Origin: an uncultured virus (IMG/VR IMGVR_UViG_3300042514_001512)
Lineage: Duplodnaviria; Heunggongvirae; Uroviricota; Caudoviricetes
Virus record (IMG/VR): IMGVR_UViG_3300042514_001512
DNA length: 56,912 nt
Direction: 5' to 3' (one strand)
Part shown: one piece after another, positions 1 through 56,912 of the stretch
Numbering within the stretch: the first letter of the stretch is position 1
Layout of the letters: the number at the start of each line of letters is the position of its first letter
Program-made: the position numbers and the translations under genes
The notes under the pieces: generated by a model
The model's input: the letters and a program-made list of their open reading frames with translations, nothing else
Told to the model about the DNA's origin: nothing
Databases searched by the model: none

Positions 1-1
1 C

Positions 2-1627
2 TCATTCAACTGTGGGGCGATGATTAATTTAGATTGTTATAAAGAGGTTAATGGTGAGTTAGTTGTTGACTATACCGGACCTTGTGGGTATACCTTTTGG
101 AATCAGAAACTGGTAACAAAGGGATGTTATACTTTTGTAACTACAATTTTTTTATCATTAGTCTCAGACTTTAAATTATTAACCGAGTGGGTTAGTCGTT
201 TATTAATAACATTTGCCGCATGTCGAAACGTGTGGGGGCATCTGTTCACAAATAATTGGATTAATGGTACTTTATACGCATTTAATTTTAATAATGATGT
301 CACATTTACATCTCCATTATCACCAAATCCAAATCAAGCAAGATATTCTTATTGTGATGATGTGGTTATATTTCATAATACTACTAACACATTTTATTAT
401 CGAAGTAGCCCATGGGACCGAACTGACTTTATTGGGCAAAATAGAGCAACACCAAATACTTTTACTTCGGCATTATTTGGGGGGTATGGTGGAAATATGT
501 ATAATTTATTATACCCAACGACCATTATGGATTTAGGCCCAAGAAATGATTATTTACAAGATATTGTAATGTCAGATAAATATGATGGATATGTCGCTAA
601 TAAATTAAAATCAACTACTTTCTCAGATGTTACTGAATTATTAAATTTGTTCGTAATTACTAGGCTGGCTAATTCAAGTTTCTTACAACTATTAATTGGT
701 GGAGGAAATGTGTTCTCATATTTTAGTAGAGTTAAAAATATGGTTGATGGGGATTACGCTCAGTCGATTTCAATTAATTCAGAACTTGGAGTCGCACCAT
801 TTCAATCGGCAAATTACCCCGACAGACCTGGACAAGATTCTATTTATATTAATACGCTTTCGGATGATGACCAAGTATTTGGAATATTCTACCAATCAGA
901 TACAAGACTAAGAGATTTAATTAGCCCAAAAAGGACAATTATTGACGATACTGTTCCGGCAACTAATGTGTGTGCGTTTAGTAATATTGAAGTTTCTTCC
1001 CAGGACGTTCCATTTTATCAATGGGAAGTTAGGACAAATAAAGTTGGTTCAAACGATAGTATTTTTGGTAGTCAAGTTAATGGGTGGATGACTGACCCGT
1101 TATCTACAACTAGTTTCTTTACTAAGAAATATCAAAGTTTAGATAGAATAGAATCAGCGTCAAGATATTTTAGAACTAATTCTACCGCAATGACTAAGTA
1201 CTTTAAGGGTTATCTATATAGTGTTGAACCAAAGACCGTTACAGGTGTTTGTAGTATTTTTGGTAATGTTTTAACAATTTATTCTCCCATTCCACAACTT
1301 TTACAAGAAGGGTTTGTATTAAGTGCCGCAGGGATTATTCCAAACACTACGATAATAAGTCAATTAACTGTAACATTACCAAGTACAGCTGCGGGTGGTT
1401 CAGGTACTTATCTTATTGATACTCCGCAAAATTTTGTTGGAGGGCCATTTACCGCAGTAGGGTTTATATATAGCGCGGTATTAAGTACTCAAGACCAAAA
1501 CACCCCTAAAGGTAGAGTAATAAACACAGGAGCTCCTTTCTATTTCTATTTTGGTTTGAAGAGAGGTGGTACCGCATTTGATAGATTTGTGATTAAATGG
1601 GTCGATACTAATAATATAACTGCGTAA
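2..1627 (+). CDS. Putative virion structural protein (5'-truncated by window edge)
   Basis: Frame is open from position 2 through the ATG at 20 to TAA 1627. First gene of a tightly coupled structural operon; aromatic/Asn/Thr-rich composition. Confidence 0.6.
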   Translation, partial: SFNCGAMINLDCYKEVNGELVVDYTGPCGYTFWNQKLVTKGCYTFVTTIFLSLVSDFKLLTEWVSRLLITFAACRNVWGHLFTNNWINGTLYAFNFNNDVTFTSPLSPNPNQARYSYCDDVVIFHNTTNTFYYRSSPWDRTDFIGQNRATPNTFTSALFGGYGGNMYNLLYPTTIMDLGPRNDYLQDIVMSDKYDGYVANKLKSTTFSDVTELLNLFVITRLANSSFLQLLIGGGNVFSYFSRVKNMVDGDYAQSISINSELGVAPFQSANYPDRPGQDSIYINTLSDDDQVFGIFYQSDTRLRDLISPKRTIIDDTVPATNVCAFSNIEVSSQDVPFYQWEVRTNKVGSNDSIFGSQVNGWMTDPLSTTSFFTKKYQSLDRIESASRYFRTNSTAMTKYFKGYLYSVEPKTVTGVCSIFGNVLTIYSPIPQLLQEGFVLSAAGIIPNTTIISQLTVTLPSTAAGGSGTYLIDTPQNFVGGPFTAVGFIYSAVLSTQDQNTPKGRVINTGAPFYFYFGLKRGGTAFDRFVIKWVDTNNITA

Positions 1628-1628
1628 T

Positions 1629-3425
1629 ATGGGGAATAGAATAGATACTCGAGTAGTTTTAGGGTCATTAAGGTACAAGTCGGCACCTGACACAAACCTA
1701 ATGTTTAATGTACCTTTAGTTCAAACTAATAAGGAGAATATTGAATTTGATAGGAATATTAATATTGACTTACAACAAGTTTTTGATGATGAAAGACAAA
1801 AATCCGACACATTTAGACCTGTATGCAAGTTCTCATTATTATTTAACAATTCTTATAGTGGGTCAACTAATTACGTACCATTAGAAAATAATTTATATTA
1901 TGTTAACGCTGTTGCAGCTGCTAAACTACAATGTGGGTATAATCCACAAACTGTTCTTTGGTCAGGGTTTCCACAATATAATGAGTTTGACTTTGTTCGC
2001 ACAGATTATAATGTCCCAGGATATACTCAACCACCCAATAATCATATTACTTTTATACCTAAAAGTGCTTCAAGTTATAATTGGAATTTTTTTGTTAGTT
2101 ATGCTTATGATAATGATTTTACAAAACCATTAGAGGCTATTGACCAAAAAAGTGGACAATTATTACAATGGATTTCTGGTGGAGGAATACCATTTATAAT
2201 TAATAACACAACATTTAATGGACAAAATTTAGTATCATTTAGATGTCCGGTAAAACATGGTTTATCTATTGGTGAGCACGTAAAACTTAACTTCAGTTAC
2301 ATTGGAATTGACACATTTCAAGTATATTCATTAGGAGACCAAAAATCGGGGAGTGAAGAATACATATTCAATATATATAACGTTGGGTTTACTGGCGCTG
2401 TTTTTGTTAATAATAAAAAAGGTTTTTTTAAAAGAATTATTGATATTGAAAATCCTAATGATACTACCTCACAATATTATGTTAGAAGACATAAATTATT
2501 AACTAACTCGCAAGACGCGGTATTAGTTAACGCAGGATTTGACCAAAATATTTTTGGTAATAAAAAGAAATTTGAAAGTAGTGGATTTACGCCAAATCGA
2601 GTTGCTAGGGTTTCAACTAAAGAAGGCTCGCAATCATATACACTATCTTTTAATAAAGACATAAATATTAATCCTATTAGAGATAATCAAAAACGACCTA
2701 TAAGTGAGTTATTTTTCACTGTCATTTGGAAAGGTTATTTTGGATTAATGTTTGGTACTAAAAAAAATCCAAATGATTATTTAGGACTTAAACAAGGTTA
2801 TGAATTTAATTTACCGGTTGACCCCGCAAACAATCAACCTAGTTCTTGGTGGGAGAACCTAAACAGTTTATCCGACACAACATTTCCTGTTGGTTTTTAT
2901 AACACACCACTTGGTGCTGGTTTAGGGCCTAATTCAGGGCCAATACCATTTACCTATATTGAATCGTTAAAACAAAATGATATTTTAGATGGGGATTTGT
3001 GTGAGTGGAATGAATCGGAACAAAAAGAAAGAGTTATCTCAAAATTATATCATAAGTACAGATTTAACCCATTTGTATTAAGCGTAACAGAACCACAACA
3101 ATCACCCTCAAACATGTTTGGGTATTATTATCAACCTCATTACCCAATAAAGATTAGGGATTATTCTGATTATATTGAAACGGGTAGTAAACAATTAACT
3201 GAGGGTATCCCTGACTATGCGTTTTATTCGCAAAAAACCGATTCATTTATTTGGAGAGATATATACCAATATGGTTTTATTAATAATGGTATTGGGGTTA
3301 ATTACCCATTTATTAATGGTACCCATTACCCTTATAATTATAATATTTTTAGAATAATTCCGGAAGGAAGTAATTATGGTATAGAAGGATTAACAACTGA
3401 CCCTATTATCGATGGATGTGAGTAA
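1629..3425 (+). CDS. Putative baseplate/tail structural protein
   Basis: 598 aa ORF coupled to both neighbours in the structural cluster; no enzyme motif. Confidence 0.55.
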   Translation: MGNRIDTRVVLGSLRYKSAPDTNLMFNVPLVQTNKENIEFDRNINIDLQQVFDDERQKSDTFRPVCKFSLLFNNSYSGSTNYVPLENNLYYVNAVAAAKLQCGYNPQTVLWSGFPQYNEFDFVRTDYNVPGYTQPPNNHITFIPKSASSYNWNFFVSYAYDNDFTKPLEAIDQKSGQLLQWISGGGIPFIINNTTFNGQNLVSFRCPVKHGLSIGEHVKLNFSYIGIDTFQVYSLGDQKSGSEEYIFNIYNVGFTGAVFVNNKKGFFKRIIDIENPNDTTSQYYVRRHKLLTNSQDAVLVNAGFDQNIFGNKKKFESSGFTPNRVARVSTKEGSQSYTLSFNKDININPIRDNQKRPISELFFTVIWKGYFGLMFGTKKNPNDYLGLKQGYEFNLPVDPANNQPSSWWENLNSLSDTTFPVGFYNTPLGAGLGPNSGPIPFTYIESLKQNDILDGDLCEWNESEQKERVISKLYHKYRFNPFVLSVTEPQQSPSNMFGYYYQPHYPIKIRDYSDYIETGSKQLTEGIPDYAFYSQKTDSFIWRDIYQYGFINNGIGVNYPFINGTHYPYNYNIFRIIPEGSNYGIEGLTTDPIIDGCE

Positions 3426-4227
3426 CAAATATAAATTTATATTACCGACAACGGATAAATATATTAATTTGCCAATAGAACTTAAATGGGATTTTTATGG
3501 TAGAGACGATAGTATTGAAATTTTCCAAGAAGAAGTTGTTGAAGATATCATAGGAGTTCCTGATGATTTTGAGATTTTAAGATTTGCCCACGATACTTAC
3601 AGATTTGGAAACTCTTTTGAAGATACTAAAATAAATTATGAATTTAATTTCTATAACGGTAACCCAAATACTGTTGGAACCTCAACAATTGCGAATTGGG
3701 TATGTAGTTATTTACCTGAAGGGTTTTCAGCGACAGAAGTTTATTATTATGAAAAACCTTTTACCAAATCATTTTTTAAGTTAGATTTTTATGATAGTAA
3801 TAGTGGTACAAATCAAACTAATTATTTTACTGTGATTTTACCCGTTCAACAGGGTCTTACTGAAAGTGTTAGTATTTCACCCATAAAACCAAACGTTGAT
3901 ATTAAAATACCTTCACAATTTTTAGATTATGTTGGGGACAAAGAAGGATTTTTTTTTTATTGGTTGAGAAAAAAAGAATTTATTGATATTAGTACGTTTT
4001 ATATGTCCGCAAAATTTTTTGATGCCAGATTAGGTGTATTTGTTAAAATGATGACAGTACCACAATCCACGTTACCTAATGTCTTTTTATTTAATGGTGA
4101 AGATAAGTTTTATTATAAAGTTGTTTTAAACTCTGTTAATCAAACCTATAGAATTTTTAACATTTCTAACGGACTTAGAGTTGGTGAGGGAACCCCCATA
4201 AAATGGTATGAATATGTAAACCCATAA
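3412..4227 (+). CDS. Putative structural protein
   Basis: 271 aa, overlaps the upstream gene by 14 nt; operon context. Confidence 0.5.
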   Translation: MDVSNKYKFILPTTDKYINLPIELKWDFYGRDDSIEIFQEEVVEDIIGVPDDFEILRFAHDTYRFGNSFEDTKINYEFNFYNGNPNTVGTSTIANWVCSYLPEGFSATEVYYYEKPFTKSFFKLDFYDSNSGTNQTNYFTVILPVQQGLTESVSISPIKPNVDIKIPSQFLDYVGDKEGFFFYWLRKKEFIDISTFYMSAKFFDARLGVFVKMMTVPQSTLPNVFLFNGEDKFYYKVVLNSVNQTYRIFNISNGLRVGEGTPIKWYEYVNP

Positions 4228-4228
4228 T

Positions 4229-5407
4229 ATGGATAATAGAATTTATTATATAAAAATATCTCCAGAAGTTATTAAAAACGATATCTTCAAGGTTAATATA
4301 TACTCACCTTATACCGAAGATATTGAGATACCCTTTTGTTGTGATATATATACCCAGCAAGTTACAAAATATGTGACAGGACATACATATGTGTATTCAT
4401 CCATGACTGAAATTTTATCAGGTGGAACCAACGGGGATTCAATCTTAACAGGACTTACGGTTCCAATTATGTTAACTGAGAATACGGTTGATTTAGGGTA
4501 TTATTCAGTTTTTGATGGAATGGTGTTACAACAGGAAACTATGACTAATTTTTTGTTTTCTGCGACAACAACGTTCCCTAACGTATATTATTTTTATAAT
4601 ACTTCCGATACCGAGTTTAAAAAATATTTAGAATTTTCAAATTATTATGTTGATTGGGGTGACGGAACGCCAATACAAACAATAACAACAAACGCACCAA
4701 ATTATTACCAACACACTTACTCAACAATTGGGGAATTTACTATTATTATGTCAGGAATGAGTCCATGGGGTTCAAATATTGTTAAAAAAACAGTTGAAGT
4801 TCCATTTACTAACATTGTAATAACTAATCCTAATGGTACCGCTTATTTTACACCTGCGGGTGGTAGTTGGAGTGGGACTATGTTTAATTATGATTACATT
4901 TTTAGTGGTGACGCTAGTTGTGACGCGCAAATAATGGACATTACAAATTTTACCACAGTCCCTTTTATTGTTACAGGGTACACTAAATCTTCTGTTAGCG
5001 ATTTAGAAGTGTATGGAAATAAATATACTTTGTTTGGTGGAAAATATAATGTAGGGGTTCAAATAACTGGCACATCGGGAAACATTGGAACGTATTGGGG
5101 ACCACACCCAACAGAACCATACACAGCATATACAATTAATGGAATGAATTACTATGATTATAGTGATGGTACTACAGTATTTGCGGTTGAGTCTTCGGGA
5201 TTAACTCAAGATATGTTAATTTGTTCTGCAATTACAAAAAATGAGGTATTGATAAATGTAATTGATGAGGCTGAAGTTCAAAGTAATGTTTTTGTTGAAC
5301 GAGGTAAACTATCTGGTTTGGAACGAATTGAAAGATTGGGGGAAATTGATAATATAGGTGACCTTGAAAAATACGGATATGGTTTTTTTGATATAATAAA
5401 AATATAA
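4229..5407 (+). CDS. Putative structural protein with PKD/Ig-like domain
   Basis: PKD-type signature VDWGDGT...HTYSTIGEFTI. Confidence 0.55.
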   Translation: MDNRIYYIKISPEVIKNDIFKVNIYSPYTEDIEIPFCCDIYTQQVTKYVTGHTYVYSSMTEILSGGTNGDSILTGLTVPIMLTENTVDLGYYSVFDGMVLQQETMTNFLFSATTTFPNVYYFYNTSDTEFKKYLEFSNYYVDWGDGTPIQTITTNAPNYYQHTYSTIGEFTIIMSGMSPWGSNIVKKTVEVPFTNIVITNPNGTAYFTPAGGSWSGTMFNYDYIFSGDASCDAQIMDITNFTTVPFIVTGYTKSSVSDLEVYGNKYTLFGGKYNVGVQITGTSGNIGTYWGPHPTEPYTAYTINGMNYYDYSDGTTVFAVESSGLTQDMLICSAITKNEVLINVIDEAEVQSNVFVERGKLSGLERIERLGEIDNIGDLEKYGYGFFDIIKI

Positions 5408-5408
5408 T

Positions 5409-5537
5409 ATGGATATTTATTGTTATGAAACAAAACAATTATCTAAATTAAAATGGGTTAATGAAAATATTAAACCTGTAGAAATTTTAGTTGTTGATAA
5501 AAGAAATAATGAAGTAATAAAAAAGAATATTTTATGA
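5409..5537 (+). CDS. 42-aa micro-ORF missing from the ORF track
   Basis: MDIYCYETKQLSKLKWVNENIKPVEILVVDKRNNEVIKKNIL* fills the gap exactly: starts 1 nt after the previous stop, and its TGA overlaps the next ATG (ATGA). Confidence 0.4.
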   Translation: MDIYCYETKQLSKLKWVNENIKPVEILVVDKRNNEVIKKNIL

Positions 5538-6442
5538 GTGTTGGAACATACGGAACAATAAGGCCAGCGGATGTCTCTCCCGAAGATGTAGAGATAATTT
5601 TGAATTTTACCCCATCAAGGGATGAAACGGATAATTTTATCTTAACTAAGTTAAATGCGACATCAATCTTAAGACCATACTTTAATAACAATGATACTGG
5701 TGGTAACCCTAATATTGAAATATTGGGTGGTTTATATAATTTAAGGTTACCTTCAGACCAATTTAATAAAATTGGTATCTATACCTTAATGGTTAGACCG
5801 GCCCAAATAAGAACAAGAATACTTGATTGTGGTGTTCTATCGGCATTACCAAATGTTAAAGGGTTAGTTATTGATTTAAATGACGTGCCAACTCAGTTTA
5901 GAAATAAATTTGTTAATCAAGGATTGGTTGGTTTTAGAATTGAATATTTAAATTCTGACGGAACTAAAGTACCTAATTTTTTTAGATTAATAACTTCATC
6001 ATTTTTTTGTGAACCAGTTGTTCAAAACTTAACTAATACTTCTCAAAAAGCTATTAGATATAGGTATACTGATAATAATACAAATTTAATTTTTTGTACT
6101 GTTTCACCATCATCATCACCTACTAATAAGCCAAATGCAACACCGTATATTGGGCAACCTGACCAAGATATCATTATTACAAATACTTTCTTTAATCCAA
6201 TAACATTGGATATTGAAATTGCTGAACACGATTTCTCAACATTGGCAATTGCATTGTTTGGTAATCAAACTAAGTCTATGGATGATGGTATCTACACATT
6301 ATACGATACTCAAAATAACATATACAGACAATACAATTTATATGAAATTAGAGACCAATTTAATGAATTACTTTATGAGGTTAGACAAGATAGGGGAAAT
6401 AATATTGACTTCAGTAAAAACTTTACAAATATAACGCAATAA
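5534..6442 (+). CDS. Putative baseplate structural protein
   Basis: 302 aa; stop overlaps the next start (TAATG); lies next to the wedge-like gene. Confidence 0.55.
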   Translation: MSVGTYGTIRPADVSPEDVEIILNFTPSRDETDNFILTKLNATSILRPYFNNNDTGGNPNIEILGGLYNLRLPSDQFNKIGIYTLMVRPAQIRTRILDCGVLSALPNVKGLVIDLNDVPTQFRNKFVNQGLVGFRIEYLNSDGTKVPNFFRLITSSFFCEPVVQNLTNTSQKAIRYRYTDNNTNLIFCTVSPSSSPTNKPNATPYIGQPDQDIIITNTFFNPITLDIEIAEHDFSTLAIALFGNQTKSMDDGIYTLYDTQNNIYRQYNLYEIRDQFNELLYEVRQDRGNNIDFSKNFTNITQ

Positions 6443-9400
6443 TGGCCGTTACAAAATATACTTGCCCACCTCAGTCCGCTTCAGGAGCTGGTACCTTTTC
6501 CGATAATTTAGTTGGTTTCCAATTAGTTACTGGCGGAGGTTTAACGCAAGGAAATTTTGAATTTGTTAGTTCTATTAATGAAAAAACAAATAGAACCTTT
6601 AATACGGGTAACTTCTCAGACCCTATCAGTTTAGATAGTATGGGTGTTAGTGGTGTGGTACAATCTAAATCTATTTTTGAAAATAACTTTAAGGTTTATC
6701 CTAATTTTGACATGAGTCAAATTACCAACTTCACATTATATGGGTCGATGGTTAAACGTATTTCAGTTTCGGTTGAAACCATTATTAGTAAGTTCCCTGC
6801 AGCATTAGAATCAACATTCATGGGGACTAACTATGTGACAGGTGCGACCGCAACTAACATTTTGTTTAATTCGGTTTACGATGAGACCGTTTTTGATTTG
6901 GACGTTTCAAAATTAAGAAATCCATTTGATATTGACTTTTCGGTTAACTCAACAAGAAATTTAGAATTAAAAGAAATTAGTGTATCTCCATTAAGAGATA
7001 TGACAATCCAATATGCTAAGTATTCTTTATACGTTAATGGGGTTGGATATGATGTTAAATCTTTAACACCAACAACCAATACTTCTAGTGGAGTATTACA
7101 AATATCCGTTAGTGGAAACCCTTTTTCAGGACAAAGTATTGTATATTATAGTTTTGTTATTCGGCCTAACGACTATGAGGTTACTAAAATATTTAATGAA
7201 GATTTAGATGAAGTTGAAAATTTCTTATTAAATAGAAGTGTGACACCAATTTATACCGCAACATTTCAAGTACCAAGAGAATCTGAAGATGGAACATATT
7301 ACACCTCAAATCAACCAATTACATGGCCATTGTATGGTGAGTGGAATATTGATATTATAACCAAATCATTTGAAAATTATTTAATACAATTAAATGAGGT
7401 TAGTGAGTATTTTGACATTTATACAACAAATTTAGTCTCAAGATTTTTAATTACAGGTTCATTTAAAGAATTTGATACTGTAACTCAAAAAATGGAAAAA
7501 GTTCTACAAATTTATGGTAGAAGTTTTGATGAAACTAAAAAATTCATAGACGCTTTAGCATTTATGACTTCGGTTAATTATAATGTTGGTAATGATATAC
7601 CGTCACAATTATTAAAAAATTTAGCACAAACATTAGGATGGGGAATTAACATTTCACCAATAACCGAGGATGATTTTTTAGGTTCTGTGTTTGGTCAAAA
7701 AAATAAAGACAATTCACAATTTACTGGAACGTCACAAAAACAAACACCCGATGAATTAAATTATCAGTATTACAGAAATTTAGTATTAAATTCCGCTTAC
7801 TTATTTAAATCTAAAGGAACAAGAAAATCAATTGAAGTTTTAATGAGATTGGTTGGTGCTCCTGAAGCCTTAGTTGAATTTAATGAATATGTTTATGTTG
7901 CTGACCAAAAAATTAATTTAGAACAGTTTGAAACACAATTCTATAATATTTCTGGTGGGACATACATTCAAGAATTACCGACTTACGAACAAGGTAATAC
8001 CTTTAACATTATGGGAGTTACCTATACAGGTTTTACAACTCAAACAACAATTCAGGATGTTAATATTAACCGAGGAGAATACCCTATGGATTTTTATGGA
8101 TATCCACAAGCACCTATCGACACTGAAAATTACTTTTTTCAGATAGGTAGCGGTTGGTTTGAACAAACACCAAAACACAGAGCTCCTGAACAAGTTGATT
8201 TAAATAATAGTGTATTCACAGGTTCTAACCCTAATTATCAAACAACTTTAATACCTTATTCATACGGTCAAGAATATCTTAATCGATTTAGGGACTTTCC
8301 ATTTATGACATTAGGTTATAATTTGAGTGCAGTTCCTGATAATAATAAAAGTTGGACTGATAATGAAGTTGGAATAAGAAGTAATTTAGATGGAGGGATT
8401 AATGCTCGTTATTTTGCCGATGATGAAAGATTAGTATTAAATGTTAAAAATGTTGATTTATTTTTGAATCCTGCTCAAGGTATAGTATATGACGTATGGT
8501 ACATGTCTAGACAATATAATTACCCAATCCCAAATCAAGGTTTAAATTATGTAGCACCAACTTATTGTAACCCACACCCAAATATCAAGTATCCACAAAG
8601 AGGTGGTGTGGATTGGACTGAAATCAACCCACAACCAAAAAGAAAAACATTCTTTGAGTTTGCTCAAACATTTTGGCAAAATACTATCAATGTTAGAAAT
8701 AGACAATATGCCACAGATGGTAAAACAAGTGGTTATCCAACTTTATCTTCTATTTTTTGGAAGTATTTAGAGTCTCAACAGACAATAAATATACCTAACG
8801 ATAATTTCACATATCAAACAATGATTGACTACGTGAATGGTATGGGAGATTATTGGATTAGACTTGTTGAACAAATGATTCCTGCAACAACTATTTGGAA
8901 CACTGGTGTTAAGTATGAAAATTCAATATTTCATAGACAAAAATTTGTTTGGAGAAGACAAGAGTGTTGTAAATTTATACCAGTACCATGTAAACCATGT
9001 TCATTAACCTCAAACATATATCGATATGATTGTAATATACAATCAGTTGAATGTGGTGTGTATCCTTGGTATGGAAGTTCTACTATTAATAGTTTTAATG
9101 CGGTTTTAGGTCAAGCACTTAATAACTATCTTACTGCTAATGGTTATACCTTAAATAACTGTTTATTAAATACTTTAACAACTAATTGGTTTGTAGAAAT
9201 AAAAATTAATGACTCAACTGTTATTCAATACCCATTTTTTGATGGAATTGGTTATACAAATATAAGTTTAAGCTCACCACAACCAAATGATTGGGATTCC
9301 GCATTATTAATAGCGTTAAATGATTTAACAATTTACGGATATGACTATTATTTAACAACTACCGATACTGTAGTTATTTATAATTCAATTTGCTCCACTT

Positions 9401-9462
9401 CAGCCTTTGGTGATAACTTTAAACTAAATGTTGGAATAAACTTTAATATTTTATGTAATTAA
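6442..9462 (+). CDS. Baseplate wedge-like protein (P2 gpI / T4 gp7-like motif)
   Basis: LLKNLAQTLGW...YLFKSKGTRKSIEVLMRLVG matches the KGT motif of contractile-tail baseplate wedge proteins; later IPATTI motif. Confidence 0.65.
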   Translation: MAVTKYTCPPQSASGAGTFSDNLVGFQLVTGGGLTQGNFEFVSSINEKTNRTFNTGNFSDPISLDSMGVSGVVQSKSIFENNFKVYPNFDMSQITNFTLYGSMVKRISVSVETIISKFPAALESTFMGTNYVTGATATNILFNSVYDETVFDLDVSKLRNPFDIDFSVNSTRNLELKEISVSPLRDMTIQYAKYSLYVNGVGYDVKSLTPTTNTSSGVLQISVSGNPFSGQSIVYYSFVIRPNDYEVTKIFNEDLDEVENFLLNRSVTPIYTATFQVPRESEDGTYYTSNQPITWPLYGEWNIDIITKSFENYLIQLNEVSEYFDIYTTNLVSRFLITGSFKEFDTVTQKMEKVLQIYGRSFDETKKFIDALAFMTSVNYNVGNDIPSQLLKNLAQTLGWGINISPITEDDFLGSVFGQKNKDNSQFTGTSQKQTPDELNYQYYRNLVLNSAYLFKSKGTRKSIEVLMRLVGAPEALVEFNEYVYVADQKINLEQFETQFYNISGGTYIQELPTYEQGNTFNIMGVTYTGFTTQTTIQDVNINRGEYPMDFYGYPQAPIDTENYFFQIGSGWFEQTPKHRAPEQVDLNNSVFTGSNPNYQTTLIPYSYGQEYLNRFRDFPFMTLGYNLSAVPDNNKSWTDNEVGIRSNLDGGINARYFADDERLVLNVKNVDLFLNPAQGIVYDVWYMSRQYNYPIPNQGLNYVAPTYCNPHPNIKYPQRGGVDWTEINPQPKRKTFFEFAQTFWQNTINVRNRQYATDGKTSGYPTLSSIFWKYLESQQTINIPNDNFTYQTMIDYVNGMGDYWIRLVEQMIPATTIWNTGVKYENSIFHRQKFVWRRQECCKFIPVPCKPCSLTSNIYRYDCNIQSVECGVYPWYGSSTINSFNAVLGQALNNYLTANGYTLNNCLLNTLTTNWFVEIKINDSTVIQYPFFDGIGYTNISLSSPQPNDWDSALLIALNDLTIYGYDYYLTTTDTVVIYNSICSTSAFGDNFKLNVGINFNILCN

Positions 9463-12400
9463 TGTCTTGTACTTTATTATACACCTCAGCCATAACTGGT
9501 GATTGTTCAAATACTAATGTTGGAGCATTTAATATAAATATTAATGGTAGTGCTCCTGATTATTCAATTCAGTGGATTAATCCATCTTCTTTAGGAACTA
9601 TAGCGTTAGGTGCTGGTATTACACAATATGAGGTTACATCATTATCTGCGGGGACTTACACATTTAATATTATTGATTCATGTATACCAACATTAACGGT
9701 TGTCCCCGTAAATGTATATATATCAAGTGGAACGTGTGTAAGTATTGATTCTCATACTAATGCTACTTGTGGTCAAAATAACGGTAGCCTTACCGCATCA
9801 ACCCAAAATCTTTATGGTATAAGTCAATTCTACCTTTACGATACAATTAATGGTTATATTACGTCGGCGTCATCAGTAACAAATACTTTTGCATTTGATA
9901 ATATGTTAAGTCCTGGGATTTATTATGTTATAGGTGATGACGGTGGTGGATGTTCAGGTAAGTCAGAAACATGTATTGTTCAAAGTGCGGAAACATTTGA
10001 CTACGGATTTTATGTTGTTAATGATGCGGGGTGTGCAGTAAATTCAGGTAAAATATTTATTACAGGATTGACAGGTACACCACCATACACTTATTTATGG
10101 TCAAACGGAGAAACAAACTCATCAATTAGCGGTTTAAGTGCCTCGACTTACGGTGTTATTGTTACTGATGGTAATGGATGTACTATTTCTAAATCGGTAA
10201 CGGTATTACAAGTGCCATTAGTTGGGTTAGGGGCTTTTACCTCAATTAGCCCAACTTGTTTTGCGTCTAACGGAGAAATTACGGTTACGGTAACAGGTGG
10301 AACCGCGCCATATTATTTTTCAGGTTCAAATGGGACTGTTTATATTACATTTGACCAAACTTATACTTTTACAAATTTAGCTTCAGGTGTTTTTACAGTA
10401 CAAGTGACGGATGCTGGTTTATGTAATTTTGTTGCAAGTACAACATTATTACCTCCAGGAGGATTTAGTATTGTTGGTATTGGTGTTAATAATTCAAACT
10501 GTAACAATAACGGGGGGTCTTTAAACCCAATTCAATTATTTGGTGGTAGTGGTAATTACACTTATGATTTACAATATCCTGATGGAAATAATTTGGTTCA
10601 AAGTACAACAAATCAAAATTGGCAATTTACGGGACTTTCAGGTGGTACCTATAATTTAACAATTAGTGATGGTGTCTGTACCTTTACCAGTGCTTATACT
10701 ATCAATAATACAGTTCAATTTAATTTGACGACAACAAGTACAGGAACAACTTGTAGTTTTACTAATGGGGCTATTAACTTAGAAATTTCAGGTAGTACAG
10801 GGCCTTATACTTACTCAATAAATGGGTCAAGTTTGGTTTCGCCTTTAAGTGCATATACATTTAGTAATCTGGCCTCAGGAACATATACTGCTAGTGTTAC
10901 AGACTTTAGTGGGTGTCAACAAACTAATTCTGTGTTAGTTGCTCCATCCTCAAATCCTAATTTTATATTAAATGCGACAAATACAGTAAATGGTTCTGAT
11001 GGTACTATCACCGCATACATAACTAATGGTGTACCACCATTTACTTTAAATTGGAGTAGTAACGTAAATGGACAAACAGGGTATACGATTAATAGTTTAT
11101 CCGCTGGCACGTATTCACTTACAGTTATAGATTTTAATGGGTGTTCTACAATATCAAGTGTTATTATTACAGGTACAAATAGTGTATCATCCTATCAGAC
11201 ATATACAATATGTGATACTGATTTTATCAATTCACCAAATGCGATTAAAACCGGTCCTAAACAAATGTTAAATGAAGGTTTTTATGATTTAACAATTAAT
11301 GATATAAATTGTGTTTTAAATGAGGCAATTTTTGAAGCGATTGTGAGTGTTAGTGGTAATGTTTTAACTCAACAATTTTATGCTGGTACAACATTAAACG
11401 AATATCCTGCAGATAATCAATTTTATGACACAATTACGGGGTTATTATTACAATTTGATGGTATTGCAAGTGTGGATATTAATCCCCTAACAAATACTAT
11501 TCAAATTTTAACTGATTGTGAATCTTTAGTTTCTTTATCGGACGCTCAAGTTATTATTAACATGAAAATATATTATGATATCTCGTGCGTTAGTTGTCCT
11601 AGTCCTAGTCCAACACCAACATTAACACCAACACCAACTAACACTCCGACACCAACAGTCACACTTGGGTTAACTCCAACACCAACAAATACTTCAACTC
11701 CAGCAAATACGCCAACACCTACACCAACAAAAACACCAACTCCAACACCTTTACCGATAATACCAATATGTTCTGTATTAATTAATAATGGTGTTGACGT
11801 ATCCGCCTATTTTCCATCATCAAATACTAACGTATTTTTAGGTAATTCTTTTCCATCATCACCAGATATTGCACATACAACAACTAAACTATGGATGTAT
11901 GATGGGTCGATAATTAAAGAATATAACATAACATTAAACCCTTGGTCAAAAACTTTCAACAGAAACATTGCATACCCTTCAGGTGTTTCTTTAGGGTTTG
12001 GTTTAGGGGCCATTAGCAACTCTCTGTTAATCTCAACAAACGTTTCAGTATCTCCTAATCAAATAATTACTTTAGATATTAACACAAGTACCGCAGTTTC
12101 AACTGTAATTGGAACACTAGGGGTTGGTAGGACTGTTTCGGGTGATATTTTATTAACAACTACAAATAAAATATTAGTTACTAATCAATCTACTACTGGT
12201 CCTTTTACATCTACATATCTAACCCAATATAGTTATCCGTCAGGTGCTTTTGAAGTTGAGGTCGATATTACGTCAACCATACCTTTTCCGTATGGTATAT
12301 TTATCGATAGTAGTAAAATATATGTTTGTAACAGTGGTGGTCAAATATATAAGGTTAATGTTAACTTCCCATACGCACAAACATTATTTAATAACTCAGG

Positions 12401-12755
12401 ATTAACCATTTTAGGAGCGTCTCAAGTACCAAGTTGTTGTAATACTAACCTAAACTTACCTATAACATCCTATACTTGGTTTACTAATCTTGATACCTAC
12501 ACATCATCTGATATTACTCCCTGTATAGCCACTGGTTGTGGGGCAAATTTATACACAGCAACATCGACAATAGCTCCTGGAATTGTAATATATCAGGATA
12601 ATGCTTTAACAATACCATTTGTTGGCACTAATTATGGTCTTTCAGGTGGTGGATGGGGTAGATTGTTTTTATCAGATGATTGCCCAATAACTGGATTGAG
12701 AAATGTTGCACAAGTAAATGGTTCAGGACAAGTTCTAAGTAATTATACATGTTAA
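9462..12755 (+). CDS. Tail fibre/adhesin-like protein: SprB-like repeats, Pro/Thr stalk, probable beta-propeller tip
   Basis: Repeated GGTxPYxYxWSNG and LSAGTYxxxVTDxxGC (SprB-like); PT-rich linker at about 11596-11760; propeller-like blades (DIAHTTTKLWMY, SGDILLTTTNKILV, PYGIFIDSSKIYV). Confidence 0.7.
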   Translation: MSCTLLYTSAITGDCSNTNVGAFNININGSAPDYSIQWINPSSLGTIALGAGITQYEVTSLSAGTYTFNIIDSCIPTLTVVPVNVYISSGTCVSIDSHTNATCGQNNGSLTASTQNLYGISQFYLYDTINGYITSASSVTNTFAFDNMLSPGIYYVIGDDGGGCSGKSETCIVQSAETFDYGFYVVNDAGCAVNSGKIFITGLTGTPPYTYLWSNGETNSSISGLSASTYGVIVTDGNGCTISKSVTVLQVPLVGLGAFTSISPTCFASNGEITVTVTGGTAPYYFSGSNGTVYITFDQTYTFTNLASGVFTVQVTDAGLCNFVASTTLLPPGGFSIVGIGVNNSNCNNNGGSLNPIQLFGGSGNYTYDLQYPDGNNLVQSTTNQNWQFTGLSGGTYNLTISDGVCTFTSAYTINNTVQFNLTTTSTGTTCSFTNGAINLEISGSTGPYTYSINGSSLVSPLSAYTFSNLASGTYTASVTDFSGCQQTNSVLVAPSSNPNFILNATNTVNGSDGTITAYITNGVPPFTLNWSSNVNGQTGYTINSLSAGTYSLTVIDFNGCSTISSVIITGTNSVSSYQTYTICDTDFINSPNAIKTGPKQMLNEGFYDLTINDINCVLNEAIFEAIVSVSGNVLTQQFYAGTTLNEYPADNQFYDTITGLLLQFDGIASVDINPLTNTIQILTDCESLVSLSDAQVIINMKIYYDISCVSCPSPSPTPTLTPTPTNTPTPTVTLGLTPTPTNTSTPANTPTPTPTKTPTPTPLPIIPICSVLINNGVDVSAYFPSSNTNVFLGNSFPSSPDIAHTTTKLWMYDGSIIKEYNITLNPWSKTFNRNIAYPSGVSLGFGLGAISNSLLISTNVSVSPNQIITLDINTSTAVSTVIGTLGVGRTVSGDILLTTTNKILVTNQSTTGPFTSTYLTQYSYPSGAFEVEVDITSTIPFPYGIFIDSSKIYVCNSGGQIYKVNVNFPYAQTLFNNSGLTILGASQVPSCCNTNLNLPITSYTWFTNLDTYTSSDITPCIATGCGANLYTATSTIAPGIVIYQDNALTIPFVGTNYGLSGGGWGRLFLSDDCPITGLRNVAQVNGSGQVLSNYTC

Positions 12756-12786
12756 TATATGACAAACTCAATTAGTTTACTGGTAA

Positions 12787-12963
12787 TTAATCAATTGGGT
12801 TTTTTTTACCTAAACCACCATAAAGTCTCATAAGTTTTAGAGATTCATGATAGTTTTTTTCTAATCTGTCTAGTTCTTTTTCAGGGACACCTTTTTCACA
12901 GGCAACCTCATACGCATCTTTAGATTCAGAAACCAATTTTGATATTGTTTTTAGTAGTTTCAT
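12787..12963 (-). CDS. 58-aa late protein missing from the ORF track
   Basis: MKLLKTISKLVSESKDAYEVACEKGVPEKELDRLEKNYHESLKLMRLYGGLGKKNPID*; TATTTATA motif 4 nt upstream on the minus strand. Confidence 0.65.
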   Translation of the reverse strand: MKLLKTISKLVSESKDAYEVACEKGVPEKELDRLEKNYHESLKLMRLYGGLGKKNPID

Positions 12964-13034
12964 ATAGTATAAATATCTACCAAAACACCATTTATTAAGA
13001 TGGATGATTAATTATATTTATTTTAAAACATAAA

Positions 13035-14012
13035 ATGGATAAAAATTTAAGATTTGTATGTGCCCAACCTGATGTACCATATTTTTATTGGCAAGTTAGG
13101 GTGTACGTTGAAAATTTTATAGAAAAAGGTATTTTACCAAACCAAATACATGTTATTTTTGGTATAGTAACACCAAATACTGAACCAACTTCAGATTCGT
13201 TAAAATTAAAAGAATTGGGAATTAATATCCATCATTATTTAGATAACAGAGAACAAAAACATTATATTCCAAATATTAAGCCATTTTTAATTCATAAATG
13301 GTTAAAGGAATTCCCTCAACACGGAGAATGTTTTTTCTTACATGATGCTGATATAATTTTTAGAGAATTACCTGATTTTAAAACATTAATGGAGGATGAT
13401 GTTTTATATCTTTCAGATACTGTTGGTTATATTGGGTTTAATTACATTATGGATTGTTGTAAAAGATATGAATCTCATCACCCACAATCTAAACAAGGTC
13501 AATTACTACAAGAAATGGTTGATGTTATTGGTGTTACGACCGAATGTGTTGAATGTAATGAAAATAATTCAGGCGGTGGTCAATATTTGATTAAAAAAAC
13601 AGATTGGATGATTTGGGAAAAAATCTATATGGATTGTACGCCACTATATGACCAAATGATGGATTACCAAAAACGTTTCCCAATAAACCAAGGTGAAATA
13701 CAATTTTGGACTGCAGAAATGTGGTCTTTATTATGGAACTTATGGTATTTTGGAAAAGAAACTAAAGTAGTTAAAGATTTAGATTTTTCATGGGCAACCG
13801 ACTCAATTTCTATTTACGAACAAAGACCAATACTTCATATGGCGGGAGTAACTTCAGATATGAAAACAATTAAATTTTATAAAGGTGATTTTATTAATGT
13901 TAATCCATTAATTAAGTTAACAGAAAATTTTGAATATTTTGATTATGTTGAAGAACATAGTTCTACAAAAAAATATATAGATGTTATGAAATCTATAGTA
14001 AAAAAACAATAA
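13035..14012 (+). CDS. GT-A glycosyltransferase resembling plant protein O-glycosyltransferases (GT96 SERGT1 / GT95 HPAT-like)
   Basis: Ordered motifs PYFYWQ, YIPNIKPFLIHKWL, LHDADIIFR (DxD), GGGQYLI, WTAEMW, ILH parallel SERGT1-type YFDWQ, NKPxxxxHWL, LDADMI, WxxEMY. Confidence 0.6.
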   Translation: MDKNLRFVCAQPDVPYFYWQVRVYVENFIEKGILPNQIHVIFGIVTPNTEPTSDSLKLKELGINIHHYLDNREQKHYIPNIKPFLIHKWLKEFPQHGECFFLHDADIIFRELPDFKTLMEDDVLYLSDTVGYIGFNYIMDCCKRYESHHPQSKQGQLLQEMVDVIGVTTECVECNENNSGGGQYLIKKTDWMIWEKIYMDCTPLYDQMMDYQKRFPINQGEIQFWTAEMWSLLWNLWYFGKETKVVKDLDFSWATDSISIYEQRPILHMAGVTSDMKTIKFYKGDFINVNPLIKLTENFEYFDYVEEHSSTKKYIDVMKSIVKKQ

Positions 14013-14017
14013 TCTGA

Positions 14018-14036
14018 TTATTTATAGTATAAATAA
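14018..14036 (+). promoter_or_regulatory. Putative late promoter TATTTATA inside a perfect inverted repeat
   Basis: TTATTTATA-G-TATAAATAA, 2 nt before ATG 14039. Confidence 0.55.
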
Positions 14037-14038
14037 CA

Positions 14039-15442
14039 ATGACTAACACGACATCTTTACTTCAACAAAAAAACGAATGTGATGTAATTACAATATTTCC
14101 AATGACCGTTGAGTGTTTAGTTAACAATCCGTCATCACAAAATGCGACTGATGGTAGCTTATCTATTTCTATAACAGGAGGAACACCACCATACATAGTT
14201 GCTTGGAGTAATGGTAATATATCTCCGGCAATTAATAATTTAGGTGCTGGTAGTTATACAGCAATAGTTACTGACTATTCTTGGTCAGGGAGTGGTCCTG
14301 ATTATACGGCAACTACAACATGTGTGTTAACCGCACCTATAATACCTGTAACACCAACACCTACACCAACGGTTGTGCCTGTATTACTCTATGATATTTG
14401 TTTAACAGTGTATATACAACCAAGTAATTATCAAATGCACTTTAATCCTAATGGTATATATAATGGTATATATAGTAGTGGTTATCAATCATGGATATCA
14501 GATGACTCAGTATACCAAATTGTTTGGGCTACAATAGACAATCGATGGAGGGTAATTCCGAACACAACAAACCCTGGTGGTGGAAGTGTTTATATGTTAC
14601 AATCACCATCACCATATCCGCCTTTAACGGGATGGTATGTAATTGGAGCATTAGGAACTGTTGTGTCAAATCAAGGTCTTTGTGTGCCGTTACCAAGTAA
14701 CCCGTCATTTACATATTCACTTACTCAACCGACTTGTACATGTGATGGTAATATAATTATAACGGCTTCTAATGGAACACCACCATATCAGTACTCAGTT
14801 GATAATGGAGTGACATTCACTAGTAATTCAGGGCTCTTCACAGGAAAATGTCCTGGAACTTATAGTTTACAAATTAAGGATTCGTTAAATAATTTAAGTA
14901 CTGTTTCTACGGCTACCTTAAATAATTTTATTGGAACAACAACATATACTCTTAGTTTGTCACCGACAGTTATTGTAACTGTAAACAATAACACAACTTT
15001 AACAAGACAATTTACTGCTACCGTAAATGTTTCACCACCAATCCCTGTTGGAACAACAATTACGTTTGATGCACAACACATAAATCAGTTTGGTAGAGGG
15101 CCTGCCCCAACTGATGCGACTATTGTGACTAATAGTGTTTTAACTAAAAATTCAACAGTAATACCAATAACTTCAAGCCCGTCATCAAGTAATACTACAA
15201 CACAAATAGGTGCCGGTTGTCAATCGGCGGCATTAAATAATACAGGTCAAATTGATAACTGGGTTTCGGTGTCAATGACAAATGGTGATACCATGGTTAT
15301 TAATACCACAACAACTATGACTAAAATACAACCAGTACCTAATTGTTTCTTCGCAGAATTCGGTGACACATTTTTTGCGGTAAATGGGGTTATTAATGGA
15401 TGTAGTTGTTGTAGGTTAATTATGCCAAGTAAAGCGGTATAA
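14039..15442 (+). CDS. SprB-repeat virion/fibre protein
   Basis: GGTPPYIVAWSNG...LGAGSYTAIVTD and GTPPYQYSVDNG...PGTYSLQIKD repeats; short PTPTPT linker; Cys-rich. Confidence 0.6.
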   Translation: MTNTTSLLQQKNECDVITIFPMTVECLVNNPSSQNATDGSLSISITGGTPPYIVAWSNGNISPAINNLGAGSYTAIVTDYSWSGSGPDYTATTTCVLTAPIIPVTPTPTPTVVPVLLYDICLTVYIQPSNYQMHFNPNGIYNGIYSSGYQSWISDDSVYQIVWATIDNRWRVIPNTTNPGGGSVYMLQSPSPYPPLTGWYVIGALGTVVSNQGLCVPLPSNPSFTYSLTQPTCTCDGNIIITASNGTPPYQYSVDNGVTFTSNSGLFTGKCPGTYSLQIKDSLNNLSTVSTATLNNFIGTTTYTLSLSPTVIVTVNNNTTLTRQFTATVNVSPPIPVGTTITFDAQHINQFGRGPAPTDATIVTNSVLTKNSTVIPITSSPSSSNTTTQIGAGCQSAALNNTGQIDNWVSVSMTNGDTMVINTTTTMTKIQPVPNCFFAEFGDTFFAVNGVINGCSCCRLIMPSKAV

Positions 15443-15460
15443 TAAAATAAAAATTAAGGA

Positions 15461-15468
15461 TATTTATA
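15461..15468 (+). promoter_or_regulatory. Putative late promoter TATTTATA
   Basis: 3 nt upstream of the structural gene ATG; the motif recurs before many virion-like genes. Confidence 0.6.
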
Positions 15469-15471
15469 AAC

Positions 15472-17904
15472 ATGACTTATATATTAAAAAATACCTCGGG
15501 ATTAATTAATACTAGATTAACAGACACTGGAAGACAAAAATTATCTCAAGGCAACTTTAACATCGAGTATTTTCAAATTGGTGACGGAGAAGTTTCATAT
15601 AACTCTTTACCAAGTTCATACAATCAAGCTAATACAAACATATTTGAACCTAATTTTAATTCACAAAATTCAGCACCAACACAATCAAATAAACAATATG
15701 TAAAATATCCTTATTATGTTGATGGTGTAACAGGTAATACTTATGGTATTCCGTATTCAGACCCTGTAGTTTCTCCGGTATATAACCGAGCGGCAATGAG
15801 AGGATTTTTTACGGCAGACCTTAGTGCTACAACAATTAATTGGAGCGCAATTACAAATAGTTCTCATGTTATTAATTCTAATTATGTTGTTGATATGTCA
15901 GAATTAACCGGCGGTACCACTATTATGTTAATTTATTCAGGTTGTAACACCAATATTGTTAGAATGCCTGCTATAGGTGATTTATTAACAATCTATTATG
16001 ATGGTAATGGTGAACACAATTGTGCCTGTAGTACTTACCCAACGCCAAGCCCAACACCTTCACCAACCCCAACTCCAACCCCATCATATGACCCTTGTAT
16101 CTTACCACCAACACCAACTCCGTCACCAACATTTTGTCCAATAACACCGACACCAAATTGTGACCCTGTTGTGGAACCAGAATGTCTTATGGATATGAGT
16201 AGTTGTTACCCAATGATGACCTATAAAATTGTCGATATTTGTTTAGGTGTTTACACATTAGATAGGCCAACACCTAATTTTTCAGGAAGTTCAAATGTTT
16301 GTTATGCGAGAACTATCGTATATCCGCCAAATATGACATCACTTTATGATACACTAACACCATGTAAACATTGGAATGAGGATGTTATTAATTTTGAGTC
16401 TGTTTGTTATACAGATGAGTTTGATGTTAAAATTTGGAATATGAATATTCCATGGTCGGAAAATCCTGCGGGGTTAATTCCGACAATAAATGAAGGATTT
16501 GCGGATTTTGGTTCAGCGACATATATCGGGTCAAAAGAATATTTGGGTTATATGTCGAATAGTGGGCAGACTGACAGCAGTTCAGTATACTACTACAACT
16601 CTTTCGATGAAAAAGTTACTGTACAACCAAAAGACCAAAAATCTATCGCCATTATTCACTATACAAATCAAAGTATTGATTTCTTTTATGGTGAAAAATT
16701 TGCATTAGAACCTTATGACCCTACGGCACCCGCTAATACTATTGGGCAAGCAAGAAACTTTAGACTACATATTCCATGGCTTATGTGGCATAAAAATCCT
16801 GAATGTTGTTTAGGTGAAACTTTTTGGGTTGACCCTCCAGGGTATGACGGATTAAATTTATTTCAAGTACAATACTTGAAATCTACTAAGAATGCGGATA
16901 TGAATAACCCTGGTATGAGATACTACCAATTATGGGATACTAATACAAATGATGACGGGTTCCCAAGTAGAGTTGGTAAAGTTTTTCCTGACCAAAAAAT
17001 TATAGTGATTGATGATGAAGAGATTATTGCTGCTATGTCTTATAAATCAAATCGTAATTGGACTCTACCTTCACCAAAACTTACTTTAGTTGCTCCAAAT
17101 ACATGTGGTACTAATAATACTTCATATATTGGTGTGTTAACAGGTGATACTGAGTATATGTATGTAACTTATAGAATTAGTAATACGATTAATTTTACTA
17201 ATTCATTACATTGTAACTATTATACTAGAATACAAGGTCCAAATTTAACTTGTGTACCAAGTGCGTCGCAAAACGTATCAATTAGGTTTGGTCCGGAGTT
17301 TGGTTGTTTAAATCAACCAGATTATACACCAACAACTACAACAACTACAACTACAACAACATTATGTCCATCTGTTTGTTATACGCCACAAGGATTTTAC
17401 GGTGATAAATTTGAAATTATATGTCAAAAAGTTATTGGTGATATTAGACCTGATTCGTCCGAGTGGAAAATAATCGATGTAACATCACAATTAAGTGCAA
17501 CAACCGTTGGAGGGTATATTACTCAAAACGGTATAACAGGTAATACATTTACTATTACTCAAGATGATTATGATAATGCGCCTTATTACGATTTAAATAC
17601 CTATATACCTCTAACCCCTGTTGGAAGCACTACACCATCTTTAAATTTTGGGGACGAATATTATTTCTACGGTTCATTAGAAACGGATATTCAAGCTACA
17701 ATATATGAGATGAGGTATAAAATTAATTTAGGTGTTGCGGAATTTCAGGCAACTTCAAACCCAACATGGACTCAAGGGACTGACTCATATATAACTGATA
17801 TTGGTCTTTACGATTCTGATAAGAATCTTATGATTATATCAAAGATGCAATCACCTGTTTTAAGACAAGGGATTCAACAGTTCCTGGTTAAATTTGATTT
17901 CTAA
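15472..17904 (+). CDS. Baseplate/tail-fibre attachment (collar-like) protein
   Basis: N-terminal LTDTGRQKL and C-terminal ITDIGLYDSDKNLMIISK resemble tail-collar/fibre attachment motifs; internal SPTP and poly-Thr tracts. Confidence 0.55.
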   Translation: MTYILKNTSGLINTRLTDTGRQKLSQGNFNIEYFQIGDGEVSYNSLPSSYNQANTNIFEPNFNSQNSAPTQSNKQYVKYPYYVDGVTGNTYGIPYSDPVVSPVYNRAAMRGFFTADLSATTINWSAITNSSHVINSNYVVDMSELTGGTTIMLIYSGCNTNIVRMPAIGDLLTIYYDGNGEHNCACSTYPTPSPTPSPTPTPTPSYDPCILPPTPTPSPTFCPITPTPNCDPVVEPECLMDMSSCYPMMTYKIVDICLGVYTLDRPTPNFSGSSNVCYARTIVYPPNMTSLYDTLTPCKHWNEDVINFESVCYTDEFDVKIWNMNIPWSENPAGLIPTINEGFADFGSATYIGSKEYLGYMSNSGQTDSSSVYYYNSFDEKVTVQPKDQKSIAIIHYTNQSIDFFYGEKFALEPYDPTAPANTIGQARNFRLHIPWLMWHKNPECCLGETFWVDPPGYDGLNLFQVQYLKSTKNADMNNPGMRYYQLWDTNTNDDGFPSRVGKVFPDQKIIVIDDEEIIAAMSYKSNRNWTLPSPKLTLVAPNTCGTNNTSYIGVLTGDTEYMYVTYRISNTINFTNSLHCNYYTRIQGPNLTCVPSASQNVSIRFGPEFGCLNQPDYTPTTTTTTTTTTLCPSVCYTPQGFYGDKFEIICQKVIGDIRPDSSEWKIIDVTSQLSATTVGGYITQNGITGNTFTITQDDYDNAPYYDLNTYIPLTPVGSTTPSLNFGDEYYFYGSLETDIQATIYEMRYKINLGVAEFQATSNPTWTQGTDSYITDIGLYDSDKNLMIISKMQSPVLRQGIQQFLVKFDF

Positions 17905-17950
17905 TTTTAGGGTTGGATATAATCACTAAAACTTTTTTATAGAACAAAAA

Positions 17951-18553
17951 ATGATTAGAAATAAATTAAAAGAAAGTCCAAAAGTATTAGGTCTTGATGT
18001 ATCAACTCGAACAATCGGTGTTGCATTATTTGATATACAAAGTAGAGAATTATTAGAATTAACTCACGTATCGCCAGTTCCAAAACCAAAAGAAGAGTCT
18101 AAAATTAAAGAATTATTACTTAAGAGTGATATTTTTAGAAATAAGTTAATTGAATATAAAGACTTAGGTATTGTTAAGGTTATTATTGAAGAACCATTAT
18201 TAAATTCTAATAATGTTTATACTATTAGTATTTTATTAAGATATAATACCTTAATTACTAAAGAAATTTATGATGTTTTAGGTATTGTACCTGAATTTAT
18301 ATCCACCTATAATTCACGTAAGTTCGCTTACCCTGAATTAGTTAGAGAAAACAACAAAAATAAGTTTGTTTTATTTGGGGGATTCCCAAAAGACTGTGAT
18401 AAAAAACAAATTATATGGGAACAAGTCGCAAAAAGGGAACCACAAATACAGTGGTTATATACTCGAAACAATACATTAAAGAAAGAGAACTTTGACCAAA
18501 CAGATGCCTATACTTGTGTGTTAGGGTATATGAGACAAGAAAAACTTTGGTAA
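17951..18553 (+). CDS. RuvC-like Holliday junction resolvase
   Basis: VLGLDVSTRTIG, IIEE and C-terminal DQTDA give the acidic RNase H-fold catalytic pattern. Confidence 0.75.
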   Translation: MIRNKLKESPKVLGLDVSTRTIGVALFDIQSRELLELTHVSPVPKPKEESKIKELLLKSDIFRNKLIEYKDLGIVKVIIEEPLLNSNNVYTISILLRYNTLITKEIYDVLGIVPEFISTYNSRKFAYPELVRENNKNKFVLFGGFPKDCDKKQIIWEQVAKREPQIQWLYTRNNTLKKENFDQTDAYTCVLGYMRQEKLW

Positions 18554-18579
18554 TATCGTGTAAATAACCGATAATATAG

Positions 18580-18610
18580 AATATCGTCTTTTTAGACGAT
18601 ATTTTTTTTT
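18580..18610 (+). terminator. Intrinsic terminator between convergent genes
   Basis: AATATCGTCT-ttt-AGACGATATT followed by a T-run. Confidence 0.75.
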
Positions 18611-18636
18611 ACCTTAAAGTTTTGATTTACTCAATT

Positions 18637-21600
18637 TTATACAGTAGTTGAGGTTATTATAATTGGAACACCACAGTTTGCGGTTGTTACTGTAAAAGAA
18701 TAGTTTATTTCAAAAACTTGGTCAATAGATAATACAGAGTTGTTGTATGAACCAATACTTAATTGAGCATTAGAAATAAACGAAGTACAAAATGATGAAG
18801 GTACCATTGCCTGTAAATAAAGTGATACCACATCACCTGTTTGAACTGGAAAAGTATTTGAATAGACGCCCTGTGATAAACTAGATTGAAACGTATATAC
18901 TATAACACCATTAACTTTTATATTACCCGTTGTCCAAGAACAATAAGTTTTTGTGTGAGTGTAAGACATGGTACAAGGTTGTGGTGTTACAGTTGTGGTT
19001 GTTGTAGTTGTTGGTGTTGCCGCAGCAGAACAAGCATTACAACTAGGGTATGTTGAGAAACCAGTAAAGTAATTACCAGACCAAGTAATTACATTTGTAT
19101 TTGGGGAAAATTGTCCCGGTGAACATAAGGAAGAGCCAATAAATTTCCAACACACCCCTGTAGTAGGGTTACGTAAAACATTCCCAACAATAGTTGTTGG
19201 TGTTGCCGGTACAGTTTGAACTACGACCTGCAGGGTACTAGATGAATTGTTACTATTGTTAGTACAATCTGTAAACACATAATAAGTTAAACATGGAGTT
19301 GGAGTTACGGTTGGTGATGGTGTTGGAGGTAATCCTGATGTTACGGTAGGAGTTGGCGTTTGTGTTGGTGTTTGGGTTGGCGTATTTGTTGGTGTACTTG
19401 TTGGCGTAATAACACAGTTTAAACAATCACCTAAATTAGAAAAACCAAAAGGACCTGCAAGTAAATCCATTTGGTTAATACCTATGATATCGTTGTTTAC
19501 CCCAATATAACTCACACATTTTGACACACCATCAACAAGTGATTCAAAAACCATATATATTTCTATATCAAGACCTGGAGTTGGGTTCTCAAGGACACTT
19601 GTTGTATAATACATACTACCATTAAAACAGTCTTGGAATTGTTTACTTGATGGACATTTAATTAAGTCATTAACAGTATTAAATGTTACGTTTCCTAAAA
19701 AGTCACACGGTCTGTCAATTGCGGGTGTAGGTGTTGGTGTGGTTGTTACTGTAGGTGTTGGTGTTGGTGTAATAGAACTAATCGTTGCATCAACACTAAC
19801 ATTTGAACATACATTTATTGGTGTCTGAGTAGGTGTCTGAGTAGGTGTTGGTGTCTGAGTAGGCGTTGGTGTTGGTGTAGGAGTATAGTCACAATCAAAT
19901 AATGCGGTAAAGTCAACATCACACGGTAATGTAGGCGTTGGCGTTGGTGTAGGACAAATACCTGCAAGTAAATTGTCGTCACATAAATCAGGACAAATAC
20001 TATAACAAGGTGATTTACCTGATAATAAACAAATACCACCTAAACTGGTCGATAAACACCATTGAGTGTTTGTTGTGTCATAATAAATAAATAATGAATT
20101 TAATGTACCAACCCAATAAAAATTAATACCATAAGCACCAACTCTTACGTAGTTATCGTTCCATAAGGCATTACCAGTATCATATAAACAATAGTTTATC
20201 ACCGTACAAAAACCTACAGGTATTGATGTTTCAGTTGGTGTTGGTGTTGGTGTTTCAGTTGGAGTAGGGGTATTTGTTGGTGTTTGGGTTGGAGTTTCGG
20301 TTGGTGTTGGTGTTTCAGTTGGGGTTTGTGTCAACCCATTTGTTGGTGTATTTGTTGGCGTTTCAGTTGGTGTTGGAGTGTTAGTTGGTGTTTGGGTTGG
20401 AGTTTCAGTTGGAGTATTTGTTGGAGTATTTGTTGGAGTATTTGTTGGTGTTTCAGTTGGTGTTGGTGTTGGTGTTTCATTTGGAGTTGGAGTATTTGTT
20501 GGGGTTGGAGTATTCGTTGGTGTTTCAGTTGGCGTATTTGTTGGTGTTTCAGTATTTGTTGGAGTATTTGTTGGTGTTTCAGTTGGTGTTGGAGTGTTAG
20601 TTGGTGTTTGGGTTGGAGTTTCAGTTGGAGTATTTGTTGGAGTATTTGTTGGAGTATTTGTTGGTGTTTCAGTTGGCGTTGGTGTAACTGTTGGTGTTGT
20701 AGTATTTGTTGGAGTATTTGTTGGTGTAGGTGTATTTGTTGGAGTTTCAGTTGGTGTATTTGTTGGTGTTACAGTATTTGTTGGGGTAACTGTTGATGTA
20801 GGTGTGTTTGTTGGGGTATTTGTTGGGGTATTAGTCGGCGTTTGAGTCGGCGTTTGAGTCGGAGTATTTGTTGGAGTTACAGTATTTGTTGGAGTATTAG
20901 TTACAGTATTTGTTGGAGTATTTGTTGGAGTATTTGTTGGAGTATTTGTTGGTGTTTCAGTTGGAGTATTTGTTGGAGTTACAGTGTTTGTTGGAGTATT
21001 AGTTGGCGTAGATGTTGGAGTTTCAGTTGGGCTTGGTGTAGGAGTATTTGTTGGAGTTATTGTATTTGTTGGTGTTACAGTATTAGTTGGAGTATTAGTT
21101 GGAGTATTAGTCGGTGTATTAGTTGGTGTATTTGTTGGAGTTACAGTATTAGTTGGCGTTATTGTATTTGTTGGTGTTGAAGTATTTGTTGGAGTATTAG
21201 TTGGAGTTGTTGTTGGTGTTGGTGGAGGATTTGTTGAGGTAAGAGTTGGGGTGGGTGTTGGAGTTTCAGTTGGACTTGGTGTAGGAGTATTTGTTGGAGT
21301 TACAGTATTTGTTGGTGTTGGTGTATTTGATGGTGTTGAAGTATTTGTTGGTGTTATTGTATTTGTTGGTGTTGATGTATTTGTTGGCGTTATTGTATTT
21401 GTTGGTGTTACAGTATTAGTTGGAGTATTAGTCGGCGTATTAGTCGGCGTATTAGTTGGAGTATTAGTTGGAGTTGGAGTTGGTGTTGGGGTTTGGGTTG
21501 GAGTGTTAGTTGGAGTTGGAGTTGGGGTAGGTGTTGGGCTAAGTGGTGGTGTACAATACCAACTTGGAGCATTACACATGTTTAGAGTAACAGTTACAGT

Positions 21601-22122
21601 TGAATAAGTTGCGTTAGTTTTAACGTCATTAACATAATAATATGGAGTTGGGTTTAGTATAGAAACGCACATGCTGTATATACCATTCACCTCAAATGGG
21701 TATGATAAAGTTTCTCCAATCTGACAATCATACATGTCAACAAATATTACTAAGTCAATTGAAGGGTCAGTATTACCTGTGGCACTATTTAAGTCCTTAT
21801 TATCAATATAAATGTCAACACACGTACAATTTGGTAATGGTATAATATCGGGACTATCACATTTTCCAGTATGGTCGACCATACAAGCGGCACAACCACC
21901 TCCAGGTGTATACTCAAAATAGGTGTTAACACTATTATAGTTAGTTTCAACACCTGTCGCTCTGGCCTCCCAGCATATATCATTTGTATCATAATAAAAG
22001 TTACCTACAATAAACTCTGAGTCCGCAACTGCATCAATTGTTGGTGTACATGGCCTAATAATTATTGAAGTGTCATAACAACATCTTAAAAATACTGTAT
22101 TACATTCTGGTTGTTGCGGCAT
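18637..22122 (-). CDS. Mucin/extensin-like Cys-rich putative virion surface protein
   Basis: 1161 aa; Cys-rich globular segments separated by PT-rich tracts, including one of about 440 aa ([12 protein letters not shown]); upstream TATTTATA motif. Confidence 0.7.
20228..21540 (-). repeat. Coding tandem-repeat tract (12/18-bp units) encoding the Pro/Thr stalk
   Basis: Units such as GTATTTGTTGGA and GTTTCAGTTGGT on the + strand, with a near-identical ~100-bp block at 20361 and 20577. Confidence 0.9.
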
Positions 22123-22158
22123 TTATTTTAGTTTTTTTGTTATATGGTTATCTCAGTC

Positions 22159-22166
22159 TATAAATA
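22159..22166 (-). promoter_or_regulatory. Putative late promoter TATTTATA
   Basis: 36 nt upstream of the mucin-like gene start, in sense orientation. Confidence 0.55.
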
Positions 22167-22312
22167 CCTTTAAGGTTCTTTTTATTTTTAAAAAAAATTG
22201 TAATACGAATAACGTTTTTTACAAATTTCTTACTTAACCCAACGTAAATTTGTTGTATATTAATTAATCTCATATTCCATTCCTATAATAGTATCAATTT
22301 AGGTTTTAATGG

Positions 22313-22528
22313 TTATAAACTTAAATAAGTGATAACTTCACAACTATTATTATCAATAACCTTTAGATTAAAACTTAACTGACTTCCCATAACTGACGGA
22401 ATAACAAACGAGTATGGAGCCGAGTTGATTGTGTCAATATAAATACATATTGTTATTGGGTCGTCACAAAGATAAATATCAAATGGTGATGCTCCTGTAA
22501 TGTTGTTAATTGTTATATTTGTTGACAT
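22313..22528 (-). CDS. Small beta-rich putative structural protein
   Basis: 71 aa; upstream TATTTAT motif (22545-22551, minus strand); same orientation as the mucin-like gene. Confidence 0.55.
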   Translation of the reverse strand: MSTNITINNITGASPFDIYLCDDPITICIYIDTINSAPYSFVIPSVMGSQLSFNLKVIDNNSCEVITYLSL

Positions 22529-22577
22529 TGAGATTTCTTTTTAGATAAATATAATCAGAGCCAAAAACTTGTGAAGG

Positions 22578-22606
22578 TTGATTAACTTAATATTTTTAAT
22601 TATTAT
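22578..22606 (+). promoter_or_regulatory. sigma70-like promoter upstream of primase
   Basis: TTGATT-N17-TATTAT just before ATG 22614. Confidence 0.35.
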
Positions 22607-22613
22607 GTGTTAT

Positions 22614-23516
22614 ATGTCAGACGATAAAGAAATTTTATTAGAATTACTTAGGGAAATCCTTGGTGATGAAAAACAACATTATGAGTCTAAAGGACAAATC
22701 GCGTTCGACTGTGTAATATGTGATGAAGATAGACATAAAGGTAATTTAGAGGTTAACTACTTACATCACGTATATAAATGTTGGAGTTGTGGTGATGTTA
22801 ATAATACTAAAGGACCTCTTGGTAAATTATTTGACCAATTTGGAAATAAAAAACAAAAAAAAGTCTATAAACTACTACAACCCGAAGAGTTTAAACCCAA
22901 AGAAGAAAAATTTCAAAAATTAAGACTACCTGAAAGTTTTACTTTATTTAAGGACTCAAGTACCGTTTATCCTGTTAGAAGACAAGCCTACAACTACTTA
23001 AAGAACCGTGGTATTGGTGATGATATTATTGAAAAATATGGTATTGGATTTTGTGATAATGGTTCCCATAAAGGTAGAATTATTGTACCATCGTATGATA
23101 AGAAAGGTGAACTAACTTATTATATCGCAAGAAGTTGGGACCCAAACACACGAGCTAAATATAAAAATCCACAAGCGGAAAAAGATAAAATAATCTTCAA
23201 CGAACACTTAATTGATTGGAAAAAAGATATATTTTTAGTTGAGGGTGTTTTTGACGGGTTTTTCCTACCAAATAGTATTGCAATGTTGGGTAAACATATG
23301 AGTGAATTATTATTTAACTCGTTATACAATAAAGCAAAAAAAAATATAATAATTTCATTGGATGGTGACGCTTGGGACAATTCAACTAGATTATACGAAG
23401 AATTAAACGGTGGTGGTCTATATGGTAAAATAAAACTATTAAAATTACCAAAAGATAAAGACGTTTGTGATTTAAAAGGTGAGATTAACGACTATTATTA
23501 TACTATGAAGTTTTAA
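22614..23516 (+). CDS. DNA primase (zinc-binding domain + TOPRIM)
   Basis: CVIC...CWSC zinc finger, YLKNRGI, GRIIVP, KYKNP, LVEGVFD, LDGD. Start placed at MSDDKE. Confidence 0.9.
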   Translation: MSDDKEILLELLREILGDEKQHYESKGQIAFDCVICDEDRHKGNLEVNYLHHVYKCWSCGDVNNTKGPLGKLFDQFGNKKQKKVYKLLQPEEFKPKEEKFQKLRLPESFTLFKDSSTVYPVRRQAYNYLKNRGIGDDIIEKYGIGFCDNGSHKGRIIVPSYDKKGELTYYIARSWDPNTRAKYKNPQAEKDKIIFNEHLIDWKKDIFLVEGVFDGFFLPNSIAMLGKHMSELLFNSLYNKAKKNIIISLDGDAWDNSTRLYEELNGGGLYGKIKLLKLPKDKDVCDLKGEINDYYYTMKF

Positions 23517-23517
23517 T

Positions 23518-23868
23518 ATGGAAATTGGTAAATTAATTAAAGTTAAAGTTGGTGATATCAAAGCTCCTGAATGTATTGTTTGGACGACGGACAATTTAGA
23601 TATGGTTGATGAAATTATTAAGAATTACGATGTGAATATTAGTGCAATTAAGATATCAAAAGATTTTAAACTCATTGATGGTGGTCATCGACTTTGTATA
23701 CTTTGGGAAGAATATGGGGATAAACATGAGATAATGGTTAGACAAGTACCAATAAATCAATGGTTGTATTATACCATATTATTTACGTTTTTACCAATAT
23801 TATTTCCCGTGGGAATTGTTTTGAGGGTTTTAGAACAAAAAAAAAATAAAAAAAATGGAATTAAATAA
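23518..23868 (+). CDS. ParB/Srx-like N-terminal domain with C-terminal transmembrane segment
   Basis: LIDGGHRL motif; hydrophobic WLYYTILFTFLPILFPVGIVL. Confidence 0.5.
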   Translation: MEIGKLIKVKVGDIKAPECIVWTTDNLDMVDEIIKNYDVNISAIKISKDFKLIDGGHRLCILWEEYGDKHEIMVRQVPINQWLYYTILFTFLPILFPVGIVLRVLEQKKNKKNGIK

Positions 23869-24715
23869 GATTGCAGAAGAAATTCGAGAGATTTTACAGA
23901 AAAGGAGAGATGAGTTAGATTTAACCTTTGTGGAGGACACTCACACATATTATATGAAGGATTTAGATGGTAATATCAAAGATGATTACCCTTCGGTGAG
24001 TAAGGTTATGAAATATTTTTACGAGGAGTTTGATAGTGAAGGTATCTCTTTAAGAAAGGCTAAGGGTGACCTTGAAGTCCAACAACAATTACTTGATGAG
24101 TGGAAAGCTGCTGGTGATTATTCTACAAACATGGGTAGTAGAGTACACTATTTGTTAGAGAAGAAACTTATAGAAATGTTTGGTAATTACAAGGAAGTGC
24201 GACAACCAATTTTTGATTGTGACTTTACACAGATACTTAAAGGTGATTCAATGGTCTCGGCTGGAAGTGATTATTTAAACCTTATGATTGAAAGAGGTGC
24301 GGTGTTATTAGATACTGAGATTGTGTTAGGTGACCCTGAATTAGGTTATACAGGACAACCTGATAAGGTGTGGTTAATCTTTAATAAAGAAATGACCGAG
24401 TTTGGTTTGATAATTACCGATTGGAAATCCAATAAACCTAAAAACTTTGAACAGACTCATTTTACGACAAAAATGAAATACCCATTTCAAAAACACCCAA
24501 ACAATGCTTTAGGTCACTATTTCACACAATTACCATTCTATGGTAAATTGTTACTTAAAATGTTGAAGGGTACTAAATATGAAAATATTAAACTATACGG
24601 ATGTATTGTTGTTTTAGTAAAAGAGATTGGTGAGTATGAGGAATTTAGAGTACCTAAAGAAGTAATTACAACTATTCTTGATATGGATATGAAAAAATAT
24701 TTGACTAAAAAATAA
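23855..24715 (+). CDS. PD-(D/E)XK family nuclease/exonuclease
   Basis: PSVS, GSRVHYLLE, GQPD, ITDWKS and QLPFY motifs. Confidence 0.8.
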   Translation: MELNKIAEEIREILQKRRDELDLTFVEDTHTYYMKDLDGNIKDDYPSVSKVMKYFYEEFDSEGISLRKAKGDLEVQQQLLDEWKAAGDYSTNMGSRVHYLLEKKLIEMFGNYKEVRQPIFDCDFTQILKGDSMVSAGSDYLNLMIERGAVLLDTEIVLGDPELGYTGQPDKVWLIFNKEMTEFGLIITDWKSNKPKNFEQTHFTTKMKYPFQKHPNNALGHYFTQLPFYGKLLLKMLKGTKYENIKLYGCIVVLVKEIGEYEEFRVPKEVITTILDMDMKKYLTKK

Positions 24716-24729
24716 AAAATAACTATATT
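24701..24729 (+). promoter_or_regulatory. sigma70-like promoter
   Basis: TTGACT-N17-TATATT. Confidence 0.45.
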
Positions 24730-24734
24730 TTATT

Positions 24735-24827
24735 ATGAAAAATAATATAACATTGGTATGGGTACATACCACAACTTTGGATTATTTTATTCCAAATGGA
24801 TTAACAATAAATTATATAATTAAATAA
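24735..24827 (+). CDS. 30-aa micro-ORF
   Basis: MKNNITLVWVHTTTLDYFIPNGLTINYIIK*; lies right after the promoter and ends 1 nt before the next ATG. Confidence 0.35.
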   Translation: MKNNITLVWVHTTTLDYFIPNGLTINYIIK

Positions 24828-24828
24828 A

Positions 24829-25065
24829 ATGGAAGATATTTTAAAACCAAAAATTGACCTTAAAAAACAACCAACTGTTGAATGTGAAAAATGTTCCTCA
24901 AAATATTTTAAAGAAGTTGTTTTGATAAAAAAAGTTTCTAAACTAATGACTGGTAGTTTTGATGATACGTTAGTTCCATTCCCAACATACCGATGTGATG
25001 ACTGTGGGCATGTTAATGCGGATTTTGTGTTATTTGACGAAGGTAATAATACTAATTTAGTTTAA
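24829..25065 (+). CDS. Zinc-ribbon protein
   Basis: CEKC...CDDCGH. Confidence 0.65.
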   Translation: MEDILKPKIDLKKQPTVECEKCSSKYFKEVVLIKKVSKLMTGSFDDTLVPFPTYRCDDCGHVNADFVLFDEGNNTNLV

Positions 25066-25066
25066 G

Positions 25067-25288
25067 ATGGACTATAAAGAATTTTACATTTGGTTAGATG
25101 GGTTTATGACAAATAGATGTTGGACAACAATTAAACAAATTGACATTCAAAACATTCAAGATAAAATGAAAGAAGTTAAGGATGATTTACCTAAATTGGG
25201 CGGTAATAAGATATCTAATGAATTTATACCAAACGCGGTACCAAACAATCCTTTAAGGGATATGATTTGGGATATCCGCAAAAAATAG
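25067..25288 (+). CDS. Hypothetical protein
   Basis: 73 aa with N-terminal EFYIWLDGF; coupled spacing. Confidence 0.55.
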   Translation: MDYKEFYIWLDGFMTNRCWTTIKQIDIQNIQDKMKEVKDDLPKLGGNKISNEFIPNAVPNNPLRDMIWDIRKK

Positions 25289-25292
25289 TAAT

Positions 25293-25631
25293 GTGATTAT
25301 GATTGAAGATATTAAAGTTATACACCTTAAGAGTAATGCTCAACAACTTGAAACATGGATTGCCATGTTAAATGGTGAAATTATAGGTCACATATATATG
25401 GAACGAGAAGAAAGTAATAAAATAAAATTTTTAGATGCTTGGGTACATGAGGAACATAGACTAAAAGGTGTTTTTAGAATGTTGTGGGACACTAGATGGG
25501 AATATGTTAAAACTCGTTATAGTGGGTATACAGTATATGCTTGGTGTAAACCAGGTTCACTACCATTATTAATTGAAAAAGGATTCACTGAAGGTGAGAC
25601 ATCAACTTATGTTGAAAAAATAATAGAATAA
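25293..25631 (+). CDS. GNAT acetyltransferase
   Basis: Motif A WVHEEHRLKGVFRML; C-terminal EKGF. Confidence 0.7.
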   Translation: MIMIEDIKVIHLKSNAQQLETWIAMLNGEIIGHIYMEREESNKIKFLDAWVHEEHRLKGVFRMLWDTRWEYVKTRYSGYTVYAWCKPGSLPLLIEKGFTEGETSTYVEKIIE

Positions 25632-25644
25632 ATAAATTAAAACT

Positions 25645-25980
25645 ATGAAAAACTTATTAACCATCATTGTTAGTACATCAATTCTTATTGGAATATTTGC
25701 CGCCATTATCAATAATAGAGCGAATACCAAATTCAGTGGAGTAATAAAAGATAAAGAAAGAATAATTGATAGTCTTAAAAAAAACCCTCATGTAGACACT
25801 CTATGGTTATCATTACCTGAAGACTCCATCAAGGTTCAAATAGGAAAACAATTAAAAAAAATTCAATCTCAAAGGGATAGAAATAGGGCGTTAAAAGAAT
25901 ATATTATTTTCTTAGAAAATGATAACCAATTTTTAGGTAGTGTTCTTGCAGAGAAAGAATTAAAAGACGGTATGAAATAA
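25645..25980 (+). CDS. Membrane-anchored coiled-coil protein
   Basis: N-terminal hydrophobic helix followed by coiled-coil-like sequence. Confidence 0.5.
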   Translation: MKNLLTIIVSTSILIGIFAAIINNRANTKFSGVIKDKERIIDSLKKNPHVDTLWLSLPEDSIKVQIGKQLKKIQSQRDRNRALKEYIIFLENDNQFLGSVLAEKELKDGMK

Positions 25981-26006
25981 TAAATAAATTACTAAAAATA
26001 TAAAAA

Positions 26007-26264
26007 ATGAAAAAAAGAACACTTAACGAGTTAAGACAAGAAAAAGAATTTGGTTATAAGGCACCATTAACAAATACAGAAATTAATGAGTTGTCAATAA
26101 CTCAACAAATTAAAACCCAATTAGAAAACTCTAACATAAATGTTGTTATTACACCAGTTATGTATGACCCAGATGGGTTTACACCTGTGTTAGGTGTGTT
26201 AGTAAAAAACGAGGATTCTAGTTATACTAGAAAATATACAATAACGGTTAAACCTAACAATTAA
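26007..26264 (+). CDS. Hypothetical protein
   Basis: 85 aa ORF with A-rich upstream region. Confidence 0.5.
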   Translation: MKKRTLNELRQEKEFGYKAPLTNTEINELSITQQIKTQLENSNINVVITPVMYDPDGFTPVLGVLVKNEDSSYTRKYTITVKPNN

Positions 26265-26267
26265 ATT

Positions 26268-26483
26268 ATGAAAAGATACCCCGCATTATTCATTAAATGG
26301 TTAGCTAATCGTTTTGGATATAAAATTGCAATGATTAAAATTGATGGTAATAATAAACAGGATAGAGGAGAAACTTTCATACCTCACACAATAATTGAGG
26401 GTGATTTAGAGATATTGACATATTTGGATATCTCAGGATACATTTTTAAAAAAGAACCATTTAATAGAAGTAAAAATGATTGA
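26268..26483 (+). CDS. Hypothetical protein
   Basis: 71 aa, coupled spacing. Confidence 0.5.
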   Translation: MKRYPALFIKWLANRFGYKIAMIKIDGNNKQDRGETFIPHTIIEGDLEILTYLDISGYIFKKEPFNRSKND

Positions 26484-26577
26484 TATGTTATATAGATTAA
26501 GATACAAATTATTAAAATATGTGTTGTGTAATCAACGTAACATTAATAAAACAACAAAGATTACCCTAAACGATTAA
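26476..26577 (+). CDS. 33-aa micro-ORF
   Basis: MIDMLYRLRYKLLKYVLCNQRNINKTTKITLND*; overlaps the previous stop and fills the gap before cysteine synthase. Confidence 0.3.
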   Translation: MIDMLYRLRYKLLKYVLCNQRNINKTTKITLND

Positions 26578-26589
26578 ACTTAATTTAAA

Positions 26590-27471
26590 TTGGAAAATTA
26601 TTTAGAGGTGGGTCAAACACCACTTATCCCTATTGATATTGATGGAGTTATTATTTGGGGTAAGGCAGAATTTATGAACCCATCAGGTTCTGTTAAAGAC
26701 AGACCAATCAAAAACATTTTAACACGAGCGGTAGAGAATGGTTTATTATCCAAAGGAGGTACCGTTGTTGAAGCAACTAGTGGAAACGCAGGTATTTCAT
26801 TTGCAATGTATTGTGCTGAAATGGGGTTTAAATGTGTTATCGTAATGCCATCTAACATGAGTGAAGAACGTAAAAAAATGTTACGTCTTTATGGTGCGGA
26901 ACTTATTGAAGTTGGACCTGGTGATTTTGATTCTGCAATTAAATTAAGAGATGAATTGGCAGAAAAAAATGGATGGTTTAATGGAAATCAATTTGCATCG
27001 CCTTGGAATGTAGAGGCTCATAAAGAGGGAACAGGTGTTGAACTAATGTATCAGGCAATTAGTAATAAAATTAGACCATCAGCATTTGTATTAGGAACTG
27101 GCACTGGTGGAACACTAATGGGGGCGGGAGAAACACTTAAAAATTTTTATTATGATATGGAAATTGTTGCGGTTGAACCATCAGAGTCACCAGTAATGAG
27201 TGGAGGAGAATCAGGATTACATGGGATTCAGGGAATTGGTGATGGTTCTAAGTTTATGGTTGATTTAGATTTTGTTGACCACATAATTACAATATCAACA
27301 GAAGAGGCGACTCAAATGAGCCGTAGATTATCTAAAGATTATGGAATCTTTGTTGGAATTTCTGCGGGAGCAAACGTTTTGGCTTCAGTTAAATACGGAC
27401 AAAAGTTTGATAAGACAAACATTTTTACTATACTTTGTGATAGAGGAGACCGATACCTTTCAATATTATGA
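26590..27471 (+). CDS. cysK: Cysteine synthase (O-acetylserine sulfhydrylase, CysK/CysM family); TTG start
   Basis: GQTPL, NPSGSVKDR (PLP lysine), EATSGNAG, NQF, GTGTGGT, HGIQGIG, GISAGAN, CDRGDRY. Confidence 0.9.
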   Translation: MENYLEVGQTPLIPIDIDGVIIWGKAEFMNPSGSVKDRPIKNILTRAVENGLLSKGGTVVEATSGNAGISFAMYCAEMGFKCVIVMPSNMSEERKKMLRLYGAELIEVGPGDFDSAIKLRDELAEKNGWFNGNQFASPWNVEAHKEGTGVELMYQAISNKIRPSAFVLGTGTGGTLMGAGETLKNFYYDMEIVAVEPSESPVMSGGESGLHGIQGIGDGSKFMVDLDFVDHIITISTEEATQMSRRLSKDYGIFVGISAGANVLASVKYGQKFDKTNIFTILCDRGDRYLSIL

Positions 27472-28247
27472 TTAAAACTTTAGTACACTTTTCTGATTTA
27501 CATATCAGATTATATAAAGACCACAATTTATACCGTTCAATATTAGAACCCGCAATTGAACAATGGAAAGAATTGTCTCCTGACCGTATTATATTTACGG
27601 GAGACTTGGTCCACAGTAAAAATCAATTAACACCTGAACTTATTGAGTTTGTTGCTTGGATTTTAACAGAATGTTCTGACATTGCCAAAACAATTATTAT
27701 ACCAGGTAATCACGACTTTTTAACAAATAATACCGAAAGATTAGACGCACTTACACCTATCATTAATTCTTTGAATAATGATAATATTGTGTACTACCGA
27801 GATAGAGGCGTGTATGAGGATGATAACATTAGTTGGTGTGTTTATTCTCAATACCAAGGAAATATTCCTCCTGATATTATTGATGGTAAGGGAAGAAAGA
27901 TTGGTTTATTTCATGGTCCTATTTCAGGTTTAAAAACAGACCTTGGATTTGAGTTTGGTGAGGAAGCGTATGAGATTGAAAAGTTTGATGGGTTGGAAAC
28001 CGTATTATGTGGTGATATTCACAAACGAGCTGAGTTCCAAATTAAAGGGGGTAAAGGTTATATGATTGGTTCAACAATTCAAAATAACTTAGGTGAAAGT
28101 ATTAGTAAACACGGATATGGTATTTATGATATTGAAAACAAGGAATATAAATATAAAGATTTATTTAATCCAAAACCTTATCTTTCATTTAAAATAACAT
28201 CATTTGAGGATATTATAAATGGAAAAGAAAAACTCACAAATGTATAA
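27468..28247 (+). CDS. Mre11/SbcD-like metallophosphoesterase nuclease
   Basis: HFSDLH, TGDL, GNHD, FHG and GDIH motifs; near the Rad50-like gene. Confidence 0.85.
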   Translation: MIKTLVHFSDLHIRLYKDHNLYRSILEPAIEQWKELSPDRIIFTGDLVHSKNQLTPELIEFVAWILTECSDIAKTIIIPGNHDFLTNNTERLDALTPIINSLNNDNIVYYRDRGVYEDDNISWCVYSQYQGNIPPDIIDGKGRKIGLFHGPISGLKTDLGFEFGEEAYEIEKFDGLETVLCGDIHKRAEFQIKGGKGYMIGSTIQNNLGESISKHGYGIYDIENKEYKYKDLFNPKPYLSFKITSFEDIINGKEKLTNV

Positions 28248-28848
28248 CATTGATATTAATAACACTAAAGAAATCTATGATTTTTGTTTATTAAATAAAA
28301 TCTTGGATATTGATGGGTTTATTAATAAATGTTTTAAGAATGGATTTCATATTGAAAAGTATGGTTTTATTGGGGAAGACTCAGGTAAAACACTTAATGA
28401 TGGTGAAAAAGACTTAAAAACGGGTGGGATTCAGGAAAAACGTGTAGAAATCGAGGTAATCCGAGAAATACGGGTGGAAGTACCTGTTGAAGTGATTAAA
28501 GAAGTTGAAAAAATTGTGGAGGTTATTAAAGAAGTTCCTGTTGAAAAAATAATTGAAAAAATCATCCAAGTTTCTGATGATACTCAAATAAATGAACTGT
28601 TGTTAAAAATACAACAGTTGGAAAACAGGCCACCTGAAATTGTTGAAGTTATTAAAGAGGTCATTACCCAATCAAATAACGATAAGTCATTAATGTTACA
28701 AGACACATTGAATAAATTAAGAAAAGAACTTACAGAAAAAAATAGTAAGATAACAGAACTTGAGGGGACTATCAAAAAATTAGAACAAATAAACATAAAT
28801 CAAGGGGCGGCTTATATGAAAGGGTCGAACCTAACAAAAAACATATAA
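28219..28848 (+). CDS. Hypothetical protein with VEVIKEV repeats and coiled coil
   Basis: RVEVPVEVIKEVEKIVEVIKEVPVEKIIEK tract. Confidence 0.6.
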   Translation: MEKKNSQMYNIDINNTKEIYDFCLLNKILDIDGFINKCFKNGFHIEKYGFIGEDSGKTLNDGEKDLKTGGIQEKRVEIEVIREIRVEVPVEVIKEVEKIVEVIKEVPVEKIIEKIIQVSDDTQINELLLKIQQLENRPPEIVEVIKEVITQSNNDKSLMLQDTLNKLRKELTEKNSKITELEGTIKKLEQININQGAAYMKGSNLTKNI

Positions 28849-28849
28849 T

Positions 28850-29188
28850 ATGGCAATTTTAATTTGGTTAATCGCCGCTTATGGAATGAGTAACATACTT
28901 GTGTACAGTTCCATATTCGCAGGAATGAGAGAGTTCTTCAAAAAATGGGGAAGTAATAAATTAGTACCTTTACACGGGATTGGACAATTCATATCGGATT
29001 TACTATCTTGTATGATGTGTACTAGTACATGGGTTGGATTTTTCTTCTCATTATGTTATTACTCACCATCACATGAATTGATTGGTACAAATATTACATC
29101 ATTCTTTTTTGATGGTATGATAGCCTCAGGATTTGTATGGGGGATAAATGCAATAATAGAATGGTTCGAAGAGAATCGACCTAAATAA
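28850..29188 (+). CDS. DUF1360-like membrane protein with CxxC
   Basis: Several hydrophobic helices; DLLSCMMCTSTWVG motif. Confidence 0.6.
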   Translation: MAILIWLIAAYGMSNILVYSSIFAGMREFFKKWGSNKLVPLHGIGQFISDLLSCMMCTSTWVGFFFSLCYYSPSHELIGTNITSFFFDGMIASGFVWGINAIIEWFEENRPK

Positions 29189-29210
29189 TTTATAAATAAA
29201 AAACAAAAAA

Positions 29211-29480
29211 ATGGGAAAAAAAGCAAAAGAACACAGAAAAAAAACTCAAGCGAGAAACGTAAAAATTAAGGGAGAACAAAAAAAAATGCAAAAACTTTAC
29301 CAAGACATGTTCAGTAAACAATTAACTGACTTAGAATCTAAATTTTCCGGCGAAACAGAAAATTTAACTGTTAAAGTTGGAGATGTTGAGGTACCTTTTG
29401 AGGTGGTGAATAACCCAATTGAAAATATCCTTGAACAAAAACAAGTTGAAAAAATAGAAATTTCTGATTTAGAAAAATAA
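29211..29480 (+). CDS. Hypothetical protein with basic N-terminus
   Basis: 89 aa; MGKKAKEHRKK. Confidence 0.55.
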   Translation: MGKKAKEHRKKTQARNVKIKGEQKKMQKLYQDMFSKQLTDLESKFSGETENLTVKVGDVEVPFEVVNNPIENILEQKQVEKIEISDLEK

Positions 29481-29484
29481 TAGA

Positions 29485-31857
29485 ATGGATTTATTTAATC
29501 CACCAATAGAATTTAATTATAAAATAATGAATAGTGAATTAGAGTTTGAAACTTTTGATAATCCATATGTACAAGTTGTATGGGATGATTATGCTGAAAA
29601 TTTTACTCAAGAAAAGATTAAAAGTGTTAGACATTATTTCCAAAAAAAATACAATACGACTAATGTAAATGTTATTACTAAGACTAAGGCTAGTGATGAT
29701 GTCACTCATACTGTTGACATATCTTTTAATATCTTGGACAAGAATTATCAGTCTGAATTAGTTAAAACATATCTAACATCTAAATCTTTAGAGAAGTATT
29801 TTGATGAGGTAATTCATCTTGATGGGATTGTTGATAATAAATTATTGGTTAATAACAGTGAAGTTACCCCATTTAAACGATGGTTCATTAAGAACATTGA
29901 GTTCTCAAATTTTCTTTCATATGGTGAGAATCAAAAATTAGATTTTGAAAAATGTGATGGAATTACCGTAGTTGAGTCTAACCCACCAAATTTTGGAGGT
30001 AAAACAGTTTTAACTGTGGATTTATTATTGTTCTTATTCTTTAATGAGACTACTAAAACATCCAAAGCCGAAGAGGTCTTCAATCGATTCACCGATAAGA
30101 ATAAAGTATCCGTTAAAGGAGAAATCATTATCGATGGTGATGAATATATAATTGTTAGACACATTGAAAGAAAAAAATCTAAGGCGGGAGAGTGGAATGT
30201 TAAAACTGAATTGGACTTCTTTAAAAAGTTGTCTGACGGTAGTTTACAAAACTTTACAGGAGAACAAAGACGAGAAACAGAGGCGTTCATTAAAACTTCA
30301 ATTGGGTCTAAAGAAGATTTCTTAATGACAATCTTAACTACTGCAACTAACTTAGAGGATTTAATTGATTCTAAACCAACTGCTAGAGGGCAAGTTTTGT
30401 CAAGATTCATGGGGTTAGATTTTCTTAAAAAGAAAGAAGAGGAGGGAAAGGAAATCTACAGTGATTTCTCAAAATCAATGATGTCTAACATTTATAGTAG
30501 TGAAAAGTTAAAAACCGATAATGAAGATTATAATTCTAAAATAGTTGGGTTTAATGAAGAGAACCAACAACTCCAAAAAGATTTAATTAATGTTCAGGAG
30601 AGAATCATTAAAGGTCAGGAATACAAAGATAATTTGTTAAAGAGTAAACATAATGACATTGATAAAGAAATCAGTTTACTTTCCCCTGATAAAGTAATTT
30701 TGGATATAACAACTCTTAAAAGTCAAAGACAAGGTGTTGAAAAACAATTTTCCGAAATAAAAGTTGTTGAACCATCATCTTTTTATCATGAGGATGAACA
30801 TGATAAAGTTAAAGAAGACTACAATGAGGAGTATAAGAAAAAAGTTGAGGTTGACCATAAAATAAAAACTATTGAGGATTTGAAGAGTTCTGTTGATGGC
30901 GGAATTAAATGTGAACATTGTGGAATTAATTTAATGATGGCATCAATTACCCAATCTAAAATTGCCGAACTTGATGGTTATATTAAGCATAAAGACCAAA
31001 TTTCGGAGTTAATGCAGGTTTTATTAGGCAAAGAACAAAGTTTCGTACAACTTAAAAAAGAGTTTGATGAGTATGAAAAAAACAAACTAATAAAAGAAAA
31101 ATACGAACTTAGTATTGAATCGTTTGATTTAAAAATTAAAGGACTCCAAGAGAAGTTAACAAAATATAATGAGTTACAGGATAAGATAACATCCAACGAA
31201 AAAATTGAAACCCAATTAATTAAAGCGGGTTTACGTTTAGATGACCTTGATGTTGAAAAAAGTAACACAACAAAAAAAATAAACAGTAACGATTATCAAA
31301 TCCAAACGTATAAAGATAAGATTGAACAAAATTTAAAAACAATTGTTAAGATTGGTGAAGAGGCGGAACGAGAAAAAATCTACAAAATTTATTTGGAAAT
31401 ATATGGTAAAAACGGAGTGTCAAAAATGATTATGAAAACGATGATGCCGTTAATCAATTCTGAATTACAAAGGTTGTTGGAGAATAGTTCTCATTTCAGA
31501 TTGGAAGTTAATATTAATGATAAGAACGAAGTTGAGTTCCTGATGATTGATAACAATACCCAAGTAGAAAAACTTATGTCTTCAGGTTCAGGTTACGAAA
31601 GAACAATCGCTTCTTTAGCGTTAAGAGCGGTATTAAGTAAAATTTGTTCATTACCTAAACCAAATATTGTGGTATTTGATGAAGTCTTTGGTAAAATATC
31701 TAACGATAACTTGGATATGGTTTCCGAGTTCTTTACAAAGATTAAAGAATATTTTGAAAAAATATTTGTTATAACACATAACCCATTGGTAACCAACTGG
31801 TCTGATAATGTGGTTAAGATTAGGAAGGAAGAAAATATTAGTTTTGTGTCACAATAA
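29485..31857 (+). CDS. Rad50/SbcC-like SMC ATPase
   Basis: NFLSYG, Walker A variant SNPPNFGGKT, long coiled coil with CEHC zinc hook, signature variant SGSGYE, Walker B VVFDE, H-loop ITH. Confidence 0.9.
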   Translation: MDLFNPPIEFNYKIMNSELEFETFDNPYVQVVWDDYAENFTQEKIKSVRHYFQKKYNTTNVNVITKTKASDDVTHTVDISFNILDKNYQSELVKTYLTSKSLEKYFDEVIHLDGIVDNKLLVNNSEVTPFKRWFIKNIEFSNFLSYGENQKLDFEKCDGITVVESNPPNFGGKTVLTVDLLLFLFFNETTKTSKAEEVFNRFTDKNKVSVKGEIIIDGDEYIIVRHIERKKSKAGEWNVKTELDFFKKLSDGSLQNFTGEQRRETEAFIKTSIGSKEDFLMTILTTATNLEDLIDSKPTARGQVLSRFMGLDFLKKKEEEGKEIYSDFSKSMMSNIYSSEKLKTDNEDYNSKIVGFNEENQQLQKDLINVQERIIKGQEYKDNLLKSKHNDIDKEISLLSPDKVILDITTLKSQRQGVEKQFSEIKVVEPSSFYHEDEHDKVKEDYNEEYKKKVEVDHKIKTIEDLKSSVDGGIKCEHCGINLMMASITQSKIAELDGYIKHKDQISELMQVLLGKEQSFVQLKKEFDEYEKNKLIKEKYELSIESFDLKIKGLQEKLTKYNELQDKITSNEKIETQLIKAGLRLDDLDVEKSNTTKKINSNDYQIQTYKDKIEQNLKTIVKIGEEAEREKIYKIYLEIYGKNGVSKMIMKTMMPLINSELQRLLENSSHFRLEVNINDKNEVEFLMIDNNTQVEKLMSSGSGYERTIASLALRAVLSKICSLPKPNIVVFDEVFGKISNDNLDMVSEFFTKIKEYFEKIFVITHNPLVTNWSDNVVKIRKEENISFVSQ

Positions 31858-31888
31858 TTTGATATTAACTAAATAATTTGTAATTTTG
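31858..31888 (+). promoter_or_regulatory. Bacteroidota-type housekeeping promoter (-33/-7)
   Basis: TTTG-N19-TAATTTTG immediately upstream of the two-gene unit ending in the sigma factor. Confidence 0.6.
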
Positions 31889-31900
31889 TAAAAAAAACGT

Positions 31901-32455
31901 ATGAATAATAGTTTAACTAGTTATATTTTATTTGTCTTTGCTAAACACGATGAACAGGAAGAGTTTATAACATCGTTAGCTGAGGAACTATCGGTCATAT
32001 CCGATTCATTAAATATAAAATTTTATTATGGACCCGAATCTGGTATATTTACTTTTGATACCAAAGATGATTTCTCGGTTATTAAAGAATATATGGATAT
32101 AATGTTTTGTGAAAGTAAAATTGTTTATATGTTGTTACCATATGACCATGACAAAATATCAGTTGGTTTTTCGGATGATATTTATAACCATTTATTTACA
32201 CAAAATGTTGGTAAAAATATATCAAGTTTTGAATCTGAGTCACAAAAAACGTTAAGTGAAGAATTAAAAAGTAGAGTTGATTTATTTTTTGATAAGATAA
32301 TTGACGATGAAGACGATGATGAGGATGAGATTAAAAAAATTAAATCTAAATCTTCAGTTCCTTCTTTAGATGACTTACTTGATAAAATAAATGATAAAGG
32401 CCTTGTATCATTAACAAAAAAAGAACTATCTTTGTTAAAACAATACTCTAAATAA
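31901..32455 (+). CDS. Hypothetical protein
   Basis: 184 aa; C-terminal LDDLLDKINDKGLVSLTKKE helical motif. Confidence 0.6.
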   Translation: MNNSLTSYILFVFAKHDEQEEFITSLAEELSVISDSLNIKFYYGPESGIFTFDTKDDFSVIKEYMDIMFCESKIVYMLLPYDHDKISVGFSDDIYNHLFTQNVGKNISSFESESQKTLSEELKSRVDLFFDKIIDDEDDDEDEIKKIKSKSSVPSLDDLLDKINDKGLVSLTKKELSLLKQYSK

Positions 32456-32460
32456 AAAAT

Positions 32461-33261
32461 ATGAAAGAAAAAAGCTCATCAATTTCAATTAACCAAGAAG
32501 AGATACAAATATATCTTAAGGACATTCGTAAAATAAAAGTTATGACTCCTGAAAGGGAGAGAGAACTTGCAAAGATGATAGCTACTGAGGGTATTACCCA
32601 AAGAGAAAAAGATGCAATTCACAAAGAACTTTTAGAAGGTAATTTACGTTTTGTAATTACAGTGGCAAAACAATATCAAAATCAAGGATTAGATTTCCCT
32701 GATTTAATTGCTGAAGGTAATTTAGGGTTAATGAAAGCCATTAATAATTTTGATTGGTCTAAAAATCTTAGATTTATTTCTTACGCGGTTTGGTGGGTTA
32801 AACAATCAATCTTACAGTCTTTAAATGACAACTCAAGAACAATTAGACTACCTGTTAATGTTGTTCAAGATTTACATCGAGCAAAAAAAGAGGTTGAATC
32901 TAATGGGGCTCAACTAGACGATAAATTCCAAAAGTTACCATCGATGATTGATTTAGATATGAATATTAACGAAGATGGTGATACTTTAATTGATATTATT
33001 AAGAATGACCAAGCGGAGATGCCTGATGAGGTATTTAATAGTAAGGATATGTTAAAGTCAAAACTAATAAATCTTCTTAATTTTTTAGATGAAAGAGAAA
33101 AAGTGATTATTGAAGATTATTTTGGATTAACAGGAACACCAAGAACTTTAGAGGATATAGGTGGTGATTTTAACTTAACAAAGGAAAGAGTCCGTCAGAT
33201 AAAACAAAAAGCTTTAAGAAAAATAAGAAATGAAAGTGATTGTTTATACGATTATATGTAA
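32461..33261 (+). CDS. RNA polymerase sigma factor, Bacteroidota primary-sigma-like (no region 1.1)
   Basis: YLKDI, NLRFVITVAKQYQNQG, DLIAEGNLGLMKA, FISYAVWWVKQSI, RTIRLP, TLEDIG, TKERVRQI. Confidence 0.93.
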   Translation: MKEKSSSISINQEEIQIYLKDIRKIKVMTPERERELAKMIATEGITQREKDAIHKELLEGNLRFVITVAKQYQNQGLDFPDLIAEGNLGLMKAINNFDWSKNLRFISYAVWWVKQSILQSLNDNSRTIRLPVNVVQDLHRAKKEVESNGAQLDDKFQKLPSMIDLDMNINEDGDTLIDIIKNDQAEMPDEVFNSKDMLKSKLINLLNFLDEREKVIIEDYFGLTGTPRTLEDIGGDFNLTKERVRQIKQKALRKIRNESDCLYDYM

Positions 33262-33268
33262 AAAAAAG

Positions 33269-33302
33269 AAAACCTTCTATTTATTAAGATAGAAGGTTTT
33301 TT
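33269..33302 (+). terminator. Terminator hairpin overlapping a late-promoter motif
   Basis: AAAACCTTCTAT-TTATTAAG-ATAGAAGGTTTT plus T-tail; TATTTATT spans 33278-33285. Confidence 0.7.
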
Positions 33303-33327
33303 ACTTTTATAAAAAAAACAAAATATT

Positions 33328-33618
33328 ATGAAAGCAATTTTAAATTTTATTGACACTTGGGGAGTTAGAATCATTACATTATTAATATTAATTATCTTTT
33401 TTAAAACTTGTTCGACTAATGGAAAAGTTGAAAAAGTTCAAAAAAGTGTAGTGGAGACTAACATTAAAATAGATTCATTATCACTTGAATTACAAAAACA
33501 AATTAAGATTGAAGGTCTTAAATCTGAAAAAAGAATGATTCAATCTACTGATAGAAAAATTATGGATGTTAACAGACAGACAGAAATTGATAAAGAAATA
33601 TCTCAATTTGATAAATGA
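33328..33618 (+). CDS. Membrane-anchored coiled-coil protein (possible lysis/spanin component)
   Basis: N-terminal TM helix, FFKTC, coiled coil; upstream of the amidase-like gene. Confidence 0.5.
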   Translation: MKAILNFIDTWGVRIITLLILIIFFKTCSTNGKVEKVQKSVVETNIKIDSLSLELQKQIKIEGLKSEKRMIQSTDRKIMDVNRQTEIDKEISQFDK

Positions 33619-34466
33619 AAATAATTTTATCATGGATTAAATCCAACCCAATTAGGGCTATGTTTTTATTCCCCATTATATTAGTGGGGATTATTTCAAT
33701 TTCCCACGTAGTCTCTTGGTATGATTTAGCGAATCCAATTAGTTGGGCAATCTACCTATCAATCGCTATAGAGATTGGTGCTATGACGGCATTGATTGCA
33801 GCAACAAATCGAATTAAAGGTGGGGTGTGGTTCATGTTTGGGTTAGTTACTTTTGTACAAATGATTGGTAATATATTTTTTTCTTATAAAGAAATTGACT
33901 CCAACGGGGAATTATTCAAATCTTGGGTTGAACTTACAGGACCAATATGGGAAGGTTTAGGTTCTGACATTACAGATGTTGTATCATTGAAAAGATGGTT
34001 AGCATTTTTAGAAGGTGGTTTATTACCAATAATATCTTTAACCTCATTACATTTTTTCATTAAATACGATGAAGGCAATAAGACTGTTGTTGAAGTAATT
34101 AAAGAAGTCAAGAATGAATATCCTTTTTATGATGAAGTTGAAATTCCTGAAAGTTATTTTGCAAATTCCACCCCTCAAGTCGCCCCCCAAGTTGAACCAA
34201 TAGTAATTGAAAAAATTGTTGAGGTACCTGTTGAGGTTATTAGGGAAGTAGAAAAAATTGTTGAGGTACTTGTTGAGGTTATTAAAGAAGTACCTGTTGA
34301 AGTAATTAGAGAAGTTGAGGTTATTAAAGAAGTACCTGTTGAAGTAATTAAAGAAGTTGAGGTTATTAAAGAAGTATTTGTTGAGGTTATTAAAGAAGTT
34401 GAGGTCACAACAACCACAACAACTGAAGATAATATTAAAAGATTAAGTTATATAAAACCTGATTAA
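33615..34466 (+). CDS. Multi-pass membrane protein with VEVIKEVP repeats
   Basis: About 4 hydrophobic helices, then EKIVEVPVEVIREV repeats and a poly-Thr tract. Confidence 0.6.
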   Translation: MKIILSWIKSNPIRAMFLFPIILVGIISISHVVSWYDLANPISWAIYLSIAIEIGAMTALIAATNRIKGGVWFMFGLVTFVQMIGNIFFSYKEIDSNGELFKSWVELTGPIWEGLGSDITDVVSLKRWLAFLEGGLLPIISLTSLHFFIKYDEGNKTVVEVIKEVKNEYPFYDEVEIPESYFANSTPQVAPQVEPIVIEKIVEVPVEVIREVEKIVEVLVEVIKEVPVEVIREVEVIKEVPVEVIKEVEVIKEVFVEVIKEVEVTTTTTTEDNIKRLSYIKPD

Positions 34467-34497
34467 GATAACTAAATAAAATTTTAAGTTATATGTT

Positions 34498-35103
34498 ATG
34501 TTTGATATAATTAACTACAAGAAATTTAAACCTAAGGGTAAACAAAAGAAAAAATATCAAATAATACTAACCCACACCTCAAGGAACGTTACAGATTATT
34601 TAAACTCTATTAAGTATAGATACTCGGGAAATTATCCTAAAATTCCAAACTATATTATAACTATGGATGGAAAAGTATTACAATTATTAGACAATACGGA
34701 ACACACCCAATACTTTGAAGAACCTAACATTAATAGGAACTCAATTATCATTTCATTAGAAAATTTAGGATGGTTACAAAAAGAACCGTTAAAAGACTAT
34801 TACGTTAACTGGATTGGTGATATTTATAAAGGTAATGTGTTTGAGAAAAAATGGAGAGACTATTTTTTTTGGCAACCTTATACCGATATCCAAGTACAGA
34901 ATACGAGTATATTGTGTAATATGTTGTTTAAAGAAATGTCTATAAAACCAATGATTGTTGGACACAACACAAAAATAAATGGTATTGAAAAATATGAAGG
35001 TGTGGTTACTAAAAGTAATTTTGATTTGAATTTTACTGATGTTAGTCCATCTTTTAATTTTGAAAAATTTTTAAAAAAAATTAATAATGAAAAAAATTGT
35101 TAA
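34498..35103 (+). CDS. N-acetylmuramoyl-L-alanine amidase-like protein (Amidase_2 fold, divergent)
   Basis: IILTHTS, PNYIITMDGKVLQL, NRNSIIISLEN, YTDIQV, VGHN, DVSP. Confidence 0.65.
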   Translation: MFDIINYKKFKPKGKQKKKYQIILTHTSRNVTDYLNSIKYRYSGNYPKIPNYIITMDGKVLQLLDNTEHTQYFEEPNINRNSIIISLENLGWLQKEPLKDYYVNWIGDIYKGNVFEKKWRDYFFWQPYTDIQVQNTSILCNMLFKEMSIKPMIVGHNTKINGIEKYEGVVTKSNFDLNFTDVSPSFNFEKFLKKINNEKNC

Positions 35104-35395
35104 ATTAAATGAATCTGAATTAATAAATTTTATTAAAAAATTTATTGCTGAAGAAGAATCTGAAGATGATTTTAATGATAATAATTTTACGGTTGAACCT
35201 AATGTTAACATGATACCAAGAGAAAAACAACTACAAGGTATGTTTGGTAAATATGAAGACCAAGTCCCAAATGATGTTTTAAGGTATTTAAGAAAAAATC
35301 CACAACTAATTATGAACCGATTAGTTAAAATTTATGGGGATAAATTTTTAGAGTTTGCCGAAAAAGCTTACATTAAGAACTATAAAATAAAATAA
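35087..35395 (+). CDS. Putative internal head protein
   Basis: N-terminal MKKIVKLNESELINFIKKFIAEE leader. Confidence 0.55.
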   Translation: MKKIVKLNESELINFIKKFIAEEESEDDFNDNNFTVEPNVNMIPREKQLQGMFGKYEDQVPNDVLRYLRKNPQLIMNRLVKIYGDKFLEFAEKAYIKNYKIK

Positions 35396-35417
35396 TATTT
35401 AAATTAATTAAAATACA

Positions 35418-36014
35418 ATGAATAATTCGCACGATGAAATTAAAAATTTATTAAAAGCCTCTAGAAAATTATTAAATAATGAGACTATTAATGAAGATAT
35501 CCGTAGACAATATGGGGTATTAACCGAACAAGGTGTTGACATGACTGACGATAATGTTACTAAAAAACTTAATATTACACAATCTGTTGAAGACGAAATA
35601 GAAGATAATACAGAATCCTCAAAAGATAAAACACAAGGGTATAGAATATCTGGTGGTGTATTGGTTTTACATGGTAAAACCCAAACTGAATTAGAATTAA
35701 CAACTGATGAAAAAATCGCATTCCAAGAAACTATGGATGAGTTTGTTACTGGGGTTTCTGATTTAGTTGATTTTAATAAGTTAAATGTATTCCCAAACAA
35801 TGTTGAATGGTCGGGCAAAATAATTGATTTTGATATTGAGTTTTTTTTCACAATTGGTGAAGAAAATGGAGTTTATATTAATGGACAAATGATTAAGGTG
35901 GATGATAAATTTTTAGATATGGTTAATAAATTAAAAACTTTTTATGAAAAGTTTAAATCAAAATGGGCTAAAATTATGGCATCAAGAAAAAAAACAAAAA
36001 AAACCGAAGAATAA
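35418..36014 (+). CDS. Putative head-associated protein
   Basis: 198 aa; DEIKNLLKASR and INE/LTEQ motifs; TAATG coupling to the next gene. Confidence 0.5.
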   Translation: MNNSHDEIKNLLKASRKLLNNETINEDIRRQYGVLTEQGVDMTDDNVTKKLNITQSVEDEIEDNTESSKDKTQGYRISGGVLVLHGKTQTELELTTDEKIAFQETMDEFVTGVSDLVDFNKLNVFPNNVEWSGKIIDFDIEFFFTIGEENGVYINGQMIKVDDKFLDMVNKLKTFYEKFKSKWAKIMASRKKTKKTEE

Positions 36015-36355
36015 TGAAAAAATTTTTTAATGAACAAACAATTTTATTATTAATTATTGCCGTATTGGCAATTTGGAATATATTCAACACTAGCAGTATT
36101 AAAACGGATGTTGATTCATATAAAGATAAGATAAAGACAATTCAAGTACAAGTAGACTCTGTCCAAACAGTAAATAAAGAAATTGATGGGAAAATTGGTA
36201 AAGTTGACAAAAAAATTGTTAATGTTACTAAAGAGATTCATCATATTGATAATACAATAACAATAGTAAAAAATAACACAAATGAAAAAATTAATACTGC
36301 TGACAATTTTGGCGTTAACGAGCTTGAATTGTTTTTCGCAAACAGGTACCGATAA
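36014..36355 (+). CDS. Putative i-spanin-like protein
   Basis: N-terminal TM helix plus coiled coil; overlaps the next gene by 74 nt. Confidence 0.45.
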   Translation: MKKFFNEQTILLLIIAVLAIWNIFNTSSIKTDVDSYKDKIKTIQVQVDSVQTVNKEIDGKIGKVDKKIVNVTKEIHHIDNTITIVKNNTNEKINTADNFGVNELELFFANRYR

Positions 36356-36704
36356 AGAATCAGACACCACTAAAGTTGTTTTAACTAAAGAGGTTGCTAA
36401 ACAAATTGTGAAAGACTTGATTAGGCTAGATGGATGTCAAGAAGAGTTAAAATTAACTCAAAATAAAATTATTAAACTTGAAGAAAGAGAAATTCAAAAA
36501 GACACTATCATTTCTTTATTGAGAGATAAAGATAAGAATAACCAATTTGTTATTACTCAAAAAGATAAACAATTACAAATATCTGACGAGTTATCTAAAA
36601 GTTTAGGTAAAGAATTAAAAAGTTCTAAACGTACCACTTCCTTATATAAATTAGGAACTTTAGTTGGGATTATATCAACATCACTTTTATTAATTATTAA
36701 ATAA
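36282..36704 (+). CDS. Exported coiled-coil protein with C-terminal TM (spanin-like)
   Basis: Signal peptide MKKLILLTILALTSLNCFSQ; C-terminal LGTLVGIISTSLLLII. Confidence 0.45.
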   Translation: MKKLILLTILALTSLNCFSQTGTDKESDTTKVVLTKEVAKQIVKDLIRLDGCQEELKLTQNKIIKLEEREIQKDTIISLLRDKDKNNQFVITQKDKQLQISDELSKSLGKELKSSKRTTSLYKLGTLVGIISTSLLLIIK

Positions 36705-36705
36705 C

Positions 36706-37437
36706 ATGAAAATTAAAGAAACATATTCTGGTGACCTAAAAACTAAAATGGCGGATGAAATGAGTAAAACAGGTGTTTTCTCACAAGGTTCAGACGCGGT
36801 CCAAACTGCAAACTCTTTTATTAGAAGTATACCTGAAAGTAAAAACAAAAAAGAAGAGATTATTCGTAAACCATTAAAGAAAGGTTTTACCGATAAGTTA
36901 GTTAGTACTAAAAAAATAACAAAACCTATAGGCAAATTAACTATGGGAATGCCAATAATGGGTGAAAAAAAAACAGAATCAACCGAATCAACAGGTTCAG
37001 GTTCTGCGGGAGGATTCTCAGCACCATTATTCTCAACAACTAAAAAAGAAATGGAAGAAAATACGTTCAAAGCTCCAAAACTAACTATGTTTTCGGATGA
37101 AAAACCAAAACTTAAAAAAGTTGAGGCGACAGAAGCTACAGGTTCATCATCTTCAGGTGCTTATGAAACCAATGCGGCTTGGGCAAAATCCACAAGTAAA
37201 AAAGATTGGAGAGGTAAGTCTAAAACTCAAATACCTGGAGGTAAGTTCGTCCAAGTTAAAGAGAAGTGTAAAAAATTCCCATACTGTAATCAAGGAGATA
37301 TTAAAGCTTTAAAAATATTTGAAAACGATACTGTTAAAAAAGTGATTACAAATATTAGTAAAAAACATAACATAAGTGAAAACGTGATTAAAACGATACT
37401 ATCTTATGAGTATGAAAATAGTAAATCTAACAAATAA
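36706..37437 (+). CDS. Putative internal head protein
   Basis: Two related motifs, ESTGSGSAGGFSAPLF and EATGSSSSGAYETNAAW; CKKFPYCNQGD. Confidence 0.5.
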   Translation: MKIKETYSGDLKTKMADEMSKTGVFSQGSDAVQTANSFIRSIPESKNKKEEIIRKPLKKGFTDKLVSTKKITKPIGKLTMGMPIMGEKKTESTESTGSGSAGGFSAPLFSTTKKEMEENTFKAPKLTMFSDEKPKLKKVEATEATGSSSSGAYETNAAWAKSTSKKDWRGKSKTQIPGGKFVQVKEKCKKFPYCNQGDIKALKIFENDTVKKVITNISKKHNISENVIKTILSYEYENSKSNK

Positions 37438-37452
37438 ACTGAAATATTTAGA

Positions 37453-37460
37453 TATTTATA
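37453..37460 (+). promoter_or_regulatory. Putative late promoter TATTTATA
   Basis: ATATTTATATTAAAAACA context, identical to the one at 43542. Confidence 0.6.
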
Positions 37461-37474
37461 TTAAAAACAAGAAA

Positions 37475-39022
37475 ATGAAAAACACAAATAACAAATACCT
37501 TGATAATTTGGTCGCTAGATTGGTTAAAGAAACCTTAGAGGAAAGAACCGATGAGTTAACTACCAAGATAAATGAATTAGGTGGTATGGATGATGGTCAT
37601 CCTAAATTTGGTAAGTTAAATTTAAATAAAATGTCAGATGAAGACTTAAATGACTTAATGAGTTCTAATGTTGAAGGTGATGACGACGACTATAAAGACC
37701 GAAGTGCGTATAAACCATATTATGGTGAAGAAGATGGTGACGATGATTTCCAAGACGATGATTTCCAATACAATGGTGACATTGACAATGACTTTGATAA
37801 TGATGAGGAATTAGACGAATCATCAGAAGTATGTGAATGTGGTGGTGGTATGTATGAAGGTATTTGTGAAGAATGTGGTTATAGTAAAGTAGACGAAGGA
37901 ATTGATGATGAAGAAGACCTTAATGGTAAATTTGATTATGTTGAGGAAGAAGTTGATTTTGAAGATGAGGAAGAAATTGAAGACGAGACTCAATCAGAAG
38001 ATAAAGAGGCTTGCAAGTACCATATGGATAATTTTGGTCCTGAGGACAAAAGAACACAACAGTTCTGTGGCTCAAATAAAATGGGTTTAGACAAGTTTAA
38101 ATTCTCAATGAATGAAAGACTAAAAGGCAGACAAAGAAATATTGATAAAAACAAAAATGGTAAAATTGATTCTGAAGATTTTGAAATGTTAAGAAAAGGT
38201 GAGACTAAAGAAGGTAAAATGAATGAGAAATTAAAAGGTCGACAAAGAAATATTGATAAAAACAAAAATGGTAAAATTGATTCTGAAGATTTTGAAATGT
38301 TAAGAAAAGGTGAGACTAAAGAAGGTAAAAAATCTGTTAAACTTTCTGAGAACGAAATGATTGATTTAATAGAAAAACTTGTTAGAGAAGAAAATGCTGG
38401 CAAAAAACAAACTAATAATATTAAAAGTGCCGGAAAACCTAAAGGACTTACAAAATACGAACAAATTCACACTAAAGATGGTAAAGAAAATGATAACTAT
38501 CTTAAGGATGTTTCTAAAAAAATGAAAGATTATTTAAAAGACGGTTCTAAGGGTGATTTTGATATGAACCCTAAAATGTTTCCTAAAGGAAATGGTGAAT
38601 TGGCAAAAATGGATAAGAAAGCATATATCCCATCAACTGCGGTTGAGGACTACGTTGACAACTTTACGGCCGCTGCGTTAGAAAATTTAGATTACGATGA
38701 AATCCATCCAAATGAAGAATGGGTAACAGATAACATCGAAGGTTCTTCAAGAACAGGTAATAACCCTGAATGGGCTAACACGGGGGAATCTGATGTGAAC
38801 AAAAAACGTAACAAAATCAGAAAAGATAATATGTTGGCTAAACTTAAGAGAAAGGCCTACAATAAATCACCACAACCAGTTGTTAACGATACTGCGGGTG
38901 AAGATAAAGGTAGTGCGATTATGGCTAAATTAGAGTCAACTGAACCAAAACAAGCGAAACAAATTAATGAAGAGTTTGATAGAATGAAATCTTTAATAGG
39001 TTACAATCAAAAAACTCAATAA
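37475..39022 (+). CDS. Acidic putative head core/scaffold-like protein with duplicated EF-hand-like motif
   Basis: TATTTATA at 37453 favours ATG 37475. D/E-rich; CECGG...CEECG; 2x DKNKNGKIDSEDF; internal VKLSENEMIDLIEKLVREE; C-terminal INEEFDRMKSLIGY. Confidence 0.6.
   Translation: MKNTNNKYLDNLVARLVKETLEERTDELTTKINELGGMDDGHPKFGKLNLNKMSDEDLNDLMSSNVEGDDDDYKDRSAYKPYYGEEDGDDDFQDDDFQYNGDIDNDFDNDEELDESSEVCECGGGMYEGICEECGYSKVDEGIDDEEDLNGKFDYVEEEVDFEDEEEIEDETQSEDKEACKYHMDNFGPEDKRTQQFCGSNKMGLDKFKFSMNERLKGRQRNIDKNKNGKIDSEDFEMLRKGETKEGKMNEKLKGRQRNIDKNKNGKIDSEDFEMLRKGETKEGKKSVKLSENEMIDLIEKLVREENAGKKQTNNIKSAGKPKGLTKYEQIHTKDGKENDNYLKDVSKKMKDYLKDGSKGDFDMNPKMFPKGNGELAKMDKKAYIPSTAVEDYVDNFTAAALENLDYDEIHPNEEWVTDNIEGSSRTGNNPEWANTGESDVNKKRNKIRKDNMLAKLKRKAYNKSPQPVVNDTAGEDKGSAIMAKLESTEPKQAKQINEEFDRMKSLIGYNQKTQ
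38108..38329 (+). repeat. 111-bp near-perfect tandem duplication (2 copies)
   Basis: Copies start at 38108 and 38219 and encode MNE(R/K)LKGRQRNIDKNKNGKIDSEDFEMLRKGETKEGK. Confidence 0.95.
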
Positions 39023-39069
39023 TTTACAAACACATAATATAACTTATAATTTCTCCATAGACTAACTCT

Positions 39070-39537
39070 ATGGAGAATTTTTTTAATTACATATCAAATC
39101 CGTTAACACCTGAGGATGTTGACATTTGGTTTCGGGTAAATAATATCATACCTGAAAAAATAGAGTTATTTTCCGACTTCTCACATTCCCTGAACATATT
39201 AATTGTTGAAACTTATTTAGGTGAGAATAACACCGCAAATGAAACCAAAATTGTTATGTCGTTAGACGATAATCACAAACATTTTGAATGGTGTTGGAAT
39301 AAAATAATTGATAACTTTACTAAAGAGAATATTAGATTCCAACCAAGTGGTGACCACTACGAATACTTCCAATCATTTTTTGTTGATATCTTTTATAATC
39401 AAAGTGACGTTAAAATTAGACATTCTATTGATAGTTACCTCAACGACCTTTTTGATACCAAAAAATCTTTCACTAAATCTGATTTAGATATGATATTAAC
39501 CATATATAAAGTGTTGGATAAAAACCTTAAAATTTAA
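39070..39537 (+). CDS. Hypothetical protein
   Basis: 155 aa; TTTACA-N16-TATAAT upstream (39023-39050). Confidence 0.6.
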   Translation: MENFFNYISNPLTPEDVDIWFRVNNIIPEKIELFSDFSHSLNILIVETYLGENNTANETKIVMSLDDNHKHFEWCWNKIIDNFTKENIRFQPSGDHYEYFQSFFVDIFYNQSDVKIRHSIDSYLNDLFDTKKSFTKSDLDMILTIYKVLDKNLKI

Positions 39538-39619
39538 AAAATACCTTTATAGTGTTTACTATAGACCAAAAAAAATTATTTTATAATAAAACAATAAATA
39601 AACTAATTGAATTTTAAAA

Positions 39620-39796
39620 ATGGAAACATTAGAACAAATTAAAACACTAACTGAAGAATTGTCACAAGAAGTGGCCAAATTCTTTAAAGGTAATAAAAGT
39701 GCGGGTACTAGAGCTAGAAAAAACGCTCATGACTTGAAAAATTTATTACAAACACTAAGAACTGAAATACTTGAAGAAAGAAAAAAACCTCAATAA
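39620..39796 (+). CDS. Histone H1-like / Hc1-family nucleoid protein, missing from the ORF track
   Basis: METLEQIKTLTEELSQEVAKFFKGNKSAGTRARKNAHDLKNLLQTLRTEILEERKKPQ*; contains the GNKSAGTRARK signature; TAATG coupling. Confidence 0.8.
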   Translation: METLEQIKTLTEELSQEVAKFFKGNKSAGTRARKNAHDLKNLLQTLRTEILEERKKPQ

Positions 39797-39984
39797 TGCA
39801 TAATTTAAATGCGATATATTTGTTTTTATTTATCTTTTCGGTTCTGACCGTAATTAGAACGGTCGCTAGGTTTATAAGTACCCTATTACAGAACCCACCA
39901 AGTCAACTAAAATTGACTAGGTGGGAACTTATACACTTAGGATTATCACTATCCTATGTCATAACCTATTTTATTAAAAATTAA
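39796..39984 (+). CDS. Small two-TM membrane protein
   Basis: Two hydrophobic segments. Confidence 0.55.
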   Translation: MHNLNAIYLFLFIFSVLTVIRTVARFISTLLQNPPSQLKLTRWELIHLGLSLSYVITYFIKN

Positions 39985-39986
39985 TT

Positions 39987-40436
39987 ATGAGTTTATATAA
40001 AGAGTTTTCAACATTACTTCCATACATACAGTCTGTAAGGAAACTTAAAAACTATTTAAGTTTTGACGTTAGTTTTCCTAAAACATGGAAATTACCTAAA
40101 AAATATATTGAAGAAGATAAAATTTTAGAACAAGAAAGTACTATTATTGATAATAGATTTTTTTCTTTTGTATCTGAGATAACTGAAGAAGGTGTTGAAA
40201 ACACATCTAAAAATATTCAAAATATTATTAAATATAATTTAGAAAGAGAAGAGAAAGAAAAATTATTCCAAAATAAAGTGGATGAATTAAAACATATTTT
40301 TGAAAAACAAAATCTTAAAAACTTAAAAAGTTTACAATTTGAAATAAAAAATAATAAATTAGAACTTGAATACGATGAAGAAGAGCTCGAAAGTGCTAGA
40401 GTGGTTCCAGAACGAATTAACAAAGGACAAGATTGA
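39987..40436 (+). CDS. Hypothetical protein
   Basis: 149 aa, coupled spacing. Confidence 0.6.
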   Translation: MSLYKEFSTLLPYIQSVRKLKNYLSFDVSFPKTWKLPKKYIEEDKILEQESTIIDNRFFSFVSEITEEGVENTSKNIQNIIKYNLEREEKEKLFQNKVDELKHIFEKQNLKNLKSLQFEIKNNKLELEYDEEELESARVVPERINKGQD

Positions 40437-40569
40437 TTTAGATAAAGGAAAGTCTGATTTAATCAACCAAATTAAAAAATTAAAAAAGGAAGAAATACTT
40501 CCTAAAATACCTCAAACCCCTGAAAAAATATCACTATGGAAGAGAATCAAAAAAGTATTGATGGGATAA
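40375..40569 (+). CDS. Hypothetical protein
   Basis: Basic ORF ending SLWKRIKKVLMG; start uncertain (40366 or 40375). Confidence 0.5.
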   Translation: MKKSSKVLEWFQNELTKDKIDLDKGKSDLINQIKKLKKEEILPKIPQTPEKISLWKRIKKVLMG

Positions 40570-40850
40570 TTGAAAAATTAGCGTTAGTTGCTGATGCGAT
40601 TGATAGTTTATTTCCTGATGGAAAATCCGCAATCGCCTTTGAACTTAAATCAGAAGATTTTAAAAGAGTTCAAAATAACTTTCGACAAGTTGACCATACA
40701 CATAAACAATTCAAAATAGTTATTTCAAATACCGAATTTATGTTTTTGTTGGATGGGTTGTTGATTGACGAAACAGATAGGTTTTCGGAAACCCTTTCTC
40801 AGATAAAATTAAATAAAGATACTTCCTCTGAGCAGTTGAATAATCTTTAA
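40536..40850 (+). CDS. Hypothetical protein
   Basis: 104 aa; 3' end overlaps the convergent gene. Confidence 0.55.
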   Translation: MEENQKSIDGIIEKLALVADAIDSLFPDGKSAIAFELKSEDFKRVQNNFRQVDHTHKQFKIVISNTEFMFLLDGLLIDETDRFSETLSQIKLNKDTSSEQLNNL

Positions 40851-41385
40851 CAAACATACAATCACTTCTTTTTTGAGATATGAAATTTTCAGAAAGATTA
40901 TCTAATAGTCTTGATGAGTCATCATCATTTTTTAATGTGAATAAATTATAATTGTCATCGTTTTGTACAATTACTTTATTATTTAATTTAGATATCATTT
41001 TTAAACCAGGTGGGTCTAAATATTTTTTAATAAAATCATTGATTGTTATTCTAGTATTGGTGGAATAATCAACAATAAGTTCCTCTAAATTATATTTTGA
41101 TATTTTGATAATTGAGAAATCATTATCGTCTAAGTCAACTTTAACCTGTCTACCAAAAACATCTTTCATATACATTGGTGACAAAGTTCCTGATGTTTTT
41201 TCTAACAATGCTAATTCATACAATGATTCGTAACCATTTTCATATTTTTTATCAAAAAAAATGGAATTACTTTTCTCAACCAATAAATTATATAACTCAT
41301 TTGCTTTTTTATGTGTTTTAAATTTATTGATTATTTTCTTTTTTACTTTATTCTTAAACAGTACTACTTGATAGTTGTATGACAT
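40738..41385 (-). CDS. Hypothetical protein
   Basis: 215 aa ORF with phage-typical composition. Confidence 0.6.
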   Translation of the reverse strand: MSYNYQVVLFKNKVKKKIINKFKTHKKANELYNLLVEKSNSIFFDKKYENGYESLYELALLEKTSGTLSPMYMKDVFGRQVKVDLDDNDFSIIKISKYNLEELIVDYSTNTRITINDFIKKYLDPPGLKMISKLNNKVIVQNDDNYNLFTLKNDDDSSRLLDNLSENFISQKRSDCMFVKDYSTAQRKYLYLILSEKGFPKTYLFRQSTTHPTKT

Positions 41386-41434
41386 TGAAAAATGATAATA
41401 TTAACTAAATTAGTTTCAAAACAAATATAAGTAA

Positions 41435-42358
41435 ATGAGTATGGATAATTTTTACAATACAATAGGGGTTAATGAAACCGCAACACAAGATGAGATTAAA
41501 AAAGCTTACCGTAAATTAGCAATTGAACATCATCCAGATAAAGGTGGTGATGAAAATAAATTTAAAAAAATTTCGGAAGCCTACGATACTTTAGGTGACG
41601 AGATTAAAAGAAGTCAATATGACAATCAAAGGCAAAATCCTTTTAATAACATGGGTGGTGGAGGATTCAACCCATTTGAAGATTTGTTTAAAGGAGCATT
41701 TCATACTCAAAGAAGACGAACTGTTCCTGATAAAGTAATTGAAGTTCAGATTAGTGCTCTTGAATCGTTTATTGCGGGGGATAAGGTAATTAGTTATTCA
41801 AGACAACATATGTGTAATGATTGTGTTGGACAAGGTGGAGATAGAGACACTTGTAATGTATGTAATGGAGATGGATTTATTGTTCAAAAAATTGGTGGAA
41901 GTATGTTTTCTCAGGTGGTTAGACAAACGTGTAACAAATGTAAAGGGAATGGATTCGCCTATAAAAAAACTTGTGGTACTTGCCACGGACAAACAACTAG
42001 GTCTGAAACGGAATCAATTAAGATTAAATTACCACATGGGATTGATGATGGACAATTTTTAAGGTTACAAGGTAAAGGTGATTATAAAGATGGTATGTAT
42101 GGTAATTTGGTTATTAGAGTTAAAGTGATGTCTGAAAATAATTTTGAAAAACTTGGGGATGATTTAATCTATAACGCTTATTTTGATTTAGATGGGTTAC
42201 ACAGTGATAATTTAGAGATTCCGCATCCACAAGGGAATATATCAATTAAATTACCAACTCAATTTGATACATCAAAACCCCTTAGAGTTAAATCTAAAGG
42301 GTATAATAATGTTGGTGATATGTTTGTTAAACTTTTTGTTAGGTTTAACCGTAATTAA
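41435..42358 (+). CDS. dnaJ: DnaJ co-chaperone
   Basis: J domain with HPD, G/F-rich linker, four CxxCxG zinc motifs, C-terminal domain. Confidence 0.93.
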   Translation: MSMDNFYNTIGVNETATQDEIKKAYRKLAIEHHPDKGGDENKFKKISEAYDTLGDEIKRSQYDNQRQNPFNNMGGGGFNPFEDLFKGAFHTQRRRTVPDKVIEVQISALESFIAGDKVISYSRQHMCNDCVGQGGDRDTCNVCNGDGFIVQKIGGSMFSQVVRQTCNKCKGNGFAYKKTCGTCHGQTTRSETESIKIKLPHGIDDGQFLRLQGKGDYKDGMYGNLVIRVKVMSENNFEKLGDDLIYNAYFDLDGLHSDNLEIPHPQGNISIKLPTQFDTSKPLRVKSKGYNNVGDMFVKLFVRFNRN

Positions 42359-42558
42359 TTTGTGAAGTAATTTTGAGCTTCGTGTATTAATTTTATAGTC
42401 CCGTATATTGCAGCAAATAAAATATAGAATGATATTGCAATTAAAAACCACTGTTGTTTTCGGAATTTACCACAAGAACTACATTTTTTTGTTGATTTAG
42501 GGGATTTATCGGTATTAATTTCGATTTCATCAATTACTGTTCCTTCGATTGTCTCCAT
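42355..42558 (-). CDS. Small membrane protein with CxxC
   Basis: KKCSSCGK followed by one TM helix. Confidence 0.55.
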   Translation of the reverse strand: METIEGTVIDEIEINTDKSPKSTKKCSSCGKFRKQQWFLIAISFYILFAAIYGTIKLIHEAQNYFTN

Positions 42559-42631
42559 TGTTTTTTAAATTTAAATAGTTTATAACCCAAAAGTAATCTA
42601 AAAATACTTTAAAGTAAAATACCTAAAACAT

Positions 42632-42660
42632 TTGCTTTTTTGGTTTTTTTCACTTATACT
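42632..42660 (+). promoter_or_regulatory. sigma70-like promoter
   Basis: TTGCTT-N17-TATACT upstream of the methyltransferase ATG at 42677. Confidence 0.4.
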
Positions 42661-42676
42661 TTTAAAAAAAATAACT

Positions 42677-43516
42677 ATGCTATCATACATCGGAGGTAAA
42701 AGTAAAATTGGAAAGTGGATTGTTCCTTTCTACCCTGAGGATATGGAGACATACGTAGAAACATTCGGGGGGATGTTTTGGTGTTTCTTCAATATGGATT
42801 TATCCAAATATCCAAATCTTAAGAAAGTCGTATATAATGACTTCAACCCACTAAATTATAACTTGTTTCAATGTGTTAAAAATCCTAAACTATTGTTGGA
42901 TGCTATTAACGAAATACCATGTCAACAATTTGGGGAAGAAATTACACCGTCAATTTACAAAGAACAATTTATCAGCTTCCAAGCTGAAATATTTGACGAT
43001 AATTTCAGCGTACAACCTGTTGATTATGTTGTTGCAGCAAAATACGCTTACGTATTAACACAAGTATTTAGTGGTAGTAAACCTGAAACGAGTAGTTTTA
43101 TTGACTTAAAAGGTAAGTATAAATCAAAATACCTAACATTTAGAGATAAGTTATCTAAACCTGAATGGATTGAACATTTTTTAAAGATAACCGAGGTTGA
43201 GAATATGGATTTTGAGGATGTTATTAAAAAATATGACTCACCAACAACATATATCTATTTGGACCCACCTTACTGGAGAACCGAAAATTATTATAATAAT
43301 CATGACTTTGATAGAGATGACCATGAAAGATTAGCCAATGCGTTAAAAGATGTTAAAGGTAAATTTAGTTTATCTTATTATGACTTTGAATTATTACGCA
43401 CTTGGTTTCCTGAACCAAAATATCGATGGGAGAAAAAAGAATTCGCCAAAGCTGCGGCGGCTAAAAAAGGTAAGACTCAAAACATGGGGGAAGAACTTTT
43501 AATTATGAATTACTAA
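42677..43516 (+). CDS. Dam-like (D12 class) DNA adenine methyltransferase
   Basis: YIGGKS, ETFGGM, YND and YLDPPY motifs. Confidence 0.9.
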   Translation: MLSYIGGKSKIGKWIVPFYPEDMETYVETFGGMFWCFFNMDLSKYPNLKKVVYNDFNPLNYNLFQCVKNPKLLLDAINEIPCQQFGEEITPSIYKEQFISFQAEIFDDNFSVQPVDYVVAAKYAYVLTQVFSGSKPETSSFIDLKGKYKSKYLTFRDKLSKPEWIEHFLKITEVENMDFEDVIKKYDSPTTYIYLDPPYWRTENYYNNHDFDRDDHERLANALKDVKGKFSLSYYDFELLRTWFPEPKYRWEKKEFAKAAAAKKGKTQNMGEELLIMNY

Positions 43517-43542
43517 ATAATGGATTATTTCTTAATTCTGAA

Positions 43543-43550
43543 TATTTATA
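43543..43550 (+). promoter_or_regulatory. Putative late promoter TATTTATA
   Basis: Upstream of the LRR protein; same extended context as 37453. Confidence 0.6.
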
Positions 43551-43565
43551 TTAAAAACATTTAAA

Positions 43566-44942
43566 ATGAGAATAACAACATTACTTTCGAATTTAATAGT
43601 AGAACAATCTAGATTTCAGGTTTTATTTGATAAATTAGTCAAACCTGCTACTAAATCTAAAAATATTGAAACAGGGAAAAAACCAAAAGGTATTATGGAT
43701 TTTGAAACCCTAAAGGCGATTATCCTTGCTGACCCAACAACTAGAGTACCTGAAGGTAAAGATATAGACACTTTATCCATGGAAGATATGGAAAGAGTTA
43801 AAGTTGGTAAATACTCACAATGGTTACTTAAAAACTATGTTAGTCCTCAGATTGAAACTGATGATGAAGTTGATTTTAAAAGTCCTGCATATCAAAAGTC
43901 TTTAGTTGAAGGCCGAAGATTATTCATGGAGGATTTATATAAAACTACCGCTGATTTAGTTAAGTTTGAAAAGGCTAAACCCTATTTACCCCAAGAACAA
44001 AGAGACATCAATAAATTTACGGTAACATCATTATTTGATACTTTAAAAGATTTCCAAATTCCTGAAAAGAAAAAGGGTGAACTTGAAAAGAAAGAAGCTA
44101 AAAAATCAAGAGAAGGTCTTAACCACGCTGGTGGTAAAATCGTTTATGAAGGTCCAAATTGGACAATGATTAAAATTGAAGACCAAGGTAGTGTTGGTAA
44201 AGACGCGGCGGTTTACTATGGTGGATTCCATGAGTACGACCAAGGAGAATCAAGATGGTGTACGTCATCACCTGGATTAACTTATTTTAATGGATACATT
44301 AAAGATGGCCCATTATATGTCGTATTTCCAAATGATGACAAAGGTTTAGTTGGTAAAAAAACAGGTTTACCGCAAGAAAGATTCCAATTCCATTTCCCTT
44401 CAAATCAGTTTATGGATAGACATGACAGACAAATTAATTTAGTTGAATATTTGAACGGACCTATGTCTGAACTCAAGGACTTCTTCAAACCTGAATTTGC
44501 GAAAGGATTAGTAACTAAAGGTGGTAATAAGGTTGAAATTAACTATCCTGATAGTTCTGCGGGTAAATTTGTTGCTTTATATGGATTTGATGAATTATTT
44601 GATAGTTTACCTGAAAATATAGAACACTTATTAATTAATAACAAATCAAAAGAAGAGATTGCGTTAACAGTTCCTGAGTCTTTAGGTAGATTCAAAGACT
44701 TACAAGCATTGTTATTACAAAATATCGCTAAAACATTACCTGAGTCAATCGGTCAATTACAGAATTTAAATTTCTTGGCGTTACCGTCAAATAAATCGTT
44801 ACAAAGTTTACCTGAATCAATTGCTGATATACCAGGTTTAGCGTTTATTAACTTAAAAGATAGTAACCCTGGTGTTAAAATACCTGAAAGATTAAAAGAA
44901 AAACTATCTGATGAAGGTAGTGGGTTTTATTATGTAAACTAA
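43566..44942 (+). CDS. Late protein with WCT-motif domain and C-terminal leucine-rich repeats
   Basis: Leader MRITTLLSNLIVEQ; GESRWCTSSPG...GPLYV; LRRs VPESLGRFKDLQALLL, LPESIGQLQNLNFLAL, LPESIADIPGLAFINL; upstream TATTTATA. Confidence 0.7.
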   Translation: MRITTLLSNLIVEQSRFQVLFDKLVKPATKSKNIETGKKPKGIMDFETLKAIILADPTTRVPEGKDIDTLSMEDMERVKVGKYSQWLLKNYVSPQIETDDEVDFKSPAYQKSLVEGRRLFMEDLYKTTADLVKFEKAKPYLPQEQRDINKFTVTSLFDTLKDFQIPEKKKGELEKKEAKKSREGLNHAGGKIVYEGPNWTMIKIEDQGSVGKDAAVYYGGFHEYDQGESRWCTSSPGLTYFNGYIKDGPLYVVFPNDDKGLVGKKTGLPQERFQFHFPSNQFMDRHDRQINLVEYLNGPMSELKDFFKPEFAKGLVTKGGNKVEINYPDSSAGKFVALYGFDELFDSLPENIEHLLINNKSKEEIALTVPESLGRFKDLQALLLQNIAKTLPESIGQLQNLNFLALPSNKSLQSLPESIADIPGLAFINLKDSNPGVKIPERLKEKLSDEGSGFYYVN

Positions 44943-44971
44943 TTTACTTATTTTTTTACAAAAATAATGTT

Positions 44972-45262
44972 ATGGGAAATGTTGACGTAGACATATATGT
45001 TAATCAGTTTATATCATTTTTTGATAAAAACCCTGAAGAGTTAAAAATTTTAATCGGTGATGTGGATAAAAATGAATTTTATCTTAAAGTTACTGAACAA
45101 TGTTATGTTAATGTTGAAAATGGGGAAGAAATTTCTTTAACAAGGCCTCAGATACTTAAAATAATTGTTAAACTTAGAAAGAGTGAAATTACTATCTTTG
45201 AAAAAACTAAGATTTACGAAATTCACCAAAAAACAAAATTCGGAAACATTTGTTTAAATTAA
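44972..45262 (+). CDS. Hypothetical protein
   Basis: 96 aa, ends FGNICLN. Confidence 0.6.
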   Translation: MGNVDVDIYVNQFISFFDKNPEELKILIGDVDKNEFYLKVTEQCYVNVENGEEISLTRPQILKIIVKLRKSEITIFEKTKIYEIHQKTKFGNICLN

Positions 45263-45263
45263 A

Positions 45264-45295
45264 TTTGGTAATATGAATGGTATTCATTACTTTTG
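45264..45295 (+). promoter_or_regulatory. Bacteroidota-type housekeeping promoter (-33/-7)
   Basis: TTTG-N20-TACTTTTG upstream of the DUF932 gene. Confidence 0.6.
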
Positions 45296-45321
45296 TATTA
45301 TAAATTTAAAAACAACAAAAT

Positions 45322-46077
45322 ATGTCATACACTTCCGAGTCAATTAAATCAACCGCACCAGCAGTATTTGCAACGTCCCCATCTCAAAAGATGTCGGATA
45401 AGTATGTTTTCGTACCAACATTTGAAATTCTTGAGAATTTTGAACGTGAGGGATGGCAATTATCATCTGTTAAACAAACAGGTCGTGGTGAACATGGTGT
45501 TCACGAATTAAGATTTCGTAATGGGGAATTACCTAAAGTTGGGGATTCAATCGTAGAGGTAATTATTCGTAACTCGCATAACGGATTGGCAACATTCTCA
45601 GTTAGTGCTGGCCTTCATCGATTAGTATGTAGTAACGGTTTAACGGTACCTACGTCACTTTCTGAGTCATTCAACCTTAGACATCAAAGATTTGATTTAA
45701 ATGAGGTAAAACAACTTACAGAGAGTTTTGCGGGACGGTTACCTGTAATCCAAAGGTCAGTAGACCGAATGATGAATAAAGAACTGACTTTACCTGAGAA
45801 AATTCAATTCATTAAGAAAGCTATCAACACTCGTTGGAAGACTGGTACTGTACCACCAACTCTTGATGTTATGGAGATTATGTACCCTAAACGTGAAGAA
45901 GATAACAAGAATGACTTATGGACGGTATTCAATGTGGTACAAGAGAAGTTTATTAAAGGTGGTCTTGAGTATCAAACACAAAGAGGTAGAAAAACATCCT
46001 TAAGAGGTTTAAGTAGTATTATGGCGGTTAACCAAGTTAATACCAAACTTTGGGAACTTGCAGAAGAGATGTGTTAA
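45322..46077 (+). CDS. DUF932 (DUF945) family protein
   Basis: SDKYVFVPT, NSHNG, AGLHRLVCSNGL, DLWTVFNVVQE, NTKLWELA. Confidence 0.85.
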   Translation: MSYTSESIKSTAPAVFATSPSQKMSDKYVFVPTFEILENFEREGWQLSSVKQTGRGEHGVHELRFRNGELPKVGDSIVEVIIRNSHNGLATFSVSAGLHRLVCSNGLTVPTSLSESFNLRHQRFDLNEVKQLTESFAGRLPVIQRSVDRMMNKELTLPEKIQFIKKAINTRWKTGTVPPTLDVMEIMYPKREEDNKNDLWTVFNVVQEKFIKGGLEYQTQRGRKTSLRGLSSIMAVNQVNTKLWELAEEMC

Positions 46078-46081
46078 TTTA

Positions 46082-46104
46082 AATGGGGGTAATAACCCCC
46101 CATT
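46082..46104 (+). terminator. Stem-loop / probable terminator
   Basis: AATGGGGG-taataac-CCCCCATT directly after the DUF932 stop. Confidence 0.6.
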
Positions 46105-46119
46105 CATTTAATTTAAATT

Positions 46120-47886
46120 ATGAGAGAAATTTATTCATATACTTTGACGGATTACACCACGATAAAATTCGAGGGTACTAATGATTTATGTTTTGATAAA
46201 CATGAGACTGTGAATCCATTGGGGGATAACGAACCATTAAAGAAAAAAACTACACTATCAACCGATGGTTGGGATGGAGGGCATTATGGTAAATTTAAAC
46301 AAGAATCTATTAGTGAAGACGAAGAGGATTTTATTAAAAACTATGGTAATCCTTTATGTACTGTAAGGTTGTACAGAAGAACTATTGTTGTTACTGAAAA
46401 GGATAATAAGATTGCTTTAAAAATATTTGAATATAACCGAGTTAGGATTAAGGCGACCAAATATTTTAGGTTATCAACAAGAGTTGAATTTCTAACATTT
46501 AATCATACAACAAATTCATTATATACGGGTTATATTATAAACTATCATAAAAAAAGAAAGTGTCGTAAAAAACTTAGAAGGTGTATTTTTGCTGAAGACC
46601 CAATTAATCGTTTTCGTTCTTTAATAAATTCTTTATTTGGTGACTATAAAGAAAAAGTTATTGAACCTAAAATTTGGGGGAGGTCTGATTTAATTAATCA
46701 TATTATTAATTTGTTTGTTAACTCAATCCCTGGCACTGAAAAATACCCTGAATTATCGCCTGAGTTAAAATTATATAAACGATACTTAGATTATTCGGGT
46801 ATTAAATTTTCAAACAATTGGAGTTCGTTTATATTATATAATCCACAACCTAAAAAGGTTGAGTTGGTTAAGAATGGTATGAAATATATTGACACTATTA
46901 TTAGTAACGCAGGTCTTAATGGAGATAAACTTAAACGTGTATTACATAAAGTAAAACAATGTGATTTTACAACATTATCTTATACTTATGAGGTTTTTGG
47001 TAAGAATTTTATAATGTCACAAAATGACGATATCATTAAAAAAATGATTGAAAACTCCGTGGTTAACGGTAGTGGCGTACAGGTTAATTTTACTAACAAG
47101 GAAAACCAAAACTCGTTCGATATCTTCAAGTTAGTATTAGATGGACAAATAAATTATAATACCTTCCATGACCATTTAAACTTTCATAATTTCTTAAATA
47201 ATTTAGAAACAATTAAGTGGAAGTCTTCTAATTACGAAGACTTTATGGATGAACACTTTGAGTGGTCAGAAAAACAAGCGTTCTATACGTCAGGTGACTT
47301 TAAAAGATATTATGGTGAGAAGTTTAAGTCAGAAGTTGAAAGACCGTTATTGGGTGTAAATGTTCATTTTCCTGTTTTATTGACCACTAGTAAAGAATAT
47401 AATAAAGAATCTTTCATACAGTCTAATTGTGTTAAAACTTATATTAAAAAACCACACTCAGTTATTGTATCTTTAAGAAGAGATAATGTTGATTCTGAAT
47501 ATAGAGTGACTATTGAATACTTTATTAAGTATAGTGGTGGTAAAGTAGTTGAATTGAAAAGAGTACAATCATTAGGTAAATTTAATTATAACTTTGGAGA
47601 AGATTGGTCAATTATTTTAGAAAACCTTGATAGACGAATAGATGACTTGGTTAAAAAAGAATTGTTTGTTTTACCTGAGATAGAATCTATATTTGGTCAC
47701 AAAACAATCAAAAGTAAATTAGTTGAAATAGGGTCAAACCAATTTTATGATGTTCATAATATAGGTAGTGAAACTAAATTAGATTGGGATAATGATATGA
47801 TATATAATGTTACTTTAAAACAAAGTATATTTGATGATTTTGAACCTAATAATTTACTAAATATGATTAATGAATTAGATTTTTAA
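46120..47886 (+). CDS. PcfJ-like domain protein
   Basis: C-terminal ESFIQSNCVKTY...IVSLR...TIEY...VQSLGKFN resembles the PcfJ domain pattern. Confidence 0.6.
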   Translation: MREIYSYTLTDYTTIKFEGTNDLCFDKHETVNPLGDNEPLKKKTTLSTDGWDGGHYGKFKQESISEDEEDFIKNYGNPLCTVRLYRRTIVVTEKDNKIALKIFEYNRVRIKATKYFRLSTRVEFLTFNHTTNSLYTGYIINYHKKRKCRKKLRRCIFAEDPINRFRSLINSLFGDYKEKVIEPKIWGRSDLINHIINLFVNSIPGTEKYPELSPELKLYKRYLDYSGIKFSNNWSSFILYNPQPKKVELVKNGMKYIDTIISNAGLNGDKLKRVLHKVKQCDFTTLSYTYEVFGKNFIMSQNDDIIKKMIENSVVNGSGVQVNFTNKENQNSFDIFKLVLDGQINYNTFHDHLNFHNFLNNLETIKWKSSNYEDFMDEHFEWSEKQAFYTSGDFKRYYGEKFKSEVERPLLGVNVHFPVLLTTSKEYNKESFIQSNCVKTYIKKPHSVIVSLRRDNVDSEYRVTIEYFIKYSGGKVVELKRVQSLGKFNYNFGEDWSIILENLDRRIDDLVKKELFVLPEIESIFGHKTIKSKLVEIGSNQFYDVHNIGSETKLDWDNDMIYNVTLKQSIFDDFEPNNLLNMINELDF

Positions 47887-47887
47887 G

Positions 47888-48199
47888 ATGAAAGAAATTC
47901 CTTTATTTTGTGTTGAAATGTTTACCAAAAAGTATGGTGTTCATCCTAGTTTTGTTGAGGTGATGTTACCATATTCAGAATCCGCAATTAAAACCGTAAT
48001 TAAAAAATCGTATTTACTATGGTACAGAGACTTTGTTAATGAGAAAGGTGAAGTGTTAAGTAAAGACACGTTATATGAATACGATTCAACAGGAGTTCTT
48101 TTGTATTTTAAAAACGGTACTCATATATTTATATTAACAAAACCCGACAAGAAAAGTATTGTTGAGTTTTTTATACATAACTTAAAAAAAATAAAATAA
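47888..48199 (+). CDS. Hypothetical protein
   Basis: 103 aa, coupled spacing. Confidence 0.55.
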   Translation: MKEIPLFCVEMFTKKYGVHPSFVEVMLPYSESAIKTVIKKSYLLWYRDFVNEKGEVLSKDTLYEYDSTGVLLYFKNGTHIFILTKPDKKSIVEFFIHNLKKIK

Positions 48200-48202
48200 A
48201 CT

Positions 48203-48526
48203 ATGGAAATTACACAAGAATTATTACAGGAAAAAATTAACAACGGAGAAAAATTAGTCGTGGATTTTTGGGCACCTTGGTGTGGTCCTTGTAAAATGAT
48301 GAAACCTGTTTTTGAAACCGTTGCGGAAAAATATCAAAAAGAAAATTCTGAAGTACAATTATATACATTGAATGTTGAAGAGAATAAAGAATTTTCGTCC
48401 AAGTTAGGAATTAGAGCAATCCCTACAATAAAATCTTTTGCCAATGGTAAAGAACAATTTTCAAGACCAGGATTACAAATGGAGTCTCAAATAAATGATA
48501 TTGCAAAAAATTTATTGAATGGATAA
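48203..48526 (+). CDS. trxA: Thioredoxin
   Basis: VDFWAPWCGPCKMM active site; IPT. Confidence 0.93.
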   Translation: MEITQELLQEKINNGEKLVVDFWAPWCGPCKMMKPVFETVAEKYQKENSEVQLYTLNVEENKEFSSKLGIRAIPTIKSFANGKEQFSRPGLQMESQINDIAKNLLNG

Positions 48527-48803
48527 AGTATTAATTCTTTTCACAATGGAGGGTTGTCCTTTTTGTGATATAATGAAAGAACAATTAAATGAGATTGATA
48601 TTGATTATGTGGTTAGGGATATTAACGAATATGAGGAAGAATATGACATGTTTGTTGAGATTACCGAAAATGACTTTGTACCAGCATTTATGATTATTGA
48701 ATCACCTGATGAAAATCCTAAGACCATGTTGTTTGCTCCTGATAGAGATTTCAATGAAATTGAAGACGGAGTTAAAATAATTAAAGAACATTTTAATTTA
48801 TAA
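48519..48803 (+). CDS. Glutaredoxin/NrdH-like redoxin
   Basis: FTMEGCPFC; FVP. Confidence 0.8.
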   Translation: MDKVLILFTMEGCPFCDIMKEQLNEIDIDYVVRDINEYEEEYDMFVEITENDFVPAFMIIESPDENPKTMLFAPDRDFNEIEDGVKIIKEHFNL

Positions 48804-48838
48804 AAATCCTTCACTAGATTTTTTTATGTATTTACGAT

Positions 48839-49363
48839 ATGAATTTGACTTTTAAAAAAAATGGTGTTACTCATCATCCTGCAAGAACTTGGGAATTAAC
48901 TGACGGTAATTACATTAATATTTATCAGGGTAGTCGTGGACACAATCCAGAGTTAGATTTTATTGTTAAATACAAAACTGAAAAATCTAGATTAAGAGCT
49001 CCATCACATACTCATTGGATTGTTGATTTACTTTTAAAATGTGAACATAATCCAAATGGGGTTAACTCTTATGTAACTGAATGGTTAGAGATATACGATG
49101 TTGCCTCAGCATTTAACTCTATTGAGGAACGTAATAATTATTGTTTAATGTATAACGATTATTTTACCGAAAAATATGATTTGTTACAAAATTTAGGTGT
49201 TTTTTCAGTTGAATTTTTATCCGCAATGATTGAATTGTTTATTAAGTGTGAAAAACAAACGCCCAATGCCTTCATGTTTAAAACCCTTTTAGTTTTAATT
49301 AAAGATTATTGTGAGGGTAAAAAAGACTTCTACCAAGTAGTGTCCTATTCTAAACGAGTTTAA
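48839..49363 (+). CDS. Hypothetical protein
   Basis: 174 aa; RAPSHTHWIVDLLLK motif; convergent 4-nt overlap with the next gene. Confidence 0.6.
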   Translation: MNLTFKKNGVTHHPARTWELTDGNYINIYQGSRGHNPELDFIVKYKTEKSRLRAPSHTHWIVDLLLKCEHNPNGVNSYVTEWLEIYDVASAFNSIEERNNYCLMYNDYFTEKYDLLQNLGVFSVEFLSAMIELFIKCEKQTPNAFMFKTLLVLIKDYCEGKKDFYQVVSYSKRV

Positions 49364-50181
49364 AAAATAATTAAATCTTTTGTTCTATCATGGATTAACC
49401 ATGGTTTATCACTAATAGGATTATTTAAATCCTCAGAAACATCGTAGTTTAATATGGTAGTTTGAAATTTATTTAAATTAAAATCAAACACATCCAATAC
49501 CATAGATTTAATTGTTTCTTCCTGATACATCGAATCTGAAATAATTCTTATGTTGAAATCATCATCTTGGTTTTTAAGTGTTGATATTTTGAATAATATC
49601 TTATTTGAGTTAATTACTTTGAATAACTGATTACAAATATATTCTGAATAGTAAAAATATAATCTACCCATACTTAAACTATGTCCGTATGGAAATTCAG
49701 ATGAAATATTAAGAGGGGAATAAGAGAAGTAACTTAATTTTGTTGTGTCCTCATGACTGAAATCCAATTCAACCATGAACCCTTTATGGTCTGACACTGA
49801 ATTATATTTAACAGTATTATCTGATTGAACAAAGTTAATCATTTTTTGGTTAAATAATGGTCTTTCAGTATTATAGAAGGTGAACCAATATTCTTCCTTC
49901 TTAACTAATTCATTATTGTATAAGATTAGGTCGACAACATTTATATTATCATAACCGTACTTGCTTAACAAGGATTCGTTTTCTTTATAAAACCTTTCTT
50001 TAACGTCAGACATGTCTAATATCTTAGAAGAGTTTGTCATACCGTTTATTACAAAGAATTTACCACAATCAGTTATCTCAACTACCGTATCGTATTTTGT
50101 ATCTTTGTTTATTTCTTTTAAAACAAAATCGGCAAAACTGTTTACGATTCCTTTATTTGAATATTTATTGATGTAGTTCAT
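49360..50181 (-). CDS. Degenerate S-adenosylmethionine synthetase (MetK)-like protein
   Basis: N- and C-terminal segments follow the MetK pattern without its catalytic motifs (see findings). Confidence 0.4.
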   Translation of the reverse strand: MNYINKYSNKGIVNSFADFVLKEINKDTKYDTVVEITDCGKFFVINGMTNSSKILDMSDVKERFYKENESLLSKYGYDNINVVDLILYNNELVKKEEYWFTFYNTERPLFNQKMINFVQSDNTVKYNSVSDHKGFMVELDFSHEDTTKLSYFSYSPLNISSEFPYGHSLSMGRLYFYYSEYICNQLFKVINSNKILFKISTLKNQDDDFNIRIISDSMYQEETIKSMVLDVFDFNLNKFQTTILNYDVSEDLNNPISDKPWLIHDRTKDLIIF

Positions 50182-50231
50182 TTTTAATAATTATACCAAT
50201 TAATAGTAAAAATAATTTATATTATAAATAG

Positions 50232-50258
50232 AAAAAGGGGCGTTTATCACCCCTTTTT
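50232..50258. terminator. Bidirectional-looking terminator hairpin
   Basis: AAAAGGGG-cgtttatca-CCCCTTTT. Confidence 0.65.
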
Positions 50259-50280
50259 AATAACAGAAATAAGAAATAAA

Positions 50281-50454
50281 TTACTTCTTATTGTAGTACT
50301 TCTCAACAACTTTCTTAATTGACTCTTGAATAGAAGAGTTATTAGTAGTTTGCCCTTGAACCTGAGCCAAAGTTTGATTTTGACTACTTTGTTGAGGGGT
50401 CGAAACTGTTTGAGGTTGAGTTTGATTTCCTTTATTTTTGCACCCGCATCCCAT
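50281..50454 (-). CDS. 57-aa MGCGCK protein, missing from the ORF track
   Basis: MGCGCKNKGNQTQPQTVSTPQQSSQNQTLAQVQGQTTNNSSIQESIKKVVEKYYNKK*; late motif upstream (50487-50494), terminator downstream. Confidence 0.7.
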   Translation of the reverse strand: MGCGCKNKGNQTQPQTVSTPQQSSQNQTLAQVQGQTTNNSSIQESIKKVVEKYYNKK

Positions 50455-50550
50455 GGTAATAATATTTAGATTTGTTTATTCTTATTTATAAATATCACCA
50501 ACTAATTTTTAATGTCAAGAAATTCAGGTTAAATTTATTTTATTTTCAAG

Positions 50551-50558
50551 TATTTATA
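50551..50558 (+). promoter_or_regulatory. Putative late promoter TATTTATA
   Basis: 3 nt before ATG 50562; divergent partner at 50487-50494. Confidence 0.6.
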
Positions 50559-50561
50559 GAC

Positions 50562-51926
50562 ATGGGAAATAAAGTAAGACTTACTGAACAAGGGTTACAA
50601 CAACTAATTAAAAGAATTGTTGAGGAAGTTGATGGTGAATATTATAAAATATCACCAGAAGAATATTTAGAACTATTAAAGTTATCGGGGTATCACGGAC
50701 AAGGAATTAGCAGATTGCCAAAGTTTAAAGGAAAACCTTTGTGGATAACCGGTGATTTAAAAATAAATAACACATCAACAGATTCTTTAGGGAATGTTGG
50801 TTATGTTGAGGGTAGTTTAGATATATCAAACACTAAGATAAGTGACATATCAAAAATTAATGTTAAAAACCATGTATGGGATGGCGGGACTCCGGTTCAA
50901 CGCAAAAGATTGGCGGCCGAATTACAAAAAAAGAAAAATGAAATGGATGTTCTTCGCGATAACGATGAATGGAACATTAATAATACAGATGATGTAGGTT
51001 TAAAAGCTAATGCCTTATTTAAATATTTAATTTCTGTCGGTTTAGATGTTTTAGATGAAGAGGACCAAGAAAAATTATCTAACTTAAAAATTGAGTTAGA
51101 TAAACTACAAGACAAATATAACAACGTTGAAGAACCTGAATTAGTTTCTGGTTTATATGATGAAATTAGTGATTTAGAGGGTGATATTGAAGGTTTAGAA
51201 AATGAAAACAATGATGTTTATATCATTTCCCCAAATCGTTATAGTACCTATGGGTTACAAAGTTTTGAAGTCTTAAGCCCTGAGTTTACAGACATGGTTT
51301 ATAGTGTTGGGACCTCTGATGAGATGGATGACGCGGCGTTAACATACGCTAAAAATTATATTGATGAGGTTGGACTTGATGGGTTTAATCGGGGTTTTAT
51401 TGATGAATACATTGATATTGATTATCTTAGAAGTTACTTTAGTGATTGGTTTGAAGATGATATACGACAAAATCCTGAAAGTTATTTCAGTGAAGATGAT
51501 TTTAAATTAACCCAAAAACAAGAAGAAGAAAAAACTAGATTAGAACAAGAGATTGAAGAATATGAAGAAAGACAAAGTAATTTAGATAGTGAAATTGAAG
51601 AACCTGATGAATATTCTAGAATGTATGACCAAATACAAGACCACATCGATTCTTTACAAGAAGAATTAGACGATATAACACCTGATGATGAACCTACTGA
51701 GGAAATGATAGAAGAACTTCTTGAAAGTAGGTTAAATGATGTTGAAGACAGTCCTATATATTATATTAAAGAATATGGTGCTGACATTAAAAATTTTATT
51801 GATGAAGACGCTTTAGCTAAAGGACTTGTTGATAGCGACGGATGGGGTGTTATGAATGGGTATGATGGAGATTATGAGGAAGTAACCGTAAATGGTCAAG
51901 ATTTTTATGTTATGAGAGTCGAGTAA
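50562..51926 (+). CDS. Acidic coiled-coil putative internal head protein
   Basis: TATTTATA at 50551 favours ATG 50562; leader MGNKVRLTEQGLQQLIKRIVEE; very D/E-rich. Confidence 0.65.
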   Translation: MGNKVRLTEQGLQQLIKRIVEEVDGEYYKISPEEYLELLKLSGYHGQGISRLPKFKGKPLWITGDLKINNTSTDSLGNVGYVEGSLDISNTKISDISKINVKNHVWDGGTPVQRKRLAAELQKKKNEMDVLRDNDEWNINNTDDVGLKANALFKYLISVGLDVLDEEDQEKLSNLKIELDKLQDKYNNVEEPELVSGLYDEISDLEGDIEGLENENNDVYIISPNRYSTYGLQSFEVLSPEFTDMVYSVGTSDEMDDAALTYAKNYIDEVGLDGFNRGFIDEYIDIDYLRSYFSDWFEDDIRQNPESYFSEDDFKLTQKQEEEKTRLEQEIEEYEERQSNLDSEIEEPDEYSRMYDQIQDHIDSLQEELDDITPDDEPTEEMIEELLESRLNDVEDSPIYYIKEYGADIKNFIDEDALAKGLVDSDGWGVMNGYDGDYEEVTVNGQDFYVMRVE

Positions 51927-51968
51927 AAGTATTCATTTATTTATAAAATTTTTGTATATTTTTAATAA

Positions 51969-52745
51969 ATGGAAAAGAAAGGAAGACATAAAAAAGTTGA
52001 GTTTATAATGGACACTGATTGGTTATTCCAAGGTATCTTAGATGCAGAACAAAAACAATACGTTTTATTAGACTATTTCCAAAAATTAAATAAACATTTG
52101 GAATTAATGGAGGTCTACCCAATGTTTATTGAACTATCACTACATTTAGGGAATATTCAAACCTTACTTAATAAAAACCAAATTTTATATACTGATAAAA
52201 AATTTTTAACTAATGATGATGAGTTAGTATTATCGGATTTAAAAGTTAAAGACATTCCTGTTCTTGCGGACGAAGAAATTGACGAGTACCATCAGATTTT
52301 AAAAAATACACAACCACAATTATTTTACTACTTTAATTTTGCAAAATCAATTTGGAGTATGGTGTATGATTCTGTCGATATTGTTGTAAAAAAAAATAAA
52401 AATAATTTTAAAAGTAATTCAGGTTTTTTTTATTTTAAATCTAAAAATATTGTTTATGTATGGCAATATACCACCAAAAAAGTTTATAGGGTTAAAAATC
52501 AAAGTAAAACAACTACAAAATTAGTTTACGAAGGACCACAAAATAATTTGACAATGTTAGAAATTATTTCTAAATTTTCTAAAACATATGAAAAGAATGA
52601 GGAAGTTAATAATCCTGTTTTTGAAATGTTTTGTAAAGATATATTTCCGCTTGAGGAAACGTTAATTCCAATCTTTAAAAGAAAAGTATTAACATATATC
52701 AGTCAAAGTGGTGGTAGTAAAAAAACGGTTAAATATATAGAATAA
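51969..52745 (+). CDS. Hypothetical protein
   Basis: 258 aa; DAEQKQYVLLDYFQ and PLEETLIPIFKR motifs. Confidence 0.6.
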   Translation: MEKKGRHKKVEFIMDTDWLFQGILDAEQKQYVLLDYFQKLNKHLELMEVYPMFIELSLHLGNIQTLLNKNQILYTDKKFLTNDDELVLSDLKVKDIPVLADEEIDEYHQILKNTQPQLFYYFNFAKSIWSMVYDSVDIVVKKNKNNFKSNSGFFYFKSKNIVYVWQYTTKKVYRVKNQSKTTTKLVYEGPQNNLTMLEIISKFSKTYEKNEEVNNPVFEMFCKDIFPLEETLIPIFKRKVLTYISQSGGSKKTVKYIE

Positions 52746-52951
52746 TGGGGCTCAAAAGTAGATTTATTGATATTGATAGCATCAATCATTACTTAGAAGG
52801 TAATGAAAAATTAGATATGTTATTTAAGGCGGATTCTTTTATTTTTATGGATGAAACTGCGTCTAAAGTTTACGAGTGGTATATTAAAAAGTTAACTGAT
52901 GAAGAAATAAAATTAAAAATCAGTGAGTATTATATAAATAAAATAAAGTAA
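52745..52951 (+). CDS. Hypothetical protein
   Basis: 68 aa; TAATG coupling. Confidence 0.55.
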   Translation: MGLKSRFIDIDSINHYLEGNEKLDMLFKADSFIFMDETASKVYEWYIKKLTDEEIKLKISEYYINKIK

Positions 52952-52956
52952 AAAAG

Positions 52957-54150
52957 ATGATAAAAATTGAATATGTATGGTTAGATGGATATGCGCCAGA
53001 ACCTAATTTAAGAAGTAAGATAAAAGTAATTGAAGGTGTGATTACTGATTTAACAAAAGTACCTGAATGGAACTTTGATGGTTCGTCAACAAAACAAGCC
53101 GAAGGATATAGTTCTGATTGTATATTAAAACCCGTTCGAATATATCGTGAGAATGATTGTTATAATAAAGTGTATGTGTTTTGTGAGGTAATGAATCCTG
53201 ACGGAACACCACACGAATCAAACCATAGAACCATGTTAGGTGACGAGGTTAATGATATGTGGTTTGGGTTTGAACAAGAATATTTTATTCAAGAGGGTAT
53301 TGGGAAATCAATATTAGGATTTAATCGAGGTCATATTGAAGGACAAGGTAAATACTATTGTGGTGTCGGTAGTAATGTTGTTGGACGACAATTAGTTGAA
53401 GAACATATGGATTTATGTTTAAATATGGGGATTGAAATTACCGGAGTTAATGCTGAAGTTGCTTTGGGACAATGGGAATATCAAGTGTTTGCTAAAGGTA
53501 AAATTAAAGCTGGTGACGATTTATGGATGTCAAGATATTTGATGGAGAAATTATCTGAAAAATACGGATATCATATTAACTACCACCCAAAACCTATTAC
53601 TGCGGGTGATTGGAATGGTTCGGGTTTACATACAAACTTTTCAACAAAAAAGATGAGAGAAGTTGGGGGTGAAGGTTATTTCAAAACACTATTCAATGCG
53701 CTTGAGTCAAGAAAAGAACAACATATTGAAGTTTACGGTTCAGATAATAATCTTAGATTAACTGGTAAACATGAGACACAATCAATCCATAAATTTAGTT
53801 GGGGGGTAAGTGACAGAGGAGCTTCAATTAGAGTTCCAAGGTTAGTTGCAGAATTATGGAAAGGGTATCTTGAAGATAGACGGCCAGCGTCCAATGCGAA
53901 CCCATACGAGGTTATCAAAGCAATTAGTGACACTATTGATATGGCTGACGAATTATCGGTTACATTAAGTAATATGTTTTCAAATGTTAATACTAAAAAC
54001 TTTGATGATTTAAAATCTAAATACAATGGAATACCGACCGCAGAAGAACTCTTAGAGGAATATAAAAATGATGATGATTATGAGTTATCTGAAAAAATGA
54101 TGGAGTCTAAAGCAAATGTTAAACCAGAGTTTATTAATAACAAAAACTAA
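52957..54150 (+). CDS. glnII: Glutamine synthetase type II
   Basis: EYVWLDG, LRSK, WNFDGSST, WFGFEQEY, QGKYYCGVG, NAEVALGQWEYQ, DWNGSGLHTNFST, RLTGKHET, DRGASIRVP, YLEDRRPASNANPY. Confidence 0.93.
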   Translation: MIKIEYVWLDGYAPEPNLRSKIKVIEGVITDLTKVPEWNFDGSSTKQAEGYSSDCILKPVRIYRENDCYNKVYVFCEVMNPDGTPHESNHRTMLGDEVNDMWFGFEQEYFIQEGIGKSILGFNRGHIEGQGKYYCGVGSNVVGRQLVEEHMDLCLNMGIEITGVNAEVALGQWEYQVFAKGKIKAGDDLWMSRYLMEKLSEKYGYHINYHPKPITAGDWNGSGLHTNFSTKKMREVGGEGYFKTLFNALESRKEQHIEVYGSDNNLRLTGKHETQSIHKFSWGVSDRGASIRVPRLVAELWKGYLEDRRPASNANPYEVIKAISDTIDMADELSVTLSNMFSNVNTKNFDDLKSKYNGIPTAEELLEEYKNDDDYELSEKMMESKANVKPEFINNKN

Positions 54151-54158
54151 TAATATAA

Positions 54159-54458
54159 ATGAAAGATAATTGTGCGTGTAACCCAATAAATGGGGGAGAT
54201 GGTAATTGCCAGTGTGTAAATTCATCTAATGTTAACATAGAAAAAGAAATGGTAAATCATCCTGACCATTACCAATTTGGTAAAAATAATGAATACGAAG
54301 CAATAAAAGTTATTGACGCTTGGGATTTAGGGTTTAGTTTAGGAAATGCAATAAAATATATTAGTCGTGCAGGAAAAAAAAGAAAAGATACAGAACTTGA
54401 AGACCTCAGAAAAGCCCTTTGGTACCTCCAACACCACATCGAAAACATCGAAAAATAA
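54159..54458 (+). CDS. DUF3310 family protein
   Basis: VNHPDHY, GFSLGNAIKYISRAGKK, EDLRKALWYL. Confidence 0.85.
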   Translation: MKDNCACNPINGGDGNCQCVNSSNVNIEKEMVNHPDHYQFGKNNEYEAIKVIDAWDLGFSLGNAIKYISRAGKKRKDTELEDLRKALWYLQHHIENIEK

Positions 54459-54762
54459 AACAGGACTTAGTAAAGAAATTTCAGTTTTAGATGCAATCAC
54501 AACACCAAGTGAATTACTACGAGAAACTTTTATAAATTTTATGTGGGGTTTTTTAGGTAATTCTATTGTCGTGTTTGTTGCAAAAGAATTGGACTTTTTA
54601 GTTTTAATAAATTATATTTTGTATTACGTTTTAATTTCGTACATTGTCAACAGAAAAAAATATGACACAATTTTAGGTAAGTTTATAGTTCTCCCTGGTT
54701 CAGCCGCGGGAGGAGCATTTGCGGGATATAAATTAGCTCAAATAATTACAGAAATAGTTTAA
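54367..54762 (+). CDS. Membrane protein (start uncertain)
   Basis: About three hydrophobic segments. Confidence 0.55.
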   Translation: MQEKKEKIQNLKTSEKPFGTSNTTSKTSKNKTGLSKEISVLDAITTPSELLRETFINFMWGFLGNSIVVFVAKELDFLVLINYILYYVLISYIVNRKKYDTILGKFIVLPGSAAGGAFAGYKLAQIITEIV

Positions 54763-54779
54763 TTAAAAAAAGATAAGAT

Positions 54780-54851
54780 ATGATAGGTAGTTTAGTGTAT
54801 GTAAGTTTGTTATTGAATGTAGTATTAATTTTAAAATTGATAAGTAAATGA
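54780..54851 (+). CDS. 23-aa hydrophobic micro-peptide
   Basis: MIGSLVYVSLLLNVVLILKLISK*; ATGA overlap with the next ORF. Confidence 0.4.
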   Translation: MIGSLVYVSLLLNVVLILKLISK

Positions 54852-54937
54852 TGATAGTAATGGGAATTTTAATTGGTGTAGCAATAGTGTTAACAACTGT
54901 GTTAGTAATGGATATTTTAATTGATATAATAATATGA
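54848..54937 (+). CDS. 29-aa hydrophobic micro-peptide
   Basis: MMIVMGILIGVAIVLTTVLVMDILIDIII*; ATGA overlaps at both ends. Confidence 0.4.
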   Translation: MMIVMGILIGVAIVLTTVLVMDILIDIII

Positions 54938-55464
54938 AATACTACAAAATTATTTTAGCTGGTAAAGGAGCAGAACTTTACCCATTTGAATTAAACACAA
55001 AACAATACGAAACTTTTCGTGATAACGGGGTAGAATTAGATGAGATGGAATGCGACGATATATGTGAAATATTAGAAGTTGAAAGTTTTTTTGATTCGCC
55101 AAACGAATCTATTATGGGGCCTTTTGCGGATTCATTTATTTTAAGAGTTGAAGATGAGGATGGAAAAGTTGTTTATGAAACAGAAGTTTTGGATATAGAA
55201 AAAATTGATTACGAAGAAAAATATTGTAGTAATAAAGCTTTTTTAATTGTTGAAAATTATTGTAAAGGTGAACAAGTAATTTATGATATACCACTTGAAG
55301 AAGATTTTGATATTGATAAATTAAGATTAAAAGTCTATGATGTTGGTTGTAGAGTCGAAGTAGTAAATGAAATTATATATGATGAAAAATCATATGAAAT
55401 TTATAAATCATATGGTGATACAACGAGTAAAGGATTTAATTATCATTTAACAGCAGGAATTTAA
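54934..55464 (+). CDS. Acidic hypothetical protein
   Basis: 176 aa; ends GDTTSKG... Confidence 0.6.
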   Translation: MKYYKIILAGKGAELYPFELNTKQYETFRDNGVELDEMECDDICEILEVESFFDSPNESIMGPFADSFILRVEDEDGKVVYETEVLDIEKIDYEEKYCSNKAFLIVENYCKGEQVIYDIPLEEDFDIDKLRLKVYDVGCRVEVVNEIIYDEKSYEIYKSYGDTTSKGFNYHLTAGI

Positions 55465-55469
55465 AAATT

Positions 55470-56318
55470 ATGGAAACAGGAAGAATAATAAATGGTGATT
55501 GTATTAAGATAATGAAAACATTATCTGAAGGGTGTATTGATTTGGTTGTGACATCACCACCATATAATTGTGGAATTAAATATGATACCCACATAGATGA
55601 CTTACCTATGAATGAATATTGGAGTTGGACAAGAGAATGGTTAACAGAAACTTACCGATTGATTAAAGATGACGGTAGAGTTTCAATTAACATTCCCTAC
55701 GAAGTGAATGTTCAAGATAGAGGAGGTAGAGTATTTTTTGTTTCAGAATTTTATCAAATAATGAAAGAGGTTGGATTTAAATTCTTTGGAATTGTAGATT
55801 TAGAAGAAGATTCTCCACACAGAAGTAAGACAACCGCATGGGGTTCTTGGATGAGTCCCAGTTCTCCATATATTTATAATCCAAAAGAATGTGTAATATT
55901 AGCATATAAAAAACAACACATTAAAAAAGTTAAAGGTGAACCAGAGTGGAAAGGAGTCCCAACTGAGATTGAACAGGAAGACGGGACATTAAAGAAAAAA
56001 ATTGTATATGAGGAAAAAGATAAGAAAGAGTTTATGGAACTTGTATTTGGTCAGTGGAATTACTTTGCAGATACTAAATCACTCACCAAGGCAACTTTCT
56101 CAATGGACATACCAACAAAGGCGATTAAGATATTGTCCTACAAAAACGATGTAGTTCTTGACCCATTTGCGGGTTCAGGTACTAGTTTGGTAGCGGCAGA
56201 GATATTAGATAGAAGATGGTTAGGTATAGAATTAAGTGAAAATTATACTAAAGTTGCTCAAAAAAGAGTACAAGACTTTGTTGACCGAAAAAAACAAATT
56301 AAAATAGAATTCAAATAA
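55470..56318 (+). CDS. DNA methyltransferase, N4/N6 beta class (SPPY suggests N4-cytosine)
   Basis: GDC, VTSPPY, VLDPFAGSGT, GIEL. Confidence 0.9.
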   Translation: METGRIINGDCIKIMKTLSEGCIDLVVTSPPYNCGIKYDTHIDDLPMNEYWSWTREWLTETYRLIKDDGRVSINIPYEVNVQDRGGRVFFVSEFYQIMKEVGFKFFGIVDLEEDSPHRSKTTAWGSWMSPSSPYIYNPKECVILAYKKQHIKKVKGEPEWKGVPTEIEQEDGTLKKKIVYEEKDKKEFMELVFGQWNYFADTKSLTKATFSMDIPTKAIKILSYKNDVVLDPFAGSGTSLVAAEILDRRWLGIELSENYTKVAQKRVQDFVDRKKQIKIEFK

Positions 56319-56343
56319 AAAGGTTATTACGACCTTTTTATTT
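56316..56343 (+). terminator. Intrinsic terminator
   Basis: TAAAAAGGT-tattacg-ACCTTTTTA followed by T residues. Confidence 0.65.
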
Positions 56344-56375
56344 GTTTTATAGATATTTATTAATAAAATAAAAAA

Positions 56376-56912
56376 ATGGTTAACATCTTAATAACTGAAA
56401 GACAACTTGCTTTAATTACTAAAAACCAATCATTAAAAAATACGGAATCTCTTAATGAGTCTGAATGGTATAATACTGCTTTTGATATTGCAGGTATTTT
56501 TGACCCAACAGGGACTATTGACCTTGTAAATGGAGTTAGTTATTGGAATCAAGGTGATAAGTTATTTGCTATATTATCTTGGATTTCGGTTGTTCCATAT
56601 GTAGGGGACGTTTTAGCCAAACCTGTTGTTGGAGTACTAAAGGCTGGTGGTAAAGCTACAAGTGCATTTAGAGGAGCCGTAGCTGCCGGTGACGCAGTTA
56701 AAATTGCAAAAACCGCTAAAGTTGCTGGAGGACCAATTGCTAAAATGGTTGAGAGTGCGCCTACTTGGGGTGGTAAATTATTACAAATATTAAAAGCTGC
56801 CGTTGGTAAAGTACCTGGAATTGGTGGACCATTAGTAAGAGCGGTTGAAGAATTTGTTGGTATTTTTACTAAAGCAAGTAAAGAGATTAAGTTACCATCA
56901 ACTATTACTAAA
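56376..56912 (+). CDS. Late protein with pre-toxin TG-like domain (3'-truncated; not in ORF track)
   Basis: MVNILITERQLALITKNQ...SLNESEWYNTAFDIAGIFDPTGTIDLVNGVSYWNQGDKLFAILSWISVVPYVGDVLAK; open to the window end; TATTTATT at 56354. Confidence 0.65.
   Translation, partial: MVNILITERQLALITKNQSLKNTESLNESEWYNTAFDIAGIFDPTGTIDLVNGVSYWNQGDKLFAILSWISVVPYVGDVLAKPVVGVLKAGGKATSAFRGAVAAGDAVKIAKTAKVAGGPIAKMVESAPTWGGKLLQILKAAVGKVPGIGGPLVRAVEEFVGIFTKASKEIKLPSTITK

Follow-up and report, generated by a model that had tools for sequence, protein, structure and literature searches.

Co-occurrence of a predicted phage glycosyltransferase family with poly-threonine runs suggests O-glycosylation of virion proteins

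The window, that is the whole stretch of 56,912 nucleotides analysed here, comes from an uncultured tailed virus (IMG/VR IMGVR_UViG_3300042514_001512), and its plus-strand ORF 13035-14012 encodes a predicted soluble GT-A glycosyltransferase of 325 residues. The motif order PYFYWQ, HDADIIFR and WTAEMW that the first-pass annotation had read in this ORF is confirmed, the four motifs in question being located at residues 15, 77, 103 and 225 and conserved in the family. A profile search assigns the protein to phrog_4417 (E 4.5e-67), an unnamed and unannotated family with at least 1284 homologues of near-full length. Among 84 of its sequences, down to ~30% identity, Y77, D104, D106, H268 and K283 are invariant and Y16, W19, Q20, P83, Q223, W225, M229 and W230 nearly so; D104 and D106 make up the DxD, which follows a predicted strand (99-102). 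A DxD motif and a C-terminal His have catalytic roles in GT-A enzymes. The highest 19-residue hydropathy is 1.03, so the protein has no membrane anchor, and the catalytic domain begins at residue 6. Searches of Pfam, NCBIfam and PDB sequences with this protein gave nothing meaningful.

Four neighbouring proteins had been described as carrying Pro/Thr(Ser) (PT) tracts, one of them about 440 aa long. This holds for three of them and for the long tract. The 1097-aa SprB-repeat protein upstream (9462..12755, plus strand; PF13573 E 2.2e-19) has a 53-aa PT tract (aa 713-765; 11598-11756) and no pure Thr run, while the PT stretch of the 467-aa SprB-repeat protein downstream (14039..15442, plus strand; PF13573 E 1.1e-6), with its ~14 aa (14336-14377), falls under the tract threshold used. 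The next protein (810 aa; 15472..17904, plus strand) is conserved in the clade, may be a virion component judging from its place in the tail/baseplate block, and combines a Pro/Thr/Ser tract (aa 190-225; 16039..16146) with a run of ten Thr (17332..17361), encoded by mixed ACA and ACT codons between two Cys-flanked segments and predicted to be an acceptor tag. A RuvC-like gene stands between the enzyme block and the minus-strand gene 18637..22122, whose 1161-aa Cys-rich, fibre-like product (phrog_15511, function unknown) bears a 446-aa tract of TPTN/TPTE repeats (aa 191-636; 20215..21552) and, near its C-terminus, a seven-Thr run (18991..19011), the second candidate tag. The length of the long tract varies among near-identical records, and comparable tracts also occur in phages lacking the enzyme. 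The two pure Thr runs, missed by the first-pass annotation, are the informative feature.

For the four tract proteins, the family searches gave no structural-protein match, only SprB repeats and the unnamed PHROG. Modelling of the 810-aa protein as proof of a virion part was dropped, the model being poor (pLDDT 48.9) and its best fold, a tail tube at Z 7.3, within the range of common arrangements. By tblastn it matched no named phage, nor did the 1006-aa conserved context protein (6442..9462, plus strand), which lacks a tract and whose resemblance to baseplate wedges is a lead only (a PF23786 cluster at 0.80 in the ESM Atlas, a value under that tool's reliable range). The tail/baseplate setting of ORF 13035-14012 is supported indirectly by two baseplate-wedge genes lying 4-6 kb upstream of the window start in a record 97-99% identical. 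As to the promoter-like TATTTAT said to be shared with the structural genes, the motif is present ahead of the enzyme gene (13015..13021, plus strand) and of 14039, 15472 and 18637; it is absent before 5534, 6442 and 9462, and occurs ahead of five genes outside the tail/baseplate module. It precedes 10 of the 60 window ORFs versus 3.1 expected (maximum 9 in 1000 shuffles) and, among 79 close enzyme homologues, only 20 have it nearby.

The predicted structure of the enzyme (pLDDT 97.6) has glycogenin as best match (Z 14.9, rmsd 3.7, 229 aligned) followed by Gat1 (Z 14.2), UGGT and LgtC (both Z 14.0); Foldseek concurs, and the top 36 rows among the fold matches listed are all glycosyltransferase entries. 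With the DxD and His conserved, the earlier GT-A assignment stands, and on this model the product is a GT-A glycosyltransferase, presumably a catalytic one. The modelled fold leaves the acceptor undecided: the LOS/LPS enzymes LgtC and WbbM are within 1 Z of the top, and the absence of a GT95 or GT96 structure from the fold lists carries no weight either way.

The first-pass annotation had called the enzyme plant-type, pointing to a YxxWQ...DxD...WxxEMY series of plant GT95/GT96 enzymes. This label is justified as far as remote homology through bacterial PF23452 proteins, the only members of that family compared, and nothing beyond that. By hhalign, phrog_4417 aligned with them at 66-88% probability (E 3.5e-6 to 5.5e-5, 244-267 columns), versus at most 2.3% for five other glycosyltransferase domain sets (shallow, 1-8 sequences each) and at most 1.04% for 20 column shuffles, and the motifs YxxWQ, Y-x-P-x-(N/I)-KP, DxD, WxxxM, IxH and K are collinear in both. 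The closest profile relatives of phrog_4417 are the HPAT (GT95) family, with which a distant kinship had rightly been suspected. The PF23452 model itself matched neither the window protein nor any part of G005, a record that holds the enzyme gene, and only 2 of the 84 homologues (best E 0.046). These profile comparisons place phrog_4417 outside PF23452, as a distant relation of that HPAT domain family.

The enzyme had been proposed to pair with extensin-like Pro/Thr stalks. Of 80 close loci, 77 do have PT tracts beside the gene, a count that we rejected as support because these loci were selected by the enzyme and belong to one clade. In an own-clade control, relatives were found via a neighbouring gene, which yielded 72 usable loci, 44 with the enzyme and 28 without. 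PT tracts are kept in all 28 enzyme-negative loci, with a median TPT count of 52 versus 45 in enzyme-positive ones and a median total PT length of 251 aa versus 240 aa; the 810-aa protein has its PT tract in 43/44 enzyme-positive and 19/28 enzyme-negative loci, and independent pairs are split (1.0 same versus 1.3 opposite). The neighbour-anchored control having erased the signal, the PT tract was discarded as a covarying trait. What covaries instead is the pure Thr run, mostly Pro-free: at the site of 17332 it is found in 39 of the 44 enzyme-positive loci versus none of the 28 enzyme-negative ones, with five changes on the clade tree and about four of five independent pairs agreeing, none opposing.

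Complete genomes and more distant sites give a similar picture. G007 and G008 (321-322 kb) have no copy of the enzyme gene anywhere, the positive control having passed, and keep their PT tracts. Genome-wide, a seven-Thr pattern occurs in 2/2 enzyme-positive and 0/3 enzyme-negative records. The tail sheath carries three poly-Thr runs in a relative 97-99% identical to the window; sheath Thr runs are present in G016 (~45 kb from the enzyme gene) and in G005, and absent from three enzyme-negative records, while the sheath of the enzyme-positive G013 is devoid of them. Five of the 44 enzyme-positive loci are without a Thr run in the 810-aa protein, and two of the 44 (L312, L346) lack a five-Thr run within 10 kb. 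Conversely, 5-6 consecutive Thr, but never seven or more, turn up in 7/28 enzyme-negative loci. ORF maps of 14 enzyme-negative loci gave no evidence of a substitute glycosyltransferase in the vacated slot. A phage prolyl hydroxylase was rejected as partner for want of linkage to the enzyme gene: the PF13640 prolyl-hydroxylase-like gene is absent from three complete relatives, including the enzyme-positive G005, and in G016 lies far from the enzyme gene.

Beyond this clade, tblastn (E up to 10) matched phrog_4417 in 77 named phage records, among them cultured dairy, probiotic, enterococcal, staphylococcal, clostridial and Chryseobacterium phages, the hosts being Bacillota, Bacteroidota and, for one record, Arcanobacterium. 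Sixteen of the 77 records were opened; in 14, neighbouring proteins, mostly annotated as head, tail, protease or portal, have a run of at least five Thr, and the other two, which hold the most divergent named homologues, have PTTV or TQTQ repeats. The enzyme gene usually comes right after a capsid, tail-tube or Ig-like gene and, in most opened records, sits in a morphogenesis block and not in a DNA-replication or lysogenic-conversion region. Bacillota controls were anchored on a structural gene in four families, and 243 of 261 loci could be counted. Enzyme and poly-Thr tail were concordant in 243/243: both present in 12 and both absent in 15 for the phiFL tail tube, 71 and 5 for the 4995_1 capsid, 36 and 33 for the PLE3 capsid (both states at 94-99% identity) and 14 and 57 for the bIL285 tail tube. 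Independent events are few, with 6 supported pairs in Bacillota and ~4 in the own clade; no single family gets to p 0.05, and the choice of anchors from phages known to have both traits partly predetermines one pair in each Bacillota family. In three of the families the tag lies next to the gene or almost so, and the two could travel as one cassette; a single prophage can bear tags on as many as three different proteins.

Since this enzyme family covaries with pure Thr runs on particle proteins, phages with phrog_4417 probably sugar-coat their own particles. The earlier proposal is thereby upheld in that the acceptor is a protein, the residue likely Thr and the targets likely virion proteins, and from the co-occurrence we predict, as the likely function, that virion proteins are O-glycosylated in the cytoplasm on their poly-Thr tags. 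The enzyme would be a cytoplasmic, metal-dependent GT-A protein that takes a nucleotide-sugar donor and places sugar on Thr hydroxyls in poly-Thr runs of particle proteins that the phage itself encodes, either ahead of assembly or while it proceeds. The two, enzyme and tag, would form a two-part module, with runs in phages that gain the gene and none in phages without it, and tags may sit at termini and in loops of capsid, tail-tube, sheath and fibre proteins. In the window the putative tags would be the runs of the 810-aa and 1161-aa proteins, with three more in the sheath of the near-identical record. The enzyme may add the first sugar, and its fold neighbours suggest a retaining chemistry, as GT8/GT24/GT6-type enzymes are retaining. 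The benefit, at a guess, could be to shield exposed flexible segments or to mask the particle surface.

That the main job of the enzyme is instead to glycosylate the long extensin-like stalks is quite unlikely. The PT tracts flanking the gene in close loci and the PTTV or TQTQ repeats beside the two most divergent named homologues would suit such a role, and PT Thr residues may also be accepted, since one site alternates between TPTPTPT and a pure Thr run among 99% identical records; in L287, a 99% relative, seven consecutive Thr occupy the PT site of the 14039 protein. However, tracts of similar total length persist in every enzyme-negative locus and in the complete genomes lacking the gene, the Bacillota tags are mostly Pro-free, and the 1-6 GT2-family genes of every relative searched could serve the PT tracts, if these are modified at all. 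We find it decidedly unlikely that the poly-Thr tag is the target and the enzyme extends a host-primed sugar or adds a nucleotide-activated group other than a sugar. The sequence does not reveal donor or linkage, and elongating enzymes are among the top folds (Gat1, LgtC, XXYLT1, LARGE1, GlyE), but HPAT and SGT1, the nearest relatives by profile, initiate glycosylation (PMC4908140, PMC8012813), and small phages of Lactococcus, Lacticaseibacillus, Enterococcus, Clostridium and Staphylococcus have the gene without an annotated partner glycosyltransferase, so that extension would require a priming step shared by these hosts.

Another target altogether (host surface glycan, LPS or DNA), with the Thr tags hitch-hiking in a cassette, is very improbable. 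Phage glycosyltransferases often modify DNA or the serotype of the host (PMC12619734), the tied top folds include LgtC and WbbM, and gene and tag adjoin in phiFL and 4995_1. Yet the tag is four genes off in bIL285 and 1.8-4.4 kb off in the own clade, quite apart from the distant sheath of G016; several proteins of one prophage can be tagged, the gene keeps to morphogenesis blocks in most opened records, and no DNA-modifying transferase is among the 50 fold matches listed. That the GT-A fold serves no catalysis, and the protein binds poly-Thr as an assembly chaperone or as a decoration protein, would fit a gene inside head and tail operons but is barely credible given the invariance of DxD, H268 and K283; in phage 1706, moreover, the neighbours are labelled structural protein and the enzyme gene is not (annotation only).

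In the literature searched, mycobacteriophages are the only tailed phages reported to glycosylate their own particles: Che8, Corndog and Myrna encode glycosyltransferases and bear glycans on the C-termini of capsid and tail-tube subunits (PMC12619734, PMC12363180, PMC12691614). The predicted Bacillota-phage tags occupy the same kind of place, and in both systems glycosyltransferase genes are linked to virion genes. In contrast, the phrog_4417 system has a single gene instead of several and a recognisable poly-Thr tag, and it is a predicted system whereas mycobacteriophage glycosylation has been observed; the enzyme family also differs at the sensitivity of tblastn, the sole comparison made, no Mycobacterium phage being among the 77 matches. 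The same literature, which largely excludes subscription papers, describes neither phrog_4417 nor phage proteins tagged with poly-Thr; one table entry is the sole match to the annotation label. The aquatic jumbo moraphages, with predicted Bacteroidota hosts, share glutamine synthetase, DnaJ, a sigma factor and a contractile tail and have four core putative glycosyltransferase orthogroups (PMC12619734); the part of that account available names no acceptor and no Thr tag. The likeness of the window to them is one of gene content only (glutamine synthetase, DnaJ, sigma-70, primase, SbcCD), its relatives being 318-322 kb long.

With plant HPAT1-3 (GT95, PF23452) the enzyme shares, by way of bacterial PF23452 proteins, remote profile homology and collinear motifs, and in addition the GT8-like fold stated for HPATs (PMC4908140) and presumably an initiating role in protein O-glycosylation. 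Unlike HPATs, which are Golgi type II membrane proteins (PMC8012813), it fails the PF23452 model, has no membrane anchor and has Thr, not hydroxyproline, as predicted acceptor, and the complete G005 has the enzyme without a PF13640 gene. GT96 is related to GT95 (PMC8012813). SGT1/SERGT1 (GT96), compared by description only, likewise acts on a hydroxyl amino acid in low-complexity repeats (here a predicted acceptor), but it is ER/Golgi-located and needs a neighbouring hydroxyproline (PMC4908140), whereas phrog_4417 tags are Thr-dominated and mostly Pro-free. Glycogenin, Gat1, LgtC, UGGT, ABO transferases (GT8/GT24/GT6) and the PBCV-1 capsid glycosyltransferase (2p6w) have the same fold (Z 11-15) and mixed acceptors, but at 5-13% identity and rmsd 3.2-4.4, with no sequence match to any PDB chain.

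If O-glycosylation of the poly-Thr tags proves true, an unannotated phage family would gain a function, and gene plus poly-Thr would become a sequence rule predicting glycosylated virions. The modification would be a factor in how hosts and immune systems see phages, the enzyme might lend itself to tag-based glyco-engineering, and the GT95/GT96 superfamily would acquire a branch in prokaryotes. As phrog_4417 is present in cultured phages, lysates already at hand would allow the claim to be tested, and naturally enzyme-negative twins with 94-99% capsid identity could serve as controls. A broader reading is conceivable, though we hold it only tentatively: one small initiating Thr-O-glycosyltransferase of the HPAT/SGT1 superfamily may act on any protein with a short poly-Thr run, writer and tag together being a portable module that sipho- and myophages infecting three bacterial phyla have in common and that comes and goes between nearly identical capsid genes. 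Its source would be a pool of prokaryotic genes; on chromosomes, members of this pool would modify ribosomal peptides (Bacteroidota) or neighbour both a prolyl-hydroxylase-like gene and a genuine PF23452 gene (Acidimicrobiia, Myxococcota). Virion O-glycosylation would then be common among tailed phages, and plant extensin-type glycosylation enzymes would be rooted in bacteria and phages. Among stand-alone GTDB homologues, 10/48 lack a nearby five-Thr run, four of the ten on contigs <6 kb. RiPP-type markers adjoin 30 of 32 fused bacterial homologues, whose fusion partners include GT60 and O-FucT protein-O-glycosyltransferase domains, a context that points to peptide acceptors.

The product of the window ORF 13035–14012 (+ strand, 325 aa), hereafter the enzyme, gave no match in sequence searches of Pfam, NCBIfam and the PDB, and belongs to phrog_4417 (E 4.5e-67), a family of unannotated function with at least 1284 homologues near full length, in 936 clusters at 50% identity. 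The four motifs singled out by the first-pass annotation lie in this ORF where it had placed them and are conserved throughout the family alignment. The structure model, based on an alignment of 84 sequences (pLDDT 97.6), resembles GT-A folds, namely glycogenin (Z 14.9), Gat1 (14.2), UGGT (14.0), LgtC (14.0) and WbbM (13.9), with similar matches from Foldseek, and D104, D106, H268 and K283 are invariant among the 84 sequences. The assignment as a glycosyltransferase is thereby supported; since the near-tied folds mix protein and glycan acceptors, the fold gives the class of chemistry only. The sequence contains no membrane anchor. Among longer homologues, 18 of 82 have a Pfam match, which in 15 of the 18 includes a second glycosyltransferase domain (GT60, O-FucT, GT2, GT7C, GT6 or GT25).

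A likeness to the plant-type families GT95 and GT96 had also been proposed, and we compared the family with PF23452, the Pfam model of the GT95 enzymes (HPAT). This model occurs on 10% of one related cluster in the ESM Atlas and is matched by 2 of 84 family members, at best with an E of 0.046. Profile alignment by hhalign with bacterial PF23452 proteins above the cut-off (43 aligned) placed all motifs in collinear order and gave a probability of 66–88% (E 3.5e-6 to 5.5e-5), as opposed to at most 2.3% for five other glycosyltransferase domain sets and at most 1.04% for 20 shuffles; we therefore regard the kinship as real but remote on these alignments, in which the sequences compared are bacterial and not plant. 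PMC8012813 and PMC4908140 describe GT95 and GT96 as mutually related, initiating enzymes that are membrane-bound in the secretory pathway and hydroxyproline-dependent. The phage enzyme falls outside GT95 by test and probably outside GT96 as well, and what stands of the plant-type claim is a remote kinship with the GT95 family.

A tblastn search with the enzyme returned 77 records, one of them a Chryseobacterium phage and the other 76 phages of Bacillota or Arcanobacterium or unnamed ones, with no mycobacteriophage among them. In 14 of the 16 records inspected, picked to span lineages and in part mutually related, neighbour proteins end in, or are interrupted by, a run of at least five Thr. Most records label these neighbours as capsid, tail, protease, portal or Ig-like proteins, and the gene immediately before that of the enzyme usually encodes a capsid, tail-tube or Ig-like protein. 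The two most divergent phages, SAC12B and LP65, have PTTV and TQTQ repeats in place of Thr runs. Relatives were then fetched through four structural genes with the tail excluded from the query, and scored for the enzyme and for a poly-Thr tail. Loci with both, neither or discordant states numbered 12/15/0 for the phiFL tail tube (27 of 27 usable), 71/5/0 for the 4995_1 capsid (76 of 80), 36/33/0 for the PLE3 capsid (69 of 74) and 14/57/0 for the bIL285 tail tube (71 of 80), many of these loci being near-copies. Left out of these counts were 18 truncated loci, 3 of which had the tail and a contig end at the enzyme gene. State changes on the trees (4, 1, 3 and 1, in the same order) are identical for enzyme and tail, and 6 of 6 independent pairs on supported branches agree; the way in which the anchors were chosen partly predetermines one pair per family. 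PLE3-type capsid genes (L367–L439) that are 94–99% identical end in poly-Thr where the enzyme is present and in a short Pro-Lys-Pro tail where it is absent, and such pairs constitute ready-made natural controls. In the phiFL2A (L002:9001-9862) and phiFL1C records, the enzyme homologue is frameshifted and mis-annotated, appearing as two pieces in the search with a 248-aa frame, and the poly-Thr tails are kept.

In the window itself, the Pro/Thr(Ser) tracts on which the first-pass annotation had built its case are present in the four proteins starting at 9462, 14039, 15472 and 18637, although that of 14039 is merely about 14 aa and 18637 lies on the opposite strand. Two pure Thr runs had been overlooked: ten Thr at 17332–17361 (+) in the 810-aa protein and seven at 19011–18991 (−), both with mixed codons and hence not simple DNA repeats. 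A six-Thr run also occurs at 34407 in a 283-aa protein (ORF 33615–34466) just before an amidase gene, outside the tail block. The TPTPTPT site at 14336–14377 has seven consecutive Thr as its counterpart in a record of 99% identity (L287:8583-9971), which indicates that both repeat types interconvert.

Which repeat accompanies the enzyme was examined in the window phage's own clade. Loci selected by the enzyme contain Pro/Thr tracts in 77 of 80 cases, which seemingly backed their pairing with the enzyme, and a set of 80 loci was therefore fetched through the neighbouring 810-aa protein. The enzyme is present in 44 and absent in 36, 8 of which were left out because their upstream DNA fell short of 8 kb; L309, which is among these eight, has the Thr run. 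ORF maps of 14 enzyme-negative loci display an empty slot with no enzyme-sized homologue, and the gene is absent genome-wide from two complete records (G007 and G008; positive control 3/3). Pro/Thr tracts are nonetheless kept in 28 of 28 enzyme-negative loci, with medians of 251 aa and 52 TPT as against 240 aa and 45 TPT in enzyme-positive ones, and clade pairs split into 1.0 in the same and 1.3 in the opposite direction to the enzyme, so that the pairing with these repeats is not borne out. By contrast, a Thr run in the 810-aa protein occurs in 39 of 44 enzyme-positive versus 0 of 28 negative loci (28/32 versus 0/23 after deduplication). Anywhere in the locus, runs of at least five Thr, a threshold set after the clade Pro/Thr comparison had been seen and for an idea taken from the Bacillota phages, are found in 42 of the 44 enzyme-positive and 7 of the 28 enzyme-negative loci, and runs of at least seven in 30 and 0 of these, respectively. 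A seven-Thr codon pattern was present in 2 of 2 enzyme-positive and 0 of 3 enzyme-negative records searched. The enzyme changes state five times on the 56-row clade tree; across five independent pairs the Thr run follows it in 3.9 and opposes it in 0 (p 0.125 alone), and pooling with Bacillota gives about 10 agreeing pairs against 0 (p near 0.002), some being partly built in by anchor choice. Two loci are exceptions, with an intact-looking enzyme and no five-Thr run within 10 kb (L312 and L346).

The four tract proteins of the window, which match only SprB repeats and one unnamed PHROG, are presumably virion proteins; the structure model of the 810-aa protein is uninformative in this respect. 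In a record 97–99% identical to the window over the enzyme region (G016), two baseplate-wedge genes lie a short way upstream of the window-equivalent start, and three Thr runs occur in the tail sheath gene (phrog_23, E 1.4e-53), which is some 45 kb away from the enzyme. The corresponding site of the sheath carries a Thr/Ser insert in enzyme-positive G005 and no Thr runs in enzyme-positive G013 or in three enzyme-negative records. Mere linkage of enzyme and tag as a cassette could account for neighbouring genes, but distant, internal or multiple Thr tags argue against it. The other four records (among L523–L527 and L520) carry at the sheath site an inserted domain of about 100–170 aa instead. 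G005 further encodes, far from the enzyme, a 281-aa protein with Thr runs (L521:3651-6480), next to two unannotated genes, of 367 and 257 aa, for which PHROG gave no match.

Bacterial homologues were sampled as the best 80 of 131 GTDB loci, 48 stand-alone and 32 fused. Within this sample, a five-Thr run lies near 38 of the 48 stand-alone forms, mostly at the C-termini of head- or tail-sized neighbours, and 30 of the 32 fused forms adjoin peptide-modification-type marker genes, for which example proteins served as BLAST queries. In Bacteroidota these markers are C39 peptide exporters, LanC-like or radical-SAM genes; in Acidimicrobiia and Myxococcota they are PqqD-domain, PF23452 and 2OG-Fe(II) oxygenase genes. 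These gene contexts also point to peptide acceptors. Bacteroidota loci with chromosomal two-domain homologues beside C39, LanC-like and radical-SAM/SPASM genes (including L220, L225, L246, L263 and L279) are likely glycopeptide RiPP clusters. Acidimicrobiia and Myxococcota clusters (L219:5217-13024, L284:2-3567, L222, L228, L257 and L272) combine a true, HPAT-like PF23452 gene, a 2OG-Fe(II) prolyl-hydroxylase-like gene and a phrog_4417-GT60 fusion, those of Acidimicrobiia also encoding a small protein that has a PqqD domain and a tract rich in Thr and Pro, and could possibly represent a bacterial hydroxyproline-glycosylation system. Fusions of PF23452 to PqqD also form a large family in bacteria.

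The pairing of the enzyme with Thr runs is a real feature and would represent a variant of known phage virion glycosylation. We consider it rather probable that the enzyme acts in the cytoplasm and initiates glycosylation there, placing a sugar on the hydroxyl groups of Thr residues in exposed poly-Thr runs of the sheath, fibre and baseplate-associated proteins. It would be made together with the tail genes and draw its nucleotide-sugar from the host, with the aid of a divalent metal, a scheme in which a hydroxyproline route is unnecessary. Thr residues of Pro/Thr tracts may be side substrates, given the site that switches repeat type between 99% identical records. Other phage glycosyltransferases could lengthen the glycan or serve the Pro/Thr stalks, GT2 genes numbering 1–6 per relative in 5 of 5 relatives. 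The virion glycosylation initially proposed is probably correct, and the annotation was wrong on which repeats accompany the enzyme. The system would be alike in mode of working to mycobacteriophage virion glycosylation, as covered in PMC12619734, PMC12363180 and PMC12691614, but tblastn detected no homology between the enzymes. The window resembles the moraphages, whose four core glycosyltransferase orthogroups, as outlined in PMC12619734, might include the phrog_4417 family. The literature searched contained no account of this family or of a poly-Thr tag.

The window has further features of its own. TATTTAT, described at first as a late-type motif of the tail/baseplate module, is enriched upstream of genes, preceding 10 of 60 ORFs versus 3.1 expected (10 was never reached in 1000 shuffles), and also occurs outside that module. 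At 14019–14035 it is followed by its own reverse complement, forming a short palindrome; this reverse complement resembles the T4 late promoter. A RuvC-like gene (17951–18553; phrog_159, E 2e-4) follows the 810-aa gene in 18 of 18 mapped clade loci. Finally, host-like genes encode a PLP-dependent, cysteine-synthase-like enzyme (26590–27471), an EF-hand/dockerin-like protein (37406–39022), a full DnaJ (41435–42358) and a glutamine synthetase (52957–54150).
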